The notes beneath the pieces are model-generated. The model was not told the origin of the DNA. It did not search any database and saw only the letters and a program-made list of their open reading frames with translations. Positions 1 through 64,000 of a stretch of DNA of 64,000 nucleotides are shown piece by piece (within the stretch, counting starts at the first letter, position 1; each line of letters begins with the position of its first letter). The stretch is from Acidobacteriota bacterium. GTDB taxonomy: Bacteria; Acidobacteriota; UBA6911; RPQK01; JAJDTT01. Position numbers and translations under genes: made by a program. The stretch lies in the NCBI GenBank assembly GCA_965209055.1, contig OZ242374.1, forward strand, positions 2,720,001 to 2,784,000, given 5' to 3'.

Positions 1-1
1 C

Positions 2-640
2 GAGGACCGGCCCATCCTGTTGCGGACCTTCATGGAGGGAGTCGGCACCCATGCCATCGCCGTGGGTTTTCCCCAGGGGATCCATTTCGCCTTCGATGCC
101 TTGGAGGTCCGGTCCAAACTCCTCTGGAGAGGGCGGTTCCTCAACGCCGAGTCCACCTGGTCCAATCGCTTTACGCCCTTCGTGCAGCCCTTGAGCGAGG
201 ATCGGGCCAAGCTGCCTGAAACCATGCCCCTGGCGTTTCTGGAGAGCGGCCTGAGCCCCTGGCCCGGCGGGATGGGCAAACAGGCGGGTTACCGGATGCG
301 TGGATTCCGGGTCTCGCCTTCCGGCGAACCGACGTTCCTCTACAGTTTGCGGGGGATCGCCGTCCGGGAACAGTTGATCCCGTCCCAGGACAACGTCTGG
401 TTTAGGCGGACTCTCGATCTCACCGGCGACGGCGAATCCGTCTGGTTCCTGGCGGCGCGGGCTCCGGAGATCGAATCCCGGGGCGCGGGACTCTATTCCG
501 CCGGCGGTCTCAAGATCCGGCTCGGTGAGCCGGAAGCCTCCATGGCCGTGCTCCGCCGGTCGGGCGGAGCCGGCGAGTTGCTGCTGCCGGTCCGGTTCCG
601 GGATGGGCAGGCCCGGATCGAACAGGAAGTCTCATGGTGA
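2..640 (+). CDS. C-terminal part of a large PVC-type secreted/cytochrome c-associated protein (5'-truncated by window)
   Basis: Frame open from base 2. Motifs 'RTFMEGVGTHAIAVGFP', 'LWRGRFL', 'YRMRGFR..GEPTFLY' resemble C-termini of planctomycete-type cytochrome c proteins. Stop overlaps the next start. Confidence 0.55.
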   Translation, partial: EDRPILLRTFMEGVGTHAIAVGFPQGIHFAFDALEVRSKLLWRGRFLNAESTWSNRFTPFVQPLSEDRAKLPETMPLAFLESGLSPWPGGMGKQAGYRMRGFRVSPSGEPTFLYSLRGIAVREQLIPSQDNVWFRRTLDLTGDGESVWFLAARAPEIESRGAGLYSAGGLKIRLGEPEASMAVLRRSGGAGELLLPVRFRDGQARIEQEVSW

Positions 641-2133
641 AACGTATCGGCCTCCTGTCGGCATTGGTTCTGATGTTCGCCGCGGACCTGGACGCGCAGG
701 AAGAGGACTTCTACCGCATCGTCACCCTCCCCGTCCCGGAGACCGTCCCCTTCGAGGTCAGCGGCCTGGAACGGCTGCCCGACGGACGGATAGCCGCGGC
801 CATCCGGCGGGGAGAAGTCTGGTTGGTGGAGGGCGCCTACAAGGAGCCGGCCGAGGGGCTCCGATTTCGCAGGATTGCCCAGGCCCTCCACGAGCCTCTG
901 GGACTGGTTCGCCACGGCGACTCCCTCTATCTGGCCCAGAGGAGCGAGCTGACCCGGCTCCGGGATCTCGACGGCGACGACGTGATCGACGAGTATCTCA
1001 CCGTCACCGACGACTGGGGCCTCACGGGCCACTACCACGAATACGCCTACGGCCCCCGGGTCGACGGGCGCGGGGATTTCTGGATCACCCTCAACGCCGC
1101 CATCGGGAATCTGACCGCCGATGCCGATGCCTGGCGGGGCTGGGCCGTGAAGGTGACTCCGCAGGGCCGCCTGGTCCCGGTGGCGACGGGTCTGCGATCG
1201 CCTTGCGGGATCGGAATGAACGGCCGCGGCGAAGTCTTCACCACGGACCAGCAGGGAGGGTGGGTCGCCACCGGCGCTCTCCATCACGTTGAGGAGGGAG
1301 ACTTCTACGGACATCCCGACGGTCTCAAGTCGTGCTCCCTGCCCGGTTCGCCCGTCGTCTGTCCGGAGCGGATCCCCACCGGCATCACCGTCGTCGACGC
1401 GGCCAAGCAGATTCCGGGGTTCAAGTTGCCGGCGGTCTGGTTCCCCTACCGGAAGATGGGCCGGAGCGCCACCGACCTGGCGTGGGACCATTCGGCAGGC
1501 CGCTTCGGTCCCTTCCAGAGACAGCTCTTCGTGGGGGATTTCACCGACGCCATGATCTCGCGGGTGTTTCTGGAACGGGTAGGTGGACAATACCAGGGCG
1601 CCTGCTTTCGTTTCCGGGACGGATTTCAGAGCGCCGTCGTCCGCCTGGTCTTCGGAGCCGACGGCTCGCTGTTCGTGGGGGAGACCAACCGCGGCTGGAA
1701 TTCCCTGGGCACCCGTTCCTACGGCTTGCAACGCCTGGTCTGGACGGGACGCACGCCCTTCGAGGTCCGGGAGATGCGGGCCCTGCCCGACGGCTTTCGG
1801 CTCACCTTCACAGGACGCCTGGATCCGGACCGGGCCGCGCAGACCGATTCCTACCGTATGATCAGCTATACGTATCTCTACCATCCCGACTACGGCAGTC
1901 CGGAGGTCGAGACCAGGGAACTGACCCTGAGAGAGGCTCGCGTGGCCGCCGGCGGTCGATCCGTGGACCTGATTGTCGAGGGTCTCCGGCCAGGCTACGT
2001 TCACGAGCTGCACCTGCCCGGCATCGTCTCCGCCGAGGGAGAGGGACTGCTCCACGCACGCGCCTACTACACGCTGAACCGGATTCCGGCCTCCGACCCC
2101 GGCTCGGAGCCGCATGCCCGAACTCGTCCCTGA
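634..2133 (+). CDS. secreted beta-propeller protein (glucose/sorbosone dehydrogenase-like)
   Basis: Signal peptide; 'LHEPLGL', 'DLDGDDVID', 'YHEYAYG', 'GLRSPCG', 'DQQGGW' motifs. Confidence 0.7.
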   Translation: MVKRIGLLSALVLMFAADLDAQEEDFYRIVTLPVPETVPFEVSGLERLPDGRIAAAIRRGEVWLVEGAYKEPAEGLRFRRIAQALHEPLGLVRHGDSLYLAQRSELTRLRDLDGDDVIDEYLTVTDDWGLTGHYHEYAYGPRVDGRGDFWITLNAAIGNLTADADAWRGWAVKVTPQGRLVPVATGLRSPCGIGMNGRGEVFTTDQQGGWVATGALHHVEEGDFYGHPDGLKSCSLPGSPVVCPERIPTGITVVDAAKQIPGFKLPAVWFPYRKMGRSATDLAWDHSAGRFGPFQRQLFVGDFTDAMISRVFLERVGGQYQGACFRFRDGFQSAVVRLVFGADGSLFVGETNRGWNSLGTRSYGLQRLVWTGRTPFEVREMRALPDGFRLTFTGRLDPDRAAQTDSYRMISYTYLYHPDYGSPEVETRELTLREARVAAGGRSVDLIVEGLRPGYVHELHLPGIVSAEGEGLLHARAYYTLNRIPASDPGSEPHARTRP

Positions 2134-2154
2134 ACCGGCTGGCCGCCCGCTTCC

Positions 2155-3447
2155 TCAGGCGCTCAGAAACCAGGACTCCGGCACCCGCACGAGCTTGATT
2201 CTCCGGGTCCTCTTGCCCTTCTCGACCGTGTCGTACTGGTAGGTCATGAGCACCTGGTCGCCGGAGAAGGCCAGGGAGGGATAGTGGCATCGGAAGAAGC
2301 CGCTGGGGAGTTTGCCCGCCTTCGGGTTGACCCGGATGTGGGCCACCGGCGGAGGGGAAATCCGGCCGGCCGGTTCCAGGCCGGGACTGGAGTCCACCGT
2401 CTTGAAATTCTGCCAGGTCTTCCCCTCGTCGGCGGAGGTGGCCACCGAAAGGCGTGAACGATAGTACCCGCTTCGGATTTCGTCCCCGGAGGTCTGGTTC
2501 CAGATGACCAGCAGTTGTCCGGACTTGCGCAGCCGGTCCAGATCGCAGGGAACGTCGCCGGTGGAGAGGGCGGTGGGGCTCGCCTCATGCCAGTTCTCGC
2601 CGCCATCTTCGGAGCGGGTCTGGAAAAAGCGACCCACCTTGGTCCTCATGAGCATGAGAACAGATCCGTCCTTGAGCTCGGTCACCACCGGCTCGGCGGT
2701 TCCGCCGAATCCCCCCAGGCTCCTCTCCCCGGGAAGGGGCCAGACCATGATGGACCCCTTGGACCGCTGCCAGGTCGCTCCGCGGTCGTCGGAGAAATAA
2801 GCGAAGCAGCCGCTCATCTGAGGCCGGTGGGCGTGTCCTTCCAGGCCGATGGAATACCCGTCCAGCATTCCCGTGGCCATGGCCCGGCGGGTTTCGGGGT
2901 GAAGCCCGTTGAACTGCCAGTAAACGGGCAGCAGCAACCGTCCCGTGGAGAGCTCCGTCAATCGTCCGAAGGGAACCTGCAAGAAGGCGCCCGAAGAACC
3001 CGATCCGGGTCCCGGCAGGTCGATGTCCGATCCCTTCGACCAGTTCCGTCCGCCGTCCCGGGAGGTTGCGAAACGCAGGACTCGATGGTCCGCGTGGCGC
3101 GTCGGCGCACCGCTCAGTTCCTCGGCGTAGACCATGCCCACGGTTCCGCCTCTGAGAGGAACGAGATGGTTCCGCGTGACGTTCATGGGTTTTCCCTGCT
3201 GCATCAGTGGGAAGGGCTTTCCCCAGGTCTCTCCCCCGTCTCGGGAGAATGACCCGGAATTTTCGTTCATCAGGGTGAGAATATGGCCACGTTCCGACGC
3301 GGCCAGGATCCGTCCCGAGCCCGCCGGTAACAGCCCCTCGTAGGTGTGTCCGCTCGCCGAAACGGTGCCGGACGCCCTCAAAGCCGCGGCTCCCGCCATT
3401 GAGGTTGCCAGGAATTGCCGCCGGCTCAGGTTGTTTCTCTCTTGCAT
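2155..3447 (-). CDS. Tat-exported sialidase/BNR-repeat protein
   Basis: ATG 3447 after AAGGAG; 'LSRRQFL' Tat motif; several Asp-box SxDxGxTW repeats. Confidence 0.8.
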   Translation of the reverse strand: MQERNNLSRRQFLATSMAGAAALRASGTVSASGHTYEGLLPAGSGRILAASERGHILTLMNENSGSFSRDGGETWGKPFPLMQQGKPMNVTRNHLVPLRGGTVGMVYAEELSGAPTRHADHRVLRFATSRDGGRNWSKGSDIDLPGPGSGSSGAFLQVPFGRLTELSTGRLLLPVYWQFNGLHPETRRAMATGMLDGYSIGLEGHAHRPQMSGCFAYFSDDRGATWQRSKGSIMVWPLPGERSLGGFGGTAEPVVTELKDGSVLMLMRTKVGRFFQTRSEDGGENWHEASPTALSTGDVPCDLDRLRKSGQLLVIWNQTSGDEIRSGYYRSRLSVATSADEGKTWQNFKTVDSSPGLEPAGRISPPPVAHIRVNPKAGKLPSGFFRCHYPSLAFSGDQVLMTYQYDTVEKGKRTRRIKLVRVPESWFLSA

Positions 3448-3557
3448 GCCCACTCTCCTTGATTCCGCGTCGAGTTCAAGTTTCAATTCCGCGCTACGGG
3501 ACGCAGCCCGGGCATTGTAGAATGGGCGGCTTCCGAAAACGAGGAGAAGCGGCGGCG

Positions 3558-4079
3558 GTGAAGATTCAGCAGCCACGGGTTCCGGAGTCCAAGGTTCTCT
3601 CGCGAGACCAGATGGCCGCGGAGTGTGAACGGCTCCGGGACCAGAAACGGACCATCGTCTTCACCAACGGCACTTTCGACCTCCTCCACGCCGGGCATAC
3701 CACCTATCTGAACCAGGCCAGGGAATTGGGAGACGTGCTGATCGTGGGTCTCAACTCGGACGAGTCGATCCGCTCCATCAAGGGGGACAAACGGCCCATC
3801 ATCCGGGAGCCTTACCGGTCCCGAATGCTGGCGGCCCTGGAGTGTGTGGACTACGTGGTGCTTTTTGACGAGGATGAGCCCCGGAACCTGATCGCCGAAT
3901 TGCTGCCCGATGTGCTGGTCAAGGCGGAGGACTGGGCCCACTATGTGAGCGGCCGCGATGTGGTGGAGGCCAACGGGGGCCGGGTCGTTCTGGCGCCCCT
4001 GGTGCCGGGCCTCTCCAGCAGCGGGATCATTCGGCGGATTCGGGAAGTGTTCCAGGACCGGGAAGAGGAATCCCGCTGA
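3558..4079 (+). CDS. rfaE2: D-glycero-beta-D-manno-heptose 1-phosphate adenylyltransferase
   Basis: 'VFTNGTFDLLHAGH', 'GLNSDESI..KG..RPI', 'PDVLVK'; GTG start after GAGGAG. Confidence 0.9.
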   Translation: MKIQQPRVPESKVLSRDQMAAECERLRDQKRTIVFTNGTFDLLHAGHTTYLNQARELGDVLIVGLNSDESIRSIKGDKRPIIREPYRSRMLAALECVDYVVLFDEDEPRNLIAELLPDVLVKAEDWAHYVSGRDVVEANGGRVVLAPLVPGLSSSGIIRRIREVFQDREEESR

Positions 4080-4099
4080 AGAACCGAGGTTAGTGCAAC

Positions 4100-5086
4100 A
4101 TGCCCGTCCAGTACATCGTCACCGGCGGCGCCGGATTCATCGGCCGCAACCTGGTGGCGGCGCTCAATGCCCGGGGCCACGAGGACATCCTCATCGTGGA
4201 CCGTCTGGGCTCCGATCAGAAGTGGAAGAACCTGCTGGGCCTCTCATTCGTCGACCTGGTGGACCTGGGCGAGTTCCGGGACTTCATGGCAGACTCCACC
4301 ATCGACGAGCTGGAGACGGTCTTTCATCTGGGGGCCTGCAGTTCCACCACGGAGCGCGACGCCGACTACCTGCTGGACAACAACTACCGTTACTCCCAGG
4401 AAGTCTGCCAATGGTGCCTTTCCAGCGACGTGCGCTTCGTCTACGCTTCCAGCGCGGCCACCTACGGGGACGGATCTCTGGGCTACTCCGATGACGAGGC
4501 CCGGATTCCCCACTACCGGCCCTTGAACATGTACGGCTACTCCAAGCAGTTGTTCGACCATTGGGCTGCCAGGGAGGGACTCTTCGACCGGATCGTGGGA
4601 CTCAAGTACTTCAACGTCTTCGGCCCCTACGAGGATCACAAGGGGGAGATGAGATCCATGGTGCACAAGGCCTACGGCCAGATCGTCTCCACCGGAAGGG
4701 TCCGGCTCTTCAAGTCGCACCGGCCCGGATACGGCGACGGCGAGCAACTGCGCGACTTCGTCTACGTGAAGGACGCGGTGGACGTGACCCTCTTTTTCGA
4801 GGACCATTCCCGGGTTTCGGGACTCTTCAACTGCGGCACCGGGCGGGCCCGGAGCTGGAACGACCTGATGAACGCCTTATTTGCCGCCATGGGACGCTCG
4901 CCGGAGATCGAGTACATCGACATGCCCGAGTCCCTGCGCAACCAGTACCAGTACTTCACCCAGGCGGACGGGGCCAAGCTCCGGTCCGCCGGTTACGATC
5001 GCCCCTTCACTTCCCTGGAAGAGGCGGTCCGGGACTATGTGACGACCTACCTGGATCCGGTCCTTGGAGGGGCCGGCCCAGCCTAG
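4100..5086 (+). CDS. rfaD: ADP-L-glycero-D-manno-heptose 6-epimerase
   Basis: 'VTGGAGFIG', 'HLGACSSTTE', 'YASSAATYG', 'PLNMYGYSK', 'YQYFTQAD'. Confidence 0.95.
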   Translation: MPVQYIVTGGAGFIGRNLVAALNARGHEDILIVDRLGSDQKWKNLLGLSFVDLVDLGEFRDFMADSTIDELETVFHLGACSSTTERDADYLLDNNYRYSQEVCQWCLSSDVRFVYASSAATYGDGSLGYSDDEARIPHYRPLNMYGYSKQLFDHWAAREGLFDRIVGLKYFNVFGPYEDHKGEMRSMVHKAYGQIVSTGRVRLFKSHRPGYGDGEQLRDFVYVKDAVDVTLFFEDHSRVSGLFNCGTGRARSWNDLMNALFAAMGRSPEIEYIDMPESLRNQYQYFTQADGAKLRSAGYDRPFTSLEEAVRDYVTTYLDPVLGGAGPA

Positions 5087-5111
5087 ATCCACCAAGTTGA
5101 AAGGAGCTCAC

Positions 5112-5975
5112 GTGGCCGAACCTCTTCGCATTCTCTCCATCGGAGCGCATCCGGCGGACATCTTCGACCAGTGCGGCGGCACCATGGCCCATCACACCGC
5201 CCGGGGCGACTGGGTGGGCTGCGTCGTCCTGACCCACGGAGCCCGGGTCCACGACAAGGTCATCAGCGACTCCATGCACGGCCGGGAGACCATCCCTGAA
5301 GCCTCGGTCCTGGAGGGAATGATCGAGGAACGCTCAGACGTGAAGGCGCAGGAAGTCCGGCGCGCCTGCCGGCTGTTGGGCGTCGAAGACCTCTACTTCT
5401 TCGGGGCCGACGACTCCATCCTGCTGGTGACCGAGGAGGTGGTCCGGCGGCTGGCCCGGCTGCTGCGGAAGCTCCGCCCCAACGTGATCCTGACCCACTA
5501 CCCCAAGGAAGGGGACGGTGTGGCCCAACCCCATGCCATTACCGGCCAGATCGTCATGCACGCTATCCACTTCGCTCACTCGGTGGACCCCGGAGACCGG
5601 AATCCGCCGACAAAGGCAGCCCAGGTCTTCTTCTTCGGAACCGGAGCCGCGGCCGTCCCCAGCGACGTCTGGGCCGCCCGGGTCGGGGTCTACAACGACG
5701 TGCTGATCGAGATCACCGATGTGGTGGGCAAGAAGCTGGCGGCGCTGGACTGCCTGGAGAGCCAGGGGTACGGTGGCGCCTACGCCCGCAAGCGGATCGA
5801 AACGAGTGACGGAGCCTTCGGGGTCGGGGGCCGCGTCGCCTACGCCGAGGGTTTCATCAAGATGAACGCCGAGGTCCACACCTATCTTCCCGTGACCAGC
5901 CACGCCCTGCGGGTGGCAAAGGAGTCGGATCATGAGATGATGCGGCGCCACTCCTACCGGGTTCGGGTGGACTAA
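5112..5975 (+). CDS. PIG-L/LmbE family metal-dependent enzyme (HPAD variant)
   Basis: 'ILSIGAHPAD', 'LRKLRPNVILTH', 'KKLAALDCLESQ', 'YAEGF'; GTG after AAGGAG. Confidence 0.8.
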   Translation: MAEPLRILSIGAHPADIFDQCGGTMAHHTARGDWVGCVVLTHGARVHDKVISDSMHGRETIPEASVLEGMIEERSDVKAQEVRRACRLLGVEDLYFFGADDSILLVTEEVVRRLARLLRKLRPNVILTHYPKEGDGVAQPHAITGQIVMHAIHFAHSVDPGDRNPPTKAAQVFFFGTGAAAVPSDVWAARVGVYNDVLIEITDVVGKKLAALDCLESQGYGGAYARKRIETSDGAFGVGGRVAYAEGFIKMNAEVHTYLPVTSHALRVAKESDHEMMRRHSYRVRVD

Positions 5976-5989
5976 CGTAAGGAGTTTTT

Positions 5990-6745
5990 ATGACTTCCCT
6001 ATCTTTCAAACCGCGGGTGCCCGTCTTCGACGCCAACGTCAAGGTGGGCAATCACCACACCGAAGTCTCTCCCTGTGTCGACCGCGCCAGTCTGCTGGCG
6101 GAAATGGACTCCCACGGAGTGGGCCGGGCCGTGATCTACCATGCTCTGGGTGATCTGACATCCCCGGTGGACGGAAACCGGGCGCTGGAAGCGTGGCTGG
6201 GAGACGACGGCAGGCTTCACCCTCAATGGAGCGCCCATCCGCTGCCCCGTTCCCTGGATCAGTTGCAGGAGCTGCACGCCCGGGGGCGGGTGTCCAGCGT
6301 TCGCCTGGCCGGCCTGGACATCATCGATTTCCCATTTCGCCCCTGGGGTTACGACCCGCTCCTGAGCTGGCTGAGCCGGGAGGGGATTCCGTTGTGGGTT
6401 CCGCTGCCCGAGATGGACCCCGATGACATCGTGACCACGCTCCAGGCCTATCCCGACCTGGAGACGGTGCTGGTGGGGGCTCACTATATGCACGCCATGT
6501 GGGTTCAGCCCATGCTGAAGGCGCTGCCCCGGGCAAACCTGGAACTGAGCCGCTACGAACCCATCGGCCAGATCGAGGCGCTGTTTGAGGAGTTCGGAGT
6601 GAAACGTTTCGTTTATGGATCCTGGTATTGGCGCCTCGCCATGGGCCCCATGCTCTTCTATCTGCATCACGTGGGGCTGGACGACAAGGAACTTGCACTG
6701 GTTTGCGAAGGAAATCTGCTGAGAATCCTGGGAGTGAAATCATGA
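5990..6745 (+). CDS. amidohydrolase_2-like protein, metal ligands apparently degenerate
   Basis: 'LLAEMDSHGV', 'RFVYGS', 'GNLLRIL'; lacks the HxH motif (has 'DANVKVG'). Confidence 0.65.
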   Translation: MTSLSFKPRVPVFDANVKVGNHHTEVSPCVDRASLLAEMDSHGVGRAVIYHALGDLTSPVDGNRALEAWLGDDGRLHPQWSAHPLPRSLDQLQELHARGRVSSVRLAGLDIIDFPFRPWGYDPLLSWLSREGIPLWVPLPEMDPDDIVTTLQAYPDLETVLVGAHYMHAMWVQPMLKALPRANLELSRYEPIGQIEALFEEFGVKRFVYGSWYWRLAMGPMLFYLHHVGLDDKELALVCEGNLLRILGVKS

Positions 6746-7494
6746 TCGACGGTGTGCGAGTGATCGATTTTCATGGGCATGTGGGGGCCAACGACATCAT
6801 GGGGATGGTGGACGATCCCGACCTGATGCTGCACACCATGGATTCCTGCGGCATCGACGTCTCCTGCGTGTTCAACATCTACTATCCGGACGGAACCACG
6901 GGCAACGACATGACGGCCCGGTTCGTAGCCCGCCACCCCGACCGCTTCGTGGGCTTCGCCTACGTCTGTCCGTTGATGCCGGCCGACAGCATGGTGGTCG
7001 AGTTGGAACGGGCCATCGACACCCTGGGGCTCATAGCTATCAAGCTCTACCCCCCATTCGTTCACTGGTCCCTGGAACATCCCATTTGGGACCCCATCTA
7101 CGAGTTTGCCAACGAGCGGGAACTGGCGCTGATCCATCACACCGGTACCGAGTGGCAGGCCTATCCCAAGTTCCTGGCCGACGTGGCGCCCCGCTTCCCC
7201 AAGGTCAAGTTCGTCTCGGGACACTCGGGGAACACCCCCGTGGAACGGGCGCAGGCCATCGCCGCGGCCCAGGCCAACGACAACGTCTACCTGGAGACCT
7301 GCTCCACTTTCCGGACGCCGGGAGTCGTCGAGCAACTGGTGGAGGAAGGGGGAGCCGACCGGGTTCTCTTCGGCTCGGACACGCCACTGATGGATCCCCG
7401 CCCTCAACTGGGGAAAATCATCACGGCCCGGATCTCCGACGAGGCCAAGCGCCTGGCCCTCGGCGGAAACGCCGCCCGAATCCTGGGGATCTGA
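6742..7494 (+). CDS. amidohydrolase_2 family protein
   Basis: 'IDFHGH', 'IKLYP', 'GHSG', 'RVLFGSDTP', 'GGNAARIL'; ATGA overlap with upstream gene. Confidence 0.85.
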   Translation: MIDGVRVIDFHGHVGANDIMGMVDDPDLMLHTMDSCGIDVSCVFNIYYPDGTTGNDMTARFVARHPDRFVGFAYVCPLMPADSMVVELERAIDTLGLIAIKLYPPFVHWSLEHPIWDPIYEFANERELALIHHTGTEWQAYPKFLADVAPRFPKVKFVSGHSGNTPVERAQAIAAAQANDNVYLETCSTFRTPGVVEQLVEEGGADRVLFGSDTPLMDPRPQLGKIITARISDEAKRLALGGNAARILGI

Positions 7495-7560
7495 GACCCG
7501 GCTCACCGATATCCGGCCGGCCGCGACCGACACGACCCGAAACTCGCAGGAGACGAGCAA

Positions 7561-8841
7561 TTGGAGGAGGACCGCCAATCCTTGGAGACCGGAACCGCTA
7601 AGGCCGTCATGGCGACGCCGGCCATGGACCGGTACAACGGCCGGATCCTGATCCTGAAGTCGTTCCTGATCTATTTCGCCGCTCCCGTCGTCTACATCGG
7701 CATCGTCCAGGCGGCCCTCTGCGACCGCCTCGGCGCCAGCGCCACCGTGGCCAACCTGCCCGCCTCCACCTATCTCCTGGGTTCGCTGGCGCCTCTGTTC
7801 CTCTCCTGGGTCATCCCCCACCGGTGGACCCGCACCACGCTGGTCACGGCCTATCTGGTCACCATGTCGGCCTTCCTGATGGTTCTCGCCACGCTGATTC
7901 TGCCCGTTTCCAATGCCGTGCGGCTGTGGGCCGTCGTGGGGCAGGGCCTCATCCAGGGGGTGTCGGCGTCGGTGGCCCACGTCTACGGCTTCCAATGCCT
8001 GAAGCGCGGCACGACCCCCAAGGGCCGGGCCCGGGCGTTGAAGTGGGCCTACGCGGTGTCGCCGATGGCCGGGGTGGCCGGTTCCCTCTGGGCTCAGTTC
8101 GTCCTGGGAGGAGGCATCGCGGGGCTCTCCTTCCCCTATGATTTCGGCCTCCTCTACCTGACGGGCGTGCCCTGCATGGTGGCCATTTCCATCCTCTCCA
8201 GCCGGTATCGCCTGCTGGACGTGGAGGAGGAAAAGCCGCCCAACCTGCTCCCCTACCTCTGGCGGAGCCTTCGTTCCTTCTGGACCCTCCGGATTCTGCT
8301 TCTGGTGTGGCTGGCGTATTTCTTCTGGTATCTGACCATCAACACCATGCCCAACCTGTCGCTGTTCGCCCGCGAAGCCTTGAATCGGGAGCCGCAAGAG
8401 CTCTCGGGCTGGATGATGGCCCTCCGCTTCGGATTCAAGTGCGTGGGCGGATTCGTGCTGGGCGTGATCGCCATCCGGTGGGGATTTCGGGCGCCCCTGC
8501 TGACCTGCACCGGCCTGGTGGGCGCGGCCGTCCTCTGGGCCTGGTTCATCCCCGGACACCTCTACCTGCTGGCCTTCGGCATCATGGGCGCCGGAGAGTT
8601 GGGTGGCGTCTACTTCCCCAATTACGTCATCAGCATCTCGTCGGCCGCCGATTCCACCCGCAACCTGGCCATCCTCGGACTGGTGACGCCGGTGAGCAGC
8701 CTGGGCCCGGCCCTGCACGGCGGGCTCGCCGACACGCTCGGCTTTCCGGCCAGCTTCCTCTTCGGAGTGACGGCGGCACTGGTATCCCTGACGCTGATCC
8801 TGCGGCTCTCGCCCCAAGCGGCAAATGCCCCGCATCGGTAA
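7561..8841 (+). CDS. MFS-type transporter (start may be ATG 7609)
   Basis: About 12 hydrophobic segments; follows the hydrolase genes. Confidence 0.75.
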   Translation: MEEDRQSLETGTAKAVMATPAMDRYNGRILILKSFLIYFAAPVVYIGIVQAALCDRLGASATVANLPASTYLLGSLAPLFLSWVIPHRWTRTTLVTAYLVTMSAFLMVLATLILPVSNAVRLWAVVGQGLIQGVSASVAHVYGFQCLKRGTTPKGRARALKWAYAVSPMAGVAGSLWAQFVLGGGIAGLSFPYDFGLLYLTGVPCMVAISILSSRYRLLDVEEEKPPNLLPYLWRSLRSFWTLRILLLVWLAYFFWYLTINTMPNLSLFAREALNREPQELSGWMMALRFGFKCVGGFVLGVIAIRWGFRAPLLTCTGLVGAAVLWAWFIPGHLYLLAFGIMGAGELGGVYFPNYVISISSAADSTRNLAILGLVTPVSSLGPALHGGLADTLGFPASFLFGVTAALVSLTLILRLSPQAANAPHR

Positions 8842-9055
8842 CGGTGCGGATGGGCCAGCCTAATGTCGATCCGGCCAACCCGCCGGGTAAACATGCAGGT
8901 TGGCAGTTCGGTCCGGCTCGACCTCGACACGCTTGGTCAGGCTGCTCCATACGGTGCAATCCTAAGCCAGGTCGGGACTCTCCGAGGTCTGCCGTTGGCA
9001 GTTGATATTCTTGAGAGAAGTAGGACTCGGCAGTGCCGAATTCTCTTGAATGGGC

Positions 9056-9124
9056 GCAAACAAAGGGGACAGTCTGTTTTTTCACGCGCTCAAACAAAGG
9101 GCAAACAAAGGGGACAGTCTGTTT
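9056..9124 (+). repeat. tandem direct repeat GCAAACAAAGGGGACAGTCTGTTT
   Basis: Two identical copies of about 24 bp. The core GGGGACAGTC recurs in reverse orientation at about 52601, 55346, 56112, 56270 and 56365. Confidence 0.75.
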
Positions 9125-9270
9125 CTTCACGTGGTTCCCGCAAAATCAGAAGCCAAGTTTCGCCGGGCGGCCCATGCCCTGGGATACGCTCTGTCCCTGC
9201 CCAGACGATCTCTTCGTTGAACTCGATGTATCCTGCGGTCGACGACCTTCGAATTCGGAGACCCTGAGCC

Positions 9271-11118
9271 ATGAGAATCGAACTGCCGTCCGCCACCGTG
9301 GAGAAAGCTCTGTCGGCACTGATGGTCCCGACCCTCAAACCCATGATGGGGTTGCTGTCGATTCCCAAGCCGCGACCGACACGGAAGGCCGGCATGGTGG
9401 AGTCCATCTTGCCCCGGCTGACTGGCAGGTCGTTGCGAGACCTGTGGAAGCGGCTCAACCGGACCCAGCAGTTGGCGGTGAAGGAAACGCTCTATGGTCT
9501 GGAGGGCCGATTCAACGCCCAACGGTTTCGCGCCAAGTACGGAGTGCTGCCGAGGGGTATCGACCGGGGCGAAACTGAGAAACCGACCCTGTTGCACTTG
9601 TTTCTCTACCCGCCGGACGGCGAACGGTATCGTCCCCCGACCACCATTCCCAGCGACCTCCGGAAGCAGCTCCGGGAGTTTGTTCCCGAGCCGGAGTTCC
9701 CGACCGTCGCCTCGGTGGAGGAAGCTCCGGATTTCGTCGATCGGCGCCGGAGCGGATTTGTTCCCAAGGGGCAGAAACCGAAGTTCGACAGAGTGCCCCT
9801 GAATTGCCGCAACATGGAGCAGGCTGCGGCGTACGACCTGCTTGCCGTGCTCCGCCTCATCGATGCCGGCAGGATCTCCGTCAGCAGGAAGACCCGGCGC
9901 GCGTCCGCGGTCTCCGTGCGGCGCGTCGCGGAGGTGCTTTACGACGGCGACTTTTACGACCCGACCGAGAAGAGGAAGCGGTGGACCCAGTTCGTCGGCC
10001 CCATCCGGTCCTTCGGCTGGCCCTGGTTGGTGCAGGCCGGCAAGCTGGCCCAGTTGCGCGGCTCCAAGCTGACGTTAACCAAGGCCGGACGCGCGGCCTT
10101 CACGGCTCTGCCCGCCGAGACCCTCCGCCGGACCTGGAAAGGCTGGCTGAAGAACACCCTGTTGGACGAGTTCAGCCGAGTGGAGGAGATCAAGGGGCAG
10201 ACCCGGGGCCGGGGCAAGCGGACGATGACCGCGCCGCGCAACCGCCGGCCCTGGGTCGACGAGGCGCTCGCGGAATGTCCGGTCGGCCGGTGGGTTCAGG
10301 TGGACGAGTTCTTTCGGTTTATGCAGGCGGCGGAACTGGACTTCAGCGTCACGCGGTATCCCTGGCACCTCTACCTCGGCGGGCCGGAGCACGGGAGCTT
10401 CGGGCTTGCCGGTGATCAGAGTTGGAACGCGCTCCAGGGGCGATATGTCCTGTGCCTGTTGTTCGAGTACGCGGCAACCCTGGGCTTGGTGGACGTGGCG
10501 TTCACCGACCCGCGCGGCGCGCGGCGCGACTACATTGACCTGTGGGGCGGCGATGATCTGGAGTTCCTCAGCCGGTACGATGGTCTGGAGTATTTTCGAC
10601 TCAATCCGCTCGGCGCCTATTGCCTCGATCAGGCCGACAGTTACGAGCCGGCCGCGCCTCCGGTCCGAACGGCGCTGACCCTGTTTACCGACCTTCGCGT
10701 GCAGTCGACGGCGCCGCTGCGGCCAGAAGAACGTGTGCTGCTGGAGACCTATGCCAAGACCGTGTCGGACGGCGTCTGGCGTCTGGATCTCTCTCGAGCC
10801 ATGTCGGCCGTGGAAAGCGGCCAGGATGTGGCGCAATTGAGGGAGTTTCTCACCGCGCGCGAAGATCAGCCCCTGCCGGACCGGGTGGAAGGGTTTTTCC
10901 GCCGTGTCGAGCAGGGATCGCGAGCCCTGACCGCGAAGGGACAGGCCCTGATCATCGAATGCGCGGACAAGGCGATCGCCGACCGTATCGTGGCCGATCC
11001 GCGGGCTACCAAGCACTGCATCCGTGCCGGCCCGCGCCGGCTCGTCGTTGCCACAAGATCCGAGGCGGCGTTTCGGAAGGCGGCGCATGCCTTGGGGTAC
11101 GCGTTTTCCGTACGGTGA
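9271..11118 (+). CDS. helicase-associated (XPB/Ssl2 N-terminal-like, Helicase_C_3) domain protein
   Basis: C-terminal 'VWRLDLSRAMSAVESG..LREFL....QPLP' and 'FRLNPLG'; no Walker motifs seen. Confidence 0.65.
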   Translation: MRIELPSATVEKALSALMVPTLKPMMGLLSIPKPRPTRKAGMVESILPRLTGRSLRDLWKRLNRTQQLAVKETLYGLEGRFNAQRFRAKYGVLPRGIDRGETEKPTLLHLFLYPPDGERYRPPTTIPSDLRKQLREFVPEPEFPTVASVEEAPDFVDRRRSGFVPKGQKPKFDRVPLNCRNMEQAAAYDLLAVLRLIDAGRISVSRKTRRASAVSVRRVAEVLYDGDFYDPTEKRKRWTQFVGPIRSFGWPWLVQAGKLAQLRGSKLTLTKAGRAAFTALPAETLRRTWKGWLKNTLLDEFSRVEEIKGQTRGRGKRTMTAPRNRRPWVDEALAECPVGRWVQVDEFFRFMQAAELDFSVTRYPWHLYLGGPEHGSFGLAGDQSWNALQGRYVLCLLFEYAATLGLVDVAFTDPRGARRDYIDLWGGDDLEFLSRYDGLEYFRLNPLGAYCLDQADSYEPAAPPVRTALTLFTDLRVQSTAPLRPEERVLLETYAKTVSDGVWRLDLSRAMSAVESGQDVAQLREFLTAREDQPLPDRVEGFFRRVEQGSRALTAKGQALIIECADKAIADRIVADPRATKHCIRAGPRRLVVATRSEAAFRKAAHALGYAFSVR

Positions 11119-11133
11119 CGGCTGCACCGGAGT

Positions 11134-11547
11134 TTATCTGAGCACTTCAAACGCGAACGTGCGGCCGCGACCGTAACGGTAAATTGCGAAATCGCTGTCG
11201 AAGGTGATCACACGGGAGATGCCGAGTCGCTCCATGAGCGCGAAGGAGGTGCGGTCGACCACGGAAAAGTCCTGGTCCGGAAACCGTTCTCCGATCGCCC
11301 ATGCGGCTTCAAGGTCAGCGCTGCTGGTCAGCTCGACCTTTGCCACTCCGCTTCTCAGGCCATCCCAGAAGGTTTCCGCCGCATTGGTGGAAATGAAATG
11401 GTGGATGAGGCGCCAGGTTTCAACCAGAACGTGGTCACTCGTGACGAGCGGTTCTTCCGTCGACAGCAGTCGCTTCGCACGGCCATTGTATAGATCGCTC
11501 CGATCGGCGGCCGCATACCAGGCTGAGCTGTCCACAAAGATACTCAT
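11134..11547 (-). CDS. vapC: VapC/PIN toxin
   Basis: 'IFVDSSAW', 'VLVET', 'FSVVDRTSFALM', 'TFDSDF'. Confidence 0.9.
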   Translation of the reverse strand: MSIFVDSSAWYAAADRSDLYNGRAKRLLSTEEPLVTSDHVLVETWRLIHHFISTNAAETFWDGLRSGVAKVELTSSADLEAAWAIGERFPDQDFSVVDRTSFALMERLGISRVITFDSDFAIYRYGRGRTFAFEVLR

Positions 11548-11804
11548 GACGAGTCAGCCCCTCGGCGTTTGCGCGCGGCAATCGCTGCCGCGATCATACG
11601 GGACTTTTCTGATGCGATGTCCGTCCGCCCGGAGGAGCCGAGATCGAAGACTTTGGATCGATCGGTATTCCTGGGGGGCTGGGACAAGTCCCGGTCCACC
11701 AACCGGCGTATGTATTCCGCAAGTGAGATGCCCAGATCGGCTGCCCTTACACGAACCATGGTGTGAACCTCGGAACTAAGAGAAATCTGCGTTCGAACCA
11801 TCAT
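11544..11804 (-). CDS. vapB: CopG/RHH antitoxin
   Basis: 'MVRTQISL', 'GISLAEYIRRLVD'; overlaps the vapC start. Confidence 0.85.
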   Translation of the reverse strand: MMVRTQISLSSEVHTMVRVRAADLGISLAEYIRRLVDRDLSQPPRNTDRSKVFDLGSSGRTDIASEKSRMIAAAIAARKRRGADSS

Positions 11805-11811
11805 TATAGTG

Positions 11812-11842
11812 ACATCATAACATCACCATAATGATGTATCAA
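11812..11842 (-). promoter_or_regulatory. vapBC promoter with operator palindrome
   Basis: Minus-strand TTGATA-N17-TATGAT. ACATCA-N6-TGATGT (11820-11837) lies in the spacer, with an extra ACATCA at 11812. Very short leader. Confidence 0.6.
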
Positions 11843-11940
11843 TCCGGGCTTTGCCGTCTGGGAAAAGCCCGAATTCCAATGGTCTGACATCGGCATCCCG
11901 CTTGTCTTGTCGGGTTGTGCACATACACTACAAACGAAAT

Positions 11941-12330
11941 ATGCAAGGAAAACGCGACCCGGATCCCAAAATGAACTTCCACCCCGGGCTGAGCTTCAGC
12001 CGGGACGAGTATTTGCGCCGGTACCGGCTGGTGATGGACGGAATCCGGAAGGCGGGCGTCGACGCCCTGCTGGTTCGGGGACCCGAGAACATCACCTACC
12101 TCACCGGCTACGAAACCCCCGGCTACTACGGTTACCACTGCCTGATCCTGGTTCCGGGAGAGTCTCCGGTCCTGGTCGGCCGGAGGTTGGAGGTCGGGAC
12201 CAACGTCCCCGAGTTCTCCTGGTTGACCGAGGTCGCTCCGGTGGAGGACGACGAGGTGCCGGTGGAGGTCACCATCCGGACTCTTTCCCGGATGGGCCTG
12301 GCGCGGAAGCGTCTGGGGATCGAATCGGAA
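11941..12330 (+). pseudogene. M24 (Xaa-Pro peptidase/creatinase/ectoine hydrolase-like) gene, 5' half, interrupted
   Basis: Creatinase_N-like 'FSRDEYLRR', 'PENITYLTGY'; homology stops at the element's left inverted repeat. Confidence 0.9.
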
Positions 12331-12388
12331 GGGGATTATATACTGAATTTGATAGCCCTTGACCCTGCCTCAGCGCTGAGATAGGGTG

Positions 12389-12481
12389 GAGAAAACGTGG
12401 CCCGCAACCGTCGCCTGTTCCTACGGGGAAACGCTCTATCCAGCGCAGGAGTTAACGTACATCGAGGCGCCACGTTTTCTC
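12389..12481 (-). ncRNA. putative structured RNA, family A copy 1
   Basis: 12-bp closing stem GAGAAAACGTGG/CCACGTTTTCTC; homologous to 19302-19394 with compensatory changes. Confidence 0.55.
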
Positions 12482-12530
12482 GCTTTGTCCCCTCCTATTT
12501 GACCGCAAGGGCCAAAATCCGATAGGGTGG

Positions 12531-12621
12531 GAAGGACGGGACAGGCTGCAACACGATTGACGACCCTGCCCCTTCCGTATTGGGGAGGCGAGATCGTACT
12601 CGAAACCTGTGCCCGTCCTTC
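12531..12621 (-). ncRNA. putative structured RNA (long imperfect hairpin)
   Basis: GAAGGACGGG/CCCGTCCTTC and ACAGG/CCTGT stems; inner mismatches are G-U pairs on the minus strand. Confidence 0.45.
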
Positions 12622-12625
12622 AAGC

Positions 12626-12716
12626 GACGGGGCGTGACATTCGAAACCCTGTCTGCCGACGTATCCAGCTCGTCGGCCCTATCCAGGGCAGAGTCGATAA
12701 ACACCGTAGCCCCGTC
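12626..12716 (-). ncRNA. putative structured RNA with two UGGAUA-containing loops
   Basis: GACGGGGC/GCCCCGTC closing stem; minus-strand hairpins GCCC-UGGAUA-GGGC and CCGACG-AGCUGGAUA-CGUCGG. Confidence 0.45.
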
Positions 12717-12727
12717 CCCTCAGGAAT

Positions 12728-12796
12728 GGGGAGCACAAACACCAAGGCTCACACTAACGCAATTAGGCTTGGAGCATCAGTCATTTAAGGCTCCCC
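12728..12796. ncRNA. putative structured RNA, family B copy 1
   Basis: GGGGAGC/GCTCCCC, CCAAG/CTTGG and CTAA/TTAG nested stems; near-identical copy at 14526-14595. Confidence 0.5.
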
Positions 12797-12958
12797 GTCC
12801 CTTCCCCGTGAGAACCTGAGCACGACCGAACCAGACCCCACACCTCGCGGGAACACTGGCGAGGACGACAATGACAACGACGAATCAGATTCTCACCACA
12901 GTTCTATAATACGCCCGCCACCTCAAACTTGTCACCCTTCCTCGCTATGCTACCGGAC

Positions 12959-13055
12959 GAAGGGGTCGGGGTGCCTCATGGTGAGGCTGCAGTATTACAC
13001 TCGAAGTCAATCTTGAGGGATAGGATTTCGTGACTTGATGGCCTCGACCCCCTTC
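12959..13055 (+). ncRNA. putative structured RNA or leader
   Basis: GAAGGGGTCGGGG/CCTCGACCCCCTTC closing stem, inner AAGTCA/TGACTT; lies downstream of TATAAT at 12905. Confidence 0.35.
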
Positions 13056-13064
13056 TGACTCGTC

Positions 13065-13268
13065 ATGCAAAAGGTCTACGACGAATCGGTCGGTTCGATG
13101 AGTGGGGAGAGATGCGACGTGCCGGGCCGTTATGAGTCGTGCTGTGCTCACCGGGAAGTCAAGTTGATTCGTCGGGGAGAGTTGTTTCCGATCTGTCATC
13201 GTTGTCGTCGGTCGCTGTTCTGGCGTCTCATTCAGAGGATCGACGATGGTCAGCGCAGCGAGAGTTAA
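13065..13268 (+). CDS. small Cys-rich zinc-ribbon (YjzC-like) protein
   Basis: 'SGERCDVPGRYESCC....RRGELFPICHRC....WRLI'; start may be ATG 13098. Confidence 0.55.
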   Translation: MQKVYDESVGSMSGERCDVPGRYESCCAHREVKLIRRGELFPICHRCRRSLFWRLIQRIDDGQRSES

Positions 13269-13296
13269 AATTGAATTTACTAAGGAGAAGTTAAAC

Positions 13297-13506
13297 ATGA
13301 AGGAAAATCCTGTTCGTCAGTATATTATTGTTCATGACTATGACATTAAGACTCAAGTTATAGCGGATGATCTGACTTATATTACCGATGATAATGATAT
13401 GATGACAGTAACACTCAAATTGAAAGGTGAAACGGTAGGGCATTTTACTAATGTTAAGAATTGGGTCCGGCAAGACCTGACGACCAATGTAGAAGACGAT
13501 ACTTAG
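13297..13506 (+). CDS. small hypothetical protein (AT-rich)
   Basis: ATG after TAAGGAG; 69 codons. Confidence 0.55.
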   Translation: MKENPVRQYIIVHDYDIKTQVIADDLTYITDDNDMMTVTLKLKGETVGHFTNVKNWVRQDLTTNVEDDT

Positions 13507-13548
13507 TACTTGCCTTATCGTCCCTTGCTCAAATAGAATAAACGGCAA

Positions 13549-14109
13549 ATGATGAGCGAGGAATTTCACGAAGAGGATTTCCCTTCCATTGACGATGCTT
13601 ACAAGCTCGCTATGGAGTTCTACGCTTTCGCAATTCAACGGGCTGATGCACTAGACGCGAGAATTCAGTCTGTCATGTCCTTTTCTAGTGCAGTTACGTT
13701 TGCGCTTCCCTTAGCAATCCACAACCTCAGTTTGGACATAAATTCCAACTGGACCCTCGTCTTGGCCGCCTTGATTCTCATAGAGTTAGGTGTCTACTTG
13801 GCGGGCCGTTTCTTTGTGGGTTGGGGGAAATTGGAGGTACTGAGTCCTCTGAAGATTTACAATCAGCATCTACGAAAGGCCCCGGCCGAGTTCAAGAAGG
13901 ACATGATCTACTACGCCGGGCAGTCCTGGGACGAGAACAACCGAAAGATACTGACGCCACGCTGGCGACTAACAGTTACTCTTTCTTTGGTCTTGGCGAC
14001 GAAGGTACTGTTGTTCTTCGCGTGGGTGTTCTATCACTTCTCGTCTCCTCTGTCGGCCGGGGAGCCTGCGGAGGTGGCGGTGGTGGGGCTGAGTCTCCTT
14101 TTTTCATAG
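13549..14109 (+). CDS. hypothetical membrane protein (about 3 TM)
   Basis: N-terminal helix 'RADALDARI' followed by hydrophobic segments. Confidence 0.65.
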   Translation: MMSEEFHEEDFPSIDDAYKLAMEFYAFAIQRADALDARIQSVMSFSSAVTFALPLAIHNLSLDINSNWTLVLAALILIELGVYLAGRFFVGWGKLEVLSPLKIYNQHLRKAPAEFKKDMIYYAGQSWDENNRKILTPRWRLTVTLSLVLATKVLLFFAWVFYHFSSPLSAGEPAEVAVVGLSLLFS

Positions 14110-14161
14110 CGACAAACCTAGCAGACTTCTGAGTAGTACGCAAGACAGTCTCTTACTTCCC

Positions 14162-14416
14162 TCATTGCTTCTTGACCACCTCAAATCCGAGTCGTTTGAT
14201 CAGAGGAACAGCCTCGTCTGGCGAGAAGTCGCGAGGATGTAGGCTCACTCTAGGGGCGCGTTTTATGGCCTCCGTCACGACATATTTCAACGGGTAGAGC
14301 CTGCGGCCTGATTTGATCCACCAAGCCTTGGCACCACGTATACGGGGCCAGGGCTCGTCTATCGCCTTCAACGCCTTTTCTACGTGATTCCTCTCGATCC
14401 CATCGAATTTGGCCAT
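14162..14416 (-). CDS. small protein resembling the ScoMcrA-like N-terminal DNA-binding domain
   Basis: 'IERNHVEKALKAID', 'GRRLYPLKYVV', 'DFS..EA...KRLGFEV'; GAGGAG RBS. Confidence 0.55.
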   Translation of the reverse strand: MAKFDGIERNHVEKALKAIDEPWPRIRGAKAWWIKSGRRLYPLKYVVTEAIKRAPRVSLHPRDFSPDEAVPLIKRLGFEVVKKQ

Positions 14417-14525
14417 CTTCAGCTCCTCTCAATTGGTAAGGCTACGCAGACCTCCGGCTAAGTCCATTTTCGAATGCTCAAAAATTAGTCGGAGTTTCTG
14501 CTAAGGTGGGGGGTGAGAAGAAGAC

Positions 14526-14595
14526 GGGGAGTACAAAAACCAAGGCTCACACTAACCACAATTAGACATGGAGCATCAGTCATTTAAGGCTCCCC
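14526..14595. ncRNA. putative structured RNA, family B copy 2
   Basis: Matches 12728-12796, including GGAGCATCAGTCATTTAAGGCTCCCCG. Confidence 0.5.
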
Positions 14596-14736
14596 GCCTC
14601 TCAGAGAGCGCGCCCGATAACCATGCCAGCCCACAATCCAAAGCAAAGCTGGTGAGTGCTATTGAGGGGCGACGCCTCATCAACAACTTCATACTACGCC
14701 ACAGCACAACGAAAAAGCGACCCTTCGGCCATGGCC

Positions 14737-16029
14737 TCAAGGCTCTCGACAGGGACAATCTGACGGCGATACGACTTCAGATTCCCCGTTGTTGACTTCA
14801 ACCCAAGTACTCTCGTTCCCAACAAGATTCGGTTGGGCTGGGATCCTGCCGGTAAATCCTTCCTTACGTCTGTACCAGACATGATGGCGCCACCAGAGCG
14901 GAGTGTAAGAGACGTGCAATTCAACGCCCCGTTCCATGAGCGCATGGACGACAGACGCCGATTTTGCTTTGATAGTCTCCCCCGTCCAATCGCTACGGGA
15001 ATCCCGTTTGTAGTCGAGCTCGACGACCGCGACACAACCGAGTGGGCCTCCAGACTCGACATAATGCGTCTGGTGACTCATATAGTAGTCACTCTCTGAA
15101 TGAGAACCCACGGACATATCAGCAATATGCATGCCGTCTTCGACCCATGCGGGATTGCCATTCAGTTTTTGCTGAATGGCCATTTCCCAACCCTTCTCAG
15201 GTGTCGCTGGCGTGCCCCCGAAATAACAACCGTCGGTGCCATTGATCCCAGCTTTCAGACAAATGTCACGCCAATCGGCAGGAGGGCAGTTGCCTTCGCT
15301 AAGACTGGGCGGTCCGTCCCAGAATCGGGGCTCGGACGCCGCATGCCAACGGGCGTTCCCATGCTCAGGGGCAAACGCCTCGACGACTGCGACCTTATAT
15401 CCCCAGTGATGCTCGTCATCGTGCAGTTTGACCACCCATCGTCTGAACTGAGAGACGACCCGTTGTTGTCCATCTAATGGTGGAAGACTGCCCCCACGAA
15501 CGCCGAACAATGTCTCGACCTGGCCTATGAACCCGTAGAAGATTCTGGCGCAGTTCTCTGTCTTCACTACGTCATGGGGGGCAGCGATTGGCGCTTTCGT
15601 AGTCGTAACGTCTTCACACTCGACCTTTGTACGCCAGCCTCCCATGCCAGCTTGTACAACGTGTCTGCCAGGGTCCCAGGTCGTAACGAGTGGATCGGGG
15701 AATGGGATGTTTACAACCGCGAAAAAATGACCGTCGTCAGTACGCATGACACGCCACTGCTCGATCCCTGCGCAACGTTCCGTGCCATTCCTCAGAGTGC
15801 CAATCATGCCCTCCTCGAAGTAGTCGGGCAGTGCGAGAAAGCCCTCGCATTGGTACACGCCATGAGGCAACGGGCCGTAAGCCGTCTCGAAGGCAAACCC
15901 GTTTCCAATAAGACGATTGCCTTGCTGTTCCGTAGTCGTGGCGAGGGAAACGAACGATATGCCGGACGACTCACCCCCTATTCCCATCAATATCAGGAGC
16001 GAAATAAACGACACTCTCACGAATTTCAT
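14737..16029 (-). CDS. secreted Cys-rich hypothetical protein
   Basis: Signal-like 'MKFVRVSFISLLILMG'; GGAGG RBS; start overlaps the upstream stop. Confidence 0.7.
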   Translation of the reverse strand: MKFVRVSFISLLILMGIGGESSGISFVSLATTTEQQGNRLIGNGFAFETAYGPLPHGVYQCEGFLALPDYFEEGMIGTLRNGTERCAGIEQWRVMRTDDGHFFAVVNIPFPDPLVTTWDPGRHVVQAGMGGWRTKVECEDVTTTKAPIAAPHDVVKTENCARIFYGFIGQVETLFGVRGGSLPPLDGQQRVVSQFRRWVVKLHDDEHHWGYKVAVVEAFAPEHGNARWHAASEPRFWDGPPSLSEGNCPPADWRDICLKAGINGTDGCYFGGTPATPEKGWEMAIQQKLNGNPAWVEDGMHIADMSVGSHSESDYYMSHQTHYVESGGPLGCVAVVELDYKRDSRSDWTGETIKAKSASVVHALMERGVELHVSYTPLWWRHHVWYRRKEGFTGRIPAQPNLVGNESTWVEVNNGESEVVSPSDCPCREP

Positions 16030-16505
16030 TCCCTCCTCCACTCCAACTCGTCAACCTGAGTCTCTAGGTTATTGATTTGCGATTTCAAACGGCGCATTCG
16101 CGCTTGTAATATCGAATTCTGAGCGCGGAGAAACTGCGCCGACTCGAACCCCGTCAGGAACTCCCGGAATTGATAATGACGCACGTCTTTGCCTGAGAAG
16201 TACGCTTTGACTGTGCGTAGGGTGTTTGCAGAGACGGCAAGGGCCGAGCCGTAGGCAATTCCGATTTCCTTGTCGTCAGAATCGAGAATCGTGAAGACAA
16301 CGGCGACAAGCGGCTGATTCCGTCCCCAGCGCCCGTTCTTTATCGTTCCTGTGATCGTGATTCCCGATTCATGGCGTTCGGGTTGATGGGCAATCAACTC
16401 CAAGTGATTTGGGCCACGGAATCCGAGGAAGACAAGCAAAAAGACAACGCCAAATCCAACTACGCTCGCCGAGATGAAAAGTGAGTGTAGTTTCAGCTTC
16501 TTCAT
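16026..16505 (-). CDS. membrane-anchored FxLYD-like domain protein with C-terminal coiled coil
   Basis: N-terminal TM; 'ITGTIKN', 'VFTILDSDDKEIG'. Confidence 0.6.
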   Translation of the reverse strand: MKKLKLHSLFISASVVGFGVVFLLVFLGFRGPNHLELIAHQPERHESGITITGTIKNGRWGRNQPLVAVVFTILDSDDKEIGIAYGSALAVSANTLRTVKAYFSGKDVRHYQFREFLTGFESAQFLRAQNSILQARMRRLKSQINNLETQVDELEWRRE

Positions 16506-16555
16506 AGCGTCTCTTGAATAGGATTCGATTTTCTGGCAGGCTCAAAGAGTTGGGG

Positions 16556-16668
16556 GTGGGAAGAGGCCAGCCCCCCGAATTGTAACGGGACTGGCCGTAC
16601 CAGAACCCCCTTTCGTCCGGGCATCCGTAACGCTCGACGAATGGGGGCAGTCATTACCTGCTTCCCAC
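16556..16668 (-). ncRNA. putative multi-hairpin structured RNA
   Basis: GTGGGAAG/CTTCCCAC closing stem enclosing GGCCAG/CTGGCC and CCCCC/GGGGG hairpins; intergenic. Confidence 0.4.
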
Positions 16669-16704
16669 AATTGAAATTACGATACGCCACACACCTTGAT
16701 TTTG

Positions 16705-17718
16705 TCATCCTGTCGTCAACGCCAGTAACTCTCTGAGCAATTCGACCAACCGACGAAGGCGCTTGGCGTCCTCTTGATCCTGAGTGTCGGGAATCTGTGC
16801 GATGCCATCCTCTGACGGTCTGTGCGTCTCGAACCAGCCCTGAAACTCGCGAAATAGAGAGACCGTCGTCTCGCCACAAGACGTGACTGCCGAGTCCCAC
16901 GCTGTTTGAAACGTATTTTCCTGCGTGAGAAGTACGTCCTTGTAGAAATTCTCGCCACACCGCTCTTCAACGAAGACCAGGAACAGCCAAGGCTGCCGAT
17001 ACACGCCCCCGAATGAGACCATGGGCGTCGTGCCGACTCCCCAGCAACAGGCGTAGGACTGGGGACGCTCCCCGTCGATTTTGTCCAAGAGCAATTCGAA
17101 CATCTCGTCCCTGTCCGGGCTGTCTCTCCAGCCGTACAGTTCAGCGCCTCCATCTAAGAACCAACTTGGAAATTGGTACGATTGAATGGTCTGCCCCCAT
17201 CCCAGCCGATCCACCATGATTCTGTCCCTCAATGTGTACTGAAGATGGTGGAAGGTTTCGTGCACCACGTTTTTGGCAACGACCGAGTCTGTGTCTTGGG
17301 CCTGTCCAAGTGCTGTCGGCAGGGTGTCGTTAGTCTCAATATGCTCGGTGATCGAACCTGTCGCCGGAAGTCCGATCCACGGGGCGTTGCCGCTGTAATG
17401 AATGGCCTCTCCGATGAGCGCGGTCCACACCGCGCCTGTTTCGTGTCGAAACGTCTCCCCAACGGGTACCAGGTAGATATCGAGTTGCGGCAAAATAATG
17501 GCGTACTCGTCTTCGGCCACTTCGAAGGTGTAGTCGGCCCATTCATGGACGAGTTCGAGGTCGGCCTCATACCGGTCCCGATAGAAGATCGTGTAGGCGT
17601 GCTCGTCGCTTGACGACTCAGACCATCCATCATCGAGTGACGACTGTGAAAATCCTGGAGAGGCGACGAGAATCGAGAGAAAAAGGATGCAGGTCAGGCG
17701 CTGTGCGAATTGAGTCAT
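16705..17718 (-). CDS. secreted zinc metallopeptidase-like protein (HExxH)
   Basis: Signal peptide; 'VVHETFHHLQ' plus 'PSWFLDGGAE' (gluzincin-like, D at the usual E position). Confidence 0.7.
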   Translation of the reverse strand: MTQFAQRLTCILFLSILVASPGFSQSSLDDGWSESSSDEHAYTIFYRDRYEADLELVHEWADYTFEVAEDEYAIILPQLDIYLVPVGETFRHETGAVWTALIGEAIHYSGNAPWIGLPATGSITEHIETNDTLPTALGQAQDTDSVVAKNVVHETFHHLQYTLRDRIMVDRLGWGQTIQSYQFPSWFLDGGAELYGWRDSPDRDEMFELLLDKIDGERPQSYACCWGVGTTPMVSFGGVYRQPWLFLVFVEERCGENFYKDVLLTQENTFQTAWDSAVTSCGETTVSLFREFQGWFETHRPSEDGIAQIPDTQDQEDAKRLRRLVELLRELLALTTG

Positions 17719-17731
17719 GACAAATCCCCTC

Positions 17732-17760
17732 ATTGTGGTCGAGACGCGGGGGCTTGTCAA
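17732..17760 (-). promoter_or_regulatory. sigma70 promoter
   Basis: TTGACA-N17-CACAAT just upstream of the RBS and ATG 17718. Confidence 0.65.
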
Positions 17761-17768
17761 CGTGGAAT

Positions 17769-17800
17769 TTCTAATACGAAGTAATTCCTTCGTATTAGAA
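17769..17800. terminator. perfect 13-bp hairpin downstream of the tRNA cluster (terminator or operator)
   Basis: TTCTAATACGAAG-N6-CTTCGTATTAGAA; no clear U-tract. Confidence 0.4.
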
Positions 17801-17868
17801 TTCTCATGTGTTAGAATCTCCAACGATGCGCTCGGCTGATAGACTGTCGTACGTGATTGAAGAGAAGG

Positions 17869-17942
17869 CGGCCCCGGCCAGATTCGAACTGACGACCTCC
17901 GTGTTCGGCAAACCGGCGCTCTTTCCACTGAGCTACGGGGAC
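17869..17942 (-). tRNA. irregular tRNA, Arg-like body, apparent anticodon GCC (possibly a pseudogene)
   Basis: GTCCCCG TA GCTC AGTGGAAA GAGC G CCGGT TTGCCGA ACACGG AGGTC GTCAG TTCGAAT CTGGC CGGGGCC G. U2.C71 mismatch and one extra base in the anticodon arm. Confidence 0.7.
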
Positions 17943-17983
17943 CACCCCTATTCTATCACCGGTTGGGCGTAGAGTAAGAAAGG

Positions 17984-18069
17984 TGCCCGAGGCGGGATTC
18001 GAACCCGCAAACTCTTGGGGAGTCGCCGGTTTTCTAAACCGGAGCGTATACCAGTTCCGCCACTCGGGC
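17984..18069 (-). tRNA. type II tRNA, Leu-type body, anticodon AGA (Ser)
   Basis: GCCCGAG TG GCGG AACTGGTATA CGC T CCGGT TTAGAAA ACCGG [long variable arm] GCGGG TTCGAAT CCCGC CTCGGGC A. Acceptor, anticodon and T stems are perfect; CCA is not encoded. Confidence 0.9.
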
Positions 18070-18089
18070 ACTCGACAAGGAGTTTATGA

Positions 18090-18173
18090 TGCCCGAGGCG
18101 GGGATCGAACCCGCACGGCCATTCGGCCGGCAGATTTCTAGTCTGCTGTGTCTGCCGGTTTCACCACTCGGGC
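18090..18173 (-). tRNA. type II tRNA, Leu-type body, anticodon AGA (Ser)
   Basis: GCCCGAG TG GTG AAACCGGCAGA CAC A GCAGA CTAGAAA TCTGC CGGCCGAATGGCCGT GCGGG TTCGATC CCCGC CTCGGGC A. Stems are perfect; CCA is not encoded. Confidence 0.9.
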
Positions 18174-18186
18174 ATCTACTCCTGGG

Positions 18187-18195
18187 AGTCTAGCA
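18187..18195 (-). promoter_or_regulatory. extended -10 promoter for the tRNA cluster
   Basis: TGCTAGACT (TGn-TAGACT) ending 13 nt upstream of the first tRNA. Confidence 0.45.
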
Positions 18196-18283
18196 CATGC
18201 CGAAACCCGTTGCTCTTCCACCACTTCCGCCTGGAACGACGATGGAGGATATCGCCCGATCGTTGTTTCGGAAATCTACGGGA

Positions 18284-19279
18284 TCAGGACCTCGCGCCAG
18301 CGTCGAGCCCGTTATCGGCCGTCAAGTCTCGATACATGAGGCGACGTCCGACAACGGCCATAACGAGGAGTCTCATCTGATCGAGGGTGTCGAGATTACG
18401 GACGTTGTGCCGACTTGAGAACTCCCTCACGTACCGTTCCAAGTGCTTCGGACTCATCTTGTGGAAGGTCCCCGTGTAGGACCGTTTCAGCATGGACCAG
18501 AAGGACTCGATCCCGTTGGTGTGAGCCTGCCCCCGGACATACTCCCCGACCGAATGTCTGACTGCCTCATGGTCGGGCAGCTTGAGGTAGATTCGAGAGT
18601 CGTCTGTGTAAGACTTCGCCCCGGGCTTCACGTGCTCCATAATGAACCGGGACAAGGTTTCACTCGTCACGTTCGAGACTCTCGTTGCCCGGACCTGATT
18701 TGAGGCACGATCCTTGATGCCAACGACCGCCGTCTTGCCGGTCGCTCCCCGTCCGTGCAGTTTGTCACGTTGCTTCTTGTGCATGTTGCGGCGCTTCCCT
18801 CCCAGGTAGACCTCGTCGATTTCGACTGGTCCTGAGAAGGGATCGGGATCACCAGAAAACGCCTCACGGAGCCGATGGGCGAGATGCCACGCCGATTTTT
18901 GAGTGATTCCCAGGTCTCGGTGCAGCTTCATTGACGAGACGCCCTTGAGGCTCGTCATCCACAGATACATGGCGTATGCCCATTTACGGAGGGGTAGTCG
19001 GGAACTCTCCAGAACGGACCCGACTCGGACGGAGAAGTACTTTTTGCAGCCACGACAGCGGTAGGGTTGAGGCTTGCCCGACTTGACCACGTAGGTGTCG
19101 CAGTCTCCGCATCGGGGGCAGGGACGATCCTCGGATTCCTGGCCGGGCACAGCATCGGGCCAGCGGACCGTCTCGAACCACTCGACGGCGGCTTGCTCGT
19201 CGGGGAACAGTTCGGAGAGTTGTAGCAGTGTGATTCCCTTACGATGCGATTTTCCAGGGGCTTTCTTCTTTGTACTCAT
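18284..19279 (-). CDS. IS1595-family transposase
   Basis: Zn ribbon 'CPRCG...YRCRGC', HTH 'KGVSSMKLHRDLGITQKSAW', catalytic 'VEIDEVYLGG', 'YTDD', 'HTNGIESFWS'; intact. Confidence 0.97.
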   Translation of the reverse strand: MSTKKKAPGKSHRKGITLLQLSELFPDEQAAVEWFETVRWPDAVPGQESEDRPCPRCGDCDTYVVKSGKPQPYRCRGCKKYFSVRVGSVLESSRLPLRKWAYAMYLWMTSLKGVSSMKLHRDLGITQKSAWHLAHRLREAFSGDPDPFSGPVEIDEVYLGGKRRNMHKKQRDKLHGRGATGKTAVVGIKDRASNQVRATRVSNVTSETLSRFIMEHVKPGAKSYTDDSRIYLKLPDHEAVRHSVGEYVRGQAHTNGIESFWSMLKRSYTGTFHKMSPKHLERYVREFSSRHNVRNLDTLDQMRLLVMAVVGRRLMYRDLTADNGLDAGARS

Positions 19280-19301
19280 GACAGGAATTTGCTAAGGTGA
19301 G

Positions 19302-19394
19302 GAGAAGACGTGGGCCGCAACCGTCGCCCGTCTGGTTTCTTTCCAGCTGAGCTACAGACGGGAGTTAACGTAGATCGAGGCACCACGTCCTCTC
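19302..19394 (-). ncRNA. putative structured RNA, family A copy 2
   Basis: Shares CCGCAACCGTCGCC and GGAGTTAACGTA-ATCGAGGC with 12389-12481; different apical hairpin. Confidence 0.55.
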
Positions 19395-19432
19395 GATTCA
19401 TTGTACTCCAAAATGCGCTTGTGGTATAAGGA

Positions 19433-19640
19433 GAAACGGGAGGGCGTTCAATCCACCCTGCCCAGCCGCCCCGAGAGGGACGGCCCGGCGTGAGGGACAG
19501 GGTGAAACTTGGCGGCTCGCCGTTCAAGCCCTGGTCCTTGCTACGTGAACGTGCTCTACCACGGGGCCAGGGATCAAACTTGGCGCCCAGCCCTGTTCTG
19601 ACCAGACTGTCGAGGACTCTCGACTCGGGCCGGGACTGAA
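19433..19640 (-). ncRNA. stack of further imperfect hairpins upstream of the transposase
   Basis: AACGG/CCGTT with CACCCTG/CAGGGTG (about 19433-19525), CCCTGG/CCAGGG (about 19529-19572) and a GTCGAG/CTCGAC hairpin (about 19609-19624). Confidence 0.35.
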
Positions 19641-19730
19641 ATGCGAACTCCCTGTATTTTCCCGGAAGTCTTGCTGGAACGTCAACCCCTCACGATGCGA
19701 CTTTCCAGGGGCTATCTTCTTTTTCTTCAT
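19524..19730 (-). pseudogene. short ORF beginning with a duplicate of the transposase N-terminus
   Basis: MKKKKIAPGKSHREGLTF versus transposase MSTKKKAPGKSHRKGITL; similarity is lost after about 18 codons. Confidence 0.65.
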
Positions 19731-19748
19731 GACTTTCCTCACACCGGG

Positions 19749-19777
19749 AGTATACTAGGTTGTGAGGAAATTGTCAA
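19749..19777 (-). promoter_or_regulatory. inward sigma70 promoter overlapping the right TIR
   Basis: TTGACA-N17-TATACT, then GAGGAA and ATG 19730. Confidence 0.8.
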
Positions 19778-19803
19778 ATTCAGTATATAATCCCCAATCG
19801 GAA

Positions 19804-20604
19804 AGCTGGTTCCTGACGGTCAACGAGCACCAGGCCCTGGCCGGCGCGCTGCCTCATGCCACGCTGGTCGACTGCTCCAGCGTCATCGAGGAGGCGCGGA
19901 TGATCAAGTCGGCCGAGGAGGTGGATGTGATTCGCCAGGCGGTGGCCATCGCCGACCGGGCGTGTCTGGCTGGGATCCGGGCGACTCGACCGGGGACCAC
20001 CGAGGACCGGATCGCGGCGGCCGTCTACAAGGAATGGTGCGAGGCGGGAGCCGAGTACACCGGACTGCCCAACTTCATTGTTTCGGGGCCCCGGTCAGGC
20101 GCGTGCCATGCCACCTGGCGGGGCCGCCGGCTGGAGGACGACGACCACTGCTGCTTTGAAATCGCGGCCTCCAAGCATCGTTATTGCGGGGCCGTTTTCC
20201 GCATGGCCACGGTGGGCCGGGTGAATCCCCGGCTGCGCCGGCTTTCTGACGCGCAGAACCGGGCCATCCAGGAAGTGATCGACGCCATCCGGCCGGGGGC
20301 CGTTTCGGAAGAGGTGGACCAGGTCGGCCGGGACGTCATCGCCAAGGCGGGGTTCGGCAAGTGGCACGTGAGCCGGCTGGGCTATTCCATCGGCATCAAC
20401 TATCCCCCCGACTGGGGTGAGGGCCAGATCATCAGCATCCGGCAGGGGGAGAAGCGGCGCCTCCACGAGAACATGACCTTCCACCTGGTGGCCGGCGTCC
20501 TCATTCCCGGCGAGTTCGGCAGCGGGTCCAGCGCCTCGGTGCGCGTCACCGCCACCGGCTGCGAGGTGTTGACCTCGCTTCCACTCCAGCTTTACGAGAA
20601 CTGA
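19804..20604 (+). pseudogene. M24 peptidase-family gene, 3' half
   Basis: 'RMIKSAEE', 'HATW', 'GYSIGINYPPDWGE', 'ENMTFH'. Joins the 5' half in frame (..LGIESE|SWFLTV..) to give 396 aa. Confidence 0.9.
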
Positions 20605-20630
20605 CCGGGGACGGAAATCTACGGCCGCCG

Positions 20631-21914
20631 TCACCGGCTTCGAATGGTCTTGTCCGCGGGTTGGTACCGGTTGCCCAGGTTCCGCCACTCCAACTGTAAG
20701 AACTTGAAGGGTTCGTCTCCCAGCACCTTGTAGCCGTGCTTGGCGTAGCGGGGGCAGAAGATCACGTCCCCGGGGCCCACCTCCCGCTCGAATTCGCCGA
20801 CCTCCCAGATTGCCCGGCCCGAGACCACGATCTCCGCCTGCTCCATGTCGGGATGGTAGTGCACCGGCGTGTAGCCGCCCGGCTCGTACTGGACCAGGGC
20901 GATGATGGCGGCCTCCGAGTTCTTACCCGGAAGCACCAGCCCCACCTGGGAGATCCCGTAGTGGCCTCCCGCCCGCTCCGGGCTCAGCTTGATCAGGGGA
21001 GTCTGTTTCTCCGAGAGGACGTAGCCCACGGTCCGGGCCAGGACCAGATCGGTTGCGCCCTTCCCGTCCAGGTCGATGCCCCCATTGGGCCTCGCCCTCC
21101 AGTTGAAGTCGACCGTTTCGAATCCGAAGCGGAGCACACCGTCCAATCCGGGTCCCGCGTTGGCTACCAGGAGTTCTCCGTCCCGGGTGAACTCCAGTCC
21201 GCGGGGAACGCGGAGGCCGGGGTGGGCCAATGTCCCGTTGGCAATCAGCGCGCCGTCCTGAAGCCGAAGCCGGTGAATCGTGGGTTGGGACTCGTCGGAG
21301 ACGAAGACCTCTCCCCAGGGACTTACCGCGGCCGCCGTCAGCCGGCTGCCCGGCATGGCCAGTGCTTCCTTGGCCTCCAGGGCGCCCGCGTCGTCGCCGG
21401 AAAGCAGGTCGATCCGGTCCGCAGCCACTCCGAAAGCGGCGTAGTCCAGAACGAAGAGGTCCCGATAGCGGTCTCCGGTGGTCCCTTGCAGCCGGGCGAG
21501 ACGCTGACGGTCGCGGTAGTGACCCCCGCCGCTCTCGGAGTAGAGACGGCTGCCACTGCGGAAATTCTGCGCCGTATCGGTCTTCTCCAGCCGCCGGCCG
21601 GCGAGGTCGGAGGCCTGTCCCGGGTTGCCGTCGTACTTCGTCAGGCCGTGTGAACGGCGATACAGCAACCGGGCCGTGGGGCGCTTCTGTCCGTCGTAGG
21701 TGACCAGGATGTTGCCGTCCCGCATTTCCAGCGACTGCGCCGGAAAGACGCCGGGCAGGTCGCGTTCCCGGTAGGCTCGAACCTGCCGGGCGTTTCCTTC
21801 GTCGTCGATGTCGACCTCCAGGATGGCTTCCTCACCCTGGAGGACGAAGAGGCGGTTCTCGGCCCGGCCGGTCAGGGGAAAGAGCAGCAATAGGCAGACG
21901 AAGACACTTCGCAT
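20631..21914 (-). CDS. secreted beta-propeller-like protein with C-terminal cupin
   Basis: Signal peptide; cupin 'PVHYHPDMEQ..V.SG', 'GPGDVIFCP...HG'. Confidence 0.7.
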   Translation of the reverse strand: MRSVFVCLLLLFPLTGRAENRLFVLQGEEAILEVDIDDEGNARQVRAYRERDLPGVFPAQSLEMRDGNILVTYDGQKRPTARLLYRRSHGLTKYDGNPGQASDLAGRRLEKTDTAQNFRSGSRLYSESGGGHYRDRQRLARLQGTTGDRYRDLFVLDYAAFGVAADRIDLLSGDDAGALEAKEALAMPGSRLTAAAVSPWGEVFVSDESQPTIHRLRLQDGALIANGTLAHPGLRVPRGLEFTRDGELLVANAGPGLDGVLRFGFETVDFNWRARPNGGIDLDGKGATDLVLARTVGYVLSEKQTPLIKLSPERAGGHYGISQVGLVLPGKNSEAAIIALVQYEPGGYTPVHYHPDMEQAEIVVSGRAIWEVGEFEREVGPGDVIFCPRYAKHGYKVLGDEPFKFLQLEWRNLGNRYQPADKTIRSR

Positions 21915-21947
21915 GAGTTCCTCCTGAATTGGGGGGCCGCAGGCCGG

Positions 21948-23306
21948 TTAGCCCAGGACCTCGCCCACGGACTCGGTCATGATCTCGACGACACGATCGA
22001 TTTGCGACCGGCTGATGATGACGGGCGGAGCCAGGCAGAAGACGTCCTGCCGCAGGCGGCTGAAGAGCCCCCGCTCCTGGGCCGCCTGGTGGACCCGGAT
22101 CCCCACCTTCTCGGCGGCGGGGAACTCCGCCTTGGTCGCCTTGTCCTGGACCAGCTCGATTCCGGCCATGAGGCCCAGACCGCGGACCTCGCCCACGTGG
22201 GGATGGCCTCCCAGCGCCGACTGCAGACCGTCCAGCAGGTAGCGCCCCTTCTCGGCAGCCTGGGAGGGGAAGTCCTCTCCCTCGATGATGTCCAGGTTGG
22301 CCAGCGCGACGGCGCAGCCGACGGGGTGGGCGCTGTAGGTGTAGGCGTGCATCCAGGTCGACTTTCCTTCGTCCATGACCTCGGCGATCCGCTCGCTGAC
22401 GCCGATTCCGCCCAGCGGAAAGTATCCGGAGGTCAACGCCTTGGCATACTGGATCATGTCCGGCTCGATGTCCCAGTGCTCCAGGCCGAACATGCGCCCG
22501 GTCCGCCCGAAACCGGTGATGACCTCGTCGGAGACCAGGAGCACGTCGTACCGGTCGCAGATTTCCCGGATGCGCTGAAAATAGCCATCGGGCGGAACGA
22601 TGACGCCGCCGGCGCCCTGGACCGGTTCGGCCAGGAACATGGCCACCGTGTCGGGACCCTCCCGCAGGATGGCCTTCTCCAACTCGTCGGCCGCGGCCAC
22701 GGCGGGGTCGGTGCCCTCCGGGGCCTCGTAGCGGTAGGGGTAGGGGGACGGAACGTGAATGAAACCGGGCACCCGGGGCTCGAACATGGGCCAGTAGGCG
22801 GTGATCCCGGTGGCGCTCATGGCGGCCAGCGTGACCCCGTGGTACCCCCACTGCCTGGAGATCACCTTGGTCTTGTGCGGATAGCCCAGGAGCTTCCAGT
22901 AGTACCGGGCCGTCTTGACGCAGCTTTCGGTGGACTCGCCGCCGCCTGAGGTGAAGAAGAACCTGGAGATGCTCGGGTAGGTGATATCCGAAATCCGCTG
23001 GGCCAGCCGGATGGCGGGCGGGTTGGAGCTTCCGGCGTAACCGGAACAGTATCCCAGTTGCTCCATCTGTCCGGAGGCGGCCCGGGCCAGCTCCCGCCGT
23101 CCGTGGCCGGCCACCACGTTCCAGAGGCCTGCCAGACCGTCGATGTATTCGCGTCCGTCGGCGTCCGTAAGGACGGCGCCTTCCCCTTTGACCCAGACGT
23201 GCCCCCGCTCCTGCAGATTGCGGTCGTGCAGGGGATGGATCAGATGGGCCCGGTCCTGGGTCAGCAGTTCGGTCTTGTTGCTGGTCATGGTTTGGGTGCT
23301 CGTCAT
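21948..23306 (-). CDS. class III PLP aminotransferase
   Basis: 'GLWNVVAGHG', 'YHGVT', 'EPVQGAGG', 'DEVITGFGRTG', 'AKALTSGY'. Confidence 0.92.
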   Translation of the reverse strand: MTSTQTMTSNKTELLTQDRAHLIHPLHDRNLQERGHVWVKGEGAVLTDADGREYIDGLAGLWNVVAGHGRRELARAASGQMEQLGYCSGYAGSSNPPAIRLAQRISDITYPSISRFFFTSGGGESTESCVKTARYYWKLLGYPHKTKVISRQWGYHGVTLAAMSATGITAYWPMFEPRVPGFIHVPSPYPYRYEAPEGTDPAVAAADELEKAILREGPDTVAMFLAEPVQGAGGVIVPPDGYFQRIREICDRYDVLLVSDEVITGFGRTGRMFGLEHWDIEPDMIQYAKALTSGYFPLGGIGVSERIAEVMDEGKSTWMHAYTYSAHPVGCAVALANLDIIEGEDFPSQAAEKGRYLLDGLQSALGGHPHVGEVRGLGLMAGIELVQDKATKAEFPAAEKVGIRVHQAAQERGLFSRLRQDVFCLAPPVIISRSQIDRVVEIMTESVGEVLG

Positions 23307-23332
23307 GAAAGGTCCTCCAGAATCGGTTCGCC

Positions 23333-24469
23333 TCAACCGGCGGCTCCGCACCATTGGCGGATCGTCTGTGTGAAGAGTTGGGTGCCCTTCTCGATCTGGT
23401 CCAGAAGGATCCACTCGTCGTGGGTATGGGCTTGGGCGATGTCCCCGGGTCCCAGCACCACCAACCGCTCCAACTCCGTCAGCATGGCGCCGTCAGTGCC
23501 GAAGGCGACGGTCCGGGGGACCCGCCGTCCCGTCAGGTCCAGCGCTTCCTGGACGAAGTCCGAGTCGGGATCCATGTAAATGGGCTTGCCCGTCCAGAGC
23601 GGGTTGAACTCGATTCCGCACTCCTCGGCCTTCTCCTGCGCCCGCCGCATCAGGCCGTCGGCGTCCATGCCGGCCATGGGACGGTAGTAGACGGTGCAGA
23701 TGCTCTGGGCCGCCTTCATGTTCACCACCCGGGTGTGGTCGTTGATCCCGATGTTCCAGCTGATTCCCGGCGGATCAAATTCATCGTTCTGCCACTCGGG
23801 GTCGGCCTCCGTCTCGTCGTGGATGCGCTTCATCTCCGAGAGGAAGGGAATCATGGCCAGGTTGGCGTTGAGGCCCTCGCGGCTGCTGGAGTGGGCCGCC
23901 TTTCCGTGCGAGGTGGCGATGAACCCGTAGGTTCCCTTGTGGGCATAGACCACTTCCAGCATGGTGGGCTCGCCAATGACTCCCCGGGTTCCTCCCTCGA
24001 CCATCTCGCGGAAGAACCGGGATTCGCGGGCCACCGCGGCCGCGCCCCCGTAGCCGATCTCTTCGTCCGAGGTCAGGGTGATGTAGAGGGGCTCCCGGAA
24101 GCGGGCGTCCGAGAACCGGCCCGCGGCCGCAAGCATGCAGGAGATGGACCCCTTCATGTCGCAGGAGCCGCGCCCGAAGAGGCGGTCCCCCTTGATGGTG
24201 GGCTCGAAGGGTCCGTGCTCGTCGGTGAACCAGGTGTCGGCAGGGACCGTGTCGGTGTGGCCGAAGTAGGCCATGCCGCCCTGGCCCTCTCCCCGCTTGC
24301 CCACGATGCTGGCTTTGCGGACTCCGTTGGCGTCGTCGTACTCGATCCGCTCCGTCTCGAAATCCAGGCGTTTCAACGCCTCTTCCACGTAGTCGGCCGC
24401 CGGCAGGTTGGAACGGCTGCTGGTGGTGTTCATGGGAACCAGGTCGTGCAGATAGTCGAGGGCTTCCAT
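23333..24469 (-). CDS. M20 acetylornithine deacetylase (ArgE-like)
   Basis: 'GHTDTVP', 'GRGSCDMKG', 'DEEIG', 'GEPT', 'GPGDIAQAHTHDE'. Confidence 0.88.
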   Translation of the reverse strand: MEALDYLHDLVPMNTTSSRSNLPAADYVEEALKRLDFETERIEYDDANGVRKASIVGKRGEGQGGMAYFGHTDTVPADTWFTDEHGPFEPTIKGDRLFGRGSCDMKGSISCMLAAAGRFSDARFREPLYITLTSDEEIGYGGAAAVARESRFFREMVEGGTRGVIGEPTMLEVVYAHKGTYGFIATSHGKAAHSSSREGLNANLAMIPFLSEMKRIHDETEADPEWQNDEFDPPGISWNIGINDHTRVVNMKAAQSICTVYYRPMAGMDADGLMRRAQEKAEECGIEFNPLWTGKPIYMDPDSDFVQEALDLTGRRVPRTVAFGTDGAMLTELERLVVLGPGDIAQAHTHDEWILLDQIEKGTQLFTQTIRQWCGAAG

Positions 24470-24596
24470 GGGCTCGCTTCTCCTGATTATTTCGACCCGT
24501 TTATATCACCCGCGCCGGAGCCGGGGGAATCGGCCACCGTGTGTTATTTTCCCTCGTCCGGTGATTTAATCGGCGCAACCCGATAGAGGAGGGATC

Positions 24597-26141
24597 GTGA
24601 AGAAGCTGATTTTGTACACACTGATGACGATCTGGCTGGCGGGACCGCTCTCGCTTTCCTTGTCTGCCGGATCCCACGGCGTTGTCCGGGATGTCGGGTC
24701 GCGTCTGGAACTCTTCGTTGACGACTGGCTGATCGCACGCATGGACAATTTGCGGTTGGCAATGCACCGCCCGCAACCGGCCGAGGTGGCCATCGAATTC
24801 GACCGGCCCTGGGAAGGAGAGTACTCGGCCTACGTGACCGTGTTCCAGGACGGCGACCGGTTCCGGATGTACTACCGGGGCGTGGGGACGGCCGAAGATG
24901 CCAAGCAGGTCTACTGCTATGCCGAGAGCCGCGACGGCGTCCACTGGACGCGGCCCTCGCTGGGTCTGCATTCCCACAACGGCTCCAAGGACAACAACAT
25001 CATCTTGACGGACAAGGGGTCGCACAACTTCGCCCCGTTCAAGGATTCGAACCCCGAAGCTCCGGCCGACCAGCGATACAAGGCGCTGGGAGGAGGTCCG
25101 CTCCTGGTCTTCGCCTCGGCCGACGGCCTGAACTGGAGGCAGGTCCAGGAGGAGCCGGTCATCAGCGACGGCGCCTTCGATTCCCAGAACCTGGCGTTCT
25201 GGGATCCGGAAAGAAAAAAGTACGTGGCCTTCTACCGGGATTTCATCCGCCCCGTTGGAGCCACGTGGAAATATTCGGGTGTGCGAGCCATCAAGACGGC
25301 GACCTCAGCCGATTTCTTCACCTGGACCGAGGGCAAGTACCTGGACTATGAGGACGCGCCCCTGGAGCACTTCTACACCAACGCCATCACGCCCTATCCC
25401 CGGGCGCCGCACATCTATCTGGGTTTTCCCAAGCGCTTCATGCCCACCCGGATCGTCCAGGAATCGGACGAAGCTCTGTTTCAGACCTATTGGAAGGAAC
25501 TGCACGAGCCTGGAAGAGAGGACCGGCTCGAACGGAACCGCAAGCGAGCCGCGGCGGCGGGTCAATCTCTGGAGGAATGGTACCGGATCGCCCTCTTTGG
25601 CGGGGTCTCGGACGCGGTTCTCATCAGCAGCCGTGACGGATATCGTTTCCAGCGGACTTTTCGGGAGGGTTTCGTCCGCGCCGGCCTGGACCAGGGGAAC
25701 TGGGGGCACCGGAACAACATGACGGCCTGGGGAATCCTCCAGACCGGCCCCGAAGAGGTCTCAATCTATCTGGGTGAGCACTATGAGCTGCCCACCTGCC
25801 GGCTGCGCCGCCACACCCTGAGAGTCGACGGCTTCGCCTCCGTCCACGCCGATTTCGGGGGCGGTAGACTCCTGACTCACCCACTCATTTTCGACGGGAA
25901 GGAACTGGTCCTCAACTACTCGACGTCCGCCGTCGGCTACGTGAAGGTGGGCCTGCAGGATGAGTTGGGGCGACCCGTCCCGGGCCTGAGCCTGAACGAA
26001 AGTCCCGAAATCTACGGGGACGAAATCGAGCGCGTGGTCCGTTGGAACGGCGACGGCGACCTGGGCGACTGGTCCGGCAAGAAGGTCCGCCTGGTGTTCG
26101 AGATGAAGGACGCCGACCTCTATTCGATTCGCTTCCGTTAA
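24597..26141 (+). CDS. secreted GH43/GH32-clan-like beta-propeller protein
   Basis: 'LELFVDD', 'YAESRDGVHWTRP.LG', 'FDSQN', 'LRVDGFAS', C-terminal 'LYSIRF'. Confidence 0.75.
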   Translation: MKKLILYTLMTIWLAGPLSLSLSAGSHGVVRDVGSRLELFVDDWLIARMDNLRLAMHRPQPAEVAIEFDRPWEGEYSAYVTVFQDGDRFRMYYRGVGTAEDAKQVYCYAESRDGVHWTRPSLGLHSHNGSKDNNIILTDKGSHNFAPFKDSNPEAPADQRYKALGGGPLLVFASADGLNWRQVQEEPVISDGAFDSQNLAFWDPERKKYVAFYRDFIRPVGATWKYSGVRAIKTATSADFFTWTEGKYLDYEDAPLEHFYTNAITPYPRAPHIYLGFPKRFMPTRIVQESDEALFQTYWKELHEPGREDRLERNRKRAAAAGQSLEEWYRIALFGGVSDAVLISSRDGYRFQRTFREGFVRAGLDQGNWGHRNNMTAWGILQTGPEEVSIYLGEHYELPTCRLRRHTLRVDGFASVHADFGGGRLLTHPLIFDGKELVLNYSTSAVGYVKVGLQDELGRPVPGLSLNESPEIYGDEIERVVRWNGDGDLGDWSGKKVRLVFEMKDADLYSIRFR

Positions 26142-26169
26142 CAAGACGGGCGGGAGGATTGCATCCGGG

Positions 26170-27768
26170 ATGAGATTTCGTCGAGCAGCCTGGGGTCTTG
26201 CGGGCATGGCGTTTGTCCTGCTGCGCGCCCTCGCGGCGCCGGCCTCGGACGAGCCGGTCGCGGTGGGCGGCGAGAAGCAACTATTCGTCGGACCCTGGAC
26301 CGAAGACGGCCGGGACGAGCATCTCGTCGCGTCCATGCGCAACGTCGCCATGCGGACCGGCGAGGCCATCGCCACCGGTAGGAGGGTGCCGCTGCCGGCG
26401 CCCGGATTCGTGGTTCGCGACGGATCCCTATACCGTCTCTATTACGGCGCGCCGGGCGTCGAATGCGACTATTGGAACCAGAAGCTCCACTGCAACCTCC
26501 TGCGTTACGCCGAGTCGGACGACGGCGTCGAGTGGCGGAAGCCGTCCCTGGGCCTGGTGGAGTGGGAGGGCTCGCGCGACAACAACATCCTGTTCCCCAA
26601 CGACGATTTTCCCTACGCCGTGGCCTCCGTCGGCGTCAACACCGTGTTCGTGGATCCCAATGCTTCCGGTCCCGCGGACCGGCTCAAAGCCAGCTACAAG
26701 CTCACTCCGCCCCGCGAACCCGATCCGGATGATGAAATGGAACCGCTTCCCGACGGAAAGGGGAAATACGGGTTCGTTTCCGACGACGGCATTCGCTGGA
26801 AGCGGATCACGGGCAAGCTGGGGACCTCGGGGGATGGGGGCTTCGAACCCTTCTGGGACGGGCGCATCGGCAAGTACGTGGCCTACAGCCGGGTCAAGAC
26901 CTTCGACGACCCGCGGCAGTTGGCCTACTACCACCGGGTCTACGGCGAGCGGGATATGGGCTGGCGGGCCCGGCTCCTCCGCATGGGCCGATCGGTGTCG
27001 GACGATTTCATTCACTGGACTCCGGAGGAGATCGTGCTGGCCCCCGACGACGTGGACGACGCCAATTCCGACGCTCCGAACCGCGTCGACTTCTACAGCC
27101 TGCCCGTGATCCAGTATACGAGCCGGGTCTACGTCGCCTTCGTATCCATCTACAGCCATTGGGAAGCCAAGATCAAAGAGGACGGATCGCTGAGCCAGTT
27201 CCCGGGGCGAGCCGACATCCAGTTGGCCACCAGCCGCGACGGGATCCGTTGGAGCCGGTCCCCGGGGCGGACCCCGTTCATTCGGCTGGGTCCGGAGGGG
27301 AGCTTCTGGGCCGGAATGCTCTTCGTGAAACGTCCGCTCCCGTCGGCGTCGGACCCGCGGATGGAGATCTACTTTGACGGTTGGCAGAAGGTCCACAACG
27401 ATCCGACCCGGACGGGAAAGCCGGTGCGGGGCGTGGCCGTCGCCCGGACCGACGGATTCATCGCGGCCGAAGCCGCGTATACCGGAGGGGAGCTGACGAC
27501 GAAGCCTCTGGTTTTCGAGGGGACAACGCTGCAGTTGAATGCGGACACCGGCGCCGGAGGGATCGTTCAGGTGGAGATTCAGGACGAGTCGGGACGACCG
27601 TTGGATGGCTTCACGGCGGCCGATGCCGACGAGGTCAACGGGAATTATCTCAGGGTCGCGGCGAGCTGGAGAGGCCGGTCCGACGTGGGCGGGTTGGAGG
27701 GACAACCGGTCCGGCTCCGTTTCATCATGCGGGACGCCCGGCTCTACTCCTTCCAGTTTGTCCGGTGA
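26170..27768 (+). CDS. secreted GH43/GH32-clan-like beta-propeller protein (paralog)
   Basis: '[15 protein letters not shown]', '[11 protein letters not shown]', 'RTDGF', 'LYSFQF'. Confidence 0.75.
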
Positions 27769-27848
27769 GGAGGGGCGATTTCCTAATCGCCCGTTCTTCG
27801 TTACTAGATTGTCACTTTGGAGATCGGCGGTTAGGAAACCGCCGCCCC
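27769..27848. repeat. REP-like palindrome pair (GGAG family)
   Basis: GGAGGGGCGATTTCCTAATCGCCC and CGGCGGTTAGGAAACCGCCG. Relatives at about 30356, 30936, 35707, 37246, 45256, 47641-47775, 49898, 52531 and 52899. Confidence 0.7.
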
Positions 27849-27919
27849 AGCAAGGATGCCGCCGCCCCAGCCTTGCGGCTTGTCCTGTACTCTCAGTATC
27901 TTACCGTCAGGAGGACGTC

Positions 27920-29782
27920 ATGCATCAGAGGGGATTCCGCAGCAGCATCACCACCCAGGGGCGGCGCATGGCCGGAGCCCGGGCTCTCTGGAGAGCCACC
28001 GGCATGAAGACGGAGGACTTCCGGAAACCCATCATCGCCATCGCCAACTCCTTTGCCCAGTTCGTCCCCGGCCACGTTCACCTGCATCCCATCGGCCAGA
28101 GGGTCAAACAGGTCATCGACGCCAGCGGCGGGTACGGAGTGGAGTTCAACACCATCGCCCTGGACGACGGCATCGCCATGGGGCACGACGGCATGCTCTA
28201 CTCCCTCCCCAGCCGCGAGCTGATTGCCGACAGCGTGGAGTACATGGTGAATGGCCACAAGGCCGACGCCCTGGTCTGCATCTCCAACTGCGACAAGATC
28301 ACTCCAGGCATGCTCCTGGGAGCCCTGCGGCTGAACCTGCCCACGATTTTCGTTTCGGGAGGTCCCATGGAGGCGGGCCGCGCCCTGCTGGCTTCGGGAC
28401 CGGCCAAGCTGGATCTGGTGGATTCCATGGTGGCCGCCGGTGACAGCCGGATCAGCGACGCCCAGGTGCTGAAAATGGAGGAAGAGGCCTGTCCCACCTG
28501 CGGGTCCTGCTCGGGCATGTTCACGGCCAACAGCATGAACTGTCTCAACGAAGCCATCGGCTTGGCGTTGCCCGGAAATGGGACCATCCTGGCGACCCAC
28601 GCGCTGCGCTGGCAGCTCTTCGAGCGGGCCGCCAAGCGCATCGTCCGGATGGCCCGGGCCTATTACCTGGAGGGGGACGAGTCGGTGCTGCCCCGGAATA
28701 TCGCCACCTTCGACGCCTTCGAGAACGCCATGAGTCTGGATATCGCCATGGGCGGGTCCACCAATACGGTGCTGCACATCCTGGCCATGGCGCGGGAGGC
28801 GGAAGTGGATTTCACCATGGCCGACATCGACCGCCTGTCCCGCCAGGTCCCCTGCATCTGCAAGGTGGCGCCGGCCACGGGCAAGTTTCACCTGGAGGAT
28901 GTGGCCCGCGCCGGCGGGATTCCGACCATTCTGGGAGAGCTCCAGCGCGCCGGGAAGATTCACTCCGGAGTGGGGACTGTCTCCGGGGACGACATGGAGA
29001 ACATGATTCGCAGGAACGACTTGCGGGACGGCAACGGCTCGCTTTGTGATTTCGCGCGCCGCCGGGCGCTGGCGGCTCCCGGAGGGGTTCGCACCCGGGA
29101 AGCGTTTTCTCAGGAGAGCTACTACCAGGCGTCCGACCTGGACTCGAGGGAAGGGTGCATCCGGTCGGCCGAGCACGCCTATTCCCAGGACGGAGGGCTG
29201 GCCGTCCTCTACGGCAATCTGGCCGAGGACGGGTGCATCGTGAAGACCGCCGGGGTGGACGAGTCGATCTGGGTCTTCGAGGGACCGGCCCGAGTCTTCG
29301 AGTCCCAGGAGGAAGCCTGCGACGGGATTCTGGGAGGAGGGGTCCAGGCCGGGGACGTGGTGGTGATCCGGTACGAAGGACCCAAAGGCGGTCCGGGGAT
29401 GCAGGAGATGCTCTATCCGACCTCCTACATCAAGGCCCGGCAACTGGGCGCCAAGTGCGCGCTGCTGACGGATGGGCGCTTCAGCGGTGGGACCAGCGGA
29501 TTGTCCATCGGACACGTCTCCCCCGAGGCGGCCGAGGGTGGAGCCATCGCCCTGGTGGAAGAGGGAGACCTGATCCGGATCGACATTCCCAACCGGACGC
29601 TGGAATTGGCGGTCTCGGACGAAGAGCTGACACGCCGCCGCCGGCAAACGGAAGCTCGGGGCCGGGACGCCTACCGTCCGAGCGACCGCCACCGTCCCAT
29701 CTCCCAGGCCCTGGCCGCCTATGCCGCTCTGACCACCAGCGCCGCCCAGGGCGCCGTCCGCGATATTTCCCAACTCGGTTAG
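27920..29782 (+). CDS. ilvD: dihydroxy-acid dehydratase
   Basis: '[11 protein letters not shown]', 'CDKITPG', '[18 protein letters not shown]', '[14 protein letters not shown]', 'TDGRFSGG'. Confidence 0.97.
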
Positions 29783-30025
29783 AGGACGGCCCGAAACTCC
29801 CGGCGAAGTAAGACAGGCGTCTTTCAGGCGCCAACTGGGTAGAGGACGGTCCGAATTTGGTGACGAAATCAGAATTAATGACGGCTTGAAGCAAATTTTT
29901 TTGACACTGTTGTTTTCATTTCAGCGGTGGTATAACTCACCCAATCTTGCGCCATTGTCTTCTATATCCACAGCGGAGCCGATGTTGCGTACCACCACAA
30001 CTTTCTATTGGGGGGAGGATTATCC

Positions 30026-30346
30026 ATGGGTAGAATCATCGTTGCGTTGACCGTCCTGGTGGCCATCATCGAGGGTGTGGGCAACCTGGACACGGGAGGC
30101 ATACTCGCCTTGGCCCTGGTCGTCCTGGGTATCATCTACGCGATAACCCAGATCGATCCCGAAGATGCGACTGGCGTGTTGGTCGTTGTCATCGCCTCCG
30201 GTGCTGCCGTGAGTTCGGGCGCGTTGGAAAACATCCCCGCGATTGGCGGGCCCGTGAACGCTATTCTCGGACAGATCGTCATGTCGCTGCATGCGGTTGC
30301 CGCCACCGTTCTCGTGTTGAGAATCATCAACCGGCTCAAGGGCTGA
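30026..30346 (+). CDS. small hydrophobic (about 4 TM) protein, copy 1
   Basis: GGAGG RBS; paralog at 30595. Confidence 0.8.
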   Translation: MGRIIVALTVLVAIIEGVGNLDTGGILALALVVLGIIYAITQIDPEDATGVLVVVIASGAAVSSGALENIPAIGGPVNAILGQIVMSLHAVAATVLVLRIINRLKG

Positions 30347-30594
30347 ACTACGTGAAGAGGGGCGGTTTCCAGCCGCTCCTCTCCCTTCTCACCTCATCAT
30401 CGCACGTCCGACGGGAAGCTCGGCTGAGCCTGTGACAAGTGAGGCGACTCCGGGTTTTTTTGCTTGACCCTGTTGTTTTCATTTCAGCCGTGGTATAAAT
30501 CTCGCAACCTTGCGCTATTGTCTTCCATATCCACAGCGAAAACGAAGCCGACGTAGCGTGTCACCACAACTTTCTTTTGGGGGGAGGAACATCC

Positions 30595-30924
30595 ATGGGT
30601 AGAATCATCGTCGCGTTGACCGTCTTGGTGGCAATCATCGAGGGTGTGGCCAAACCGGAGACAGGAGGCATACTCGCCTTGGCCTTGGTCGTCCTGGGTA
30701 TTGTCTATGCCATAACCGAGGTCGATGCTGAAAATGCGACTGGCGAGCTAGCCGTTGTCATCGCCTCCGGTGCTGCCGTGAGTTCGGGCGCGTTGGGCGG
30801 GTTGGACATTATCGCGGGGATTGGCGGACACATCAACGCCATTCTCGGACAGATTGTCGTGGCGCTTTATGCTGGAGCGGCCACTGTGCTCGTGGTGAGG
30901 ATCATCAACCGGCTCAAGGGCTAA
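30595..30924 (+). CDS. small hydrophobic (about 4 TM) protein, copy 2
   Basis: Same termini as copy 1 (MGRIIVALTVLVAIIEGV ... RIINRLKG). Confidence 0.8.
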   Translation: MGRIIVALTVLVAIIEGVAKPETGGILALALVVLGIVYAITEVDAENATGELAVVIASGAAVSSGALGGLDIIAGIGGHINAILGQIVVALYAGAATVLVVRIINRLKG

Positions 30925-31171
30925 GTTTTATGGTGAGGAGCGGCGTCCTGCCGCTCCTCACCCCCTCACACCTCTTTCGTAATACGCAAGGCGGAAAAGC
31001 TCGGCGCTGGGGACAAGGGCTGAGCAATTCCTCTCAATCGCCGGACCTCCTTCGTCCATCCGGTTCGGCGCACCGTCGGCATACGTCCGCCTTCATCGCC
31101 TTCCTGCGTCCCTATGCCGGGGTTTCCGGCCGTCTCTTCGCTTTGTTTCTCCAGCCTCTTTCGCGCTTTTT

Positions 31172-34100
31172 CTAGAAGTAGAACTTGAGCGCCCCCTGTA
31201 GCTGCCGGGCCGGTTGGGCTTTCCCCAGAGCCCCGAACTCGGAGGTTCCGAACTCACCGGTCTTGGACTGGCCCGTCAACACGAAGTTGGGATGGTTGGT
31301 GGCGTTGAAGGCCTCCAGGCGCAGCTCCAGCCGCCGGCTTTCCTGGAACTGAAAGGTGCGCCGGAGTGAAAGGTCCAGATTGATGACGCCCGGTCCCTCC
31401 ACCGAGCTCCGTCCGGCGTTCCCGTATTGGAACATCTCCGGACGCCGGAACGCCCCGGTGTCGAACCACCGGGAGGGAGTCCGCTCCGAGTCGGCAAGGT
31501 TGGGATTCCGAATCCGGTCCGGCCATTGAGAATGGTAGGAGCCGGTGTCCAGCGTGTCGCCGGGCAGGTAGACGGTAAACCAGCCGCCGTCCTGGAAGCT
31601 GGCGATGGCCCGAATCGACCAGCCGCCGAGAATCTTCGCCATGGCCCCCTTGGAAAGAAAGGCGCGTCCGGCGCCGAAGGGCAGATCGTAGCCGGCGGTC
31701 ACCATCACTCGTCTGGGCGCATGAGATTCGGAAAGGGCCCGGTTGGCGGCATGCGGCATGTTGCGGGATCGGAATCGGCGGCGCGAGGGCGGGCCCTGGT
31801 ATCCGCCCCCGTTGTCGATCTGCCGGGACCAGTCGAAAACCAACAGGGCCGAGAGTCCGTAGCGGTCCGGCCGCTTCTCCACCTGCAACTGCATGCCGTG
31901 AAACCAGGCGTCCGCGTCGGCAAAGGGCATCTCGACGTTTTGCAGTTCGGGGTAAGGACGGCGCCGGCTCCGGTCCCCCGGACCGGGGACCGCATCGTTC
32001 AGAGAGATGGTCTCCAGACGGTTTATGGAACGAGATCCCAGGTACCCCACCTGCAAGAGGACGCCCGGAGACCACCGGTGTTGAAGGCTCAGCCCCCAGG
32101 AATGGGTGGCCGCCAGCCGAAGGGGCGTCTCCATCCCCGAGTGGTTGGGAGCTGCCGAGTCCGCCAGGCTTTCCGGAAACGGATCTGACAATCTCAAGGT
32201 GGCCTCCTCCAGGGGCGCCAGGAACACTAGGCGCCGAGCCCCCGGACGTGGATTCTTGGCCATTTCCTGAACCATGTTCAGATCGGGCTCATTGGAATAG
32301 ATTCCGTAGCCGCTTCTCAGCACCGTGGCGTTTCCGAGCCGATACGAAATCCCCAGACGGGGAAGGATGGCGGCGGCCCGGTTCCACTCGACCAGGGGGA
32401 AACCGGGTTCGAAGCGGCCGGTTTGGGGAGCCGGCGGGTCCGCATCCACGAGCGGGGGAGTCAGACGTCCCTCGGCCACGTCGAAGTTGGCCATGAAGCC
32501 CCGCTTGTCCCGCCAGGGGAGCCGAAGCTCGTATCGCAGTCCCAGCGTGAGGGTCAGCCTGGGGCGGACCCTCCACACGTCCTTGAAGTAGAAATAGAAG
32601 CTGTTCTGGTGGAAGTTGCCCCGGAAGTCCTCGCCGCCCAACTCGGTGCGCGCCGGATGTCCCAGCAGAAAGTCGGCGAACGCGTTTCCCGTATACCGGC
32701 TGAAGAACTCGAATCGGGAACGGCGCTGCATGACGTAGAAGTTGTAGTGCTGCCGGAATTCGACCCCTCCGCGCAGCGTATGGTTGCCGCGGGACCAGGA
32801 GACGTCGTCCTTGACCTGCCAGTTCCCCAGGTTGGCGTGCCCCACGGCGCCCGAGTCGCCGATTCCGGTGTAACCCTGGATGACGATGGAGGGAACGCCG
32901 CTCCGGTCGGCCTCGCTCTTCAGCAGTTGCGGAATGCCGAGACCCAGAGGGACTTGGGGCTTGGGTCGGGACGGACCGGCGATGTAGGGGCGGAAGAACC
33001 AGTGGATGCTGGCCGCGTTGATCAGTCCGTTGCCCAGGGTCCTGGTGTTGGAGACCGATTGTCCGTAGCTCCGCAGGGGCTGTACCGCAGAAAAGACGCT
33101 GAATGTCCGAGGGGAAACCTGGGGACTCGAATCCCAGATGAAGCGGCCGGCCCATCGGCTGCGGGGCGAGGTCGCAAGGTCCACGCGCGAGATGATCTGG
33201 GGATTGTCCAGGTTTGCCGTCGAATCGGGACTGGTGAAGTTCAGGGGGCCGGGCGTATTCGGAGACGGCCAGAAGTGGAGGAGCTTCGTAGACACGGGAT
33301 CCAGGCGTTGCCGGGGCAGCCGGCCGTCCGGGAACGGTTTCCCGGTCGTCGGGTCCAGGATGGCCGATGAGAACTCGCCCCGCTTTTCGGCGTCGGTGGG
33401 AACGACGCCGGTCAACGGCCGGGTCTCCCGAATCGACCGGAGCTGGTAGGAGACGAAGAACCAGGCCTGGTCCGCCCCGTCGTACAGACCGGGGATCAGG
33501 ACCGGACCTCCCAGGGTCGCACCCAACTGGTTGCGCTTGAATTCGGCCTTCCCCTGTTCGAAGAAATTGCGGGCGTCCAGGTTGTCGTTCCGGTGAAACC
33601 AGTACAGGTTTCCGTGAAACTGGTTGCTGCCGCTCTTCGTCACCGCCGTGATCTGGCCGCCGGGACGCACGCCGTACTCGGCCGAATAGAGGCCGGTCTT
33701 CACGTCGAATTCCTGCAAGGCGTCGGTGCTCGCCTTGAACGGGGTATCGCCGTCTCCGTGGGTGAAGAGGGTGCCGTCGATATAGGTGAGATTGTCCTTG
33801 AACCTCATCCCCATGACCTGGACGTTGCCCCCCCTCGAAGCCGAGGGAGCAGCCCCCGCCGCCAGACCGGCCAGCTTTCCCATGTCGCGGGCGTTGACCG
33901 GCAAAGAGTCGAGTTTCTCCTGGTCGATGACCTGTCCCAGATCCGTCCTCCCGGCTCCCAGCAGAGCCGGCCCCGCTTGTTCGACCGAGGTTTCGGCGGC
34001 GTCCCCCCGCCGGAGTCGGAAATCCGCCCGGAGGGACTGTCCCACCAACAGATCCAGGTCCCGAAGAACCATGGTCCCAAATCCCGACGACGCCACGGCC

Positions 34101-34342
34101 ACCTCGTACTTTCCCACCGGGAGGCCGTCGCGCCGAAAATAGCCCGCCGGGCTGGTGAGAAGCTCGACGGCCTGATTCGTGTCCTGGTGTCTCAGGCTGA
34201 CCTGGGCATTCGCCGCGGGAGATCCGTCCGGCAGCAGGACCCGGCCCAGAATGGTGCCGGTGTCGATCTGGGCCATCAGGAGAACGCCGGCCGCGAGGCA
34301 GACGGCCAGAGCCGGCGCCGGAAGTATTCGAATGAGCCTCAT
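31172..34342 (-). CDS. Oar-like TonB-dependent receptor with carboxypeptidase-regulatory-like N-domain
   Basis: 'DTGTILGRV', 'TKSGSNQFHG..Y.FHRN..LDARNFF', C-terminal 'RQLQGALKFYF'. Confidence 0.92.
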   Translation of the reverse strand: MRLIRILPAPALAVCLAAGVLLMAQIDTGTILGRVLLPDGSPAANAQVSLRHQDTNQAVELLTSPAGYFRRDGLPVGKYEVAVASSGFGTMVLRDLDLLVGQSLRADFRLRRGDAAETSVEQAGPALLGAGRTDLGQVIDQEKLDSLPVNARDMGKLAGLAAGAAPSASRGGNVQVMGMRFKDNLTYIDGTLFTHGDGDTPFKASTDALQEFDVKTGLYSAEYGVRPGGQITAVTKSGSNQFHGNLYWFHRNDNLDARNFFEQGKAEFKRNQLGATLGGPVLIPGLYDGADQAWFFVSYQLRSIRETRPLTGVVPTDAEKRGEFSSAILDPTTGKPFPDGRLPRQRLDPVSTKLLHFWPSPNTPGPLNFTSPDSTANLDNPQIISRVDLATSPRSRWAGRFIWDSSPQVSPRTFSVFSAVQPLRSYGQSVSNTRTLGNGLINAASIHWFFRPYIAGPSRPKPQVPLGLGIPQLLKSEADRSGVPSIVIQGYTGIGDSGAVGHANLGNWQVKDDVSWSRGNHTLRGGVEFRQHYNFYVMQRRSRFEFFSRYTGNAFADFLLGHPARTELGGEDFRGNFHQNSFYFYFKDVWRVRPRLTLTLGLRYELRLPWRDKRGFMANFDVAEGRLTPPLVDADPPAPQTGRFEPGFPLVEWNRAAAILPRLGISYRLGNATVLRSGYGIYSNEPDLNMVQEMAKNPRPGARRLVFLAPLEEATLRLSDPFPESLADSAAPNHSGMETPLRLAATHSWGLSLQHRWSPGVLLQVGYLGSRSINRLETISLNDAVPGPGDRSRRRPYPELQNVEMPFADADAWFHGMQLQVEKRPDRYGLSALLVFDWSRQIDNGGGYQGPPSRRRFRSRNMPHAANRALSESHAPRRVMVTAGYDLPFGAGRAFLSKGAMAKILGGWSIRAIASFQDGGWFTVYLPGDTLDTGSYHSQWPDRIRNPNLADSERTPSRWFDTGAFRRPEMFQYGNAGRSSVEGPGVINLDLSLRRTFQFQESRRLELRLEAFNATNHPNFVLTGQSKTGEFGTSEFGALGKAQPARQLQGALKFYF

Positions 34343-34478
34343 GACAACTAATCCGCGCTCCATGATACCTGTTGGCGAATTGCTTCCCATGTCCGCGGCA
34401 CTTGCTCCCGCTTGCGTAGCAATGGCCTTTCCTGGACACTCGGGTCCCAACCTGCCCAGCGACAAGAGGAAGGAAACC

Positions 34479-35702
34479 ATGAATCGAAGAAGCTTCGTCG
34501 GTTCGGTGGCCGGGACTGCCGGGTTTGCCGCCGCCATGGCCCAGGACGCTCAAGCAGAGGCGCATCAGGCCCTGTCGGAGATGCGAATCACCCGGATTCG
34601 CTTCTACGAGGCCCCCTCCCGCGTCATGTTCAATCAGAGCGCCCACGTTTCTCTCGTCGAAACCAATCAGGGCATCGTGGGGGTGGGCGAAGGGGGATCG
34701 GCGGACACCATCCGCCAGTGCGCCGGCCTGCTCATCGGAGAGAACCCGGCCCGCATCGAGCATCTGTGGCAGCTCATGTACCGGGGGCACTTCTATCCCC
34801 CCGGACGGGAGAAAATCCACGCCCTGGGCGCACTGGACCTGGCGCTCTGGGACATCCGGGGCAAGGCTCTCGGCGTCCCCGTCTACCACCTGCTTGGAGG
34901 CCCGGTTCGGAAGCACATCGAGTGTTATTCGACGGGATTCGGGGGCTACAAGACGACACGGGATGCAGCCCGCGCCTGCATGGACGCCGGTTTTCGGGCC
35001 TTTAGAACCAGCACTCGGGGTTCGGGTGACCAGTACAACCCACGCCAATCCGTTCGCGACACCTACAAGCTCTGCGTCGAGGTTCGAAAAGGGGTCGGCC
35101 CCGACGGCGATTGGGCCGTCGACTACCACACGCGTCTGGACATGCCCGACGCCATCCGGCTCTCCACCCTCATCGAAGACCTGGAGCCCTACTTCGTCGA
35201 AGACCTGATCCGCAGCGAGAATCCGGGCGTCTACCGGCAGTTGCGCCCTCAGGTGAAGGTGCCCATCGCCGTGGGCGAGCAGTTCGGCGACCGCTGGGAC
35301 ATCAACGAGCTGATCGAGGAACGGCTCATCGACTATTCGAGAGTCTCCCTCCCCAATGCCGGCGGCATCACCGAGTTCATGAAGATCGCCGTCCTTTGCG
35401 AGACCCACTACGTCGGATTGATCCCCCATTTCACCGGCCCGATTGCCACCGCCGCCCTGGTGCATGCCTGCAACGCCTTTCCGGGGCCCGTCCTGACGGA
35501 GATGCGGGGCAGCCGGAAAAAGGATCTGGCCCACCTGCCGGTGAGCTACGACTTCCGGGGGGGAAAACTCTGGCCCACCGACCGGCCGGGCCTGGGTGTC
35601 GTGGTCGATACGAAACCCCTGAAGCTGGTGGCCGAAGTCACGGAGCCGATGGCAGGCGCCCCTTTGAATCGGCGTCCCGACGGCTCCATCACGAACTGGT
35701 GA
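34479..35702 (+). CDS. Tat-exported mandelate racemase/galactonate dehydratase-like enzyme
   Basis: 'MNRRSFV', 'DLALWDIRGKALGVPVY.LLGG', 'VDYH', 'FVED', 'AVGEQ'. Confidence 0.88.
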   Translation: MNRRSFVGSVAGTAGFAAAMAQDAQAEAHQALSEMRITRIRFYEAPSRVMFNQSAHVSLVETNQGIVGVGEGGSADTIRQCAGLLIGENPARIEHLWQLMYRGHFYPPGREKIHALGALDLALWDIRGKALGVPVYHLLGGPVRKHIECYSTGFGGYKTTRDAARACMDAGFRAFRTSTRGSGDQYNPRQSVRDTYKLCVEVRKGVGPDGDWAVDYHTRLDMPDAIRLSTLIEDLEPYFVEDLIRSENPGVYRQLRPQVKVPIAVGEQFGDRWDINELIEERLIDYSRVSLPNAGGITEFMKIAVLCETHYVGLIPHFTGPIATAALVHACNAFPGPVLTEMRGSRKKDLAHLPVSYDFRGGKLWPTDRPGLGVVVDTKPLKLVAEVTEPMAGAPLNRRPDGSITNW

Positions 35703-35765
35703 CGATAGGAGCGGGGGTTGTTAACCCCCGATTCCGACTCGTCAATGACGAGAGGGATCGGTGAC

Positions 35766-37247
35766 ATGGCATCGCGGGTGAATCGTCGGATCTTCCTGGG
35801 GACCGGGATGGGTGGGGCGGCGCTCGTCTCACGGTTCTCTCACTCCCAATCGGCGTTGACTGTCGGCGACCGCGCCCAGTTGCTCTGGGACGATCACTTG
35901 GTGGACCGGAAAGCGGGCGTCCGGCTCAGCATCACCCCCGCCCGGGCCGACCACCTCCGCCTGGTTTCGCCCGACGTTCCGACCGACCAGGACGGCGTGT
36001 GGGCCTGGGTCACTGTCGGAGACGAGGGCGGCCGGGTGCGGATGTGGTACTCGGGCCGCGCCCTGGGCGATCCGGCCGAAGTCAGCCGGTTCTGCTACGC
36101 CGAGTCGGAGGACGGCGTCCATTGGGACAAGCCCGCCTGTGGGGTCACCTCGTTTCAAGGCAACCGGCGCAACAACATCGTCCTCACCGTCCAGCACGAA
36201 GGGGGCGTATTCCTGGATCCGTCCGCCGGACCGGGCCAACGGTACAAGTGTGTCTTTGGAGAACGGGACAGGAAGCGCGGTTACGGGCACCGGATGACCC
36301 TTCCGCTTCGGGGAGGATCCCGGGATTGGCTGGGCCCCACCATCGAGGGAGCGTCGTCACCGGACGGCATCCATTGGACCAAGGGGCCCGGTCCTCTGAT
36401 GGACTGGTACACCGACACCTGCAACGTCTGCTACTACGACACCCGGCTGAAAAAGTACGTCTGCTTCGTTCGCGACAACCAGTATCCCCGCTTCAAGGGC
36501 GGAGCCATCCGCTGTATCGGCCGCACCGAGAGCGAGACCTTCGGCGACTTCCCACGCCCGGAGCGTGTCCTGGCGCCCGACCGGGACGATCCGCCGGGGA
36601 TGGACCTCTACAATTCGGCGGCCCAGCCCTACCCGTTCGCCGACGGGTTTTATCTGCTGTTCCCGTCGGCCTACTACCACGACACGGACAACCTGGAGAT
36701 TCAGATCGCCACCAGCCGGGACAGCGTGCGTTGGCGGAGGCCCGACCGGAGTCCGTTTCTGAGTCCCGGCAGGGAAGGGGACTTCGACAGCCGCATGGTC
36801 TACATGGGCGTTGGAATGATTTCCCGCAGGGACGAGATCTGGATGTACTACGGCGGCTTCGACGTGGGCCATGAACAGGTCAAGCGGGCGCCCGGCATGG
36901 GAGGCGTCGGCCGGGTCAGGTTCCTGCGGCACCGGATCGTCGCCCAGGCGGCCGAGTCGGCCCTTGGCCACCTGGTCACGAAGCCGCTGATCTTCTCGGG
37001 CCGGCATCTGCAACTGAACGCCGATTGCGGAGCCGGCGGCCGGATCCGGGTCGGCGTCCTGGGGCTGGACGGCGCCCCGGTCCCGGGTCTCGGCTTGGAG
37101 GAATGCGAGCCGCTTATCGGCGATGTCCTGCGAGGCGTGGTCCGGTGGAAATCAGACGCGCGACTCTCCGACCTGGCCGGAAAACCGGTCCAACTCAGCT
37201 TTCGCCTGCAGCGGCGAGCCCGCCTCCACGCCTTCCGTTTCCGATAG
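35766..37247 (+). CDS. Tat-exported GH43/GH32-clan-like beta-propeller protein
   Basis: 'VNRRIFL', 'YAESEDGVHWDKP', 'QIATSRD'. Confidence 0.75.
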   Translation: MASRVNRRIFLGTGMGGAALVSRFSHSQSALTVGDRAQLLWDDHLVDRKAGVRLSITPARADHLRLVSPDVPTDQDGVWAWVTVGDEGGRVRMWYSGRALGDPAEVSRFCYAESEDGVHWDKPACGVTSFQGNRRNNIVLTVQHEGGVFLDPSAGPGQRYKCVFGERDRKRGYGHRMTLPLRGGSRDWLGPTIEGASSPDGIHWTKGPGPLMDWYTDTCNVCYYDTRLKKYVCFVRDNQYPRFKGGAIRCIGRTESETFGDFPRPERVLAPDRDDPPGMDLYNSAAQPYPFADGFYLLFPSAYYHDTDNLEIQIATSRDSVRWRRPDRSPFLSPGREGDFDSRMVYMGVGMISRRDEIWMYYGGFDVGHEQVKRAPGMGGVGRVRFLRHRIVAQAAESALGHLVTKPLIFSGRHLQLNADCGAGGRIRVGVLGLDGAPVPGLGLEECEPLIGDVLRGVVRWKSDARLSDLAGKPVQLSFRLQRRARLHAFRFR

Positions 37248-38102
37248 GAGGGGGGACTTTCCTGTCCCCCCGTCTTCTTTCATCGGGGATGTAGAGGGAG
37301 GATTGCCGACCCCTTTACGAAATATTCTCTTAAGCATCTGATAATAAGAGAGTTATAGTCTATTCTCCCGAACTGGTTCCCTCATTGCATCCCACGTCCT
37401 AAACGGGATTCCATGCGACCGTATTGGAGGTTCGTGGACCCCATGGACGAGTTTCGAGCTTCGACTCCAATGTCTGAAGAGCTTGTGCGCTCCGGGAATT
37501 GGGGACCTACATTCGGTGCCGACCGGGGCCGTTTGGCCAGTACTTGCTGAAGACGTATCGGCTTCTTCCCCGGCGATCCTTCACCTTCTAGATGCCCATG
37601 CATCTCCTTCTTTCCGGATCCGGGTTCTTCGGCGTGGGACGGATCGTACCACGGCTTCCAGAGAATCAACGCAGGCGTTCAAGTCCTCCAGTGCGAAGGA
37701 GTCCGGCAGGCGGTGTCGAGTCCGGCTCTGGCGTTGATGAGGTTCAGCTCGGCCAGTTTGAGAATCGTGCCAATGGCCCTGCCCAGATACTGGGCGGCGG
37801 TGGACCCTCTGAAAAGCCTCCGGTCGGGCACCTTCCGGAACCTGAACGTAGACACGCCTGCGAGGGGGAACGGTGGCCAATGGCCCCCCTCAGTTTTGGC
37901 CAGAGAGCCAGGATGTCAGCCATACGTCGTGCTCCGCGCCGCCAGACTCATCGGATTCAATCAAGTCCCCCCGCCGATTTATGCCGATGCCTCACAGCAG
38001 CGGAGAAGAGGTACAAGCTGGGAGGATCGATCGAGGTCGAAAGCCGGCTCGATGGCGCGGGCAGCCTGCTGGAACCCAAACTTGAAATCACGCCACCGGC
38101 TG

Positions 38103-38356
38103 CTAAGGGATTTCCAGTTCTTCGAAGGTCAGATTCAGGATCGGATATTCTGACCAATCCTGGTAGTCGAAGTGCCACCATTCGTAAGGGTAGATGGTAA
38201 ATCCGTGCCTCTCCATGACCGTTCTGAGACGATTCCTGTTCTCACGCTCTTGAGCAGCTACTCCATCGTAGTCGGGGTAAGATCGCTCAGTGAATTCATC
38301 GTACCCGCTTCCCATGGCAGCCGGACGGCCCGATTCCAGGTGATAAAGGGTAGTGA
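38103..38356 (-). pseudogene. D-Ala-D-Ala dipeptidase (M15/VanX-like) C-terminal fragment
   Basis: 'MGSGYDEFTERSYP', 'LRTVMERHGF..YPYEWWHFDY'; the N-terminal half including the SxH motif is missing. Confidence 0.8.
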
Positions 38357-38414
38357 CCGGAAAGCGGATCCAGCAGAGTTGGGGATTTCTTGTCAACCAA
38401 TGATCAATTTCAGG

Positions 38415-38560
38415 CGGTTTCACGGGTGTCGTTGCAGTTCTCCAGAAACCGGTTTTCCCGAAGACTGCCAGCTCAAAGTATGAATGTTTTGACTCCCAAG
38501 GACTCGGCCCAGTCTCAGACCGCCAGGACCATTAACTCCAACGTCTCGCATCGGACTAGC
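38415..38560 (-). mobile_element. decayed IS3-family integrase-core remnant
   Basis: 'AV*DWAESLGVKTFIL*AGSLRENRFLENCN' resembles the IS3 pattern 'AVRDWL..LGVKTLFIEPGSPWENG..ESFN'. Confidence 0.55.
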
Positions 38561-38644
38561 GCGGACCAATGGAACTCATACGGTTCCTGATCTACCCAAC
38601 CCGCTGCCCGAGTCCATGGTAATCTCGCTCCAAATGATGCTCCC

Positions 38645-39691
38645 ATGAACATGAAAAAGATGCAGCGACGAAGTTTTCTAAACAGTTCGATTTGGCTTGG
38701 TTTTGGAGGAGTTCTTACTGGTACATCACAGAAGACCGGACCAGCGCTTGTAAAACCACGGCGGTTTCGTAAAGGAGACAAGGTGGCACTCATCAATCCT
38801 GCCGGTGCCATCGCCCACCGGATGGATTTGGAAATCGTCCAGGAAAGTCTGGAAGCTCTCGGCCTCAGGGTGAAGCTGGGGAAGCATGTCATGGACCGAC
38901 GAGGGTATCTAGCCGGCAGCGATGAAGATCGAGCCGCCGATGTGAACCGCCAGTTCGAAGATTCCTCGGTAACTGGCATCATCGCCGTTCGGGGAGGCTG
39001 GGGATGTGCCCGTATCCTGCCCCTTCTGGATTACCAACTCATCGGTCGGAATCCCAAGATTCTGGTGGGTTACAGCGATGTGACGGCACTTCTACTGGGT
39101 ATTCATTCCAAGACGGGGCTGGTCACCTTCCATGGGCCAGTCGGACTCGGCCCTTGGAATAGCTTTACAGTGGAACACTTCACCAAAATTCTTTTTGAAG
39201 GTCAGGCGGCCGAGTTGTCGAACCCTAAGGTTCTCGACGACAATTTGACCCAGGTCCAGAACAGAATCCAGACCATCGTCCCGGGAGTTGTCCGCGGTCG
39301 AATGCTCGGTGGCAATTTGACTGTTCTCTCAGCCATCGTAGGGTCTTCTTACCTGCCTGAATGGAATGATGCGATTTTGTTCCTGGAGGACATCCAGGAG
39401 AGTATTTACCGAGTGGACCGGATGTTGAGCCAGTTGGCGTTGGCTGGCATCTTGGATGAGATAAGCGGTTTCGTGTTTGGCCATTGCACCGACTGTGGTC
39501 CCGGAGAGGGCTACGGCTCTTTGACGATCGAACAGGTTCTAGCCGACCATGTAGGCGAACGAAACCTGCCCTCCTGGCGCGGGGCTATGATCGGTCATAT
39601 CAGCCAGAAATTTACCATCCCTCAGGGGATTCCGGCTGAAATCGACGCCACCACGGGAAGGATACAGTTGCTTGAGGCAGCCGTCGCGTGA
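38645..39691 (+). CDS. S66 LD-carboxypeptidase with Tat signal
   Basis: 'QRRSFL', 'RGGWG', 'GYSDVT', 'GGNL', 'LFLED', 'IGH'. Confidence 0.9.
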   Translation: MNMKKMQRRSFLNSSIWLGFGGVLTGTSQKTGPALVKPRRFRKGDKVALINPAGAIAHRMDLEIVQESLEALGLRVKLGKHVMDRRGYLAGSDEDRAADVNRQFEDSSVTGIIAVRGGWGCARILPLLDYQLIGRNPKILVGYSDVTALLLGIHSKTGLVTFHGPVGLGPWNSFTVEHFTKILFEGQAAELSNPKVLDDNLTQVQNRIQTIVPGVVRGRMLGGNLTVLSAIVGSSYLPEWNDAILFLEDIQESIYRVDRMLSQLALAGILDEISGFVFGHCTDCGPGEGYGSLTIEQVLADHVGERNLPSWRGAMIGHISQKFTIPQGIPAEIDATTGRIQLLEAAVA

Positions 39692-40066
39692 AGCCGCTCA
39701 TCGTCTTGACCGCCTTCCTGCAAAGGACTGATGATGGACGGGAGAGACCCCCCTGGGGGTGTTTCGCAAATGTAAGTTGCGCGACGCCGCCGTGCCGATC
39801 CGGGAGGCAATAAGGGGGGCGCTCCCGTCCACCTCCGATTTCCCCGAGCGGCACAGCGAAGCCAGGAATATGGCCGTAACTGCTTGAGCGAAAAAGCGAT
39901 CGGGGAAATCGCGCGTGTAAATCGACAGTTCCCTGCGGTGTAAGTTGCCCTGATTGTCTCACTTACACTCCCCGATCGGCACGGAACCCCACTTTTCAGT
40001 GGTCAAGATCGAGTTCCCGGAAGCCAGCTCGAACGCCGTACCACAAAAAAGAAAATCGCCGCTCCT

Positions 40067-41215
40067 CTACTCCCCAGAATCCGGCTTGATGAAGAACACG
40101 TGCGTGTTGGTGTCGAGGCCGTCGTAGACGATGCTGTATTGCACCATCAGTTCATTGGGGACTTTGTCGTCATATTGGTTGATGACGCAGTTGTGACTGT
40201 ACCCGTCGGCATGCCTCTCATCCCCGCTGACGATGATCCCGCTCCCCCAATTGACGCCGTCGTCGGACTGGTAGAGGACGAAGCGGTCTTTTCCCTCGCC
40301 GTATTGCCCCGACCTGCCATGCAGATAGTATTTCCCCGCCAGGTAGGCGAGTTCGGGATCGCGAACCTTCTTGTCCAGATAGGCGCGCCTCTGCTCGGTC
40401 CAGGTCTTTCCCTGGTCGCGGCTGACGCAATAGTAAAAATGGTGTTCATCCTTTTCGGTGTAGGCGCCCGCCAGTAACCGGCCATCCTCCATGATGCTCA
40501 TGGCGCCGTACCATTTGTCGTCGTCCAGAGGCAGGGTGCTTCTCCTGCGCCAGCTTTGTCCGTCGTCGGTGCTGACGTACAGGACGTGGGGACCTTGGCT
40601 GATGTCGTAAAGCACGAAATTGGTGTCTTCCTTCACCTCCACCGCGCACGGGTACCCGACAAAATCTCCGTCGAGCGGTTCGTAGTCGATCCAGGTGACG
40701 CCGTGGTCCCGACTCCTCATGAAGCCGCTCCGGCTCCGGCCGTTGTCCACATGGGTAAGAAACAGGACGACGGTTCCGTTCCCGGTCGTCAGACCTTCTT
40801 CGACGATCACCGGCCGTTTCGGATCCTTCCGGTACGCCTGGTACGAATACTCGAACCTGTTGTACCTCTCCCACGTCCTGCCGCGGTCCTTGCTGAGGGC
40901 GTAATCGCTCCACCCGTCGGAGTTGTGGTCGCTGGTATTGGCATAGAAGGCCGCGATATGGCCGTTCGCGTACTCCAGGCAGACGGGCCCCCCGTGCGAG
41001 CACCGTCCCGGAGCGTCGTTCTCCAGATCGGCGATGATGTTGCCGAAGATGTCGTCCCCGAGCCGGGTGGCAGGATCGTGATCGTAGATCGACGCCCCTT
41101 CGATGGGATGGTAATGGACGTCCTCCTGCCCGGTTGAAGGAACCTGCGCGCACCCGGCGAGGATGGAACCGACCAGGCACAAAAGGAATACGGAAGACGG
41201 TATCGAGCGATTCAT
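40067..41215 (-). CDS. sialidase/BNR-repeat lipoprotein
   Basis: Lipobox 'LAGC'; five Asp boxes. Confidence 0.8.
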   Translation of the reverse strand: MNRSIPSSVFLLCLVGSILAGCAQVPSTGQEDVHYHPIEGASIYDHDPATRLGDDIFGNIIADLENDAPGRCSHGGPVCLEYANGHIAAFYANTSDHNSDGWSDYALSKDRGRTWERYNRFEYSYQAYRKDPKRPVIVEEGLTTGNGTVVLFLTHVDNGRSRSGFMRSRDHGVTWIDYEPLDGDFVGYPCAVEVKEDTNFVLYDISQGPHVLYVSTDDGQSWRRRSTLPLDDDKWYGAMSIMEDGRLLAGAYTEKDEHHFYYCVSRDQGKTWTEQRRAYLDKKVRDPELAYLAGKYYLHGRSGQYGEGKDRFVLYQSDDGVNWGSGIIVSGDERHADGYSHNCVINQYDDKVPNELMVQYSIVYDGLDTNTHVFFIKPDSGE

Positions 41216-41334
41216 GGCGACTCCTTTCCCGCTCGTGGCTGCTCTCGCCGGACGACCGATCCACCAGTCGCCCCGGCCGCAGCCGGCATCGAGCCTTTTG
41301 GTGCGGACTGCTAGAATAGCCTCCATCTTCTGAA

Positions 41335-43722
41335 ATGAGAAAACGTTCGCGGAATATCTGCCCCTCCCGGGCTCGAATTCGTGATTCGGCGAGGCCGCCC
41401 GTCGCCCGTTTCGTGATCCTGAGTGTCCTCCTGTCGCCTCTGGCCATTGCGTCCGCCGCTCAGGATTCGATAGTCGACTTCCAACGGCAGATTCGGCCCC
41501 TGCTTTCCGACGCCTGTTTCCAGTGCCACGGTCCCGATCCCAAGGTCCGCATGGCCGGGCTGAGGCTCGATCTGCGTGAGGACCTCTTCCAGGCGCGGCC
41601 CTCCGGAGCGCCCGTCGTTCCCGGAGACCCGGACAACAGCCTGATCATTCAGCGCATTTCACATGAAGACGCGAACCTTCGCATGCCTCCCGCGTACTCG
41701 CAAAAGACGCTCAGCGACGATCAGATCGACCTGGTGCGCCGTTGGATCGCGGACGGGGCCGTCTGGCAGCAGCATTGGGCATTCACACGTCCGCGCCGAC
41801 CGGATCTGCCCGAAGTGAAGGACAACTCCTGGCCCCGGCAGGATCTGGACCACTTCGTCCTCAGCCGTCTGGAATCACACGGTCTGGCTCCTTCGCCTCC
41901 CGCGGAAAAGAGCCGGATCCTGCGCCGGGTGACGTTCGACTTGACCGGATTGCCGCCGACCCTGGAAGAACTGAACGCCTTCCTCTCGGACCCGTCCCCC
42001 GCCGCCTATGAGAAGGCCGTCGACCGGCTTCTGGCCTCGCCCCGCTACGGGGAACGCATGGCGGCCGTCTGGCTCGATCTGGCCCGCTACGCCGATACCG
42101 ACGGCTATCAGGACGACGAGCCGCGAATCATGTGGAGATGGCGCGACTGGGTCGTCGACTCGCTGAACCAGAATCTCTCCTTCGACCAGTTCACGATCCA
42201 GCAGTTGGCCGGAGACCTGCTGCCTGACCCGAACCCGGAACAAAAACTGGCCACCGGTTTTCTGCGCAACAACCGGGTCAACGGCGAAGGCGGGTCCATC
42301 GCCGACGAGTTCCGCGTCGAGTACGCCGTCGACCGCGTCAACACCGTCTCGACCGCCTGGATGGGGCTCACGGTCGGCTGTGCGCGTTGTCACGATCACA
42401 AGTACGATCCCATCTCCCAGACCGAGTTCTACCGCCTGTTCGCCTTCTTCAACAAAATTTCCGAACCGGGCACCTATCGGCGTAGCGCCGCGCCCACCAT
42501 CAAGGTGCCGCCGCGAGTCGTTCAGCGCCAATTGGACCGGATCCATCGAGAGCTTCAGGTCCTGGATCGGGATACGCCTGCGTACACCGAGCTCGAGACC
42601 CGGCATCGGCGGCTGTGGGAACAGGTTCCCGCCACCATGATCATGCGGGAGGACGAGGCCCGGGAGACCTTCGTCCTGGGACGCGGACAATACGATCAGC
42701 CGGGCGACAAGGTGACTCCTGGCGTCCCCGAGATCCTGCCCCCTCTGCCGCCTGGCGGGTCGGCCGATCGTCTGCTGCTGGCCCGGTGGCTGGTGGATCC
42801 GTCCCATCCCCTCACCGCGCGGGTGGCGGCGAACCGTTTGTGGCAAACGCACTTCGGGTCGGGACTGGTGCCGACGCCCGAGGACTTCGGCGTTCAGGGA
42901 GAGCCACCGACCCATCCCCTTCTGCTGGATTGGCTGGCCAGCGAGCTGATCCGGTTGAAATGGGACGTCAAGGCCTTCCAGCGAATGATCGTCACCAGCG
43001 CCACCTACCTGGAATCGTCGAAGCTCACGCCGGCCCTGCTGGAGAAGGATCCGGCCAACCTTCTCCTGGCGCGGGGTCCAAGATTGCGTCTGCCGGCCGA
43101 GATGATTCGGGATCAGGCCCTGGCGGTGAGCGGTCTTCTGGTCGGGTCGGTCGGAGGACCGTCGGTCAAACCCTATCAGCCGGCCGGAATCTGGGACGAG
43201 ATCGCCGGCGGCTCCACCGGCGCCTACAAGAAAGGCTACGAGCAGGGGACCGGCGCCCGTCTCTACCGCCGCAGCCTCTACTCTTTCTGGCGGCGCACCA
43301 TTCATCCTCCCGGGATGGAGGTCTTCGACGCTCCGAGCCGGGAGGTCTGCACCTCACGGCGCGAGCGAACCAACACGCCGCTCCAGGCGTTGACGCTCAT
43401 GAACGACGTGACCTACGTCGAGGCGGCTCGTGCTCTTGCCCAGCGTCTGATCCGGGAGGGCGGTCCCACCGACGAGGACCGCGTGGAATTCGGTTTCCGG
43501 CTGGTCACTTCGCGCCGGCCCGAGCCCGCGGAAATCGAGGTGCTGAGGCGCGGTCTCGAACGGCATCGATCGGCCTACGAGAACGATCCCGCGGCTGCCG
43601 CGAAGTTGGTAAGGGTTGGCGAGTCCGCATTGGGTCCTGAGATGGACCCCGTGGAACTGGCCGCCCACACCGCGCTGGCGAACGGACTATTGAATCTGGA
43701 CGAGACCATCCACCGGGAGTGA
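41335..43722 (+). CDS. planctomycete cytochrome c / DUF1549 / DUF1553 protein
   Basis: 'CFQCHGPD', 'WLDLARYADT', 'CARCHDHKYDP', 'NTPLQAL'; start uncertain. Confidence 0.92.
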   Translation: MRKRSRNICPSRARIRDSARPPVARFVILSVLLSPLAIASAAQDSIVDFQRQIRPLLSDACFQCHGPDPKVRMAGLRLDLREDLFQARPSGAPVVPGDPDNSLIIQRISHEDANLRMPPAYSQKTLSDDQIDLVRRWIADGAVWQQHWAFTRPRRPDLPEVKDNSWPRQDLDHFVLSRLESHGLAPSPPAEKSRILRRVTFDLTGLPPTLEELNAFLSDPSPAAYEKAVDRLLASPRYGERMAAVWLDLARYADTDGYQDDEPRIMWRWRDWVVDSLNQNLSFDQFTIQQLAGDLLPDPNPEQKLATGFLRNNRVNGEGGSIADEFRVEYAVDRVNTVSTAWMGLTVGCARCHDHKYDPISQTEFYRLFAFFNKISEPGTYRRSAAPTIKVPPRVVQRQLDRIHRELQVLDRDTPAYTELETRHRRLWEQVPATMIMREDEARETFVLGRGQYDQPGDKVTPGVPEILPPLPPGGSADRLLLARWLVDPSHPLTARVAANRLWQTHFGSGLVPTPEDFGVQGEPPTHPLLLDWLASELIRLKWDVKAFQRMIVTSATYLESSKLTPALLEKDPANLLLARGPRLRLPAEMIRDQALAVSGLLVGSVGGPSVKPYQPAGIWDEIAGGSTGAYKKGYEQGTGARLYRRSLYSFWRRTIHPPGMEVFDAPSREVCTSRRERTNTPLQALTLMNDVTYVEAARALAQRLIREGGPTDEDRVEFGFRLVTSRRPEPAEIEVLRRGLERHRSAYENDPAAAAKLVRVGESALGPEMDPVELAAHTALANGLLNLDETIHRE

Positions 43723-45200
43723 AGAAACCGATGACTTCTCCCACGCATCCAATCGCCAATGCCCGAGAGCTGTTGACCCGGCGTCACTTCTTCGGACGTT
43801 CCGGGATGGGAATCGGCGCCGCGGCACTGAACGCACTGCTGGCGGACGACCTCTCCGCCGCCCCGCTGGGGAGTCCCGGAGCAGCAGCCGGTGCTTCGGG
43901 TCCACCCCACTTCGAGCCCAAGGCCAAGCGGGTGATCTATCTGTGCCAGGCGGGAGGACCGGCCCAGATGGACCTCTTCGACTACAAGCCGGGCCTGAAG
44001 GAAATGTTCGACGTCGATTTCCCCGACTCGGTGCGGCAGGGCCAGCGCCTGACCACCATGACCTCGGGCCAGGATCGTTTTCCGGTGGTGCCCTCCATCT
44101 TCGAATTCCGCCGGCACGGAGAGTGCGGCGCCTGGGTCAGCGAACTGCTGCCCCATACGGCCGGCGTCGTCGATCGGCTCTGCCTGATCAAGTCGATGCA
44201 CACCGAGGCCATCAACCACGACCCCGCCATCACGCTGATGCAGACCGGCTTCGAGCGGTCGGGCCGGCCCAGCCTGGGGGCCTGGCTCTCCTACGGCTTG
44301 GGAAGCGGGAACCGGGACCTGCCCACCTTCGTGGTCATGACCTCCAACTCCAAGTCAGGGTCGCAGCCGCTGTACAAGCGCCTGTGGGGCAGTGGTTTCC
44401 TGCCCACCCGGCACCAGGGGGTGAGGTTCCGGGGCGTCGGCGATCCGGTCCTCCACCTCTCCAACCCGCCGGGAATGGACAGCGCCACCCGGCGGCACAT
44501 TCTGGACGACGTCGCCCGGTTGAACGAGTTGAAGCAGGCCGAGTTCGGAGACCCCGAGATCGCCACCCGAATCGCCCAGTACGAGCTGGCGTTCCGGATG
44601 CAGACCTCGGTTCCCGAGCTGGCGGACCTGTCCGGCGAACCGGAACACATCTTCAGGCTCTACGGTGAAGACGCCCGCGAGCGGGGCACCTACGCCTCCC
44701 ATTGCCTGATGGCCCGGCGGCTGGTGGAGAGAGGAGTGCGCTTCGTTCAATTGTTCCACCGGGGCTGGGATCAGCACCAGGACCTGCCCAAGGACCTGGC
44801 CGGCCAGTGCAAGAGCACGGACCGGGCCACCGCCGCCCTGATCCTGGATCTGGAGCAACGAGGGATGCTGGACGACACCCTCATCGTCTGGGGCGGCGAA
44901 TTCGGACGGACCATCTACTGCCAGGGAGATTTGACCAAGGAGAACTACGGGCGGGACCACCACCCGCGCTGCTTCACCATGTGGCTGGCCGGAGCCGGAG
45001 TCGCCGGCGGTCTGAGCTACGGCGAAACGGACGACTTCAGCTACAACATCGCCAAGGACCCGGTCCACGTTCACGACCTGAACGCCACCATCCTGCATCT
45101 CCTGGGCATCGACCACCTTCGGCTGACGTTCAAGTTCCAGGGCCGGGACCACCGCCTGACCGACGTTCACGGCAACGTGCTGAAACCGCTCCTGGCATAG
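43719..45200 (+). CDS. DUF1501 family protein (Tat)
   Basis: 'TRRHFF', 'KAKRVIYL...GGP.QMDLFDYKP', 'WGGEFGRT', 'GRDHH'. Confidence 0.92.
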   Translation: MKKPMTSPTHPIANARELLTRRHFFGRSGMGIGAAALNALLADDLSAAPLGSPGAAAGASGPPHFEPKAKRVIYLCQAGGPAQMDLFDYKPGLKEMFDVDFPDSVRQGQRLTTMTSGQDRFPVVPSIFEFRRHGECGAWVSELLPHTAGVVDRLCLIKSMHTEAINHDPAITLMQTGFERSGRPSLGAWLSYGLGSGNRDLPTFVVMTSNSKSGSQPLYKRLWGSGFLPTRHQGVRFRGVGDPVLHLSNPPGMDSATRRHILDDVARLNELKQAEFGDPEIATRIAQYELAFRMQTSVPELADLSGEPEHIFRLYGEDARERGTYASHCLMARRLVERGVRFVQLFHRGWDQHQDLPKDLAGQCKSTDRATAALILDLEQRGMLDDTLIVWGGEFGRTIYCQGDLTKENYGRDHHPRCFTMWLAGAGVAGGLSYGETDDFSYNIAKDPVHVHDLNATILHLLGIDHLRLTFKFQGRDHRLTDVHGNVLKPLLA

Positions 45201-45382
45201 GGCGAGAAAAGAGAAAGGAGCGGCGAAATGGAGCGACGGCATGGAGCAGCGGCATGGAGCGGCGGTTACCAACCGCCGAAAAGGGGGGTTAGGGGGACGG
45301 AGTCCCCCCTTACGCTTCCGCCGCAGTATAGACTCCGTCGACCTGTTCAAGTCGATTGCCAGGAACACCGTAGGTAAACCAA

Positions 45383-47695
45383 TTGATCTTCAGACCTTCC
45401 AATTGGAAAAGCCTGGTCCTTCTAACCGCCGTTTTGCCGCTGGCAGGCTGCAGCCGTGACGCCTCGGAGAATGGAAACACCCCCTATGGCCTGACCGAGC
45501 GGACCCTCTGGACCACCTCCCGCGTCGTAGGATCGCCCGAACCCCCGCCTCGGTATCAGCTCCGGCGCGTCTTCCCCCAGCACACCTTCGAGAATCCCAT
45601 CTTCATCGCTCAGGACCCCAATTCGGAGCGCCTGCTGGTGGCGGAGTACGGAGGCCGGATCTACAGCTTCCACGGAAACAATCCCGAGGCCGGAAAAGAC
45701 CTCTTCCTCGACTGGAACCGCCGGGTCTCCGCCTTTTCCTTCCATCCGCGCTACCGCGACAACGGCCAGGTCTTCGTCTTCAGCCCCACCAACCCCAAGC
45801 TGGAAGACCGGAAGGATGAAGACGGCAACCGGATCAAGCAGCTCAGCCGGGTCTCCCGATTCGAGCTGGAACCGGGCAGCGACCCACCACGCCTGCGTCC
45901 CGAATCGGAACGGATCATCATCCAGTGGCCCGCGGGAGGCCACAACGGCGGCGAAGCCATCATCGGTCCGGACGGCTACCTCTACATCTGCACCGGGGAC
46001 GGCACCAGTACCTCCGACCGGGAGCACACCGGCCAGGACATCGACGACCTGCTGGCGGTCATGATGCGCCTCGACGTGGAGAGGCCCGACCCCGGCCGGG
46101 CCTATTCCATCCCCCCGGACAACCCCTTCGTCGGCGTGCCCGGCGCCCGGGAAGAAATCTGGGCCTACGGCTTTCGCAATCCATGGCGGTTCAGCTTCGA
46201 CCCGATCACCGGACAGCCCTGGGTCGGAGACGTGGGTCAGGACCTCTGGGAGCTCATCGAGTTGGTCAGCCGGGGCAGCAATCATGGCTGGCCCGTGATG
46301 GAGGGCTCACACCCCTTTCATCCCAAAACGAAGCCGGGTCCCACTCCCATCGTCTCCCCCGTGATGGAGCATCACCATCGTGAGGCCCGGTCCATCACCG
46401 GCGGCTACGTCTACCAGGGAGACAAGTTTCCGGAGCTGAGAGGCGCCTACCTCTACGGGGATTACTCGTACGGGAAGATGTGGGGGTTGCGGTACGACCA
46501 CGACCGGAAGGAAGTGGTCTGGCACCAGGAACTCGCCGACTCGTCCGTCAACATCGTCAGTCTCGGCGTCGGGCGAGACGGTTCCTTCTATGCGCTGGAC
46601 TACGACACCGGGGAGGTCTACGAATTGGACCACCGGCCGGCGCCGGAGAAGATGCCGCCCTTTCCGCGGAAGCTGAGCGAGACCGGATTGTTCGCATCGG
46701 TGAAGGACCATCGGCCGGCTCCCGGCGTCATCCCGTATACGGTGAACGTCCCCTTCTGGTCCGACGGCGCCGCCAAGGAGCGGTTTCTCGCTCTGCCGGG
46801 CGAGATGCAGGTCAAGTTCAATAAGGAAGGCACCTGGGAGTTCGACGCCGGCGCGGTGATGGTGAAGTCGTTCACACTTGAGACCGAGGAAGGCAACCCG
46901 GAGACGCGCCGGTACATCGAAACCCGGCTCCTGGTGAATGAGGACGACCGGTGGGTGGGATACACCTACGCCTGGAACGACGAGCAGACCGATGCCGAGT
47001 TGGTGGAAGGGGAAGGCCGCGACCAGACCTATCAGATTCAGGACCAGCGGCTGCCCGCCGGACAGCGAAGCCAAGTTTGGCGCTATCCCAGCCGTGAGGA
47101 GTGCATGTACTGCCATTCCCGCGCGGCCGGCTTCGTGCTGGGAATGAACACCCGGCAGATGAACCGCGACCAGGACTACGCCGGGACCACGGACAATCAG
47201 TTGCGAACGCTCGACCACATCGGAATCTTCAAGGAACCGCTTGAGAAGACCCCCGCGGAATACCCGGCCCTGCCGGACCCCTTCGGGACGGATGCGGACG
47301 TGGAGGCGAGGACCCGTGCCTATCTCCAAGTAAACTGCGCCATGTGCCACGCCCCGAGCGGTGGAGGCAACTCTCGATTCAACCTGGTCTACACGGCGGA
47401 ACCGGACAAGGTCCGCCTGATCGACGAGTCGCCGATTCACGACACCATGGGAGTGGCCAACCCCCGGCTGGTGGCCCCGGGCGACCCCGACCGGTCGATC
47501 CTCTACCGACGGCTGTTGGTACGAGGCCTGAACCAAATGCCCCCGACCAGCACCAACCGGATCGACCAGCGCGGAGCCGAACTCGTGGCCGAATGGATCC
47601 GCCAACTCGGCACCGAGTCCAAACTAGCCGCGAAAACGCTAGGAGGGGCGACTTTCAGTCGCCCAGTGGAACGGCGGCTTCCAGCCGCCGAATAG
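45383..47695 (+). CDS. PQQ-dependent sugar dehydrogenase (GSDH) fused to a di-haem cytochrome c domain, lipoprotein
   Basis: 'LAGC', 'HNGG', 'EIWAYGFRNPWRFSFD', 'CMYCH', 'CAMCH'. Confidence 0.85.
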   Translation: MIFRPSNWKSLVLLTAVLPLAGCSRDASENGNTPYGLTERTLWTTSRVVGSPEPPPRYQLRRVFPQHTFENPIFIAQDPNSERLLVAEYGGRIYSFHGNNPEAGKDLFLDWNRRVSAFSFHPRYRDNGQVFVFSPTNPKLEDRKDEDGNRIKQLSRVSRFELEPGSDPPRLRPESERIIIQWPAGGHNGGEAIIGPDGYLYICTGDGTSTSDREHTGQDIDDLLAVMMRLDVERPDPGRAYSIPPDNPFVGVPGAREEIWAYGFRNPWRFSFDPITGQPWVGDVGQDLWELIELVSRGSNHGWPVMEGSHPFHPKTKPGPTPIVSPVMEHHHREARSITGGYVYQGDKFPELRGAYLYGDYSYGKMWGLRYDHDRKEVVWHQELADSSVNIVSLGVGRDGSFYALDYDTGEVYELDHRPAPEKMPPFPRKLSETGLFASVKDHRPAPGVIPYTVNVPFWSDGAAKERFLALPGEMQVKFNKEGTWEFDAGAVMVKSFTLETEEGNPETRRYIETRLLVNEDDRWVGYTYAWNDEQTDAELVEGEGRDQTYQIQDQRLPAGQRSQVWRYPSREECMYCHSRAAGFVLGMNTRQMNRDQDYAGTTDNQLRTLDHIGIFKEPLEKTPAEYPALPDPFGTDADVEARTRAYLQVNCAMCHAPSGGGNSRFNLVYTAEPDKVRLIDESPIHDTMGVANPRLVAPGDPDRSILYRRLLVRGLNQMPPTSTNRIDQRGAELVAEWIRQLGTESKLAAKTLGGATFSRPVERRLPAAE

Positions 47696-47833
47696 GAGGC
47701 GACTTTCTTGCCGCCAAACAGGAGCGACAATTATCTTATCTCCGGCTGGGAACGGCGGTTTCCTAACCGCCGAACTCCAGAGAAACAACCCAACGAGTCC
47801 GAAACGGGCGACTCAACCTCGCCCCCTAAACCG

Positions 47834-49825
47834 ATGGCAATATCCAACAATTCCCTCCTGAGCATCTGTTTGCTCCTCCCCTTCCTGGCCTCCCTCCACG
47901 CCCAAAGCAAGCCCCGCCGGGTCACTCCCCTCTTGGAACAGGAAACCCTGCAGCAGGGGCTTCTCCACCACCTGCTCGGCGAATACCTCGTGACGCGATC
48001 CCCAAAATTACCACCCGTCCCCGCCCACGCCGAAGAATGGACGGCCCAAGCAAACGACATCCGCAGAAAGCTCCTCCAGGATGTCGTCTATCGCGGCTGG
48101 CCCCGCGAGTGGGTAGAGGCCCCCCTTCGTTTCCACGAGGTCGGTCCGCCCCAACAGCACCGCGGCTACCGCCTCCAGAAGCTCCTGATCCAAATCGTCC
48201 CCGGCCTGCAGATCTCCGCGTTGCTATACGAACCGGCGGGAGACCGGCATCCCCTGCCGGCGGTCCTCAACGTGAACGGCCACGCCCGGGGCCCTGGCAA
48301 GGCCGTCGAATACAAGCAGAAACGATGCATCAGCCTGGCTCGCCAGGGCGTAATGGCGCTAAATTTGGAATGGCTGGGCTGCGGTGAGTTGAATCTTCCC
48401 GAAAACAGCCACTGGTTCGGCGCCCATCTCGACTTGGTGGGAGCCAACGCCATCGGCCTCTTCTACCTGGCAATGCGGAAGGGGCTCGACTACCTGGAGC
48501 AGCATCCCCGGGTCGACCCGCAGCGCCTGGCCGTCACCGGGCTCTCGGGCGGCGGTTGGCAGACCATCATCCTCTCCTCCCTGGATGAGCGAGTCGCTGC
48601 GTCCATACCGGTCGCCGGCTACTCCGCCCTGATCTCAAGAGTCGAACGGCCGCAGGACACAGGGGACATCGAGCAGAACGCCACCGACCTGCTCCTGGGC
48701 CAGGACTACTCGACGTTGACCGCCATGCGCGCCCCCAAGCCGACTCTCCTGATCTACAACGCCGAGGACGAATGCTGTTTCCGAGCTCCCCTGGTCCGGC
48801 CCTACATCTACGATGACGTCAAGCCCTTCTTCGCCCTTTTCGGCAAGGGAGACCACCTGGGCTGGCATGAAAACACCGATCCCTCCACCCACAACTACCA
48901 ACTGGACAACCGGCTCCAGGCCTACCGCCACCTGTCTCGGCATTTCGGGCTCGGGCCCTGGGACCGGGAAGATCCCGTCGACCGGGAGATCCAGAGCTAC
49001 GAGGATCTGGTGGTCGGAATACCGGAGGACAACCTCACCATCGTGGGAGTGGCGCGCCAACTGGCGAACCAGAAGCTGCAGGAAGCGGCTCCGGACGAAG
49101 GCCGGGCGGCTGAAGATCTCAAGGACCGCCGGGCCCGACTTCGATCACTGGTCCGTTTCCAGCCGGTGAAGGTCAAGCATGGCTGGGCGCTCCACAACAC
49201 CAAGAACCGGGGGGTGGAATCGTATTCCTATCGAATCCACTTCACCGACGGACTCGTGGCGTCGGCCCTCTGGGGGAAGGGAATCGACACCCCGGAAGGC
49301 GCTCCAGCGTCGATCCTGATTCTTGACGAGGGCAAGGCGATGGCGGGGCAGCAAGCCTCGGACCGGATCAACTGGGGGGAGCAGGTGCTGACAGTGGACC
49401 TGATCCTGACCGGGGAAGCACAGCCGCGCAGGAGAAATACGTCGGACTCACATCGCTACGCTCAGCTCCTGGCCACAGTGGGGGACCGCCCGCTGGGCAT
49501 TCGAGCTTCGCATCTCCTGGCCCTGGCCAAATGGCTCAAGGACCATCACGGCGCGCCGGAAGTCCGGGTCGAAGCCCACGGTTTCCGGAGCCAAGTGGTC
49601 GCCCTGTTGGGAGCCGCGCTGGACCCAACGGCATTTTCAGAGGTCAAAGTCGACAAAGGAATAAAGAGCCTGGACCACCTTTTGGCCAAGCCGGTCCGCT
49701 ACGAGGAGGCTCCGGAACTGTTCTGCCTGGGGCTCTATCCTGCATTCGATCTGGAGCGTTTGGTCCAATTAGCTGAACCGGCCCATGTGGAGCAGCGCTT
49801 CAAATCATCAGATTCCCGAGATTGA
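47834..49825 (+). CDS. secreted acetylxylan-esterase-like alpha/beta hydrolase
   Basis: 'VLNVNGH', 'VTGLSGGGWQT', 'RAPKPTL..N..DECCF', 'HNY'. Confidence 0.8.
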   Translation: MAISNNSLLSICLLLPFLASLHAQSKPRRVTPLLEQETLQQGLLHHLLGEYLVTRSPKLPPVPAHAEEWTAQANDIRRKLLQDVVYRGWPREWVEAPLRFHEVGPPQQHRGYRLQKLLIQIVPGLQISALLYEPAGDRHPLPAVLNVNGHARGPGKAVEYKQKRCISLARQGVMALNLEWLGCGELNLPENSHWFGAHLDLVGANAIGLFYLAMRKGLDYLEQHPRVDPQRLAVTGLSGGGWQTIILSSLDERVAASIPVAGYSALISRVERPQDTGDIEQNATDLLLGQDYSTLTAMRAPKPTLLIYNAEDECCFRAPLVRPYIYDDVKPFFALFGKGDHLGWHENTDPSTHNYQLDNRLQAYRHLSRHFGLGPWDREDPVDREIQSYEDLVVGIPEDNLTIVGVARQLANQKLQEAAPDEGRAAEDLKDRRARLRSLVRFQPVKVKHGWALHNTKNRGVESYSYRIHFTDGLVASALWGKGIDTPEGAPASILILDEGKAMAGQQASDRINWGEQVLTVDLILTGEAQPRRRNTSDSHRYAQLLATVGDRPLGIRASHLLALAKWLKDHHGAPEVRVEAHGFRSQVVALLGAALDPTAFSEVKVDKGIKSLDHLLAKPVRYEEAPELFCLGLYPAFDLERLVQLAEPAHVEQRFKSSDSRD

Positions 49826-50114
49826 GTCTCGGGCAGTCAAGCGCCGACATCCCCTTAATTTGCCAACCGCATAGTGCTGATGTGCTCGGGTCCGGTTGGA
49901 GCGGGGACATTCTTGTCCCCGTCTTCTTCGCCGACGCGGAGCAGGTGGCTGGAAGGGAATCAGAGGGTACTACTCAGAGAATGTACCTGCCCCCTTCTCA
50001 CGTTGCGTGCTGCCGGAAATCAATGGCACAGTCTGGAACCACGACTAGGAAACTGGTCGCTACAAGCAGCAAGAAACCCGTTCAGGGAGTCGTCAGATCA
50101 TTCTGGAGAGACTA

Positions 50115-50966
50115 ATGACACCCGGCTTCAAGTACTTTGATACCGGAGGTGATGGACCCGTCGTAGTGTTGCTCCACGGGGTGCTCATGAACGGTACCGT
50201 TTGGGACAAGGTCGTAGACGGCCTGCGAGATCGATATCGCTGCATTGTCCCGGACCTGCCATTCGGCGGACATAGTGTGTCGATGCCCGATGACGCCGAC
50301 CTCACACTTAAATCGATTGCAACTATGGTCGCCCGGTTCTTGGTCGAACTCGATTTGCAGGACGCCACTGTTGTCTGTAATGACTGGGGCGGCGCGCAGC
50401 TCATTGTAAGCCCTGGAGGGTCCGATCGTATTGCGAACCTTGTGCTCGTCTCCTGCGAAGCCTTCGACAACTATCCGCCCGGCCTACCGGGTCGGCTACT
50501 CCGTCTCTTCGCTGCCCTGCCAGGCGGCACATTTCTAACGGTCCAAATGTTGCGGCCTCGTTGGATCCGGCATCTGCCGCTCGTATTCGGTGACATGTCG
50601 AAACACCGGATTCCGAACGACCTCTTCATGGGCTGGATCCACAATGCGCGCCACAACAGGAAGATTCGTCGCGACCTGACGAAATATCTTCGAAACGTTC
50701 CGAAGAAGAAGCAATTGCTCAAGTGGGCGGAGCAACAGCGCTCGTTCCGTGGGGCAGTTCTTATCGTTTGGGCTCGCGAGGATAAGTTGATGCCGCCAAC
50801 TCACGCCGAACGACTAGCCGAGCACTTCGAGAACTCGAAGTTGGTGTGGGTGGACAATAGTCGGACTCTGATTCCTATCGACCAGCCGGACATCCTGACG
50901 GACCATATCCGCAAGTTTCTTGCTCTTAATACGTCCTCGCCAGCGACATCCTCCTCCGTCGAGTAG
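50115..50966 (+). CDS. alpha/beta hydrolase
   Basis: 'VLLHG', 'PDLPFGGH', 'NDWGG', 'WAREDKL', 'IPIDQP'. Confidence 0.88.
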   Translation: MTPGFKYFDTGGDGPVVVLLHGVLMNGTVWDKVVDGLRDRYRCIVPDLPFGGHSVSMPDDADLTLKSIATMVARFLVELDLQDATVVCNDWGGAQLIVSPGGSDRIANLVLVSCEAFDNYPPGLPGRLLRLFAALPGGTFLTVQMLRPRWIRHLPLVFGDMSKHRIPNDLFMGWIHNARHNRKIRRDLTKYLRNVPKKKQLLKWAEQQRSFRGAVLIVWAREDKLMPPTHAERLAEHFENSKLVWVDNSRTLIPIDQPDILTDHIRKFLALNTSSPATSSSVE

Positions 50967-51040
50967 CGCTGGTCGGCGGCAGAGTTATTGGGAATGAAGG
51001 TGGCTGTCCGCTTCTTTCGTGTGTCGCTGAATCTGCTGAT

Positions 51041-51442
51041 CTATGCCCATTCCGGATAAACCTCTACAATACCGTTCTTGGTGAGCTTAGCGACAAACGG
51101 GGGCGGAGTGGAGTCGAGAAATCTACATATCTTCGGCATTGCGTCAATGAGAACCTGAGAGACCACATCAGTAGTCTGATCCTTCGTTGTAACAACAATC
51201 ATCCGGGCATTTCTGGAACGGATTAGATCCTTCGCCGTCTCTCGGAATCTGATTCTCTTGTCCTTCGTTATGAGTACCCATCCATGAGCGGCAGCCGTCT
51301 TGATAATATTCTCATCCGTTTCGTCTGGATTGAAATAGGTGTCATGAATCAATACTTCAATCCCGGATTTTAGAAGCCGCCTTGGAAGAGCTTTGCTTCC
51401 GAAATTTCTATCCAACAGGAATTGATGCTGATCTGCTGCCAT
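51041..51442 (-). CDS. VapC45-like PIN toxin
   Basis: 'FLLDRNFG', 'DENII', 'WVLITKDKRIR'. Confidence 0.8.
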   Translation of the reverse strand: MAADQHQFLLDRNFGSKALPRRLLKSGIEVLIHDTYFNPDETDENIIKTAAAHGWVLITKDKRIRFRETAKDLIRSRNARMIVVTTKDQTTDVVSQVLIDAMPKICRFLDSTPPPFVAKLTKNGIVEVYPEWA

Positions 51443-52118
51443 CTTCCCATTGAATTGCAGCTTCTATTTCTTTATCTGTCCTGTTGTAGTCTTCCATCAA
51501 ATCCTGAATTGATTCTCCCCCATTATATCTGTCAAAAACCGATTCTGTCATGATCCCAGTTCCACGAATCACTGGCAAACCGTATGAGATATTGGGATTT
51601 ATGACGATCAGATTATGTTCATTGATGGATTCATTTCCGGGAGTGAACATCGCAGGTCTGCCATGATAGTCGATTTCGATCCGGTTAAGGTGCGTCCGAA
51701 CAAACTCCATCTCATGCTGACCATATCGACTAGTATTAACAATGTGTTGGTTAATCTCCATCATCAGATAAACGCCATCTGTTTCTACTCGAAACGCCAA
51801 CAATGGATGTCTCTCATAGAACGAGTCCGCATAAGGCTCACTTAGATTATTTTTCCAGATATAACCCAGATGGTTGCGGAGATATCTCATCCGAACTCCA
51901 TAAACTCTTCGAATAATCGCTATTACGTAGAGTTCCATCAGGTTGTAAAATGAAACCACTGAGGGACGAAACTTCGGAGCCTGGATCAATGGGCGACTTG
52001 ATTCCCCACTTCCGAAAGCCCATCCCCGAAGAGTAGACGGGGCGACACCAATAAATCGGGACGCCTCAGATATCAGATAGGCCGGAAGCTCCCTGAATCC
52101 TGCTCGAATACTCTCCAT
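51408..52118 (-). CDS. VapB45-like DUF433 antitoxin
   Basis: HTH 'EASRFIGVAPSTLRGW', 'SFYNLMELYV', DUF433 'NPNISYGLPVIRGTGI'; AT-rich. Confidence 0.85.
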   Translation of the reverse strand: MESIRAGFRELPAYLISEASRFIGVAPSTLRGWAFGSGESSRPLIQAPKFRPSVVSFYNLMELYVIAIIRRVYGVRMRYLRNHLGYIWKNNLSEPYADSFYERHPLLAFRVETDGVYLMMEINQHIVNTSRYGQHEMEFVRTHLNRIEIDYHGRPAMFTPGNESINEHNLIVINPNISYGLPVIRGTGIMTESVFDRYNGGESIQDLMEDYNRTDKEIEAAIQWEDGSRSASIPVG

Positions 52119-52220
52119 TCCATCAATTTACCACAGAGGAGTGCCGCACCTCTGTTGGCTTGGGGAAGTCGAGAACTCCTCGAGCTCGAGCACGAGCAGA
52201 GAATGTGACTGTCCTGCTCA

Positions 52221-52483
52221 CGAGTCGAAGCCCTCCAGGTTTTCGGAGCGAAGTCGTGGGCTTGCTGAGCGCAGTACTCGATCCAGCGGCCTTTTCGGAG
52301 GTCAGAGTCGACAAGGGCATCCAGAGCCTGAATCACCTCTTGGCCAAACCGGTCCGCTACGCCGTGGCGCCCGAACTGTTCTGCCAGGGGCTCCTTCCTG
52401 GGTTCGGCTTGAAACGCTTGATCGTGTTGGCCAAACCAGTCCGGAAGGTGCAGTGCTTCGAGTCATCCGATTCCGGGGATTGA
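52221..52483 (+). pseudogene. diverged duplicate of the esterase 3' end (copy 2)
   Basis: 'GFRSEVVGLLSAVLDPAAFSEVRVDKGIQSLNHLLAKPVRY..APELFC' versus 49565-49825. Confidence 0.85.
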
Positions 52484-52627
52484 GACGCTGTCCCTGAAAC
52501 GCTGCATCCTCCGATAAGCCGGGCGCCCAGGGCGCGGGGACATTCTTGTCCTCGTCGTCATCGCCGAAGCGCTTACGCAATTGTACGCAAATGGTAAGAG
52601 AGGTGAATGTCCCCTTTTCATCCGCAG

Positions 52628-52872
52628 GGTTTCCGGAGCTAAGTGATCGCCCTGTTGGCCGCTGCACTGGACCCAAGAGCCTTTTCGGAGGTCCGGGTCG
52701 AAAAGAGCATGAAGAGCCTGAGCCACCTACTCGCCAAGCCGGTCCGCTACAGGGAGCCCCCAAAACTGTTCTGCTGGGGCTCTTTCCTGAATTCGATCTG
52801 GAGCGTTTGATCCCGTTGGCCGAACCGGTCCGGGCAGTGCAGCGGTTCGACTCATCAGATTTTGGAGATTGA
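52628..52872 (+). pseudogene. diverged, frameshifted duplicate of the esterase 3' end (copy 3)
   Basis: DNA match to about 49580-49825; ends 'LGLFPEFDLERLIPLAEPV..VQRFDSSDFGD*'. Confidence 0.85.
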
Positions 52873-53073
52873 GTCCCCAGCGATCACGCGGCGTCCAGGG
52901 AGCGGGGACATTCTTGTCCCCGTCTTCGGCGCCGACGCGGCTGGCCGGAGCGACTGAAGGCGACCATACTCAGCAGGAGCATCGCGTCTCTCAAGCGCCG
53001 CTGTTGGAATTTTGCAGACGGCCTTGGTCTACTGCGTGGTCTTCCCATGGGCGGTGCGACTTTCCTTACGTCT

Positions 53074-53261
53074 CTATCGGATCCGATCGACTCCGAGATC
53101 CCGCCAGATGTTTTTGCCAGGACGTCGACAATATCCCGGTGTCGTGGAATTGCAGAACGCCGGTCACCGCGGTCGTTCCGCCACCAAGAGTGTCTTCCTC
53201 CTTCGCGGACCGGTTCGCAGCCCTGCTTTCGAAGGTGTCTCACCAAGTTGATCCGTTTCAT
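53074..53261 (-). pseudogene. hicA: HicA toxin with a 1-nt frameshift
   Basis: 'REGGRHSWW', 'AIPRHRDI'. Adding one A to the A5 run near 53110 restores '..LAKNIWRDLGVDRIR*' (62 aa). Confidence 0.75.
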
Positions 53262-53467
53262 GCAACAACGACCTTCTCCTCGATGTAGTCGTCTCCCGCA
53301 GCCAATAGAGCGTCCCGCCGGTTGAGTTCAAGCACTTCGGAGAGCGTTTCGGCGAGGCATTGCATCAACTCCTCATGCGTGCGTTCCTGACAATTCACGC
53401 CGGGGACTTCCTCAATCCAGCCGATCCACCATTCGCCACAATGCTTCACGATGGCCGTGAATTCCAT
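53258..53467 (-). CDS. hicB: HicB antitoxin
   Basis: 'WIGWIEEVPGVNCQ..T.EE'; AAAGGAG RBS; overlaps hicA. Confidence 0.85.
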   Translation of the reverse strand: MEFTAIVKHCGEWWIGWIEEVPGVNCQERTHEELMQCLAETLSEVLELNRRDALLAAGDDYIEEKVVVA

Positions 53468-53559
53468 GGTCGCTCCTTTTCTCAAACTTATACGCTTTCC
53501 GGGCGGTCACTGAGTTTCCCTCGATCACCACGTGGCGCCTGTAACCCTGAAATGTCCTT

Positions 53560-53731
53560 CGGAAAGAGAACCGCTTCCCGGTGGTCTTGGTCGCAGCCCA
53601 AGTCAATGCCTCAAATTCCCAACGCTCTTCCGCAGTGAGCGTGACACGATAGCGTGGTGCCATGAGAACCCCTTCTTCCGAGTTCTCCAGCCTCCTGCAA
53701 TAATTTATGCCCAATTACATGTCATGGAGTA
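53560..53731 (-). mobile_element. IS630-family left-end remnant
   Basis: 'MAPRYRVTLTAEER..FEALT' N-terminus then truncation; putative end TA-CTCCATGAC at 53731. Confidence 0.6.
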
Positions 53732-53899
53732 CCAGCCGCGGTCCGAGCGGCCCGGGCGCGATTGGAGACGGCGCAATGAGCGGCAGATCGGGCCCGGGAC
53801 AGGATCGGCCTGCGAAGAGTGGGCCACGCTACAAACGAGCGTGCCGGGAACCGGGTCCGAAGGCGCAGAGCAACTTCACAGAACGGGAGAGCGGGAGTC

Positions 53900-55228
53900 A
53901 TGATTGACCAGTGCAGTCATCTGTCAAGGCCCGGGAAGAGGATCGTGATTCTCCTTGGGTCCTGGCTGTGGGTTTTCGGCTTTGCGCCGCAACTCCACCT
54001 TCTTGCCACCGGCGAAATGACTACGGTGTGGTTGCAAGGCCTGACCGTTCGTCTGGAACAGCCCATCCAGGTGACCCAAACCATCGGTCATGCCTGGTTT
54101 CCAACTCTGGCCAAGTTTCCTTCCGGTGAGTTGATGGTGACCTATGCCGTGTCAGCGGATTCCAACGCTAATCCCTATTCGGTTAGGGCCTTTCAGATCT
54201 CCAGAAATGGCGGCCGAAGCTGGGGACACCGCTATGACCTCATCCCCGACCTTCAACCATCCATTTTCGTACCTCAGGCAGATGGATCTCTACTGGCCAT
54301 CCTGGCCCACCTCTACCAACCCGATCGGGAGGAAAGACACAACCTTCACACGAGCTACACTTATTTCGAGCGCGGCGGGAGCCGCGTTGTTGTGGAACCG
54401 GGCGGTGTGCGGGTAACGGACTGGCCTTGGCCGGTGGGCACGTTTCCGAGCCAGATCCCTCGAACCAACTGGATTGCCCGACTGAAGTTCTGCGGCGATG
54501 CTCTTCAGATGGGCGATCGTCTCCTGGCCAGCGGGTACATGAGGACCGGGGGGAACCTGGAGCCTCGAAAGGAAGAGAAGGTGATCAGCCTGCTCTTTGT
54601 TTCTGAGGACAAGGGACGGACATGGCGCTACTTTTCAACCGTGGCTGATCCTTCAGTGATGACTGCTGACGCCCGGAGGCGGGATCCTGAAGATCCGCGC
54701 TACCAGGGTCGGCCCTGGCCTCAAGAACTCTTGGAAGCCAGTGAGACCTCGATGATCCAGCTCGCCGATGGAGACCTCATGGCTGTGTTTCGAGTCGGCC
54801 ATTTCCTGGACTTGGGCCGGACCTACAGCAATGATGGGGGCCGTTCCTGGACCCAGGTGGAGCCCATCCCCCCCTTCAGCGTAGCGCCGAGTATGCTTCG
54901 CACCCGGAATGACACCGTCGTGCTCTCCAGCGGCCGCCCCAGTCTACGTGTCTGGTTCTCGATCGACGCCCGGGCGCAGACTTGGCAGGACATCGACATC
55001 CTCGAACATCACAACCGTTGGGCTCCAGACGCCAGCTATCGCATTTCGCAGCAGGGCCGAAGGGGCGGAAGGGGTCAGACCACCTCTTACACGGAGATCG
55101 TGGAGACCTCGGCCGACCGGCTGCTGCTGGTGTACGACCGCGCTCCCTTCGGCTGGGATCCAACGCCCATCGATTCCGGCGAACGAAGCCGCATTTTCGT
55201 TTTACCGATCGAGGTGCACCGCGATTGA
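53900..55228 (+). CDS. sialidase/BNR-repeat protein
   Basis: Asp boxes 'SRNGGRSW', 'SEDKGRTW', 'SNDGGRSW'; 'TTSYT'. Confidence 0.8.
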   Translation: MIDQCSHLSRPGKRIVILLGSWLWVFGFAPQLHLLATGEMTTVWLQGLTVRLEQPIQVTQTIGHAWFPTLAKFPSGELMVTYAVSADSNANPYSVRAFQISRNGGRSWGHRYDLIPDLQPSIFVPQADGSLLAILAHLYQPDREERHNLHTSYTYFERGGSRVVVEPGGVRVTDWPWPVGTFPSQIPRTNWIARLKFCGDALQMGDRLLASGYMRTGGNLEPRKEEKVISLLFVSEDKGRTWRYFSTVADPSVMTADARRRDPEDPRYQGRPWPQELLEASETSMIQLADGDLMAVFRVGHFLDLGRTYSNDGGRSWTQVEPIPPFSVAPSMLRTRNDTVVLSSGRPSLRVWFSIDARAQTWQDIDILEHHNRWAPDASYRISQQGRRGGRGQTTSYTEIVETSADRLLLVYDRAPFGWDPTPIDSGERSRIFVLPIEVHRD

Positions 55229-55519
55229 CCGGAGAGCCCGTCGTGGTCTTGGGTAGAAGCTTCCCGGGTGATTGGGTTGAACGAAGTGCGAAATCGACGA
55301 ACGTTTCTTCAAGGGGCTGCCGGGCTGACCGCGCCGCACACACACAAGGTGACTGTCCCCTTTTCGCGTGTCCGCTTTCCTCATGGACTGGCACGGCCGG
55401 TGCGGAATCCGAAGATCACCAGACCGAGCCCTTGATGACCGCGCGGCACCGGGCCAAAGCAGCCGACTTCCCTTGAAGATCCCCTGCTTGACAAGCGCCG
55501 TCTGCGCTCTCTCAGGTCG

Positions 55520-55678
55520 GACCTGTTAGCGGCGCGTAACGCTACGGGTTTTCGTCTGTATCCATTGAAGGGCGACCGAGCGGGTCAATGGAGCGTGCAT
55601 CTATTGGGCAACAGGCGCGTGGTGTTCCGCTACGATGACGACGAGGCCGTGGATGGGGACTTGGTCGACTACCACTGA
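55520..55678 (+). pseudogene. higB: HigB/RelE-like toxin remnant
   Basis: 'GFRLYPLKGDRAGQWSVHLLGNRRVVFRY....VDGDLVDYH*'; no intact N-terminus (not in the ORF track). Confidence 0.75.
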
Positions 55679-55695
55679 TGTAAGGAGGAAAGATC

Positions 55696-56016
55696 ATGAA
55701 CCGCACTGGCAGCGAGCGCGTGGGTCCGATGCTGAACCCCCCACACTTGGGCGTACTGATCCGTGAGAGCATGGACGAGGTCGGCTGGAACGTGACCGAG
55801 ACGGCGGCGCGCCTAGGCTGCGAGCGGGGCACCCTGTCGCGTCTGCTGAACGGCAAGGCGGGCGTGTCCGCGAACATGGCGCTCGCGTTGGAAGCCATCG
55901 GCTGGGGTACGGCCGATCACTGGGTGCGGATGCAGGCGAGCTATGAACTCGCGCAGGCGCGAACGGCACGCGGGCGGCAGGAGGACGTGAGCATATGTGG
56001 TGCGGTTCGACGATAA
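55696..56016 (+). CDS. higA: HigA antitoxin
   Basis: 'NPPHLG.LI', 'TLSRLLNGKAGVSANMALAL', 'W.RMQASYEL'; AAGGAGG RBS. Confidence 0.9.
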   Translation: MNRTGSERVGPMLNPPHLGVLIRESMDEVGWNVTETAARLGCERGTLSRLLNGKAGVSANMALALEAIGWGTADHWVRMQASYELAQARTARGRQEDVSICGAVRR

Positions 56017-56410
56017 CATCGTGGAGCTCGAGTGCATTCCGGCGGTCGCTGGCTGATTGGCCTCGTCGCGGCCACGTCCCGTGACCGGTACATGCAGAAA
56101 AAGTCACTCAGAAATAGTGACTGTCTCCGTTCTCACACCCGGATGCGTTGGTGACTTGGCTCCGGCGCTGCTCTGGGCCTTGATCCCGGCTCTCAGCCAA
56201 GACGCGGACGGCTACGACCTGCGCTTGTCTACCATGTGCCCGGAGTGAGCAAGCCCAACCGCAGGCGGAAAAAGTGACGGTCCCCTTCTTGCGGTCGGAC
56301 CGCGCGGCATACGAGAAGGGCGAGACGCAGAGTATCTACAGCGACTTCTTCGCGTCTTCGTAGAGAAGGTGACTGTCCCCCTCTTGTGGTCCGATCGCGA
56401 TTTCTGGTCA

Positions 56411-59400
56411 TCAGAGGTCGCTATCCATGTTTCCCGATGGAGTGTACTCAACTGTCACGCTGCCACGCCGGAGTCGCAGACGGTGACCGACGCCCTCTTC
56501 GAACGGGTTGGGAAGCCAGTCGAGCTGGGGTTGCTCCTGGAACACCCTCCTTATGCGAAGAATACGCCACCGCCAATCTTTCTTGTTCGCGATACGGTTT
56601 GCCGTGTCGATTTGGCCCGACGAAAGATCGAAGCTGGTGCTGTCCTCCGTCGTCGACTTCACCTCGACACACCACGTCTTTCCGTCGTATGCGAATCTGA
56701 AGTCATAGCCGAGGCTGTCGCTTGTCTTGTCCCTCTCGCCTTCCTGCAGGGGCAGGACCTTAGTCCTGAATTCCGAAACCCAGGCACGTTCGTCGATATC
56801 GAACCGGGAGCGCAAGAAGCGGTAGGCGTGCATTTCGCCGACGACCCCCACTAGACCCGGGAGGTGGGGGGAGCCATGTCGTGTTGCGGTCTTGCGATTC
56901 GTAAGGTTCGCGTCGTCCCGGGTTCCGGTGTTCACGACGGGATGGATCGACCGCTCGGCGGATGGAGTGTTCAATGGAGTGAACTCGTCGAGATGGGCTC
57001 GCGGGCCGATTGGTTTTGGAAGATCTTCCAGCCGCGCAAACAAGGTACTCAACGTCTCGGCGCCGCCGACCTCGTAAGGCGTTCCTCCGACGTTGAATGT
57101 CCTGTCCTCTCTTGCCTTCTTGCGAGTCTGGCGTCGACGATTTTGGTGCGTGCGTTCCAAGGATTGGCTAGAAATGTCGAGTGTCGCGCGCATTTCTTCT
57201 ATCGTCTTACAACCGGAGCAGGCGCGGAGGAACTGCGGGTTGGTGAACTGACGCTTCGCCCAGTTGAACAGATCAGCTTCCGACCAGTCCTGTAGGTAAA
57301 TTGAGGCATCCAGACGGAGATCAGGTACTTCCGCGCCTTGCGCCGAATCGGCTCCCGGTTTCGCAAGCCAAGCTTCGTAGAGTTCGCGCACCGATTGGAC
57401 AACGACATCGAGACTCTGCTGGTTGCGACGCGCTATCTCAAGAGGGTCGGGCTGTAGAGTTACGCCTTGTCGCTTGAGCGACGAGTTGAGTTCGTCGATG
57501 GTTCTCACGCCGTCGAGGATATCGAGAAACGGCTTGACTTCTGGGATGGCTTCATATCGAGTTCGTAGCGTACTCAGCACAGCGTCGAACGGTACTTTCC
57601 ACCAGCGGAGAGCCCATTCAGCGTCCATCTCGACGCCCTCGTGCGCCGCCCGGATTTCGGAAAAGATTTTCGCCTTATCGTTCATCGTAGGGAGGTTGGG
57701 GACCGTGTTGGCGACGTGCCGAGCGAAGGCACGAAGTGGACGCGCCGCCTCTTCCAGGTGTCGCCTCACTTGGCCCTCGGAGTGCTTGTTTCCGACTGGG
57801 AGATATTCACCACCGAGCTCCCGGAGGGCGTCGTTCCAATTCGGGAGCGTAGCGGCATCACCGAGGGCATGCCACGCCCTGAGCCCCATCTCGAAGTCAT
57901 CTCGGCACTCTCGAGAGGCCGCTATCAGTTCCTCGGTGGACCATTGCGGGATTTTGGATGACAGCCAACTGGTCAACTGTGCGACATCGGTAGCGGCCGC
58001 ATCCAGACCGGCATCGGAGACATCGAGAAGCTTCACGACTGGCCGAATGCGGTCGACAAGCGTGGAGGTCTCGCCGTACCAACGGTGTCGGATGTCCGCC
58101 AGCGCTTCGGCATCGATCTCCGCTCGATCCAAGGCCTTCTCGATCTGGCACTGCTTCGGTTCGGGTGTTCCGGCGAGGGACCCCAACACTAAACGAAGAT
58201 CCTTGAGCAGATCTTGACGATCGAGAATCGCTTGGCACGCAGCGGCCATGTACTCGTACAAGCTCTGTCGAGCGACATCCCTATGCAAGAGCAGGATGCC
58301 GTCTTTCGACAGCCAATGGGCTCTTGGCGCGCTCCGTGCGACAGTCTGGCCGGCATCCAATAGTTCAATCTCGATGGAGAGGCACTGACGGACGCGGGCC
58401 CTGCGAAGTCGTAAGACGGCTCGTTGCCACCTATCGGTTGCAGGACCCCGTGGGTTCACACCCCCGTGCGCGGCCAGAGTGAGGAGGATGACAGGTAGCC
58501 ATTCGAGGTCCGCTTCGTCAAACGTTTTCATTGCGTCTGCTGCCAGAGCCCCGGAGTAACCGTCGATTAAGCAGCGTTCTTTCAACTCGTTTGCCCGCCT
58601 CGCTCCGAGTTCGTGGACGCGGACCCCGACTAGGCCCCTCGCTTCTTCCGGCCGCATCGCGACGATCGGCTGACCGTGTTCGCGAAGTGACCGTGTCCGC
58701 GCGGGATGATCCGGTAGGTAGGCATCCCCGAGTTCGCTGGCTGTGCGGACAGTCAACGTTCGCGGTTTCGTCCGCACAAGGATTCGCTTGGGGAGGCCTT
58801 GATCCGGGTCCAAATGCCTCCACGCATGACGAATCTGGCCTAGGAATACTTCGAATCCGCCGGCCGGCATCGCATTCCGGGCCTTGGCGTCGGCCAAGGC
58901 TTCGAGGAGAGCCGGCCCGGTCAAAGCGTTCTCCATCGGGTAAACTTCGAGTCCGAGCATCTCCAGAGCCTGAAGTAGCTTCTGGTCTTCGCCCAGGCGA
59001 TGTGCCACTTGTAGTGATAGGGGCGATAGGTGGCGAAAGCGGCCTCTCTGACCTCGCAGGAGAGCCTCGGATACGAACCATCGCTGTCGCAGAGGTTGTC
59101 GGCCGCAGTCGTGGCCGTCATCGAGCCATGGCAGGGTCGAAAGCCAGTGTTTGAGCGGTGATGTGACCCGCTGTGACCAGGACCGGCCCCCATCTTTTGT
59201 GATCCTGACTTTTTCCCAGCCTCCCTTCCATCGGGCAAGTGAGGTAAGGATCAGTTCCGACAAGGCTTTTCGGGCGGAATCTCCGAGGTCCTCACGATGA
59301 AGCACTGCGAGCACTTTGACGTCCTGCAGTTTGTATTGGAACCATCCCTCAAACCCGGGTCTGATCTGGGCTCGAACTTCATCTCGCCAGCTCTCCCAAG

Positions 59401-61975
59401 CTGGTTGGGGTGTGGTTCCGGGGGCGTCCTCGGGAAGATCTGGCCTGTAAGCGCTCATCCCGAACCCGATAGGATCCACGCTGTCGAGCCGGAGCCCATC
59501 CACGACGCCGGCATGTGCGAACAGATCACCGCGATTAGTCTGGTTGACGCCCCAGCGCGAGTCGTGAGGAGGCAGGAGCACATTCCGCAGGAGTTTGTCG
59601 CGGGCCTTGTCGGGAAGGCCGTCGGTCAGTTCCTTCAGATGTTCGCCGCAGCGACCAACCCAGCCCGGTCCGAACGTAGCCTCGCCCATTGCGAACCAAC
59701 CGCCGTAGCAGGCGACCGGCAGTCGCGAGATTAGCGGAAACAGGCTTTCCTGTCCGTCCTCGCCAATCATCTCCAACGTCCAAGCCAGCATGTCAGCGCA
59801 CGACGACGCCTCAAGGCTGCCATGCATGACCGGCAGTTCGGGCAGCGACGGGATGACAACCTCTCGCAGCAGATCCTCTTTGCGGAAGCTCTGCACGAAC
59901 CGCCCGTCGAGGAACTTCTGGATCTCAGTGTTCCGTTGGCGCGGTCCCTCGTGTGTCTTCACGTCGTGGTTGAGGAACGCGATCCGCTGTTTGAGTGAGC
60001 TTGGAATCGAACCGACGAAGTCCGCCGCGTCGTCGGTGCCGCGGCGCGGCCGAAAGAAGATTTGCACGTCGTCGGTCGCCGAAAGGAGCCGGTCGTCTTC
60101 GGTGGGTAGGAATCTGGCTGCGCTAAGAGGATCGCCAGCGAATACCTGCGGCGCGGATCGCAGCACCGGCGGAAGAACGGAGAGAACGCTGCTTAGGAAC
60201 TCATTCCATGTGGCATCGACTTGGCGTCCACGGACTTGCTCGGCCAATTGTTCCAACGTGTTCGTCCACTCCTGATTCCGCGGGCTTGGAGATCCGCCGA
60301 GGGATCGAAGCAGAACCTCAATTGCGTCGTGCCGGTCGTCGAGCGCGGAAGATACCACGTTGAATTCTGCCTGCCTGCGCCACGCTACGCGACCGATGGG
60401 ATCATCGTCGGGGATGGTCGGCATTGTTCGTGCGATTCCGGGTAGGCCCCAGCCATCGTCGCACAGGATCAGCGCAAATTCGTGTAGAGGGAGGCCCCGG
60501 TCGTGCGCCCGTTGACAAAGGCGATTCGTCAGCGACTTAGGGTCGTCGCCCATAGGCGACGCGACAAGATCGATCACCGCTCGTCCCATCCAAGGCTCTG
60601 GAGGCCCTTCCACGAGTTCGATGGTCGCATCGAGTATAAGATCCGCGACAAACTCCAGTAGAAGCTCGTTGTACCGGTCGTCGAAGTAGATCTGCCGACG
60701 GTTCAGTGACCCGTAGAACGGGGCGTTGATGTGCGCGCCGACGGTGGTCTCCTTGTCGGTCGGGAGGAAGATGACGTAGACGCCTGAGCATGACTTCGGC
60801 GTCTCCTCGACCGCGACGGCGAGTTCGACCTGCCGTACTTCCGGCCATCGGTTCGGCAGGTGGCGAACGGCGGTGGCGATCCGTTCCGCGTGGATGGAAT
60901 CGTCTTCACCGCCGACGATCCGACTCCAGACGTGGAAGGAGCGCTCCGTTGGATCGCTTCCGGCCGGTTCCGTCCTGCTGACCTGTAGTCGCTCTTTCCG
61001 CGTGGCCGGATTCGAGCACGAGAGCTCGGAATGGACCTTTCGAGTTAGCTCAACGCGGTCTTCGTCAACGTCGATGCGGAGCATAGACAGGTGATGCAGG
61101 AAGACCATCGCTGCTTCGTCCAACGACCGAAGTTGTTCCCGGACGGAGTCGACGGCCTCACCGGGGCTTCCTGTCTTTCCGCCGTCCAGAGGCAGGCGAA
61201 TGACTGTCACATGCCCGTCTTGGAGCAGACGGGCGACCTCAGCCGGAGGCTCTTCGAGAGACTGCGGGACCACATAGGGTGAAAGGTACTTGTTCACCTC
61301 TTCCATAGGATCGATGTCATTCTGGGCCAACTGGCTTTGGTACTCATTGATCTGTTCCTGAGACCAGTTCACGGCGGATTCCGTACCGAACGCTGGGGCG
61401 GTCGGTCGGTCACCGTCTAGAAGCAACCGGGCTACTCGGGCGATCGGTTCGCAAACGCGGGGGTCGAAGCCGAACGCGAAGGCAATGTTGCTTCCCGTCG
61501 GCGCCGTCGACCACACCTGCGGGCAGGTGGATAGTTCGAGAACACTCTGAAAGCCGAGTCCCTTGTTTCCGACGCTCTCATTGGGATCCTTTGGGCTTTG
61601 CGCGAGTTGGCAGATGCCGATGAAGTCGGATGTTAGAAAGGGTCGGCCGCTGTTGGCGACGAGTAGTTCAGGTTCACGAGCCGATCTCAGCACGAAGGAG
61701 ATTCGTCGCGGATCATGGTTGCTGGCGAAAGGAAGGACATCGTGGGCGTTCTGCAGCAGCTCAAGGATCGCCCTGCCCCTGTATTCCTGTGCGACTTGGT
61801 CCCGCAGACTCGCAACAGTCCGGTAATTCCGAGTTCCGTTCCTTAGCTCATCAAGGAAAGTCCGCACCTGCCGTAGGGCTTGAGCATCGATGATTTCTTT
61901 GCCCGCCAGTCTGCACCGGCGGTCGAACTCCTCCTGGTCTTCAGGAGTCATCGAGTGGGTCTCGCGTACAGTCAT
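56411..61975 (-). CDS. sacsin/NOV-like GHKL ATPase with C-terminal DUF3883 nuclease domain
   Basis: 'ELLQNAHD', 'ANSGRPF', 'GNKGLGFQSV', 'HINAPF'; C-terminal 'GEMHAY', 'LGYDF', 'VEVKST'. Confidence 0.85.
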   Translation of the reverse strand: MTVRETHSMTPEDQEEFDRRCRLAGKEIIDAQALRQVRTFLDELRNGTRNYRTVASLRDQVAQEYRGRAILELLQNAHDVLPFASNHDPRRISFVLRSAREPELLVANSGRPFLTSDFIGICQLAQSPKDPNESVGNKGLGFQSVLELSTCPQVWSTAPTGSNIAFAFGFDPRVCEPIARVARLLLDGDRPTAPAFGTESAVNWSQEQINEYQSQLAQNDIDPMEEVNKYLSPYVVPQSLEEPPAEVARLLQDGHVTVIRLPLDGGKTGSPGEAVDSVREQLRSLDEAAMVFLHHLSMLRIDVDEDRVELTRKVHSELSCSNPATRKERLQVSRTEPAGSDPTERSFHVWSRIVGGEDDSIHAERIATAVRHLPNRWPEVRQVELAVAVEETPKSCSGVYVIFLPTDKETTVGAHINAPFYGSLNRRQIYFDDRYNELLLEFVADLILDATIELVEGPPEPWMGRAVIDLVASPMGDDPKSLTNRLCQRAHDRGLPLHEFALILCDDGWGLPGIARTMPTIPDDDPIGRVAWRRQAEFNVVSSALDDRHDAIEVLLRSLGGSPSPRNQEWTNTLEQLAEQVRGRQVDATWNEFLSSVLSVLPPVLRSAPQVFAGDPLSAARFLPTEDDRLLSATDDVQIFFRPRRGTDDAADFVGSIPSSLKQRIAFLNHDVKTHEGPRQRNTEIQKFLDGRFVQSFRKEDLLREVVIPSLPELPVMHGSLEASSCADMLAWTLEMIGEDGQESLFPLISRLPVACYGGWFAMGEATFGPGWVGRCGEHLKELTDGLPDKARDKLLRNVLLPPHDSRWGVNQTNRGDLFAHAGVVDGLRLDSVDPIGFGMSAYRPDLPEDAPGTTPQPAWESWRDEVRAQIRPGFEGWFQYKLQDVKVLAVLHREDLGDSARKALSELILTSLARWKGGWEKVRITKDGGRSWSQRVTSPLKHWLSTLPWLDDGHDCGRQPLRQRWFVSEALLRGQRGRFRHLSPLSLQVAHRLGEDQKLLQALEMLGLEVYPMENALTGPALLEALADAKARNAMPAGGFEVFLGQIRHAWRHLDPDQGLPKRILVRTKPRTLTVRTASELGDAYLPDHPARTRSLREHGQPIVAMRPEEARGLVGVRVHELGARRANELKERCLIDGYSGALAADAMKTFDEADLEWLPVILLTLAAHGGVNPRGPATDRWQRAVLRLRRARVRQCLSIEIELLDAGQTVARSAPRAHWLSKDGILLLHRDVARQSLYEYMAAACQAILDRQDLLKDLRLVLGSLAGTPEPKQCQIEKALDRAEIDAEALADIRHRWYGETSTLVDRIRPVVKLLDVSDAGLDAAATDVAQLTSWLSSKIPQWSTEELIAASRECRDDFEMGLRAWHALGDAATLPNWNDALRELGGEYLPVGNKHSEGQVRRHLEEAARPLRAFARHVANTVPNLPTMNDKAKIFSEIRAAHEGVEMDAEWALRWWKVPFDAVLSTLRTRYEAIPEVKPFLDILDGVRTIDELNSSLKRQGVTLQPDPLEIARRNQQSLDVVVQSVRELYEAWLAKPGADSAQGAEVPDLRLDASIYLQDWSEADLFNWAKRQFTNPQFLRACSGCKTIEEMRATLDISSQSLERTHQNRRRQTRKKAREDRTFNVGGTPYEVGGAETLSTLFARLEDLPKPIGPRAHLDEFTPLNTPSAERSIHPVVNTGTRDDANLTNRKTATRHGSPHLPGLVGVVGEMHAYRFLRSRFDIDERAWVSEFRTKVLPLQEGERDKTSDSLGYDFRFAYDGKTWCVEVKSTTEDSTSFDLSSGQIDTANRIANKKDWRWRILRIRRVFQEQPQLDWLPNPFEEGVGHRLRLRRGSVTVEYTPSGNMDSDL

Positions 61976-62225
61976 CGCGCTCTGTCGTTACTCCGCGCGA
62001 CCGTGACGAATTTCGCCGCTTCGCGTAATCACCCGGCATGAGTCCGGTCCAAGTTGCCGTCCTGGGCCTTCGCGACTCCATCATTGTTTCTGTGTGCAAA
62101 AGCCAAGGTTTCACCCTGGCCCGCATCGTGAAGTTGTAGGTCACCATGGAACCCCCGGCCCAGGCAACGTCCGGTACCATGAGTTCTAATGAAAGGACGG
62201 TCGGACACCCAAGAAAACAGAGCGC

Positions 62226-64000
62226 CTATGCCCAGCGTTGTTTGACATACCCGACAAGATCGGGACCCTCGAGGATCCGAGTCGAGTTGTTCACTCGGAC
62301 GTAGAAGGCCCTGTTACGCTTGAAGACGTTGGCATAGATCGGCTCAGGTGATGGAGCGACGTGCACTAGGGCGACCTGAACGCCTTCGATAGCCTGTAGT
62401 TGAATCTTCGCCATCGTCGAGGCGAGTGGTCCGAGCGAACGCTGGACCGCGTTCGTGAGTGAATTTACGTAACGGTCTCCGTCCATGTTCTTCTTGTCCA
62501 AATCTGGTTGGATCCCGAGAATCCCGCCGTCATCAGCGATACCAATAGCGAGAGTGCCACCACTGGAGTTTAGGAATGCCGCGACGGTCTTAGTCACGGA
62601 CTCCGTGATAACCCTCTCAGGCACGTCCGGCTTGTAGCTGTAGTACGCGGACGACTTAAACTCGACCCGCTCGGTTTCCATCTCGGCTAAGAGATCTTCG
62701 ACCGTCCGTTCGGGCAGACCTACCGAAGGCGGCAGCGCCTCCTCCTCAGGAGGCTGGCCCGTGCGGAGCTTGCCGAACGCCGCTCGAACGACATCGGCAA
62801 TGAGAACACGCCGCTGTTGAAGGAAGTCCCCGTAGTCCATGTGTTCCCAGCCCTCGGGCAGGGCATGCCAGAATCGAGCTTGCTTCTGCTGCGGCCGTGT
62901 GAGTTGCTCGAAGAGTGGCTGGAAATACTCGCTGGGTGGTGAGTCACCGATATTCACGTTATCAGGCCATTCGACGAAGGTGTAATTGGCGATCTGATTC
63001 CGCTGTACAGTGCGGTTGATACCGATCGAAGTCAGGTACGCTTTGGGGAATAGATGGTGGCGTTCAACCGCGGATCGTGGCGCGTGTGTGGACGGATCCA
63101 GCAACTCGCCCAAGTGCAGCGGCGAAAACAGGGGCCGGGCATTGAGCAGAACAAGGCTTGCGTGGTAAGCAAAAACCGTCGGACCATAGGCCGACGATGT
63201 CTCGAGTGAGCTGGGGAGCTGAATGGTCCAATAGTCTTGTGTAAGCACTGTATCGATGATTCCGCTCAGCGTTGCCACAAACTCTTTACCGGTTTTCGCC
63301 TCCGCGACACGGCGGAGATCCTGTTCGACTCGGCTCTCGAAGTTGCCTGTATATCGGCCGGTAAGGGAGGTCATGAAGAACCATTGAGCGATCGCTTCGC
63401 GAAGTGTTCTGCGATCGAGGCCAAAGTCCCGATGTCCAATCAGGTACATTAGGTAGGAGAACATGAGGTTGTTCTCCGAGCTGATCATCGCTCGGCTTCG
63501 GTACCCGGCCCGGCGGACGGCCTTGAGAAATTCGTGCCAATTGGTCAGGCAAAGGGTCTCTGTCTGAGCCTCCTGTAGTGCGGCGAACTGCTTCTCTCGG
63601 ATTTCAGCCGAGACCTCACCAGTCTCCAGGTCTTTACCCCGGAGCACCTGATAGACGTATCGAAGTCGACCGCGACGCAGGGCAAGCCCCGCGACGACGC
63701 GCAGCATCTGGTCCGCTGACGGGTTGATGAATGGGTTAGCCGGAGAAGGGCCAGAGGGTGGAACCCTGGCGTCGCGAGCGAAGGTCTCCAGATGCTTACG
63801 GCCCTCCTCCCACCACACCGACATCAGGGTGAGTATGAAGTCAGCTTGGCCGAGTCGAACGCCCTCGCTATTGATGCGCACAAATACGTCTGCGACCTGT
63901 TCCTCGTCTACGTTTGATCCCAACTCCAAGACTTTGAATGGGTAGTTGCGGAGGTCATAAAGCCGGTCAATCGCCTCTTCAAGGTCGTCGCGTTGACGCT
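62226..64000 (-). CDS. GmrSD-like (DUF262-DUF1524) protein fused to a Schlafen/AlbA_2 domain (5'-truncated by window)
   Basis: 'VFVRINSEGVRL..ADF', HNH 'ERHHLFPK....NQIAN', AlbA_2 'ETERVEFKSS', 'VAAFLNSSGGTL.IGI.DDG'. Confidence 0.85.
   Translation of the reverse strand, partial: RQRDDLEEAIDRLYDLRNYPFKVLELGSNVDEEQVADVFVRINSEGVRLGQADFILTLMSVWWEEGRKHLETFARDARVPPSGPSPANPFINPSADQMLRVVAGLALRRGRLRYVYQVLRGKDLETGEVSAEIREKQFAALQEAQTETLCLTNWHEFLKAVRRAGYRSRAMISSENNLMFSYLMYLIGHRDFGLDRRTLREAIAQWFFMTSLTGRYTGNFESRVEQDLRRVAEAKTGKEFVATLSGIIDTVLTQDYWTIQLPSSLETSSAYGPTVFAYHASLVLLNARPLFSPLHLGELLDPSTHAPRSAVERHHLFPKAYLTSIGINRTVQRNQIANYTFVEWPDNVNIGDSPPSEYFQPLFEQLTRPQQKQARFWHALPEGWEHMDYGDFLQQRRVLIADVVRAAFGKLRTGQPPEEEALPPSVGLPERTVEDLLAEMETERVEFKSSAYYSYKPDVPERVITESVTKTVAAFLNSSGGTLAIGIADDGGILGIQPDLDKKNMDGDRYVNSLTNAVQRSLGPLASTMAKIQLQAIEGVQVALVHVAPSPEPIYANVFKRNRAFYVRVNNSTRILEGPDLVGYVKQRWA

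Follow-up and report, generated by a model that had tools for sequence, protein, structure and literature searches.

The window analyzed here, a 64,000-nucleotide stretch of an Acidobacteriota genome, contains an intact and mobile transposon of the IS1595 family (positions 12331-19795; 7,465 bp) which carries tRNA genes, structured units and orphan protein genes in addition to its transposase. Two of its three tRNA genes combine a serine anticodon with a leucine-type body. Our preferred, still tentative, reading is that the element is a mobile vehicle for hybrid (missense) tRNAs by which UCU would be read as leucine. If true, the element alters how one rare codon is read. The insertion site is delimited by the following features:

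11941..12330, + strand, 5' part of an M24 peptidase gene (Creatinase_N), interrupted by the element
12323..12330, unstranded, left copy of the target duplication, 8 bp, AATCGGAA
12331..12352, + strand, left terminal inverted repeat (TIR), 22 bp, perfect, GGGGATTATATACTGAATTTGA
19774..19795, - strand, right TIR, 22 bp, same GGGGATTATATACTGAATTTGA
19796..19803, unstranded, right copy of the target duplication, 8 bp, AATCGGAA
19804..20604, + strand, 3' part of the M24 peptidase gene, interrupted by the element

The perfect repeats and the 8-bp duplication described in the first-pass annotation are confirmed. The two TIRs match without mismatch, no further copy occurs in the window at up to three mismatches, two matches were reached in none of 100 shuffles, and the 6.08-Mb genome holds just these two copies. 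In silico deletion of 12331-19803 reproduces the seamless 396-aa open reading frame proposed earlier, starting with the ATG at 11941; the domains on either side of the element are Creatinase_N and Peptidase_M24. The proposed recent insertion also stands. The M24 gene is uninterrupted in seven of eight congeners (protein identity 94-97%), with the target octamer present as a single copy at three of these empty sites and differing by one or two bases in congener G004. Contigs from public runs span both junctions of the element. In three of four runs of one sample, the empty-site joint (12322 to 19796) has a depth of 9, 13 and 6 versus an element depth of 11, 45 and 21, and the two together approximate the flank depth. 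Since filled and empty sites both occur in contigs from the source sample, the insertion is recent and polymorphic, and cells carrying the element and cells without it appear to coexist there. The DDE transposase moved the element into the M24 gene, making the 8-bp duplication.

The assignment to IS1595 with passenger genes agrees with the transposase domains (PF12762, 134.6 bits; PF12760, 28.8 bits) and the size of the duplication. About seven plausible cargo ORFs accompany the transposase, close to the earlier count:

13065..13268, + strand, ORF p67, small Cys-rich (CxxC-type) candidate, overlapped by a 117-aa ORF on the opposite strand
13246..13506, + strand, ORF p86, orphan, low GC
13549..14109, + strand, ORF p186, orphan, predicted membrane protein
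14162..14416, - strand, ORF p84, orphan
14737..16041, - strand, protein X, 434 aa, N-terminal signal-like segment
16026..16505, - strand, ORF p159, N-terminal membrane anchor, weak FxLYD-like match below the cut-off
16705..17718, - strand, predicted exported HExxH protein, 337 aa, motif HETFH
17732..17760, - strand, promoter-like site TTGACA-17-CACAAT preceding the HExxH gene
18284..19279, - strand, IS1595-family DDE transposase with zinc ribbon, 331 aa (Pfam domains)
19687..19733, - strand, remnant of a second transposase start, 87% identical to 19236-19282
19749..19777, - strand, promoter-like site TTGACA-17-TATACT, its -35 within the right TIR

Family searches returned no match for ORF p67 or for the HExxH protein, whose start is taken as the ATG behind GAGGGG and which has one relative (47% identical); ORF p186 matched only itself among 5.8 billion clusters. 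Domain and family searches of the cargo ORFs found no aminoacyl-tRNA synthetase domain. GC content is mixed, as noted previously, ranging from 39 to 60% within the element versus 63-70% in the flanks. The transposase is indeed a minor part (13% of the length), while the description of the cargo as RNA-dominated was overstated: orphan protein genes make up about 55% (4,080 of 7,465 bp), tRNA genes 3.4% and remaining non-coding DNA about 28%.

The three tRNA genes called in the first pass are real, scoring well above the RF00005 gathering score of 29:

17867..17942, - strand, class I tRNA(-like) gene, anticodon GCC, RF00005 47.8 bits
17982..18069, - strand, class II tRNA gene aga1, anticodon AGA, Leu-type body, A73, RF00005 55.4 bits
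18088..18174, - strand, class II tRNA gene aga2, anticodon AGA, Leu-type body, A73, RF00005 51.3 bits

All three are preceded, at a few bases' distance, by a -10 box of their own. Scored against a model of host tRNAs, the AGA pair reaches 41.5 and 40.6 bits, which falls inside the 28-45 bits spanned by class II tRNAs of the host. Both have full canonical cloverleaves with U33, a purine at 37 and normal T loops. Although the two share only 70% identity, none of the 17 pairs in the acceptor, anticodon and T stems is lost; three of the five anticodon-stem pairs differ at both positions, and the loop reads YUAGAAA in each. Judged from this covariation, the stems are under selection. The closest tRNAs are host tRNA-Leu (69-72% identity), and A73 and the Leu-type D arm set the pair apart from host tRNA-Ser genes, which have G73. 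We regard the predicted tRNA folds and the leucine-like build of the AGA pair as established. The GCC tRNA, with G73, no encoded CCA and TAGAAT 8 nt upstream, has a U2.C71 mismatch and an extra base bulging from the anticodon stem, defects which count against a missense role of the cargo. Several canonical host tRNAs likewise lack an encoded CCA, and the host has a homologue of the CCA-adding enzyme (PF01743, 129 bits).

The combination of transposase, irregular tRNAs and protein X, an orphan family which travels with the tRNAs, was also found in a sister element of the same genome (par1) and in an island of a congener (G005). In each of the three elements the transposase is followed by the tRNA array and then by protein X on a single strand, and recurrence of this module is firm. 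The expectation that sister elements also carry tRNAs thus holds for these two, and recurrent tRNA cargo does not extend clade-wide. Irregular tRNA arrays occur at 3 of 30 transposase loci scanned within the genus (from 43 transposase matches), and a tRNA or tRNA-like gene lies in or against the element at 5 of 80 loci with transposases 53-61% identical; this rarity in the wider clade also counts against missense tRNA carriage. Where distant relatives have tRNA-like cargo, body and anticodon are often mismatched too, as in a Chloroflexota MAG, L063, with a Ser-type body (72% identical to host tRNA-Ser) and anticodon GAU. The sister element and the island share class II tRNAs with anticodon GAA, mutually 70-75% identical with compensatory changes (sequences compared by eye), and in the island the anticodon CAG is found on class II tRNAs whose body is not of the Leu type. 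A -10-like hexamer (TAGAAT, TATAAT, TAGACT, TACGAT, TAAAAT or TAAACT) lies about 5-16 nt upstream of 11 of the 13 irregular tRNA(-like) genes listed from the three elements; one gene has no evident box.

The cargo includes a maintained set of tRNA genes, two of them AGA paralogues on a leucine-type class II body, for which we propose the following sequence of events. The transcripts would have hardly any leader, and after trimming the host enzyme would add CCA. Leucyl-tRNA synthetase would then charge the AGA tRNAs, and UCU, a rare serine codon, would to some extent be translated as leucine. The identity rules applied here are extrapolated from E. coli and from the likeness of the tRNA bodies. 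According to the abstract of PMC11028032, the synthetases for leucine, serine and alanine ignore the anticodon; since LeuRS does not read it, the AGA tRNAs would insert leucine at UCU. We infer expression, charging and any effect on translation, and an action of the element on translation is plausible from the anatomy of the tRNAs.

A somewhat unlikely alternative is that the AGA tRNAs are substrates of SerRS, which recognises their long extra arm, and add capacity for decoding UCU, a codon that the 66%-GC host seldom uses and the lower-GC cargo uses often. Codon supply of this kind is the usual explanation for accessory tRNAs of phages and islands. UCU accounts for 19 of 1,692 cargo codons, or 11.2 per 1000 versus 2.6 per 1000 in 380 host ORFs (4.3-fold), two paralogues hold the same anticodon, and the host tRNA-Ser set (GGA, UGA, CGA and GCU only) has no A34/U-specific member. 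In the sole relative of the HExxH protein, serine stands at all four positions encoded by TCT, and at the six TCT codons of protein X homologue residues are polar in 33 cases versus hydrophobic in 3, so a leucine-charged tRNA(AGA) would hurt the element's own proteins most, a point against the missense reading. Against codon supply, the D arm, A73 and acceptor are Leu-type and the nearest relatives are host tRNA-Leu rather than tRNA-Ser; a captured or duplicated tRNA-Ser would have been a simpler route. It also leaves unexplained the class II tRNAs with GAA (Phe), CAG (Leu, on a non-Leu body) and GAU (Ile). A further point against the missense reading comes from the transposase genes of par1 and G005: TTC/TTT codons mostly fall in columns with Phe in 76-83 of 83 homologues, and these genes therefore follow the standard code.

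The element is also rich in other structure, as the first reading of the sequence had proposed. We counted 25 perfect stems of at least 8 bp (span up to 140 nt) versus 10.6 +/- 3.8 in 30 block shuffles (maximum 19). Internal promoters fare similarly, with 8 promoter-like sites versus 3.4 +/- 1.9 in shuffles, while terminator-like sites are not enriched (6 versus 6.7). The main units are:

12389..12481, - strand (the better-folding strand), X-seg copy 1, stem-closed unit, 13-bp closing stem around 67 nt, fold z -3.6
12531..12621, unstranded, tRNA-sized unit, 10-bp closing stem
12626..12716, unstranded, tRNA-sized unit, 8-bp closing stem, weak D/T-arm-like motifs on the - strand
12728..12802, + strand, SL75 copy a, stem-loop of about 75 nt, GGGGAGC...GCTCCCC, 79-83% identity to the two G005 copies
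14526..14601, + strand, SL75 copy b
17769..17800, unstranded, perfect 13-bp hairpin between the HExxH gene and the tRNA array
19301..19398, - strand, X-seg copy 2, 22 nt upstream of the transposase start codon, fold z -4.5

The X-seg copies form a direct repeat (87-90%). The tRNA model gave 5.3 bits for copy 1 (not significant), no significant score for 12531..12621, and 7.3 bits for 12626..12716, where an E value of 1.1 makes the match not significant.

It is unlikely, in our estimate, that the tRNA genes and stem-closed units are tRNA-shaped RNAs serving the element outside translation, whether by providing promoter and processing cassettes to the cargo operon downstream, by acting as decoys against defence nucleases or toxins that cut tRNA, or by regulating the transposase. 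The conserved gene order and the structured unit within the transposase 5' UTR are consistent with such roles. Leader-trailer pairing at array tRNAs gives helices of 9-10 bp (10 bp for the acceptor helix of aga2) and might hinder normal 5' and 3' processing; in related units of par1 and G005, leader and trailer form stems of 10-11 bp or the anticodon arm is enlarged by a 36-nt insert. Class I tRNA-likes of five elements are 66-73% identical to the window GCC tRNA and 59-73% among all five, with divergent or disrupted anticodon arms, and according to Mukai et al. (PMC5389517) most allo-tRNA(UAU) species are inactive in translation. The canonical cloverleaves of aga1 and aga2 argue otherwise, the anticodon itself is what these paralogues conserve, and the anticodon arms have no complementarity of at least 9 nt to the rest of the element.

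That the tRNAs and hairpins are functionless, decaying pieces of host tRNA genes gained by recombination between element copies is very unlikely: the element is mosaic, with transposase start and X-seg each present twice (the remnant start points to an earlier fusion between two related copies), the GCC tRNA has defects, three units lack a significant tRNA score, tRNA cargo is rare in the clade and the window SL75 copies lack the promoters present at the G005 copies, but compensatory changes keep the aga1/aga2 stems intact, the GAA tRNA is retained between par1 and G005, -10-like hexamers precede most irregular tRNA units, and SL75, conserved in G005 only and not in par1, outlasts (79-84% nucleotide identity, two copies in each) the transposase gene (67%) and protein X (31-35% amino acid identity) between window and G005.

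The element has parallels among known systems. ISNwi1-type ends read ggnnatTAT per ISfinder. The element resembles IS1595 transporter IS, i.e. those with passenger genes (Siguier, Gagnevin and Chandler 2009, cited by the ISsaga paper PMC3129680), in its DDE domain with zinc ribbon, 8-bp duplication, TIRs starting GGGGATTAT and passenger genes downstream of the transposase. It differs in size, 7.5 kb exceeding all 50 bounded relatives examined (1.25-5.4 kb with confirmed ends), and in carrying tRNA genes that are equipped with promoters and whose body and anticodon do not match; a literature search of article texts found no description of such cargo for IS1595. Like tRNA genes on phages, ICEs and islands, these lie on lower-GC mobile DNA and match a codon overused relative to the host, but their body mismatches the anticodon and, unlike phages and integrase-borne islands, the carrier is a simple DDE transposon. 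Streptomyces tRNAProA/ProRSx is a natural hybrid mistranslating tRNA with a dedicated synthetase. The AGA pair likewise joins an A34 anticodon to a body that belongs to a different amino acid, whereas no synthetase domain was found in the cargo ORFs and host LeuRS would have to charge the pair. The allo-tRNAs and irregular-tRNA polycistrons of Acidobacteria, described by Mukai et al. 2017 (NAR, PMC5389517) and in a review (PMC7609411), share the disagreement between identity set and anticodon and the reliance on synthetases ignoring the anticodon. Those are Ser-type with 8/4 or 9/3 structure, while the window tRNAs are Leu-type with an ordinary 7/5 cloverleaf and travel on a defined, bounded and recently mobile transposon.

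The element is bounded by the 22-bp terminal inverted repeat (TIR) GGGGATTATATACTGAATTTGA, whose two copies match at 22 of 22 positions, and by the target site duplication (TSD) AATCGGAA, identical at 8 of 8 positions, as the first-pass annotation had claimed. No further TIR copy within 3 mismatches was found in the window (two copies occurred in 0 of 100 shuffles) and none beyond these two in the 6.08-Mb genome. The features discussed here are as follows.

12331..19795: IS1595-family transposon, 7,465 bp
12331..12352 and 19774..19795: TIR, direct and inverted copy
12728..12802 and 14526..14601: 75-nt stem-loop SL75, two copies
14737..16041 (-): protein X, 434 aa
16705..17718 (-): HExxH protein, 337 aa
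17867..17942 (-): tRNA with anticodon GCC
17982..18069 (-): aga1, tRNA with anticodon AGA
18088..18174 (-): aga2, tRNA with anticodon AGA
18284..19279 (-): transposase
19687..19733: second, truncated transposase start

On either side of the element lies one half of a Creatinase_N/Peptidase_M24 gene, and scripted in-silico excision of 12331-19803 gave the single, seamless 396-aa frame that had been predicted, starting from an ATG at 11941. The orthologue of this gene is uninterrupted in seven of eight congeners (94-97% identical, frame of 399-406 aa), and only a paralogue was found in the eighth, G008, a genome 90% complete in 670 contigs. Aligned empty sites of three congeners each have a single copy of the target octamer, which in congener G004 differs by 1 or 2 bases. 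Read support for the insertion came from contigs of four public runs of a single sample, possibly that of the genome assembly, which bridge both junctions; the public runs listed included none of RNA. The empty-site joint of 12322 to 19796 was found in three of the four runs at depths of 9, 13 and 6, with a shorter side of only 22 letters; in these runs the element had depths of 11, 45 and 21 and the flanks of about 20, 52-55 and 23-27, a second strain being present in the right flank of one run. The joint and element depths add up to values that fit a population with both filled and empty sites; given the short side of the joint and the second strain, this evidence is good but not final. The congener orthologues, the octamer and the joint together provide the empty-site evidence of transposition used for the IS1595 family.

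The transposase matches the IS1595/ISXO2 DDE domain PF12762 (134.6 bits, E 3.9e-39, cut-off 27) and carries an N-terminal zinc ribbon (PF12760, 28.8 bits against a cut-off of 25.4). The ends of the element, GGGGATTAT, appear to fit the end type ggnnatTAT of the ISNwi1 subgroup. The truncated second transposase start at the right end is 87% identical to the real start, and the same end holds a second copy of X-seg, a structured unit otherwise located at the left end; these duplications suggest that the element arose by fusion of two related copies. Wider relatives of the transposase (53-61% identical) were collected at 80 loci in MAGs from several different phyla, many of which are annotated as bins of sponge or marine origin. 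At 50 of these loci the element ends could be recognised, with a TSD matching at 7/8 or better, and these elements span 1.25-5.4 kb. In-frame TGA codons in multi-copy congener transposases proved to be true stop codons that the search had read through.

By length, about 13% of the element is transposase, 55% protein genes, 3.4% tRNA genes and ~28% other non-coding DNA, so the earlier description of an RNA-dominated cargo was too strong. Seven cargo ORFs and three tRNA genes unrelated to transposition lie between the TIRs, as in a transporter IS. The proteins are orphans: X, which has a signal-like N terminus, the exported HExxH protein, p159, p186, p86, p84 and p67. None scored above cut-off against Pfam, NCBIfam, PADLOC or PHROGs, or had a significant sequence match in the PDB. 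X had 2 matches in 5.8 billion clusters, and 16 at E <= 0.001 (7 at E <= 1e-30) among 1.84 billion representatives; one relative was found for the HExxH protein and none for p186. Metagenome scans with X and the SL75 core returned no match.

Three tRNA genes had been proposed, and both ARAGORN and Rfam call them, on the transposase strand and directly downstream of the transposase, with RF00005 cloverleaf scores of 55.4, 51.3 and 47.8 bits (gathering threshold 29). A -10-like hexamer lies 8-14 nt upstream of each. Encoded CCA is absent from all three, as it is from several canonical host tRNAs, and the host genome has a homologue of the CCA-adding enzyme. The GCC tRNA has G73 and is flawed, with a U2.C71 mismatch and an extra anticodon-stem base. 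The other two, the AGA pair, belong to class II; their anticodon loops read UUAGAAA and CUAGAAA, and pairing of leader with trailer lengthens their acceptor helices to 9 and 10 bp. Elsewhere among the 68 ARAGORN calls of the genome, A34 anticodons occur only in tRNA-Arg(ACG) and in a repeat artefact. ARAGORN labels the pair tRNA-Ser, yet their bodies are of leucine type: they have A73, a Leu-type acceptor and a D arm as in host tRNA-Leu, their nearest host tRNAs are tRNA-Leu (69-72% identity), and what they lack of a bacterial tRNA-Leu is its anticodon (NAG or YAA). The host tRNA-Ser genes, in contrast, have G73 and a different D arm. Under a covariance model trained on 20 tRNAs of the host the pair scored 41.5 and 40.6 bits, within the range of host class II tRNAs (28-45).

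The two AGA genes share no more than 70% identity, with all acceptor, anticodon-stem and T-stem pairs intact and three of the five anticodon-stem pairs changed on both sides. Such divergence with pairing and anticodon retained suggests that selection has maintained a folded tRNA bearing AGA; that the tRNA genes are a product of decay is very unlikely. It is also quite unlikely, if less so, that they serve a role outside translation: the anticodon arms of the tRNAs match the rest of the element over at least 9 nt only among the tRNAs themselves. Four tandem hairpins, CGGCGG-YTTCTAR-CCGCCG, precede a gene of the source genome (G000:C1:4203080-4203190), and their opposite-strand loops are UUAGAAA or CUAGAAA, like the anticodon loops of the AGA pair; this likeness may be due to chance.

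Two other groups of tRNA genes in the host were noted. Six copies of tRNA-Leu(UAA) were considered as possibly linked to the element and set aside. Three sit in ordinary tRNA-targeting integrative elements unrelated to the IS, 4.2-kb copies at G000:C1:2521900-2526700 and near 477237 and 1991443, which are 90-92% identical. In each of them tRNA-Leu(UAA) has a tyrosine integrase and an ArdC/zincin-like gene as neighbours, and the three copies explain the six genes. Besides its normal class II tRNA-Ser(GCU), the genome has a class I tRNA with the same Ser anticodon, GCU, whose T loop is unusual (G000:C1:1817273-1817345, minus strand, 78 bits under the host model); no IS1595-type end lies near this gene.

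Related elements were detected in the same genome, and all share with the window element the IS1595 end design of TIR and 8-bp TSD.

Sister elements in the source genome
par1: 4.8 kb; transposase 57-58% identical; related ends and 8-bp TSD
par2, G000:C1:6041911-6045045: 3.1 kb; transposase 54% identical; TSD TTTCATTT
transposase-less element, G000:C1:6066986-6068373: 1.37 kb; same kind of inverted ends, 8-bp TSD
miniature element, G000:C1:4815235-4815507: 257 bp; related ends, 8-bp TSD TACCCTTT

The cargo of par2 is a D12-class adenine methylase with a NotI-like restriction nuclease, that is, a mobile restriction-modification pair. Its 69-aa ORF belongs to a family of 60-71-aa proteins present in nine of 54 elements and absent from the window element at E 1e-4. 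The sole gene of the transposase-less element encodes a secreted trypsin-like protease, making it a non-autonomous cargo carrier.

Irregular tRNA cargo recurs in two relatives. The first, par1, encodes a 538-aa protein homologous to X (24% identity over 405 aa, E 7e-25) and has a class II tRNA with anticodon GAA. A class I tRNA-like gene directly follows its transposase, and a tRNA-like unit containing a 36-nt insert lies on the upstream side of the transposase. A class II tRNA of par1 matches tRNA-Sec below threshold (35.8 bits against 47). Between its tRNAs and its X gene, par1 has about 1 kb of non-coding DNA (2130-3120 of its locus) with several repeated units, e.g. GGGAGCCGGGTCAT[CT]GCAGACAAC. 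The second relative is a low-GC island in the congener G005, of which the ends are not delimited, with a transposase 55% identical, an X homologue 31-35% identical and eight tRNA or tRNA-like genes, four of them in tandem downstream of the transposase; its class II anticodons are GAA and CAG. The order of transposase, tRNA array and X on a single strand is common to the window element, par1 and this island. The island separates two ORFs that match the N-terminal (TIR/ThsB-like domain) and C-terminal parts of the candidate defence protein PDC-S60 (L111 5272-6522 and 14958-16388, on G005:C1); its insertion apparently hit a defence gene.

The expectation that sister elements would carry tRNAs thus held for par1 and G005, while such cargo is uncommon elsewhere. 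A genus scan covering 30 of 43 transposase matches with 1.5-kb flanks showed irregular arrays in these two and the window element only, and one further locus with an ordinary tRNA nearby. At the 80 wider loci the covariance model found 18 tRNAs, of which five lie within the element or directly abut it (L036, L063, L101, L082 and, weakly, L045). At L063 the anticodon GAU stands on a body of serine type, 72% identical to host tRNA-Ser. The class I tRNA-like genes find their nearest matches in each other and in the window GCC tRNA (66-73%), their likeness to tRNA-Arg being only slightly lower. ARAGORN alone, applied to the 50 bounded elements, called 2 tRNAs per 131 kb inside versus 7 per 899 kb outside. 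The unpublished genome G016 underlies none of the claims made here.

The element is also rich in other structures, with 25 perfect stems of at least 8 bp against 10.6 +/- 3.8 expected. Along its left end, 590 nt of non-coding DNA, four units of tRNA size follow one another, each closed by a stem: X-seg, U2, U3 and SL75a. None of the four matched the tRNA model significantly; X-seg, U2 and U3, considered as tRNAs, reached at most 7.3 bits and were rejected. The second copy of X-seg lies 22 nt upstream of the transposase start. No Rfam family besides tRNA reached threshold in 11000-21500 or at the sister loci. SL75 has two copies in the window and two in G005 (79-84% identity) and is better conserved between them than X or the transposase gene (67% nt); among 401 genomes of the phylum, no other has it apart from a weak 27-nt match. 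By eye, the TAGAAT of the G005 copies (L111 6520-6710) is faced by TATAAT on the opposite strand, where GGAG-ATG small ORFs of ~27 aa or more start with MTD and are largely hydrophobic, an arrangement that tentatively resembles a type I toxin-antitoxin pair, in which a small hydrophobic peptide ORF and an antisense RNA overlapping it each have a promoter. The opposite-strand ORFs at the window copies, also judged by eye, are broken by a stop or frameshift and have no clear promoters.

LeuRS, SerRS and AlaRS are described as blind to the anticodon (PMC11028032), so a leucine-type tRNA with AGA should bring Leu to UCU codons. From their sequence features we tentatively favor, at somewhat less than an even chance, the AGA pair being hybrid tRNAs that would be charged with Leu by LeuRS and would then read UCU as Leu. 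Against this, UCU is 4.3-fold enriched in the element cargo and stands for serine there, and the element's own genes would therefore be hurt most by misreading. This harm favors the view that the AGA tRNAs are serine donors supplying a rare codon, which as a reading of its own is nevertheless unlikely given the leucine-type bodies. One further idea, that the cargo is written in an altered code read only by the element tRNAs, was rejected: TCT sits at Ser or polar positions, and TTC and TTT of the par1 and G005 transposases fall mostly on conserved Phe columns. The latter also speaks against deliberate misreading, which is central to our broadest proposal, possible though on the unlikely side: that IS1595-type transposons may be vehicles of a mobile code-misreading device, in which self-promoted hybrid tRNAs and anticodon-blind charging would cause chosen codons to be misread. 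Examples would be the Leu body with Ser anticodon AGA here, and Ser-type bodies elsewhere that carry anticodons for Phe, Leu or Ile. The element might gain through addiction or through exclusion of rivals or phages, or the host might gain under stress, and the conserved partner X and SL75 would belong to this system as well.

Very few tRNAs that depart from the codon table have been found in nature. Should simple transposons carry them from one genome to another, mistranslation would be more than mere error, namely a trait open to transfer and selection, and such tRNAs would also give ready-made parts for genetic-code engineering. The element is a good test case, having exact ends, apparent polymorphism, two diverged hybrid-tRNA paralogues and sister elements for comparison. 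If its tRNAs prove to be ordinary serine tRNAs or to do nothing, what remains is an unusually large cargo IS with orphan exported proteins.

Known hybrid tRNAs of the ProX type have a gene for a cognate extra aminoacyl-tRNA synthetase beside the tRNA; in this element, by contrast, none of the cargo ORFs contains a synthetase domain. In the literature, supplements aside, we found no IS1595 element described as carrying tRNAs of mismatched identity. The transposon type itself is already known, cargo-bearing IS1595 members having been described as transporter IS (Siguier et al. 2009, as cited in PMC3129680). The closest parallel to the tRNAs is the serine-type allo-tRNAs of Mukai et al. 2017 (PMC5389517), which have many anticodons and were described together with “polycistrons of irregular tRNAs” in Acidobacteria. 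On paper the window tRNAs would work like allo-tRNAs, yet they are not members of that group, since they fit an ordinary 7/5 model end to end, whereas allo-tRNAs have a 12-bp acceptor branch (8/4 or 9/3) and a tRNA-Sec-like D arm. The helix extension of the window tRNAs is instead a pairing of leader with trailer, unlike the acceptor branch described there.

Follow-up and report, generated by a model that had tools for sequence, protein, structure and literature searches.

Leucine-type tRNA genes with a serine AGA anticodon inside an IS1595-family transposon of an Acidobacteriota bacterium

Known tRNAs with mismatched identity and anticodon

To our knowledge, natural gene-encoded mistranslation in bacteria is represented by very few systems, namely tRNAProX in Streptomyces and the allo-tRNAs. 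The tRNAProX genes of Streptomyces and Kitasatospora (tRNAProA, tRNAProT and tRNAProN) are natural and genome-encoded, and combine a proline body with the anticodons AGC, AGU and AUU, all of which start with A34; mistranslation in reporter assays is described for them (PMC10404621, PMC11415595). The window analysed here, a stretch of 64,000 nucleotides from a genome of the Acidobacteriota, carries two genes that resemble this type in being dual-identity tRNAs with A34. In contrast to tRNAProX, which has A33, an A15-A48 pair, G21 and a Pro body, they possess U33 and a standard Leu body. Furthermore, tRNAProX usually adjoins the gene of a special ProRS isoform, whereas the element carrying the window tRNAs has no synthetase gene: no synthetase domain was found in any of its ORFs by inspection of the translations or by Pfam and NCBIfam. 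Unlike tRNAProX, the window tRNAs have an IS1595 transposon as their vehicle, and their type occurs in many phyla.

The allo-tRNAs and the irregular tRNA polycistrons known from soil bacteria, Acidobacteria among them, are likewise natural, and join an anticodon-blind Ser or Ala identity to foreign anticodons, including those of Leu; missense suppression and toxicity in E. coli, as well as a location near toxin-antitoxin systems and a transposon-related ORF, are reported by Mukai et al. 2017 (PMC5389517). These molecules have an 8/4 or 9/3 geometry and place Ser at Leu codons, whereas the window tRNAs form a 7/5 cloverleaf (acceptor stem of 7 bp, T-stem of 5 bp, both standard), would insert Leu where the codon calls for Ser, and are demonstrably carried inside a defined transposon. 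The tRNA-Ser(CAG) of the CUG-clade yeasts shows a comparable Leu/Ser mismatch between identity and anticodon, with a sense codon left ambiguous or reassigned (PMC11415595), but it is eukaryotic, chromosomal and vertically inherited, and acts the other way round, with Ser placed at a Leu codon.

A further likeness is offered by the swapped-code tRNA-Leu (CGA/UGA) of E. coli, in which a Leu body bears a serine anticodon of the UCN box. According to its authors, this tRNA is charged with leucine, which it inserts at a serine codon; cells tolerate partial mistranslation, and phage and gene transfer are blocked by the swap. Equipped with the anticodon CGA, an engineered phage tRNA-Leu makes E. coli read TCG as leucine (bioRxiv 10.64898/2026.09.17.752456). 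That system is man-made and operates in a recoded host without the target codons, whereas the window tRNAs are natural, carry A34 directed at UCU, and reside in a host that still uses UCU. In the open-access literature, supplementary files aside, we found no description of a Leu-bodied AGA tRNA that occurs naturally in bacteria, nor of an IS1595 element with tRNA passengers.

Structure and identity marks of the two AGA tRNA genes

The two genes occupy positions 17984-18069 (copy 1) and 18090-18173 (copy 2, the first after the transposase gene) of the window. ARAGORN calls them as tRNA(AGA) at 17982-18069 and 18088-18174, and the Rfam tRNA model scores 55.4 bits for copy 1 (17984-18069) and 51.3 bits for copy 2 (18090-18173). 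Both are class-II tRNAs with the acceptor stem GCCCGAG/CTCGGGC and the discriminator A73. Their 5-bp anticodon stems (CCGGT/ACCGG and GCAGA/TCTGC) enclose the 7-nt loops TTAGAAA and CTAGAAA, which supply U33, A34-G35-A36, A37 and A38. Each has a 3-bp D-stem, a Leu-type D-loop, A15, T at position 48, C2:G71, C3:G70 and a long, paired variable arm (15-17 nt), while the T-stem is that of the host tRNA-Leu(GAG). The cloverleaf features listed in the earlier note (stems, loops, A73, A15-U48, long variable arm) were each seen in the cloverleaves and the sequence, and its description of two divergent copies with a common AGA is likewise accurate: identity between the copies is 70%, the D, anticodon and variable stems differ by changes that compensate each other, and every stem is free of mismatches. 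Both genes lie on the minus strand, which that note had left unstated.

The same data bear on the idea that these are ordinary leucine tRNA genes in which faulty sequencing or assembly produced AGA, an idea for which nothing speaks beyond the rarity of such tRNAs and which deserves practically no credence. Independent Logan assemblies of four runs cover 12301-18472 with zero differences; these runs represent one sample, probably the source sample, and are the only ones in which the stretch is present, in each case as contigs; no RNA run was among them. Because the four-run contigs show no difference within this one sample, AGA is no assembly slip, and where the earlier note had asked whether the reads show a Leu anticodon, the contigs of all four runs show AGA. 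Against such errors also stand the sharing of the anticodon by two divergent copies and the presence of the same tRNA type in 15 other assemblies.

For the assignment of identity, covariance models were built from tRNAs of the host order (40 Leu, 47 Ser; loci of the unpublished genome G016 excluded). As had been predicted, the Leu model scores above the Ser model for both genes, with 74.1 vs 57.4 bits for copy 1 and 80.7 vs 50.6 bits for copy 2. Among the distinct host-order genes, G1, C2, A14, A15, T48 and A73 are present in 40/40 tRNA-Leu, and G1, G2, A3, G4, G15 and G73, together with G2:C71, in 47/47 tRNA-Ser. The Leu marks C2, A14, A15, T48 and A73 are present in both AGA tRNAs and the Ser marks G2:C71, A3, G4, G15 and G73 are all missing, in line with the expected lack of a Ser-type G2-C71/G73. 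The host Leu set and the AGA family show no variation at A14, A15, G18, G19 and T48, and the D-arm motif of copy 1, where it occurs in viral tRNAs, accompanies Leu anticodons in 68 of 68 cases (TAA 37, TAG 19, CAA 8, GAG 4). The isotype models mainly read the D-arm; because the viral contig L034 has tRNAs with G73 and Ser anticodons that likewise reach higher scores with the Leu than with the Ser model, the models alone do not prove Leu identity. As far as can be judged from sequence, the identity case rests on A73, C2:G71 and A15-U48. A73 is a LeuRS determinant in E. coli, and the anticodon is not known to be one in bacteria, with which the leucine charging of the engineered swapped-code tRNA-Leu agrees. 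Compared with bacterial tRNA-Leu, the genes have A73, the D-arm and tertiary pairs and the Leu model score, but not a Leu anticodon (NAG or YAA); compared with bacterial tRNA-Ser, they have the serine anticodon and the long variable arm, but not G2:C71/G73. It is as cognate decoders of Leu codons that they appear to fail, and not as substrates of LeuRS.

The serine anticodon, the YUAGAAA loop, which matches the serine loop type, and the long variable arm would also suit genuine serine tRNAs, charged by SerRS via this arm and acting as Watson-Crick readers of UCU for AT-richer mobile DNA. TCT is indeed commoner in the transposon genes than in the host, and Streptomyces tRNA-Asp(AUC), which improves GAU decoding, is described as a case in which A34 benefits cognate decoding (PMC9262613). 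This explanation is nevertheless highly improbable, given the absence of every one of the marks G2:C71, A3, G4, G15 and G73 of the 47 host-order tRNA-Ser and the position of the Ser model 17 and 30 bits below the Leu model. The normal serine set is in place. The genome itself has Ser tRNAs with GCT, TGA, CGA and GGA, to which the AGA tRNAs are extra. Five further carrier genomes were examined: in 5/5 the AGA tRNA is quite unlike the canonical Ser tRNAs, which also speaks against serine identity, and the full canonical set including GGA is present in 3/5, GGA not being among the loci fetched for the other two.

The preferred reading, to which we assign a probability of roughly 55%, is that the AGA tRNAs are Leu-bodied transposon passengers, charged by LeuRS and causing partial Ser-to-Leu substitution at UCU. 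The LeuRS marks are present, the SerRS marks are absent, and the genes are predicted to form structurally normal long-arm tRNAs; since LeuRS does not read the anticodon, the host LeuRS should load them with leucine.

The IS1595-family transposon and its relatives in other phyla

Both genes lie within a 7,465-bp IS1595-family transposon at 12331-19795, defined by its terminal inverted repeats, its target duplication, the junctions against an intact ortholog and its composition (G+C 46-59% vs about 65% in the flanks); the mobility ascribed to them beforehand is thereby confirmed. The left repeat, GGGGATTATATACTGAATTTGA (12331-12352, plus strand), comprises 22 nt and is 100% complementary to the right repeat at 19774-19795 (minus strand). 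The 8-bp target-site duplication AATCGGAA is found at 12323-12330 and 19796-19803, on both sides of the insert, and equals positions 1505-1512 of the intact gene at locus L030. The transposase gene (18284-19279, minus strand) encodes 331 aa with an N-terminal zinc ribbon, and matches Pfam DDE_Tnp_IS1595 (PF12762, 3.9e-39) and Zn_ribbon_IS1595 (PF12760, 1.2e-06) as well as NCBIfam NF033547 (190 bits). Some subgroups of the IS1595 family are said to carry passenger genes. The DDE transposase with zinc ribbon, the terminal inverted repeats and the 8-bp target duplication are those of IS1595-family insertion sequences, of which ISApl4 is reported to make 8-bp direct repeats (PMC12561309).

The insertion is recent. 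It interrupts an M24 peptidase/creatinase-like gene, whose 5' part (11851-12330, plus strand; Pfam Creatinase_N) and 3' part (19796-20604, plus strand; Pfam Peptidase_M24, 1.1e-34) now flank the element; the orthologs are intact, with 399-406 aa, in 7/8 same-genus genomes, and the empty-site joint 12322->19796 was found in 3/4 runs of the same sample. Because they stand directly downstream of the transposase gene and on the same strand, the AGA tRNAs move with the element. Comparison of the 12-kb region around the tRNA cluster with the rest of the genome gave short matches only, and six plasmid records gave only partial matches of 74-80%. No close copy was detected among 40 relatives, a count that includes the unpublished G016, the source of locus L002; the best matches were ordinary tRNA-Leu and tRNA-Arg genes. 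ARAGORN also reports a third 'Ser(aga)', at genome position 4203100, but what lies there is a tandem hairpin repeat and the call is false.

A pattern scan of GTDB species representatives, one genome per species, yielded 18 matches, in 15 of which ARAGORN finds an AGA tRNA, in many phyla. The pattern required a YTAGAAA loop, and hence the conservation of AGA across the 15 matches is partly by construction. The remaining matches (L012, L018 and L021) had no ARAGORN call and no model match, and were treated as chance or truncated matches. All 15 tRNAs called by ARAGORN score higher with the Leu than with the Ser model, and A73 is present in 16 of 17 AGA tRNAs when the window pair is included. The anticodon is found on Leu bodies with very different acceptor stems. 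Over 18 family members, 98.6% of the stem cells pair and 16/20 pairs show changes on both sides, a result reached by 0/500 shuffles. Viral contigs gave three loci with the AGA pattern, and an AGA tRNA at L034 only, with G73.

The proposed search for Leu-body AGA tRNAs beside IS1595 transposases gave a positive answer: at 4/18 pattern loci the AGA tRNA has such a transposase no more than 2 kb away, vs 0/60 canonical tRNA loci of relatives and 0/120 viral Leu loci (0/180 controls in total). Loci L011 and L015 have a common transposase-plus-tRNA module, in which the tRNA is 89.5% identical, the transposase gene 67.5% at the DNA level and the flanks 63.5-71%; the tRNA differences include compensatory changes, and TTGACA-N17-TATCAA is conserved in front of the tRNA. 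Among 80 metagenomic relatives of the window transposase, one carries a Leu-bodied tRNA, which indicates that tRNA cargo is occasional and no fixed part of the element.

This low frequency would fit inert passengers, that is, captured Leu tRNA genes with drifted anticodons that are silent or too weakly expressed and are decaying; the damaged appearance of the neighbouring third tRNA would fit them as well, as would the state of the transposon interior, which contains duplications and a truncated copy of the 5' end of the transposase gene. We consider such decay unlikely. It does not readily account for copies that are only 70% identical but have zero stem mismatches, show compensation at several pairs and agree in anticodon and discriminator, nor for a tRNA that at L011 and L015 is far better conserved than its transposase gene. 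The recurrence of the anticodon on such different Leu bodies in many phyla also speaks against it. A Leu D-arm followed by any A34 loop was found in 0/400 other genomes sampled from the phylum, which argues that random drift to A34 is uncommon.

Predicted decoding, codon use and the remaining cargo

Under the preferred reading, in which the tRNAs are leucylated, the codon with which the AGA tRNAs would pair, after CCA addition and normal processing, is UCU for serine. A CCA-adding enzyme has to be present in the host, whose sole Arg(ACG), Leu(TAG) and Phe(GAA) genes are without encoded CCA. The earlier note had also allowed for reading of UCC/UCA if A34 is deaminated or wobbles; deamination looks unlikely, as the loops read UAGA where the TadA core would be UACG, the editing sites being described as a UACG core, and as UAMG in Streptococcus pyogenes (PMC11472039). 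A34 is most likely unmodified and would form a Watson-Crick pair with U. The competitor of the AGA tRNAs would be the host tRNA-Ser(GGA), a wobble reader of UCU, and the expected outcome is partial Ser-to-Leu substitution at a codon that the host rarely uses (2.9 per 1000 codons). A change of E. coli serX to AGA is reported to be tolerated (bioRxiv 10.64898/2026.05.15.725136). The transposon genes contain 3 to 6 TCT codons each, above host use, so that mistranslation would hit the element too. None of the three TCT codons of the transposase falls at a conserved Leu position in an alignment with six homologs (columns S/T/N/K/K/T/S, S/S/V/I/M/M/L and S/N/A/F/W/A/A); three sites are a weak test, and nothing in them suggests that the element needs UCU as Leu.

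Transcription probably occurs together with the transposase gene, or from a weak promoter of the tRNAs themselves. A predicted sigma-70-like promoter (TTGACA-17-TATACT, 19749-19777, minus strand; 11/12 matches, consensus match only) overlaps the right terminal repeat and points inward to the transposase gene and the tRNAs. The promoter scan called no strong promoter of their own for the tRNAs; a candidate extended -10 element, TGcTAGACT (18187-18195, minus strand), 13 nt upstream of copy 2, was read by eye from the sequence and was not called by the scan.

That the tRNAs follow the transposase gene immediately, share its strand and lack a strong promoter call is also compatible with RNAs that are made, and perhaps charged, but do not decode. 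They could serve as decoys or substitutes for tRNA-cutting toxins, as non-ribosomal amino-acid donors, as regulatory RNAs, or as signals through which RNase P/Z processing shapes the transcript of the transposase gene. A precedent exists in the irregular tRNAs near toxin-antitoxin and transposon-related ORFs, some of which are described as charged yet unused in translation (Mukai et al., PMC5389517). Several family members have neighbourhoods of a defence or toxin character (Cas9, Cas1/Cas4 with Gp49, RhuM, RadC). Abnormal anticodon arms, moreover, occur in the third tRNA of the cluster and in an Arg-like tRNA of the genome's second IS1595 element. The third tRNA (17869-17942, minus strand; Rfam 47.8 bits) has an Arg-like body with A20 and G73, as seen in the alignment with host Arg and Gly tRNAs, its best matches in relatives are tRNA-Arg, and its loop UUGCCGA carries GCC; it has a mismatch at U2.C71 and a bulge in the anticodon stem, and whether it functions is doubtful. 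Given this irregularity, not every cluster member need be a working decoder. For the AGA tRNAs themselves, a non-decoding role appears possible but rather unlikely: RNAs that served only as decoys or as processing signals would have no need of the standard U33, A37 and A38 or of the host-Leu-like T-stems, Pfam, NCBIfam and PADLOC identified neither an enzyme that uses tRNA nor a tRNA nuclease in the cargo ORFs, and it would be difficult to exclude a tRNA of standard form from the ribosome once it carries leucine.

Beyond partial miscoding at UCU, a broader and less probable reading can be offered tentatively, namely that IS1595-family transposons are vehicles for anticodon-switched tRNAs of anticodon-blind synthetases. 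The examples behind it are the Leu bodies with AGA or AGG and the Ser- or Tyr-like body with GAA, the latter from the second IS1595 element of this genome. Such a natural, mobile codon-rewriting module might make a codon hardly used by a GC-rich host ambiguous, and could thereby damage the proteins of incoming AT-richer phages or plasmids, as a counterpart of the engineered swapped-code firewall, or else provide stress-inducible proteome diversity; either benefit could favour retention of the transposon. If the preferred reading is correct, leucine-for-serine miscoding would be natural rather than confined to engineered strains, and would spread across phyla on a simple transposon, with a target codon that is rare in the GC-rich host and commoner in foreign DNA. 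This would bear on the stability of the genetic code in the face of mobile DNA, on whether miscoding plays a part in conflicts between hosts and invading elements, and on natural precedents for, or ways around, engineered swapped-code firewalls. Since the whole cluster spans about 300 bp, the finding is readily testable.

The other cargo proteins, the transposase excepted, match no Pfam, NCBIfam or PADLOC family at the curated cut-off. An ORF at 16705-17730 (minus strand) has a signal-peptide-like start and an HExxH motif in its translation, and is possibly a zinc peptidase; it had no Pfam, NCBIfam or PADLOC match, and the Atlas search gave leads to MA-clan peptidases only. A second ORF of 434 aa (14737-16041, minus strand) had no usable Atlas match, and a 24%-identical paralog of it adjoins the second IS1595 element. 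Directly downstream of the tRNA cluster, at 17760-17809, lies a 25-nt inverted repeat, 80% complementary, which may act as a terminator or operator.

Structure and amino acid identity of the AGA tRNAs

Three tRNA genes are found in the window by ARAGORN, all on the minus strand: one with the anticodon GCC (17867-17942; 17869-17942 in Rfam, 47.8 bits with the Rfam tRNA model) and two with AGA, copy 1 (17982-18069; 17984-18069 in Rfam, 55.4 bits) and copy 2 (18088-18174; 18090-18173 in Rfam, 51.3 bits). Both AGA genes share the acceptor stem GCCCGAG/CTCGGGC, the discriminator A73 and the T-arm GCGGG/CCCGC; their D-stems of 3 bp enclose the loops AACTGGTAT and AACCGGCAG, their anticodon stems of 5 bp enclose UUAGAAA and CUAGAAA, and their long variable arms are paired. 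All items of the structural description in the earlier note agree with ARAGORN, Rfam, the cloverleaves and the sequence; the strand alone had been left unstated. The two copies are 70% identical and are separated by compensatory changes in the D-stem, anticodon stem and variable arm, with no stem mismatches. Logan contigs from four runs, all of one sample that is probably the source of the assembly, cover 12301-18472 with no differences from the window, so that an assembly error in the AGA anticodons is excluded as far as contigs of a single sample allow.

Amino acid identity was judged against a reference set of distinct genes, 40 for tRNA-Leu and 47 for tRNA-Ser, taken from the host genome and from 39 relatives within its order; the unpublished genome G016 contributed no loci. 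Every tRNA-Leu of this order has G1, C2, A14, A15, T48 and A73, and every tRNA-Ser has G1, G2, A3, G4, G15 and G73; the window AGA tRNAs follow the Leu pattern at each of these diagnostic positions. With covariance models built from the two alignments, copy 2 reaches 80.7 bits on the Leu model versus 50.6 on the Ser model and copy 1 74.1 versus 57.4, bearing out the predicted Leu isotype, although the anticodon loop favours the Ser model. It is therefore very improbable that these are genuine serine tRNAs, a reading for which the loop speaks but which is weakened by the absence of every Ser mark.

The scores themselves call for careful reading. An anticodon-blind scan of viral contigs placed the copy 1 D-arm motif in 68 tRNAs of the 80 viral loci among the matches listed, all 68 with Leu anticodons. 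The 505-kb viral contig L034 carries tRNAs that combine Ser anticodons and G73 with a Leu-type D-arm, and these too are scored higher by the Leu model than by the Ser model; hence the covariance models mostly read the D-arm. The case for Leu identity of the window tRNAs depends chiefly on A73, C2:G71 and A15-U48, marks of the type used by E. coli LeuRS and SerRS. The array on this viral contig (L034:938-2111) holds Ser tRNAs with AGA, GCT, CGA and TGA, all with G73, whose D-arm is common to its Leu tRNAs (A73); a Leu(AAG) is present too.

The transposon and related elements of the host genome

The earlier proposal that the tRNAs are mobile is upheld by their position inside an IS1595-family transposon. 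An M24 peptidase/creatinase-like gene (Pfam) is interrupted, with its parts at 11851-12330 and 19796-20604; in seven of eight same-genus genomes it is intact, as a frame of 399-406 aa with 94-97% identity. The insert of 7,465 bp, lower in G+C than its flanks, ends in a perfect 22-bp terminal inverted repeat (12331-12352 and 19774-19795), and alignment with the intact gene reveals a flanking 8-bp direct duplication, AATCGGAA. A member of the IS1595 family reportedly makes duplications of 8 bp (PMC12561309). The transposase gene (18284-19279, minus strand; Pfam, NCBIfam) is followed on the same strand, after a gap of 110 nt, by the AGA tRNAs. A candidate near-consensus promoter, recognised by consensus match, overlaps the right terminal repeat and is directed inward, and a putative extended -10 element lies 13 nt upstream of copy 2. 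The empty site, a joint 12322->19796 with 8 ambiguous bases, occurs in contigs from three of the four runs of the one sample, which marks the insertion as recent and as polymorphic in the population sampled.

Direct repeats within the transposon (12388-12485 and 19301-19398; 12728-12802 and 14526-14601; 19236-19282 and 19687-19733) are 87-94% identical; among them, the 5' end of the transposase gene recurs in a second, truncated copy. Such repeats suggest a past rearrangement or a merger of two elements. Outside the transposon, immediately left of the interrupted gene, lies a PIN-domain (VapC-like) gene (11134-11804, minus strand) with a small overlapping ORF upstream.

The third tRNA (17869-17942, minus strand) is labelled tRNA-Gly by ARAGORN, but tRNA-Arg genes are what it aligns with, rather than the tRNA-Gly(GCC) of the host. 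An Arg-type D-arm and G73 are combined with a U2.C71 mismatch, a bulged anticodon stem and the loop UUGCCGA; the gene may be a relic, or a functional GCC reader whose Arg identity is partial. Two further IS1595 elements related to that of the window are present in the host genome. The second (L247, C1:1716001-1722000) encodes a transposase that shares 56% identity with that of the window element. Its cargo includes a class-II tRNA of anticodon GAA (Phe), which has A73 and an encoded CCA and scores 65.5 bits on the Ser model versus 47.8 on the Leu model, and an Arg-like tRNA whose anticodon loop has 6 nt; a weak tRNA match containing an insert of 36 nt and an ORF paralogous to the cargo ORF of 434 aa (window 14737-16041, minus strand) are also seen there. 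The third (L384, C1:6041919-6045037, 3.1 kb) has two cargo ORFs and no tRNA, and the first 13 nt of its terminal repeats (GGGGATTATATAC) are those of the window element.

The wider family and its neighbours

One genome per GTDB species was scanned for a Leu-type D-arm followed at the correct distance by YTAGAAA. Eighteen loci were obtained, at 15 of which ARAGORN calls an AGA tRNA; these span Alphaproteobacteria, Gammaproteobacteria, Acidobacteriota, Actinomycetota, Chloroflexota, Planctomycetota and two candidate-phyla-radiation lineages. For each of the 15 the Leu model outscores the Ser model, and A73 is present in 16 of 17 when the window pair is included. The constancy of AGA is by construction, because the pattern required the loop; the intactness of the remaining molecule is not. 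In an alignment of 18 sequences (these 17 and an AGG variant), 98.6% of stem cells pair, and both sides have changed in 16 of 20 pairs, matched by none of 500 shuffles. Canonical tRNA-Ser genes of very different build occur in all five carrier genomes examined, with the full set including GGA in three (the host has GCT, TGA, CGA and GGA), so that the AGA tRNA comes on top of the normal complement. In a sample of 400 further genomes from across the phylum, no Leu D-arm was found with an A34 loop of any kind behind it. Next to AGA tRNAs lie two tRNA bodies that likewise do not suit their anticodons, a 69-nt Arg-like body called AAG (L017:2677-2745) and an 80-nt body without G3:U70 called AGC (L020:595-674).

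Four of the 18 pattern loci (L011, L014, L015 and L025) have a transposase homolog no more than about 2 kb from the AGA tRNA. No such homolog occurs at the control loci, 60 with canonical tRNAs in relatives (176 kb) and 120 with viral tRNA-Leu genes (1.08 Mb). L011, from a Beijerinckiaceae genome, and L015, from Mesorhizobium loti, have in common a module of 1.56 kb in which the transposase gene is joined by the tRNA and by an ORF downstream. Identity between the two is 71% for the module, and amounts to 89.5% in the tRNA, 67.5% in the transposase gene and 63.5-71% in the flanks. Some differences between the two tRNAs form compensatory pairs, and directly upstream both loci keep the motif TTGACA-N17-TATCAA. 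This constraint, like the compensatory evolution of copies 1 and 2, weakens the reading of the AGA tRNAs as inert passengers, which is considered unlikely. In L014, tRNA and transposase gene lie together with a DUF5343 gene between the arms of a perfect 16-bp inverted repeat. Other family members neighbour an IS1-like transposase, a DDE_Tnp_1 transposase, Cas9, RhuM, RadC, or Cas1/Cas4 together with a Gp49-like gene; the Cas9 ORF, in a Planctomycetaceae genome, lies 34 nt downstream of its tRNA (L027:3751-3839) on the same strand. The reverse link, from transposase to tRNA cargo, is weak. Among 80 metagenomic relatives of the transposase (41-59% identity, 598 kb), a Leu-bodied tRNA occurs only at L195:5601-5686, 300 nt upstream of an IS1595 transposase gene, with A73 and the loop GTAGGAA, hence AGG (proline codon CCU).

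Predicted decoding of UCU

The structure, identity marks, mobility and recurrence of the AGA tRNAs are established; translational Ser-to-Leu miscoding is the reading favoured for the window pair, with a probability of roughly 0.55. LeuRS does not read the anticodon, and the window tRNAs should therefore be leucylated; LeuRS would charge them with leucine. [quoted passage not shown] CCA can be added by the host, whose single Arg(ACG), Leu(TAG) and Phe(GAA) genes have no encoded CCA. A34 probably remains adenosine; the window loops read UAGA, versus the UACG core of bacterial TadA sites, or UAMG in Streptococcus pyogenes (PMC11472039). An AGA-bearing tRNA is tolerated in E. coli, and A34 tRNAs other than ACG are very rare, with 132 among about 240,000 bacterial tRNA genes after filtering (bioRxiv 10.64898/2026.05.15.725136). 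UCU is rare in long open frames of the host (2.9 per 1000 codons), so that the effect of miscoding would be diluted in host proteins and stronger in genes of higher A+T content, including the transposon's own, which have 3-6 TCT codons each.

A non-decoding role, as decoy, amino-acid donor or processing signal, is a less probable alternative to miscoding, albeit somewhat ahead of inert passengers; it is favoured by the abnormal third tRNA of the cluster and by the irregular tRNAs of Mukai et al., charged without decoding (PMC5389517).

Two natural systems come nearest: tRNAProX, which has a Pro body, A34 anticodons for Ala, Thr and Asn, and a partner ProRSx, and the allo-tRNAs, which have Ser or Ala identity, an 8/4 or 9/3 geometry and many different anticodons and lie near toxin-antitoxin genes. 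In function, the closest match is the tRNA-Leu(YGA) engineered in swapped-code E. coli. Unlike these three, the window tRNAs unite a standard cloverleaf with Leu identity, are predicted to target UCU through A34 with no partner synthetase, and are demonstrably carried on an IS1595 transposon bounded by inverted repeats and a target duplication. No report of a Leu-identity AGA tRNA on such a transposon was found in open-access main texts.

Two minor observations concern the host genome. A REP-like hairpin family, GGCGG-N7-CCGCC, occupies 167 sites (e.g., C1:4203097-4203190); the loop seen most often in it, TTGGAAA, is also that of the tRNA-Ser(GGA) anticodon arm, probably by coincidence, and its TTAGAAA/CTAGAAA variants produced a false ARAGORN call of Ser(aga). 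In this genome of 63% G+C, where TTA amounts to 0.3 per 1000 codons, ARAGORN calls six tRNA-Leu(TAA) genes (477237, 1381642, 1991443, 2104898, 2524782 and 3018716), none of the six with encoded CCA, unlike most canonical tRNAs of the host.
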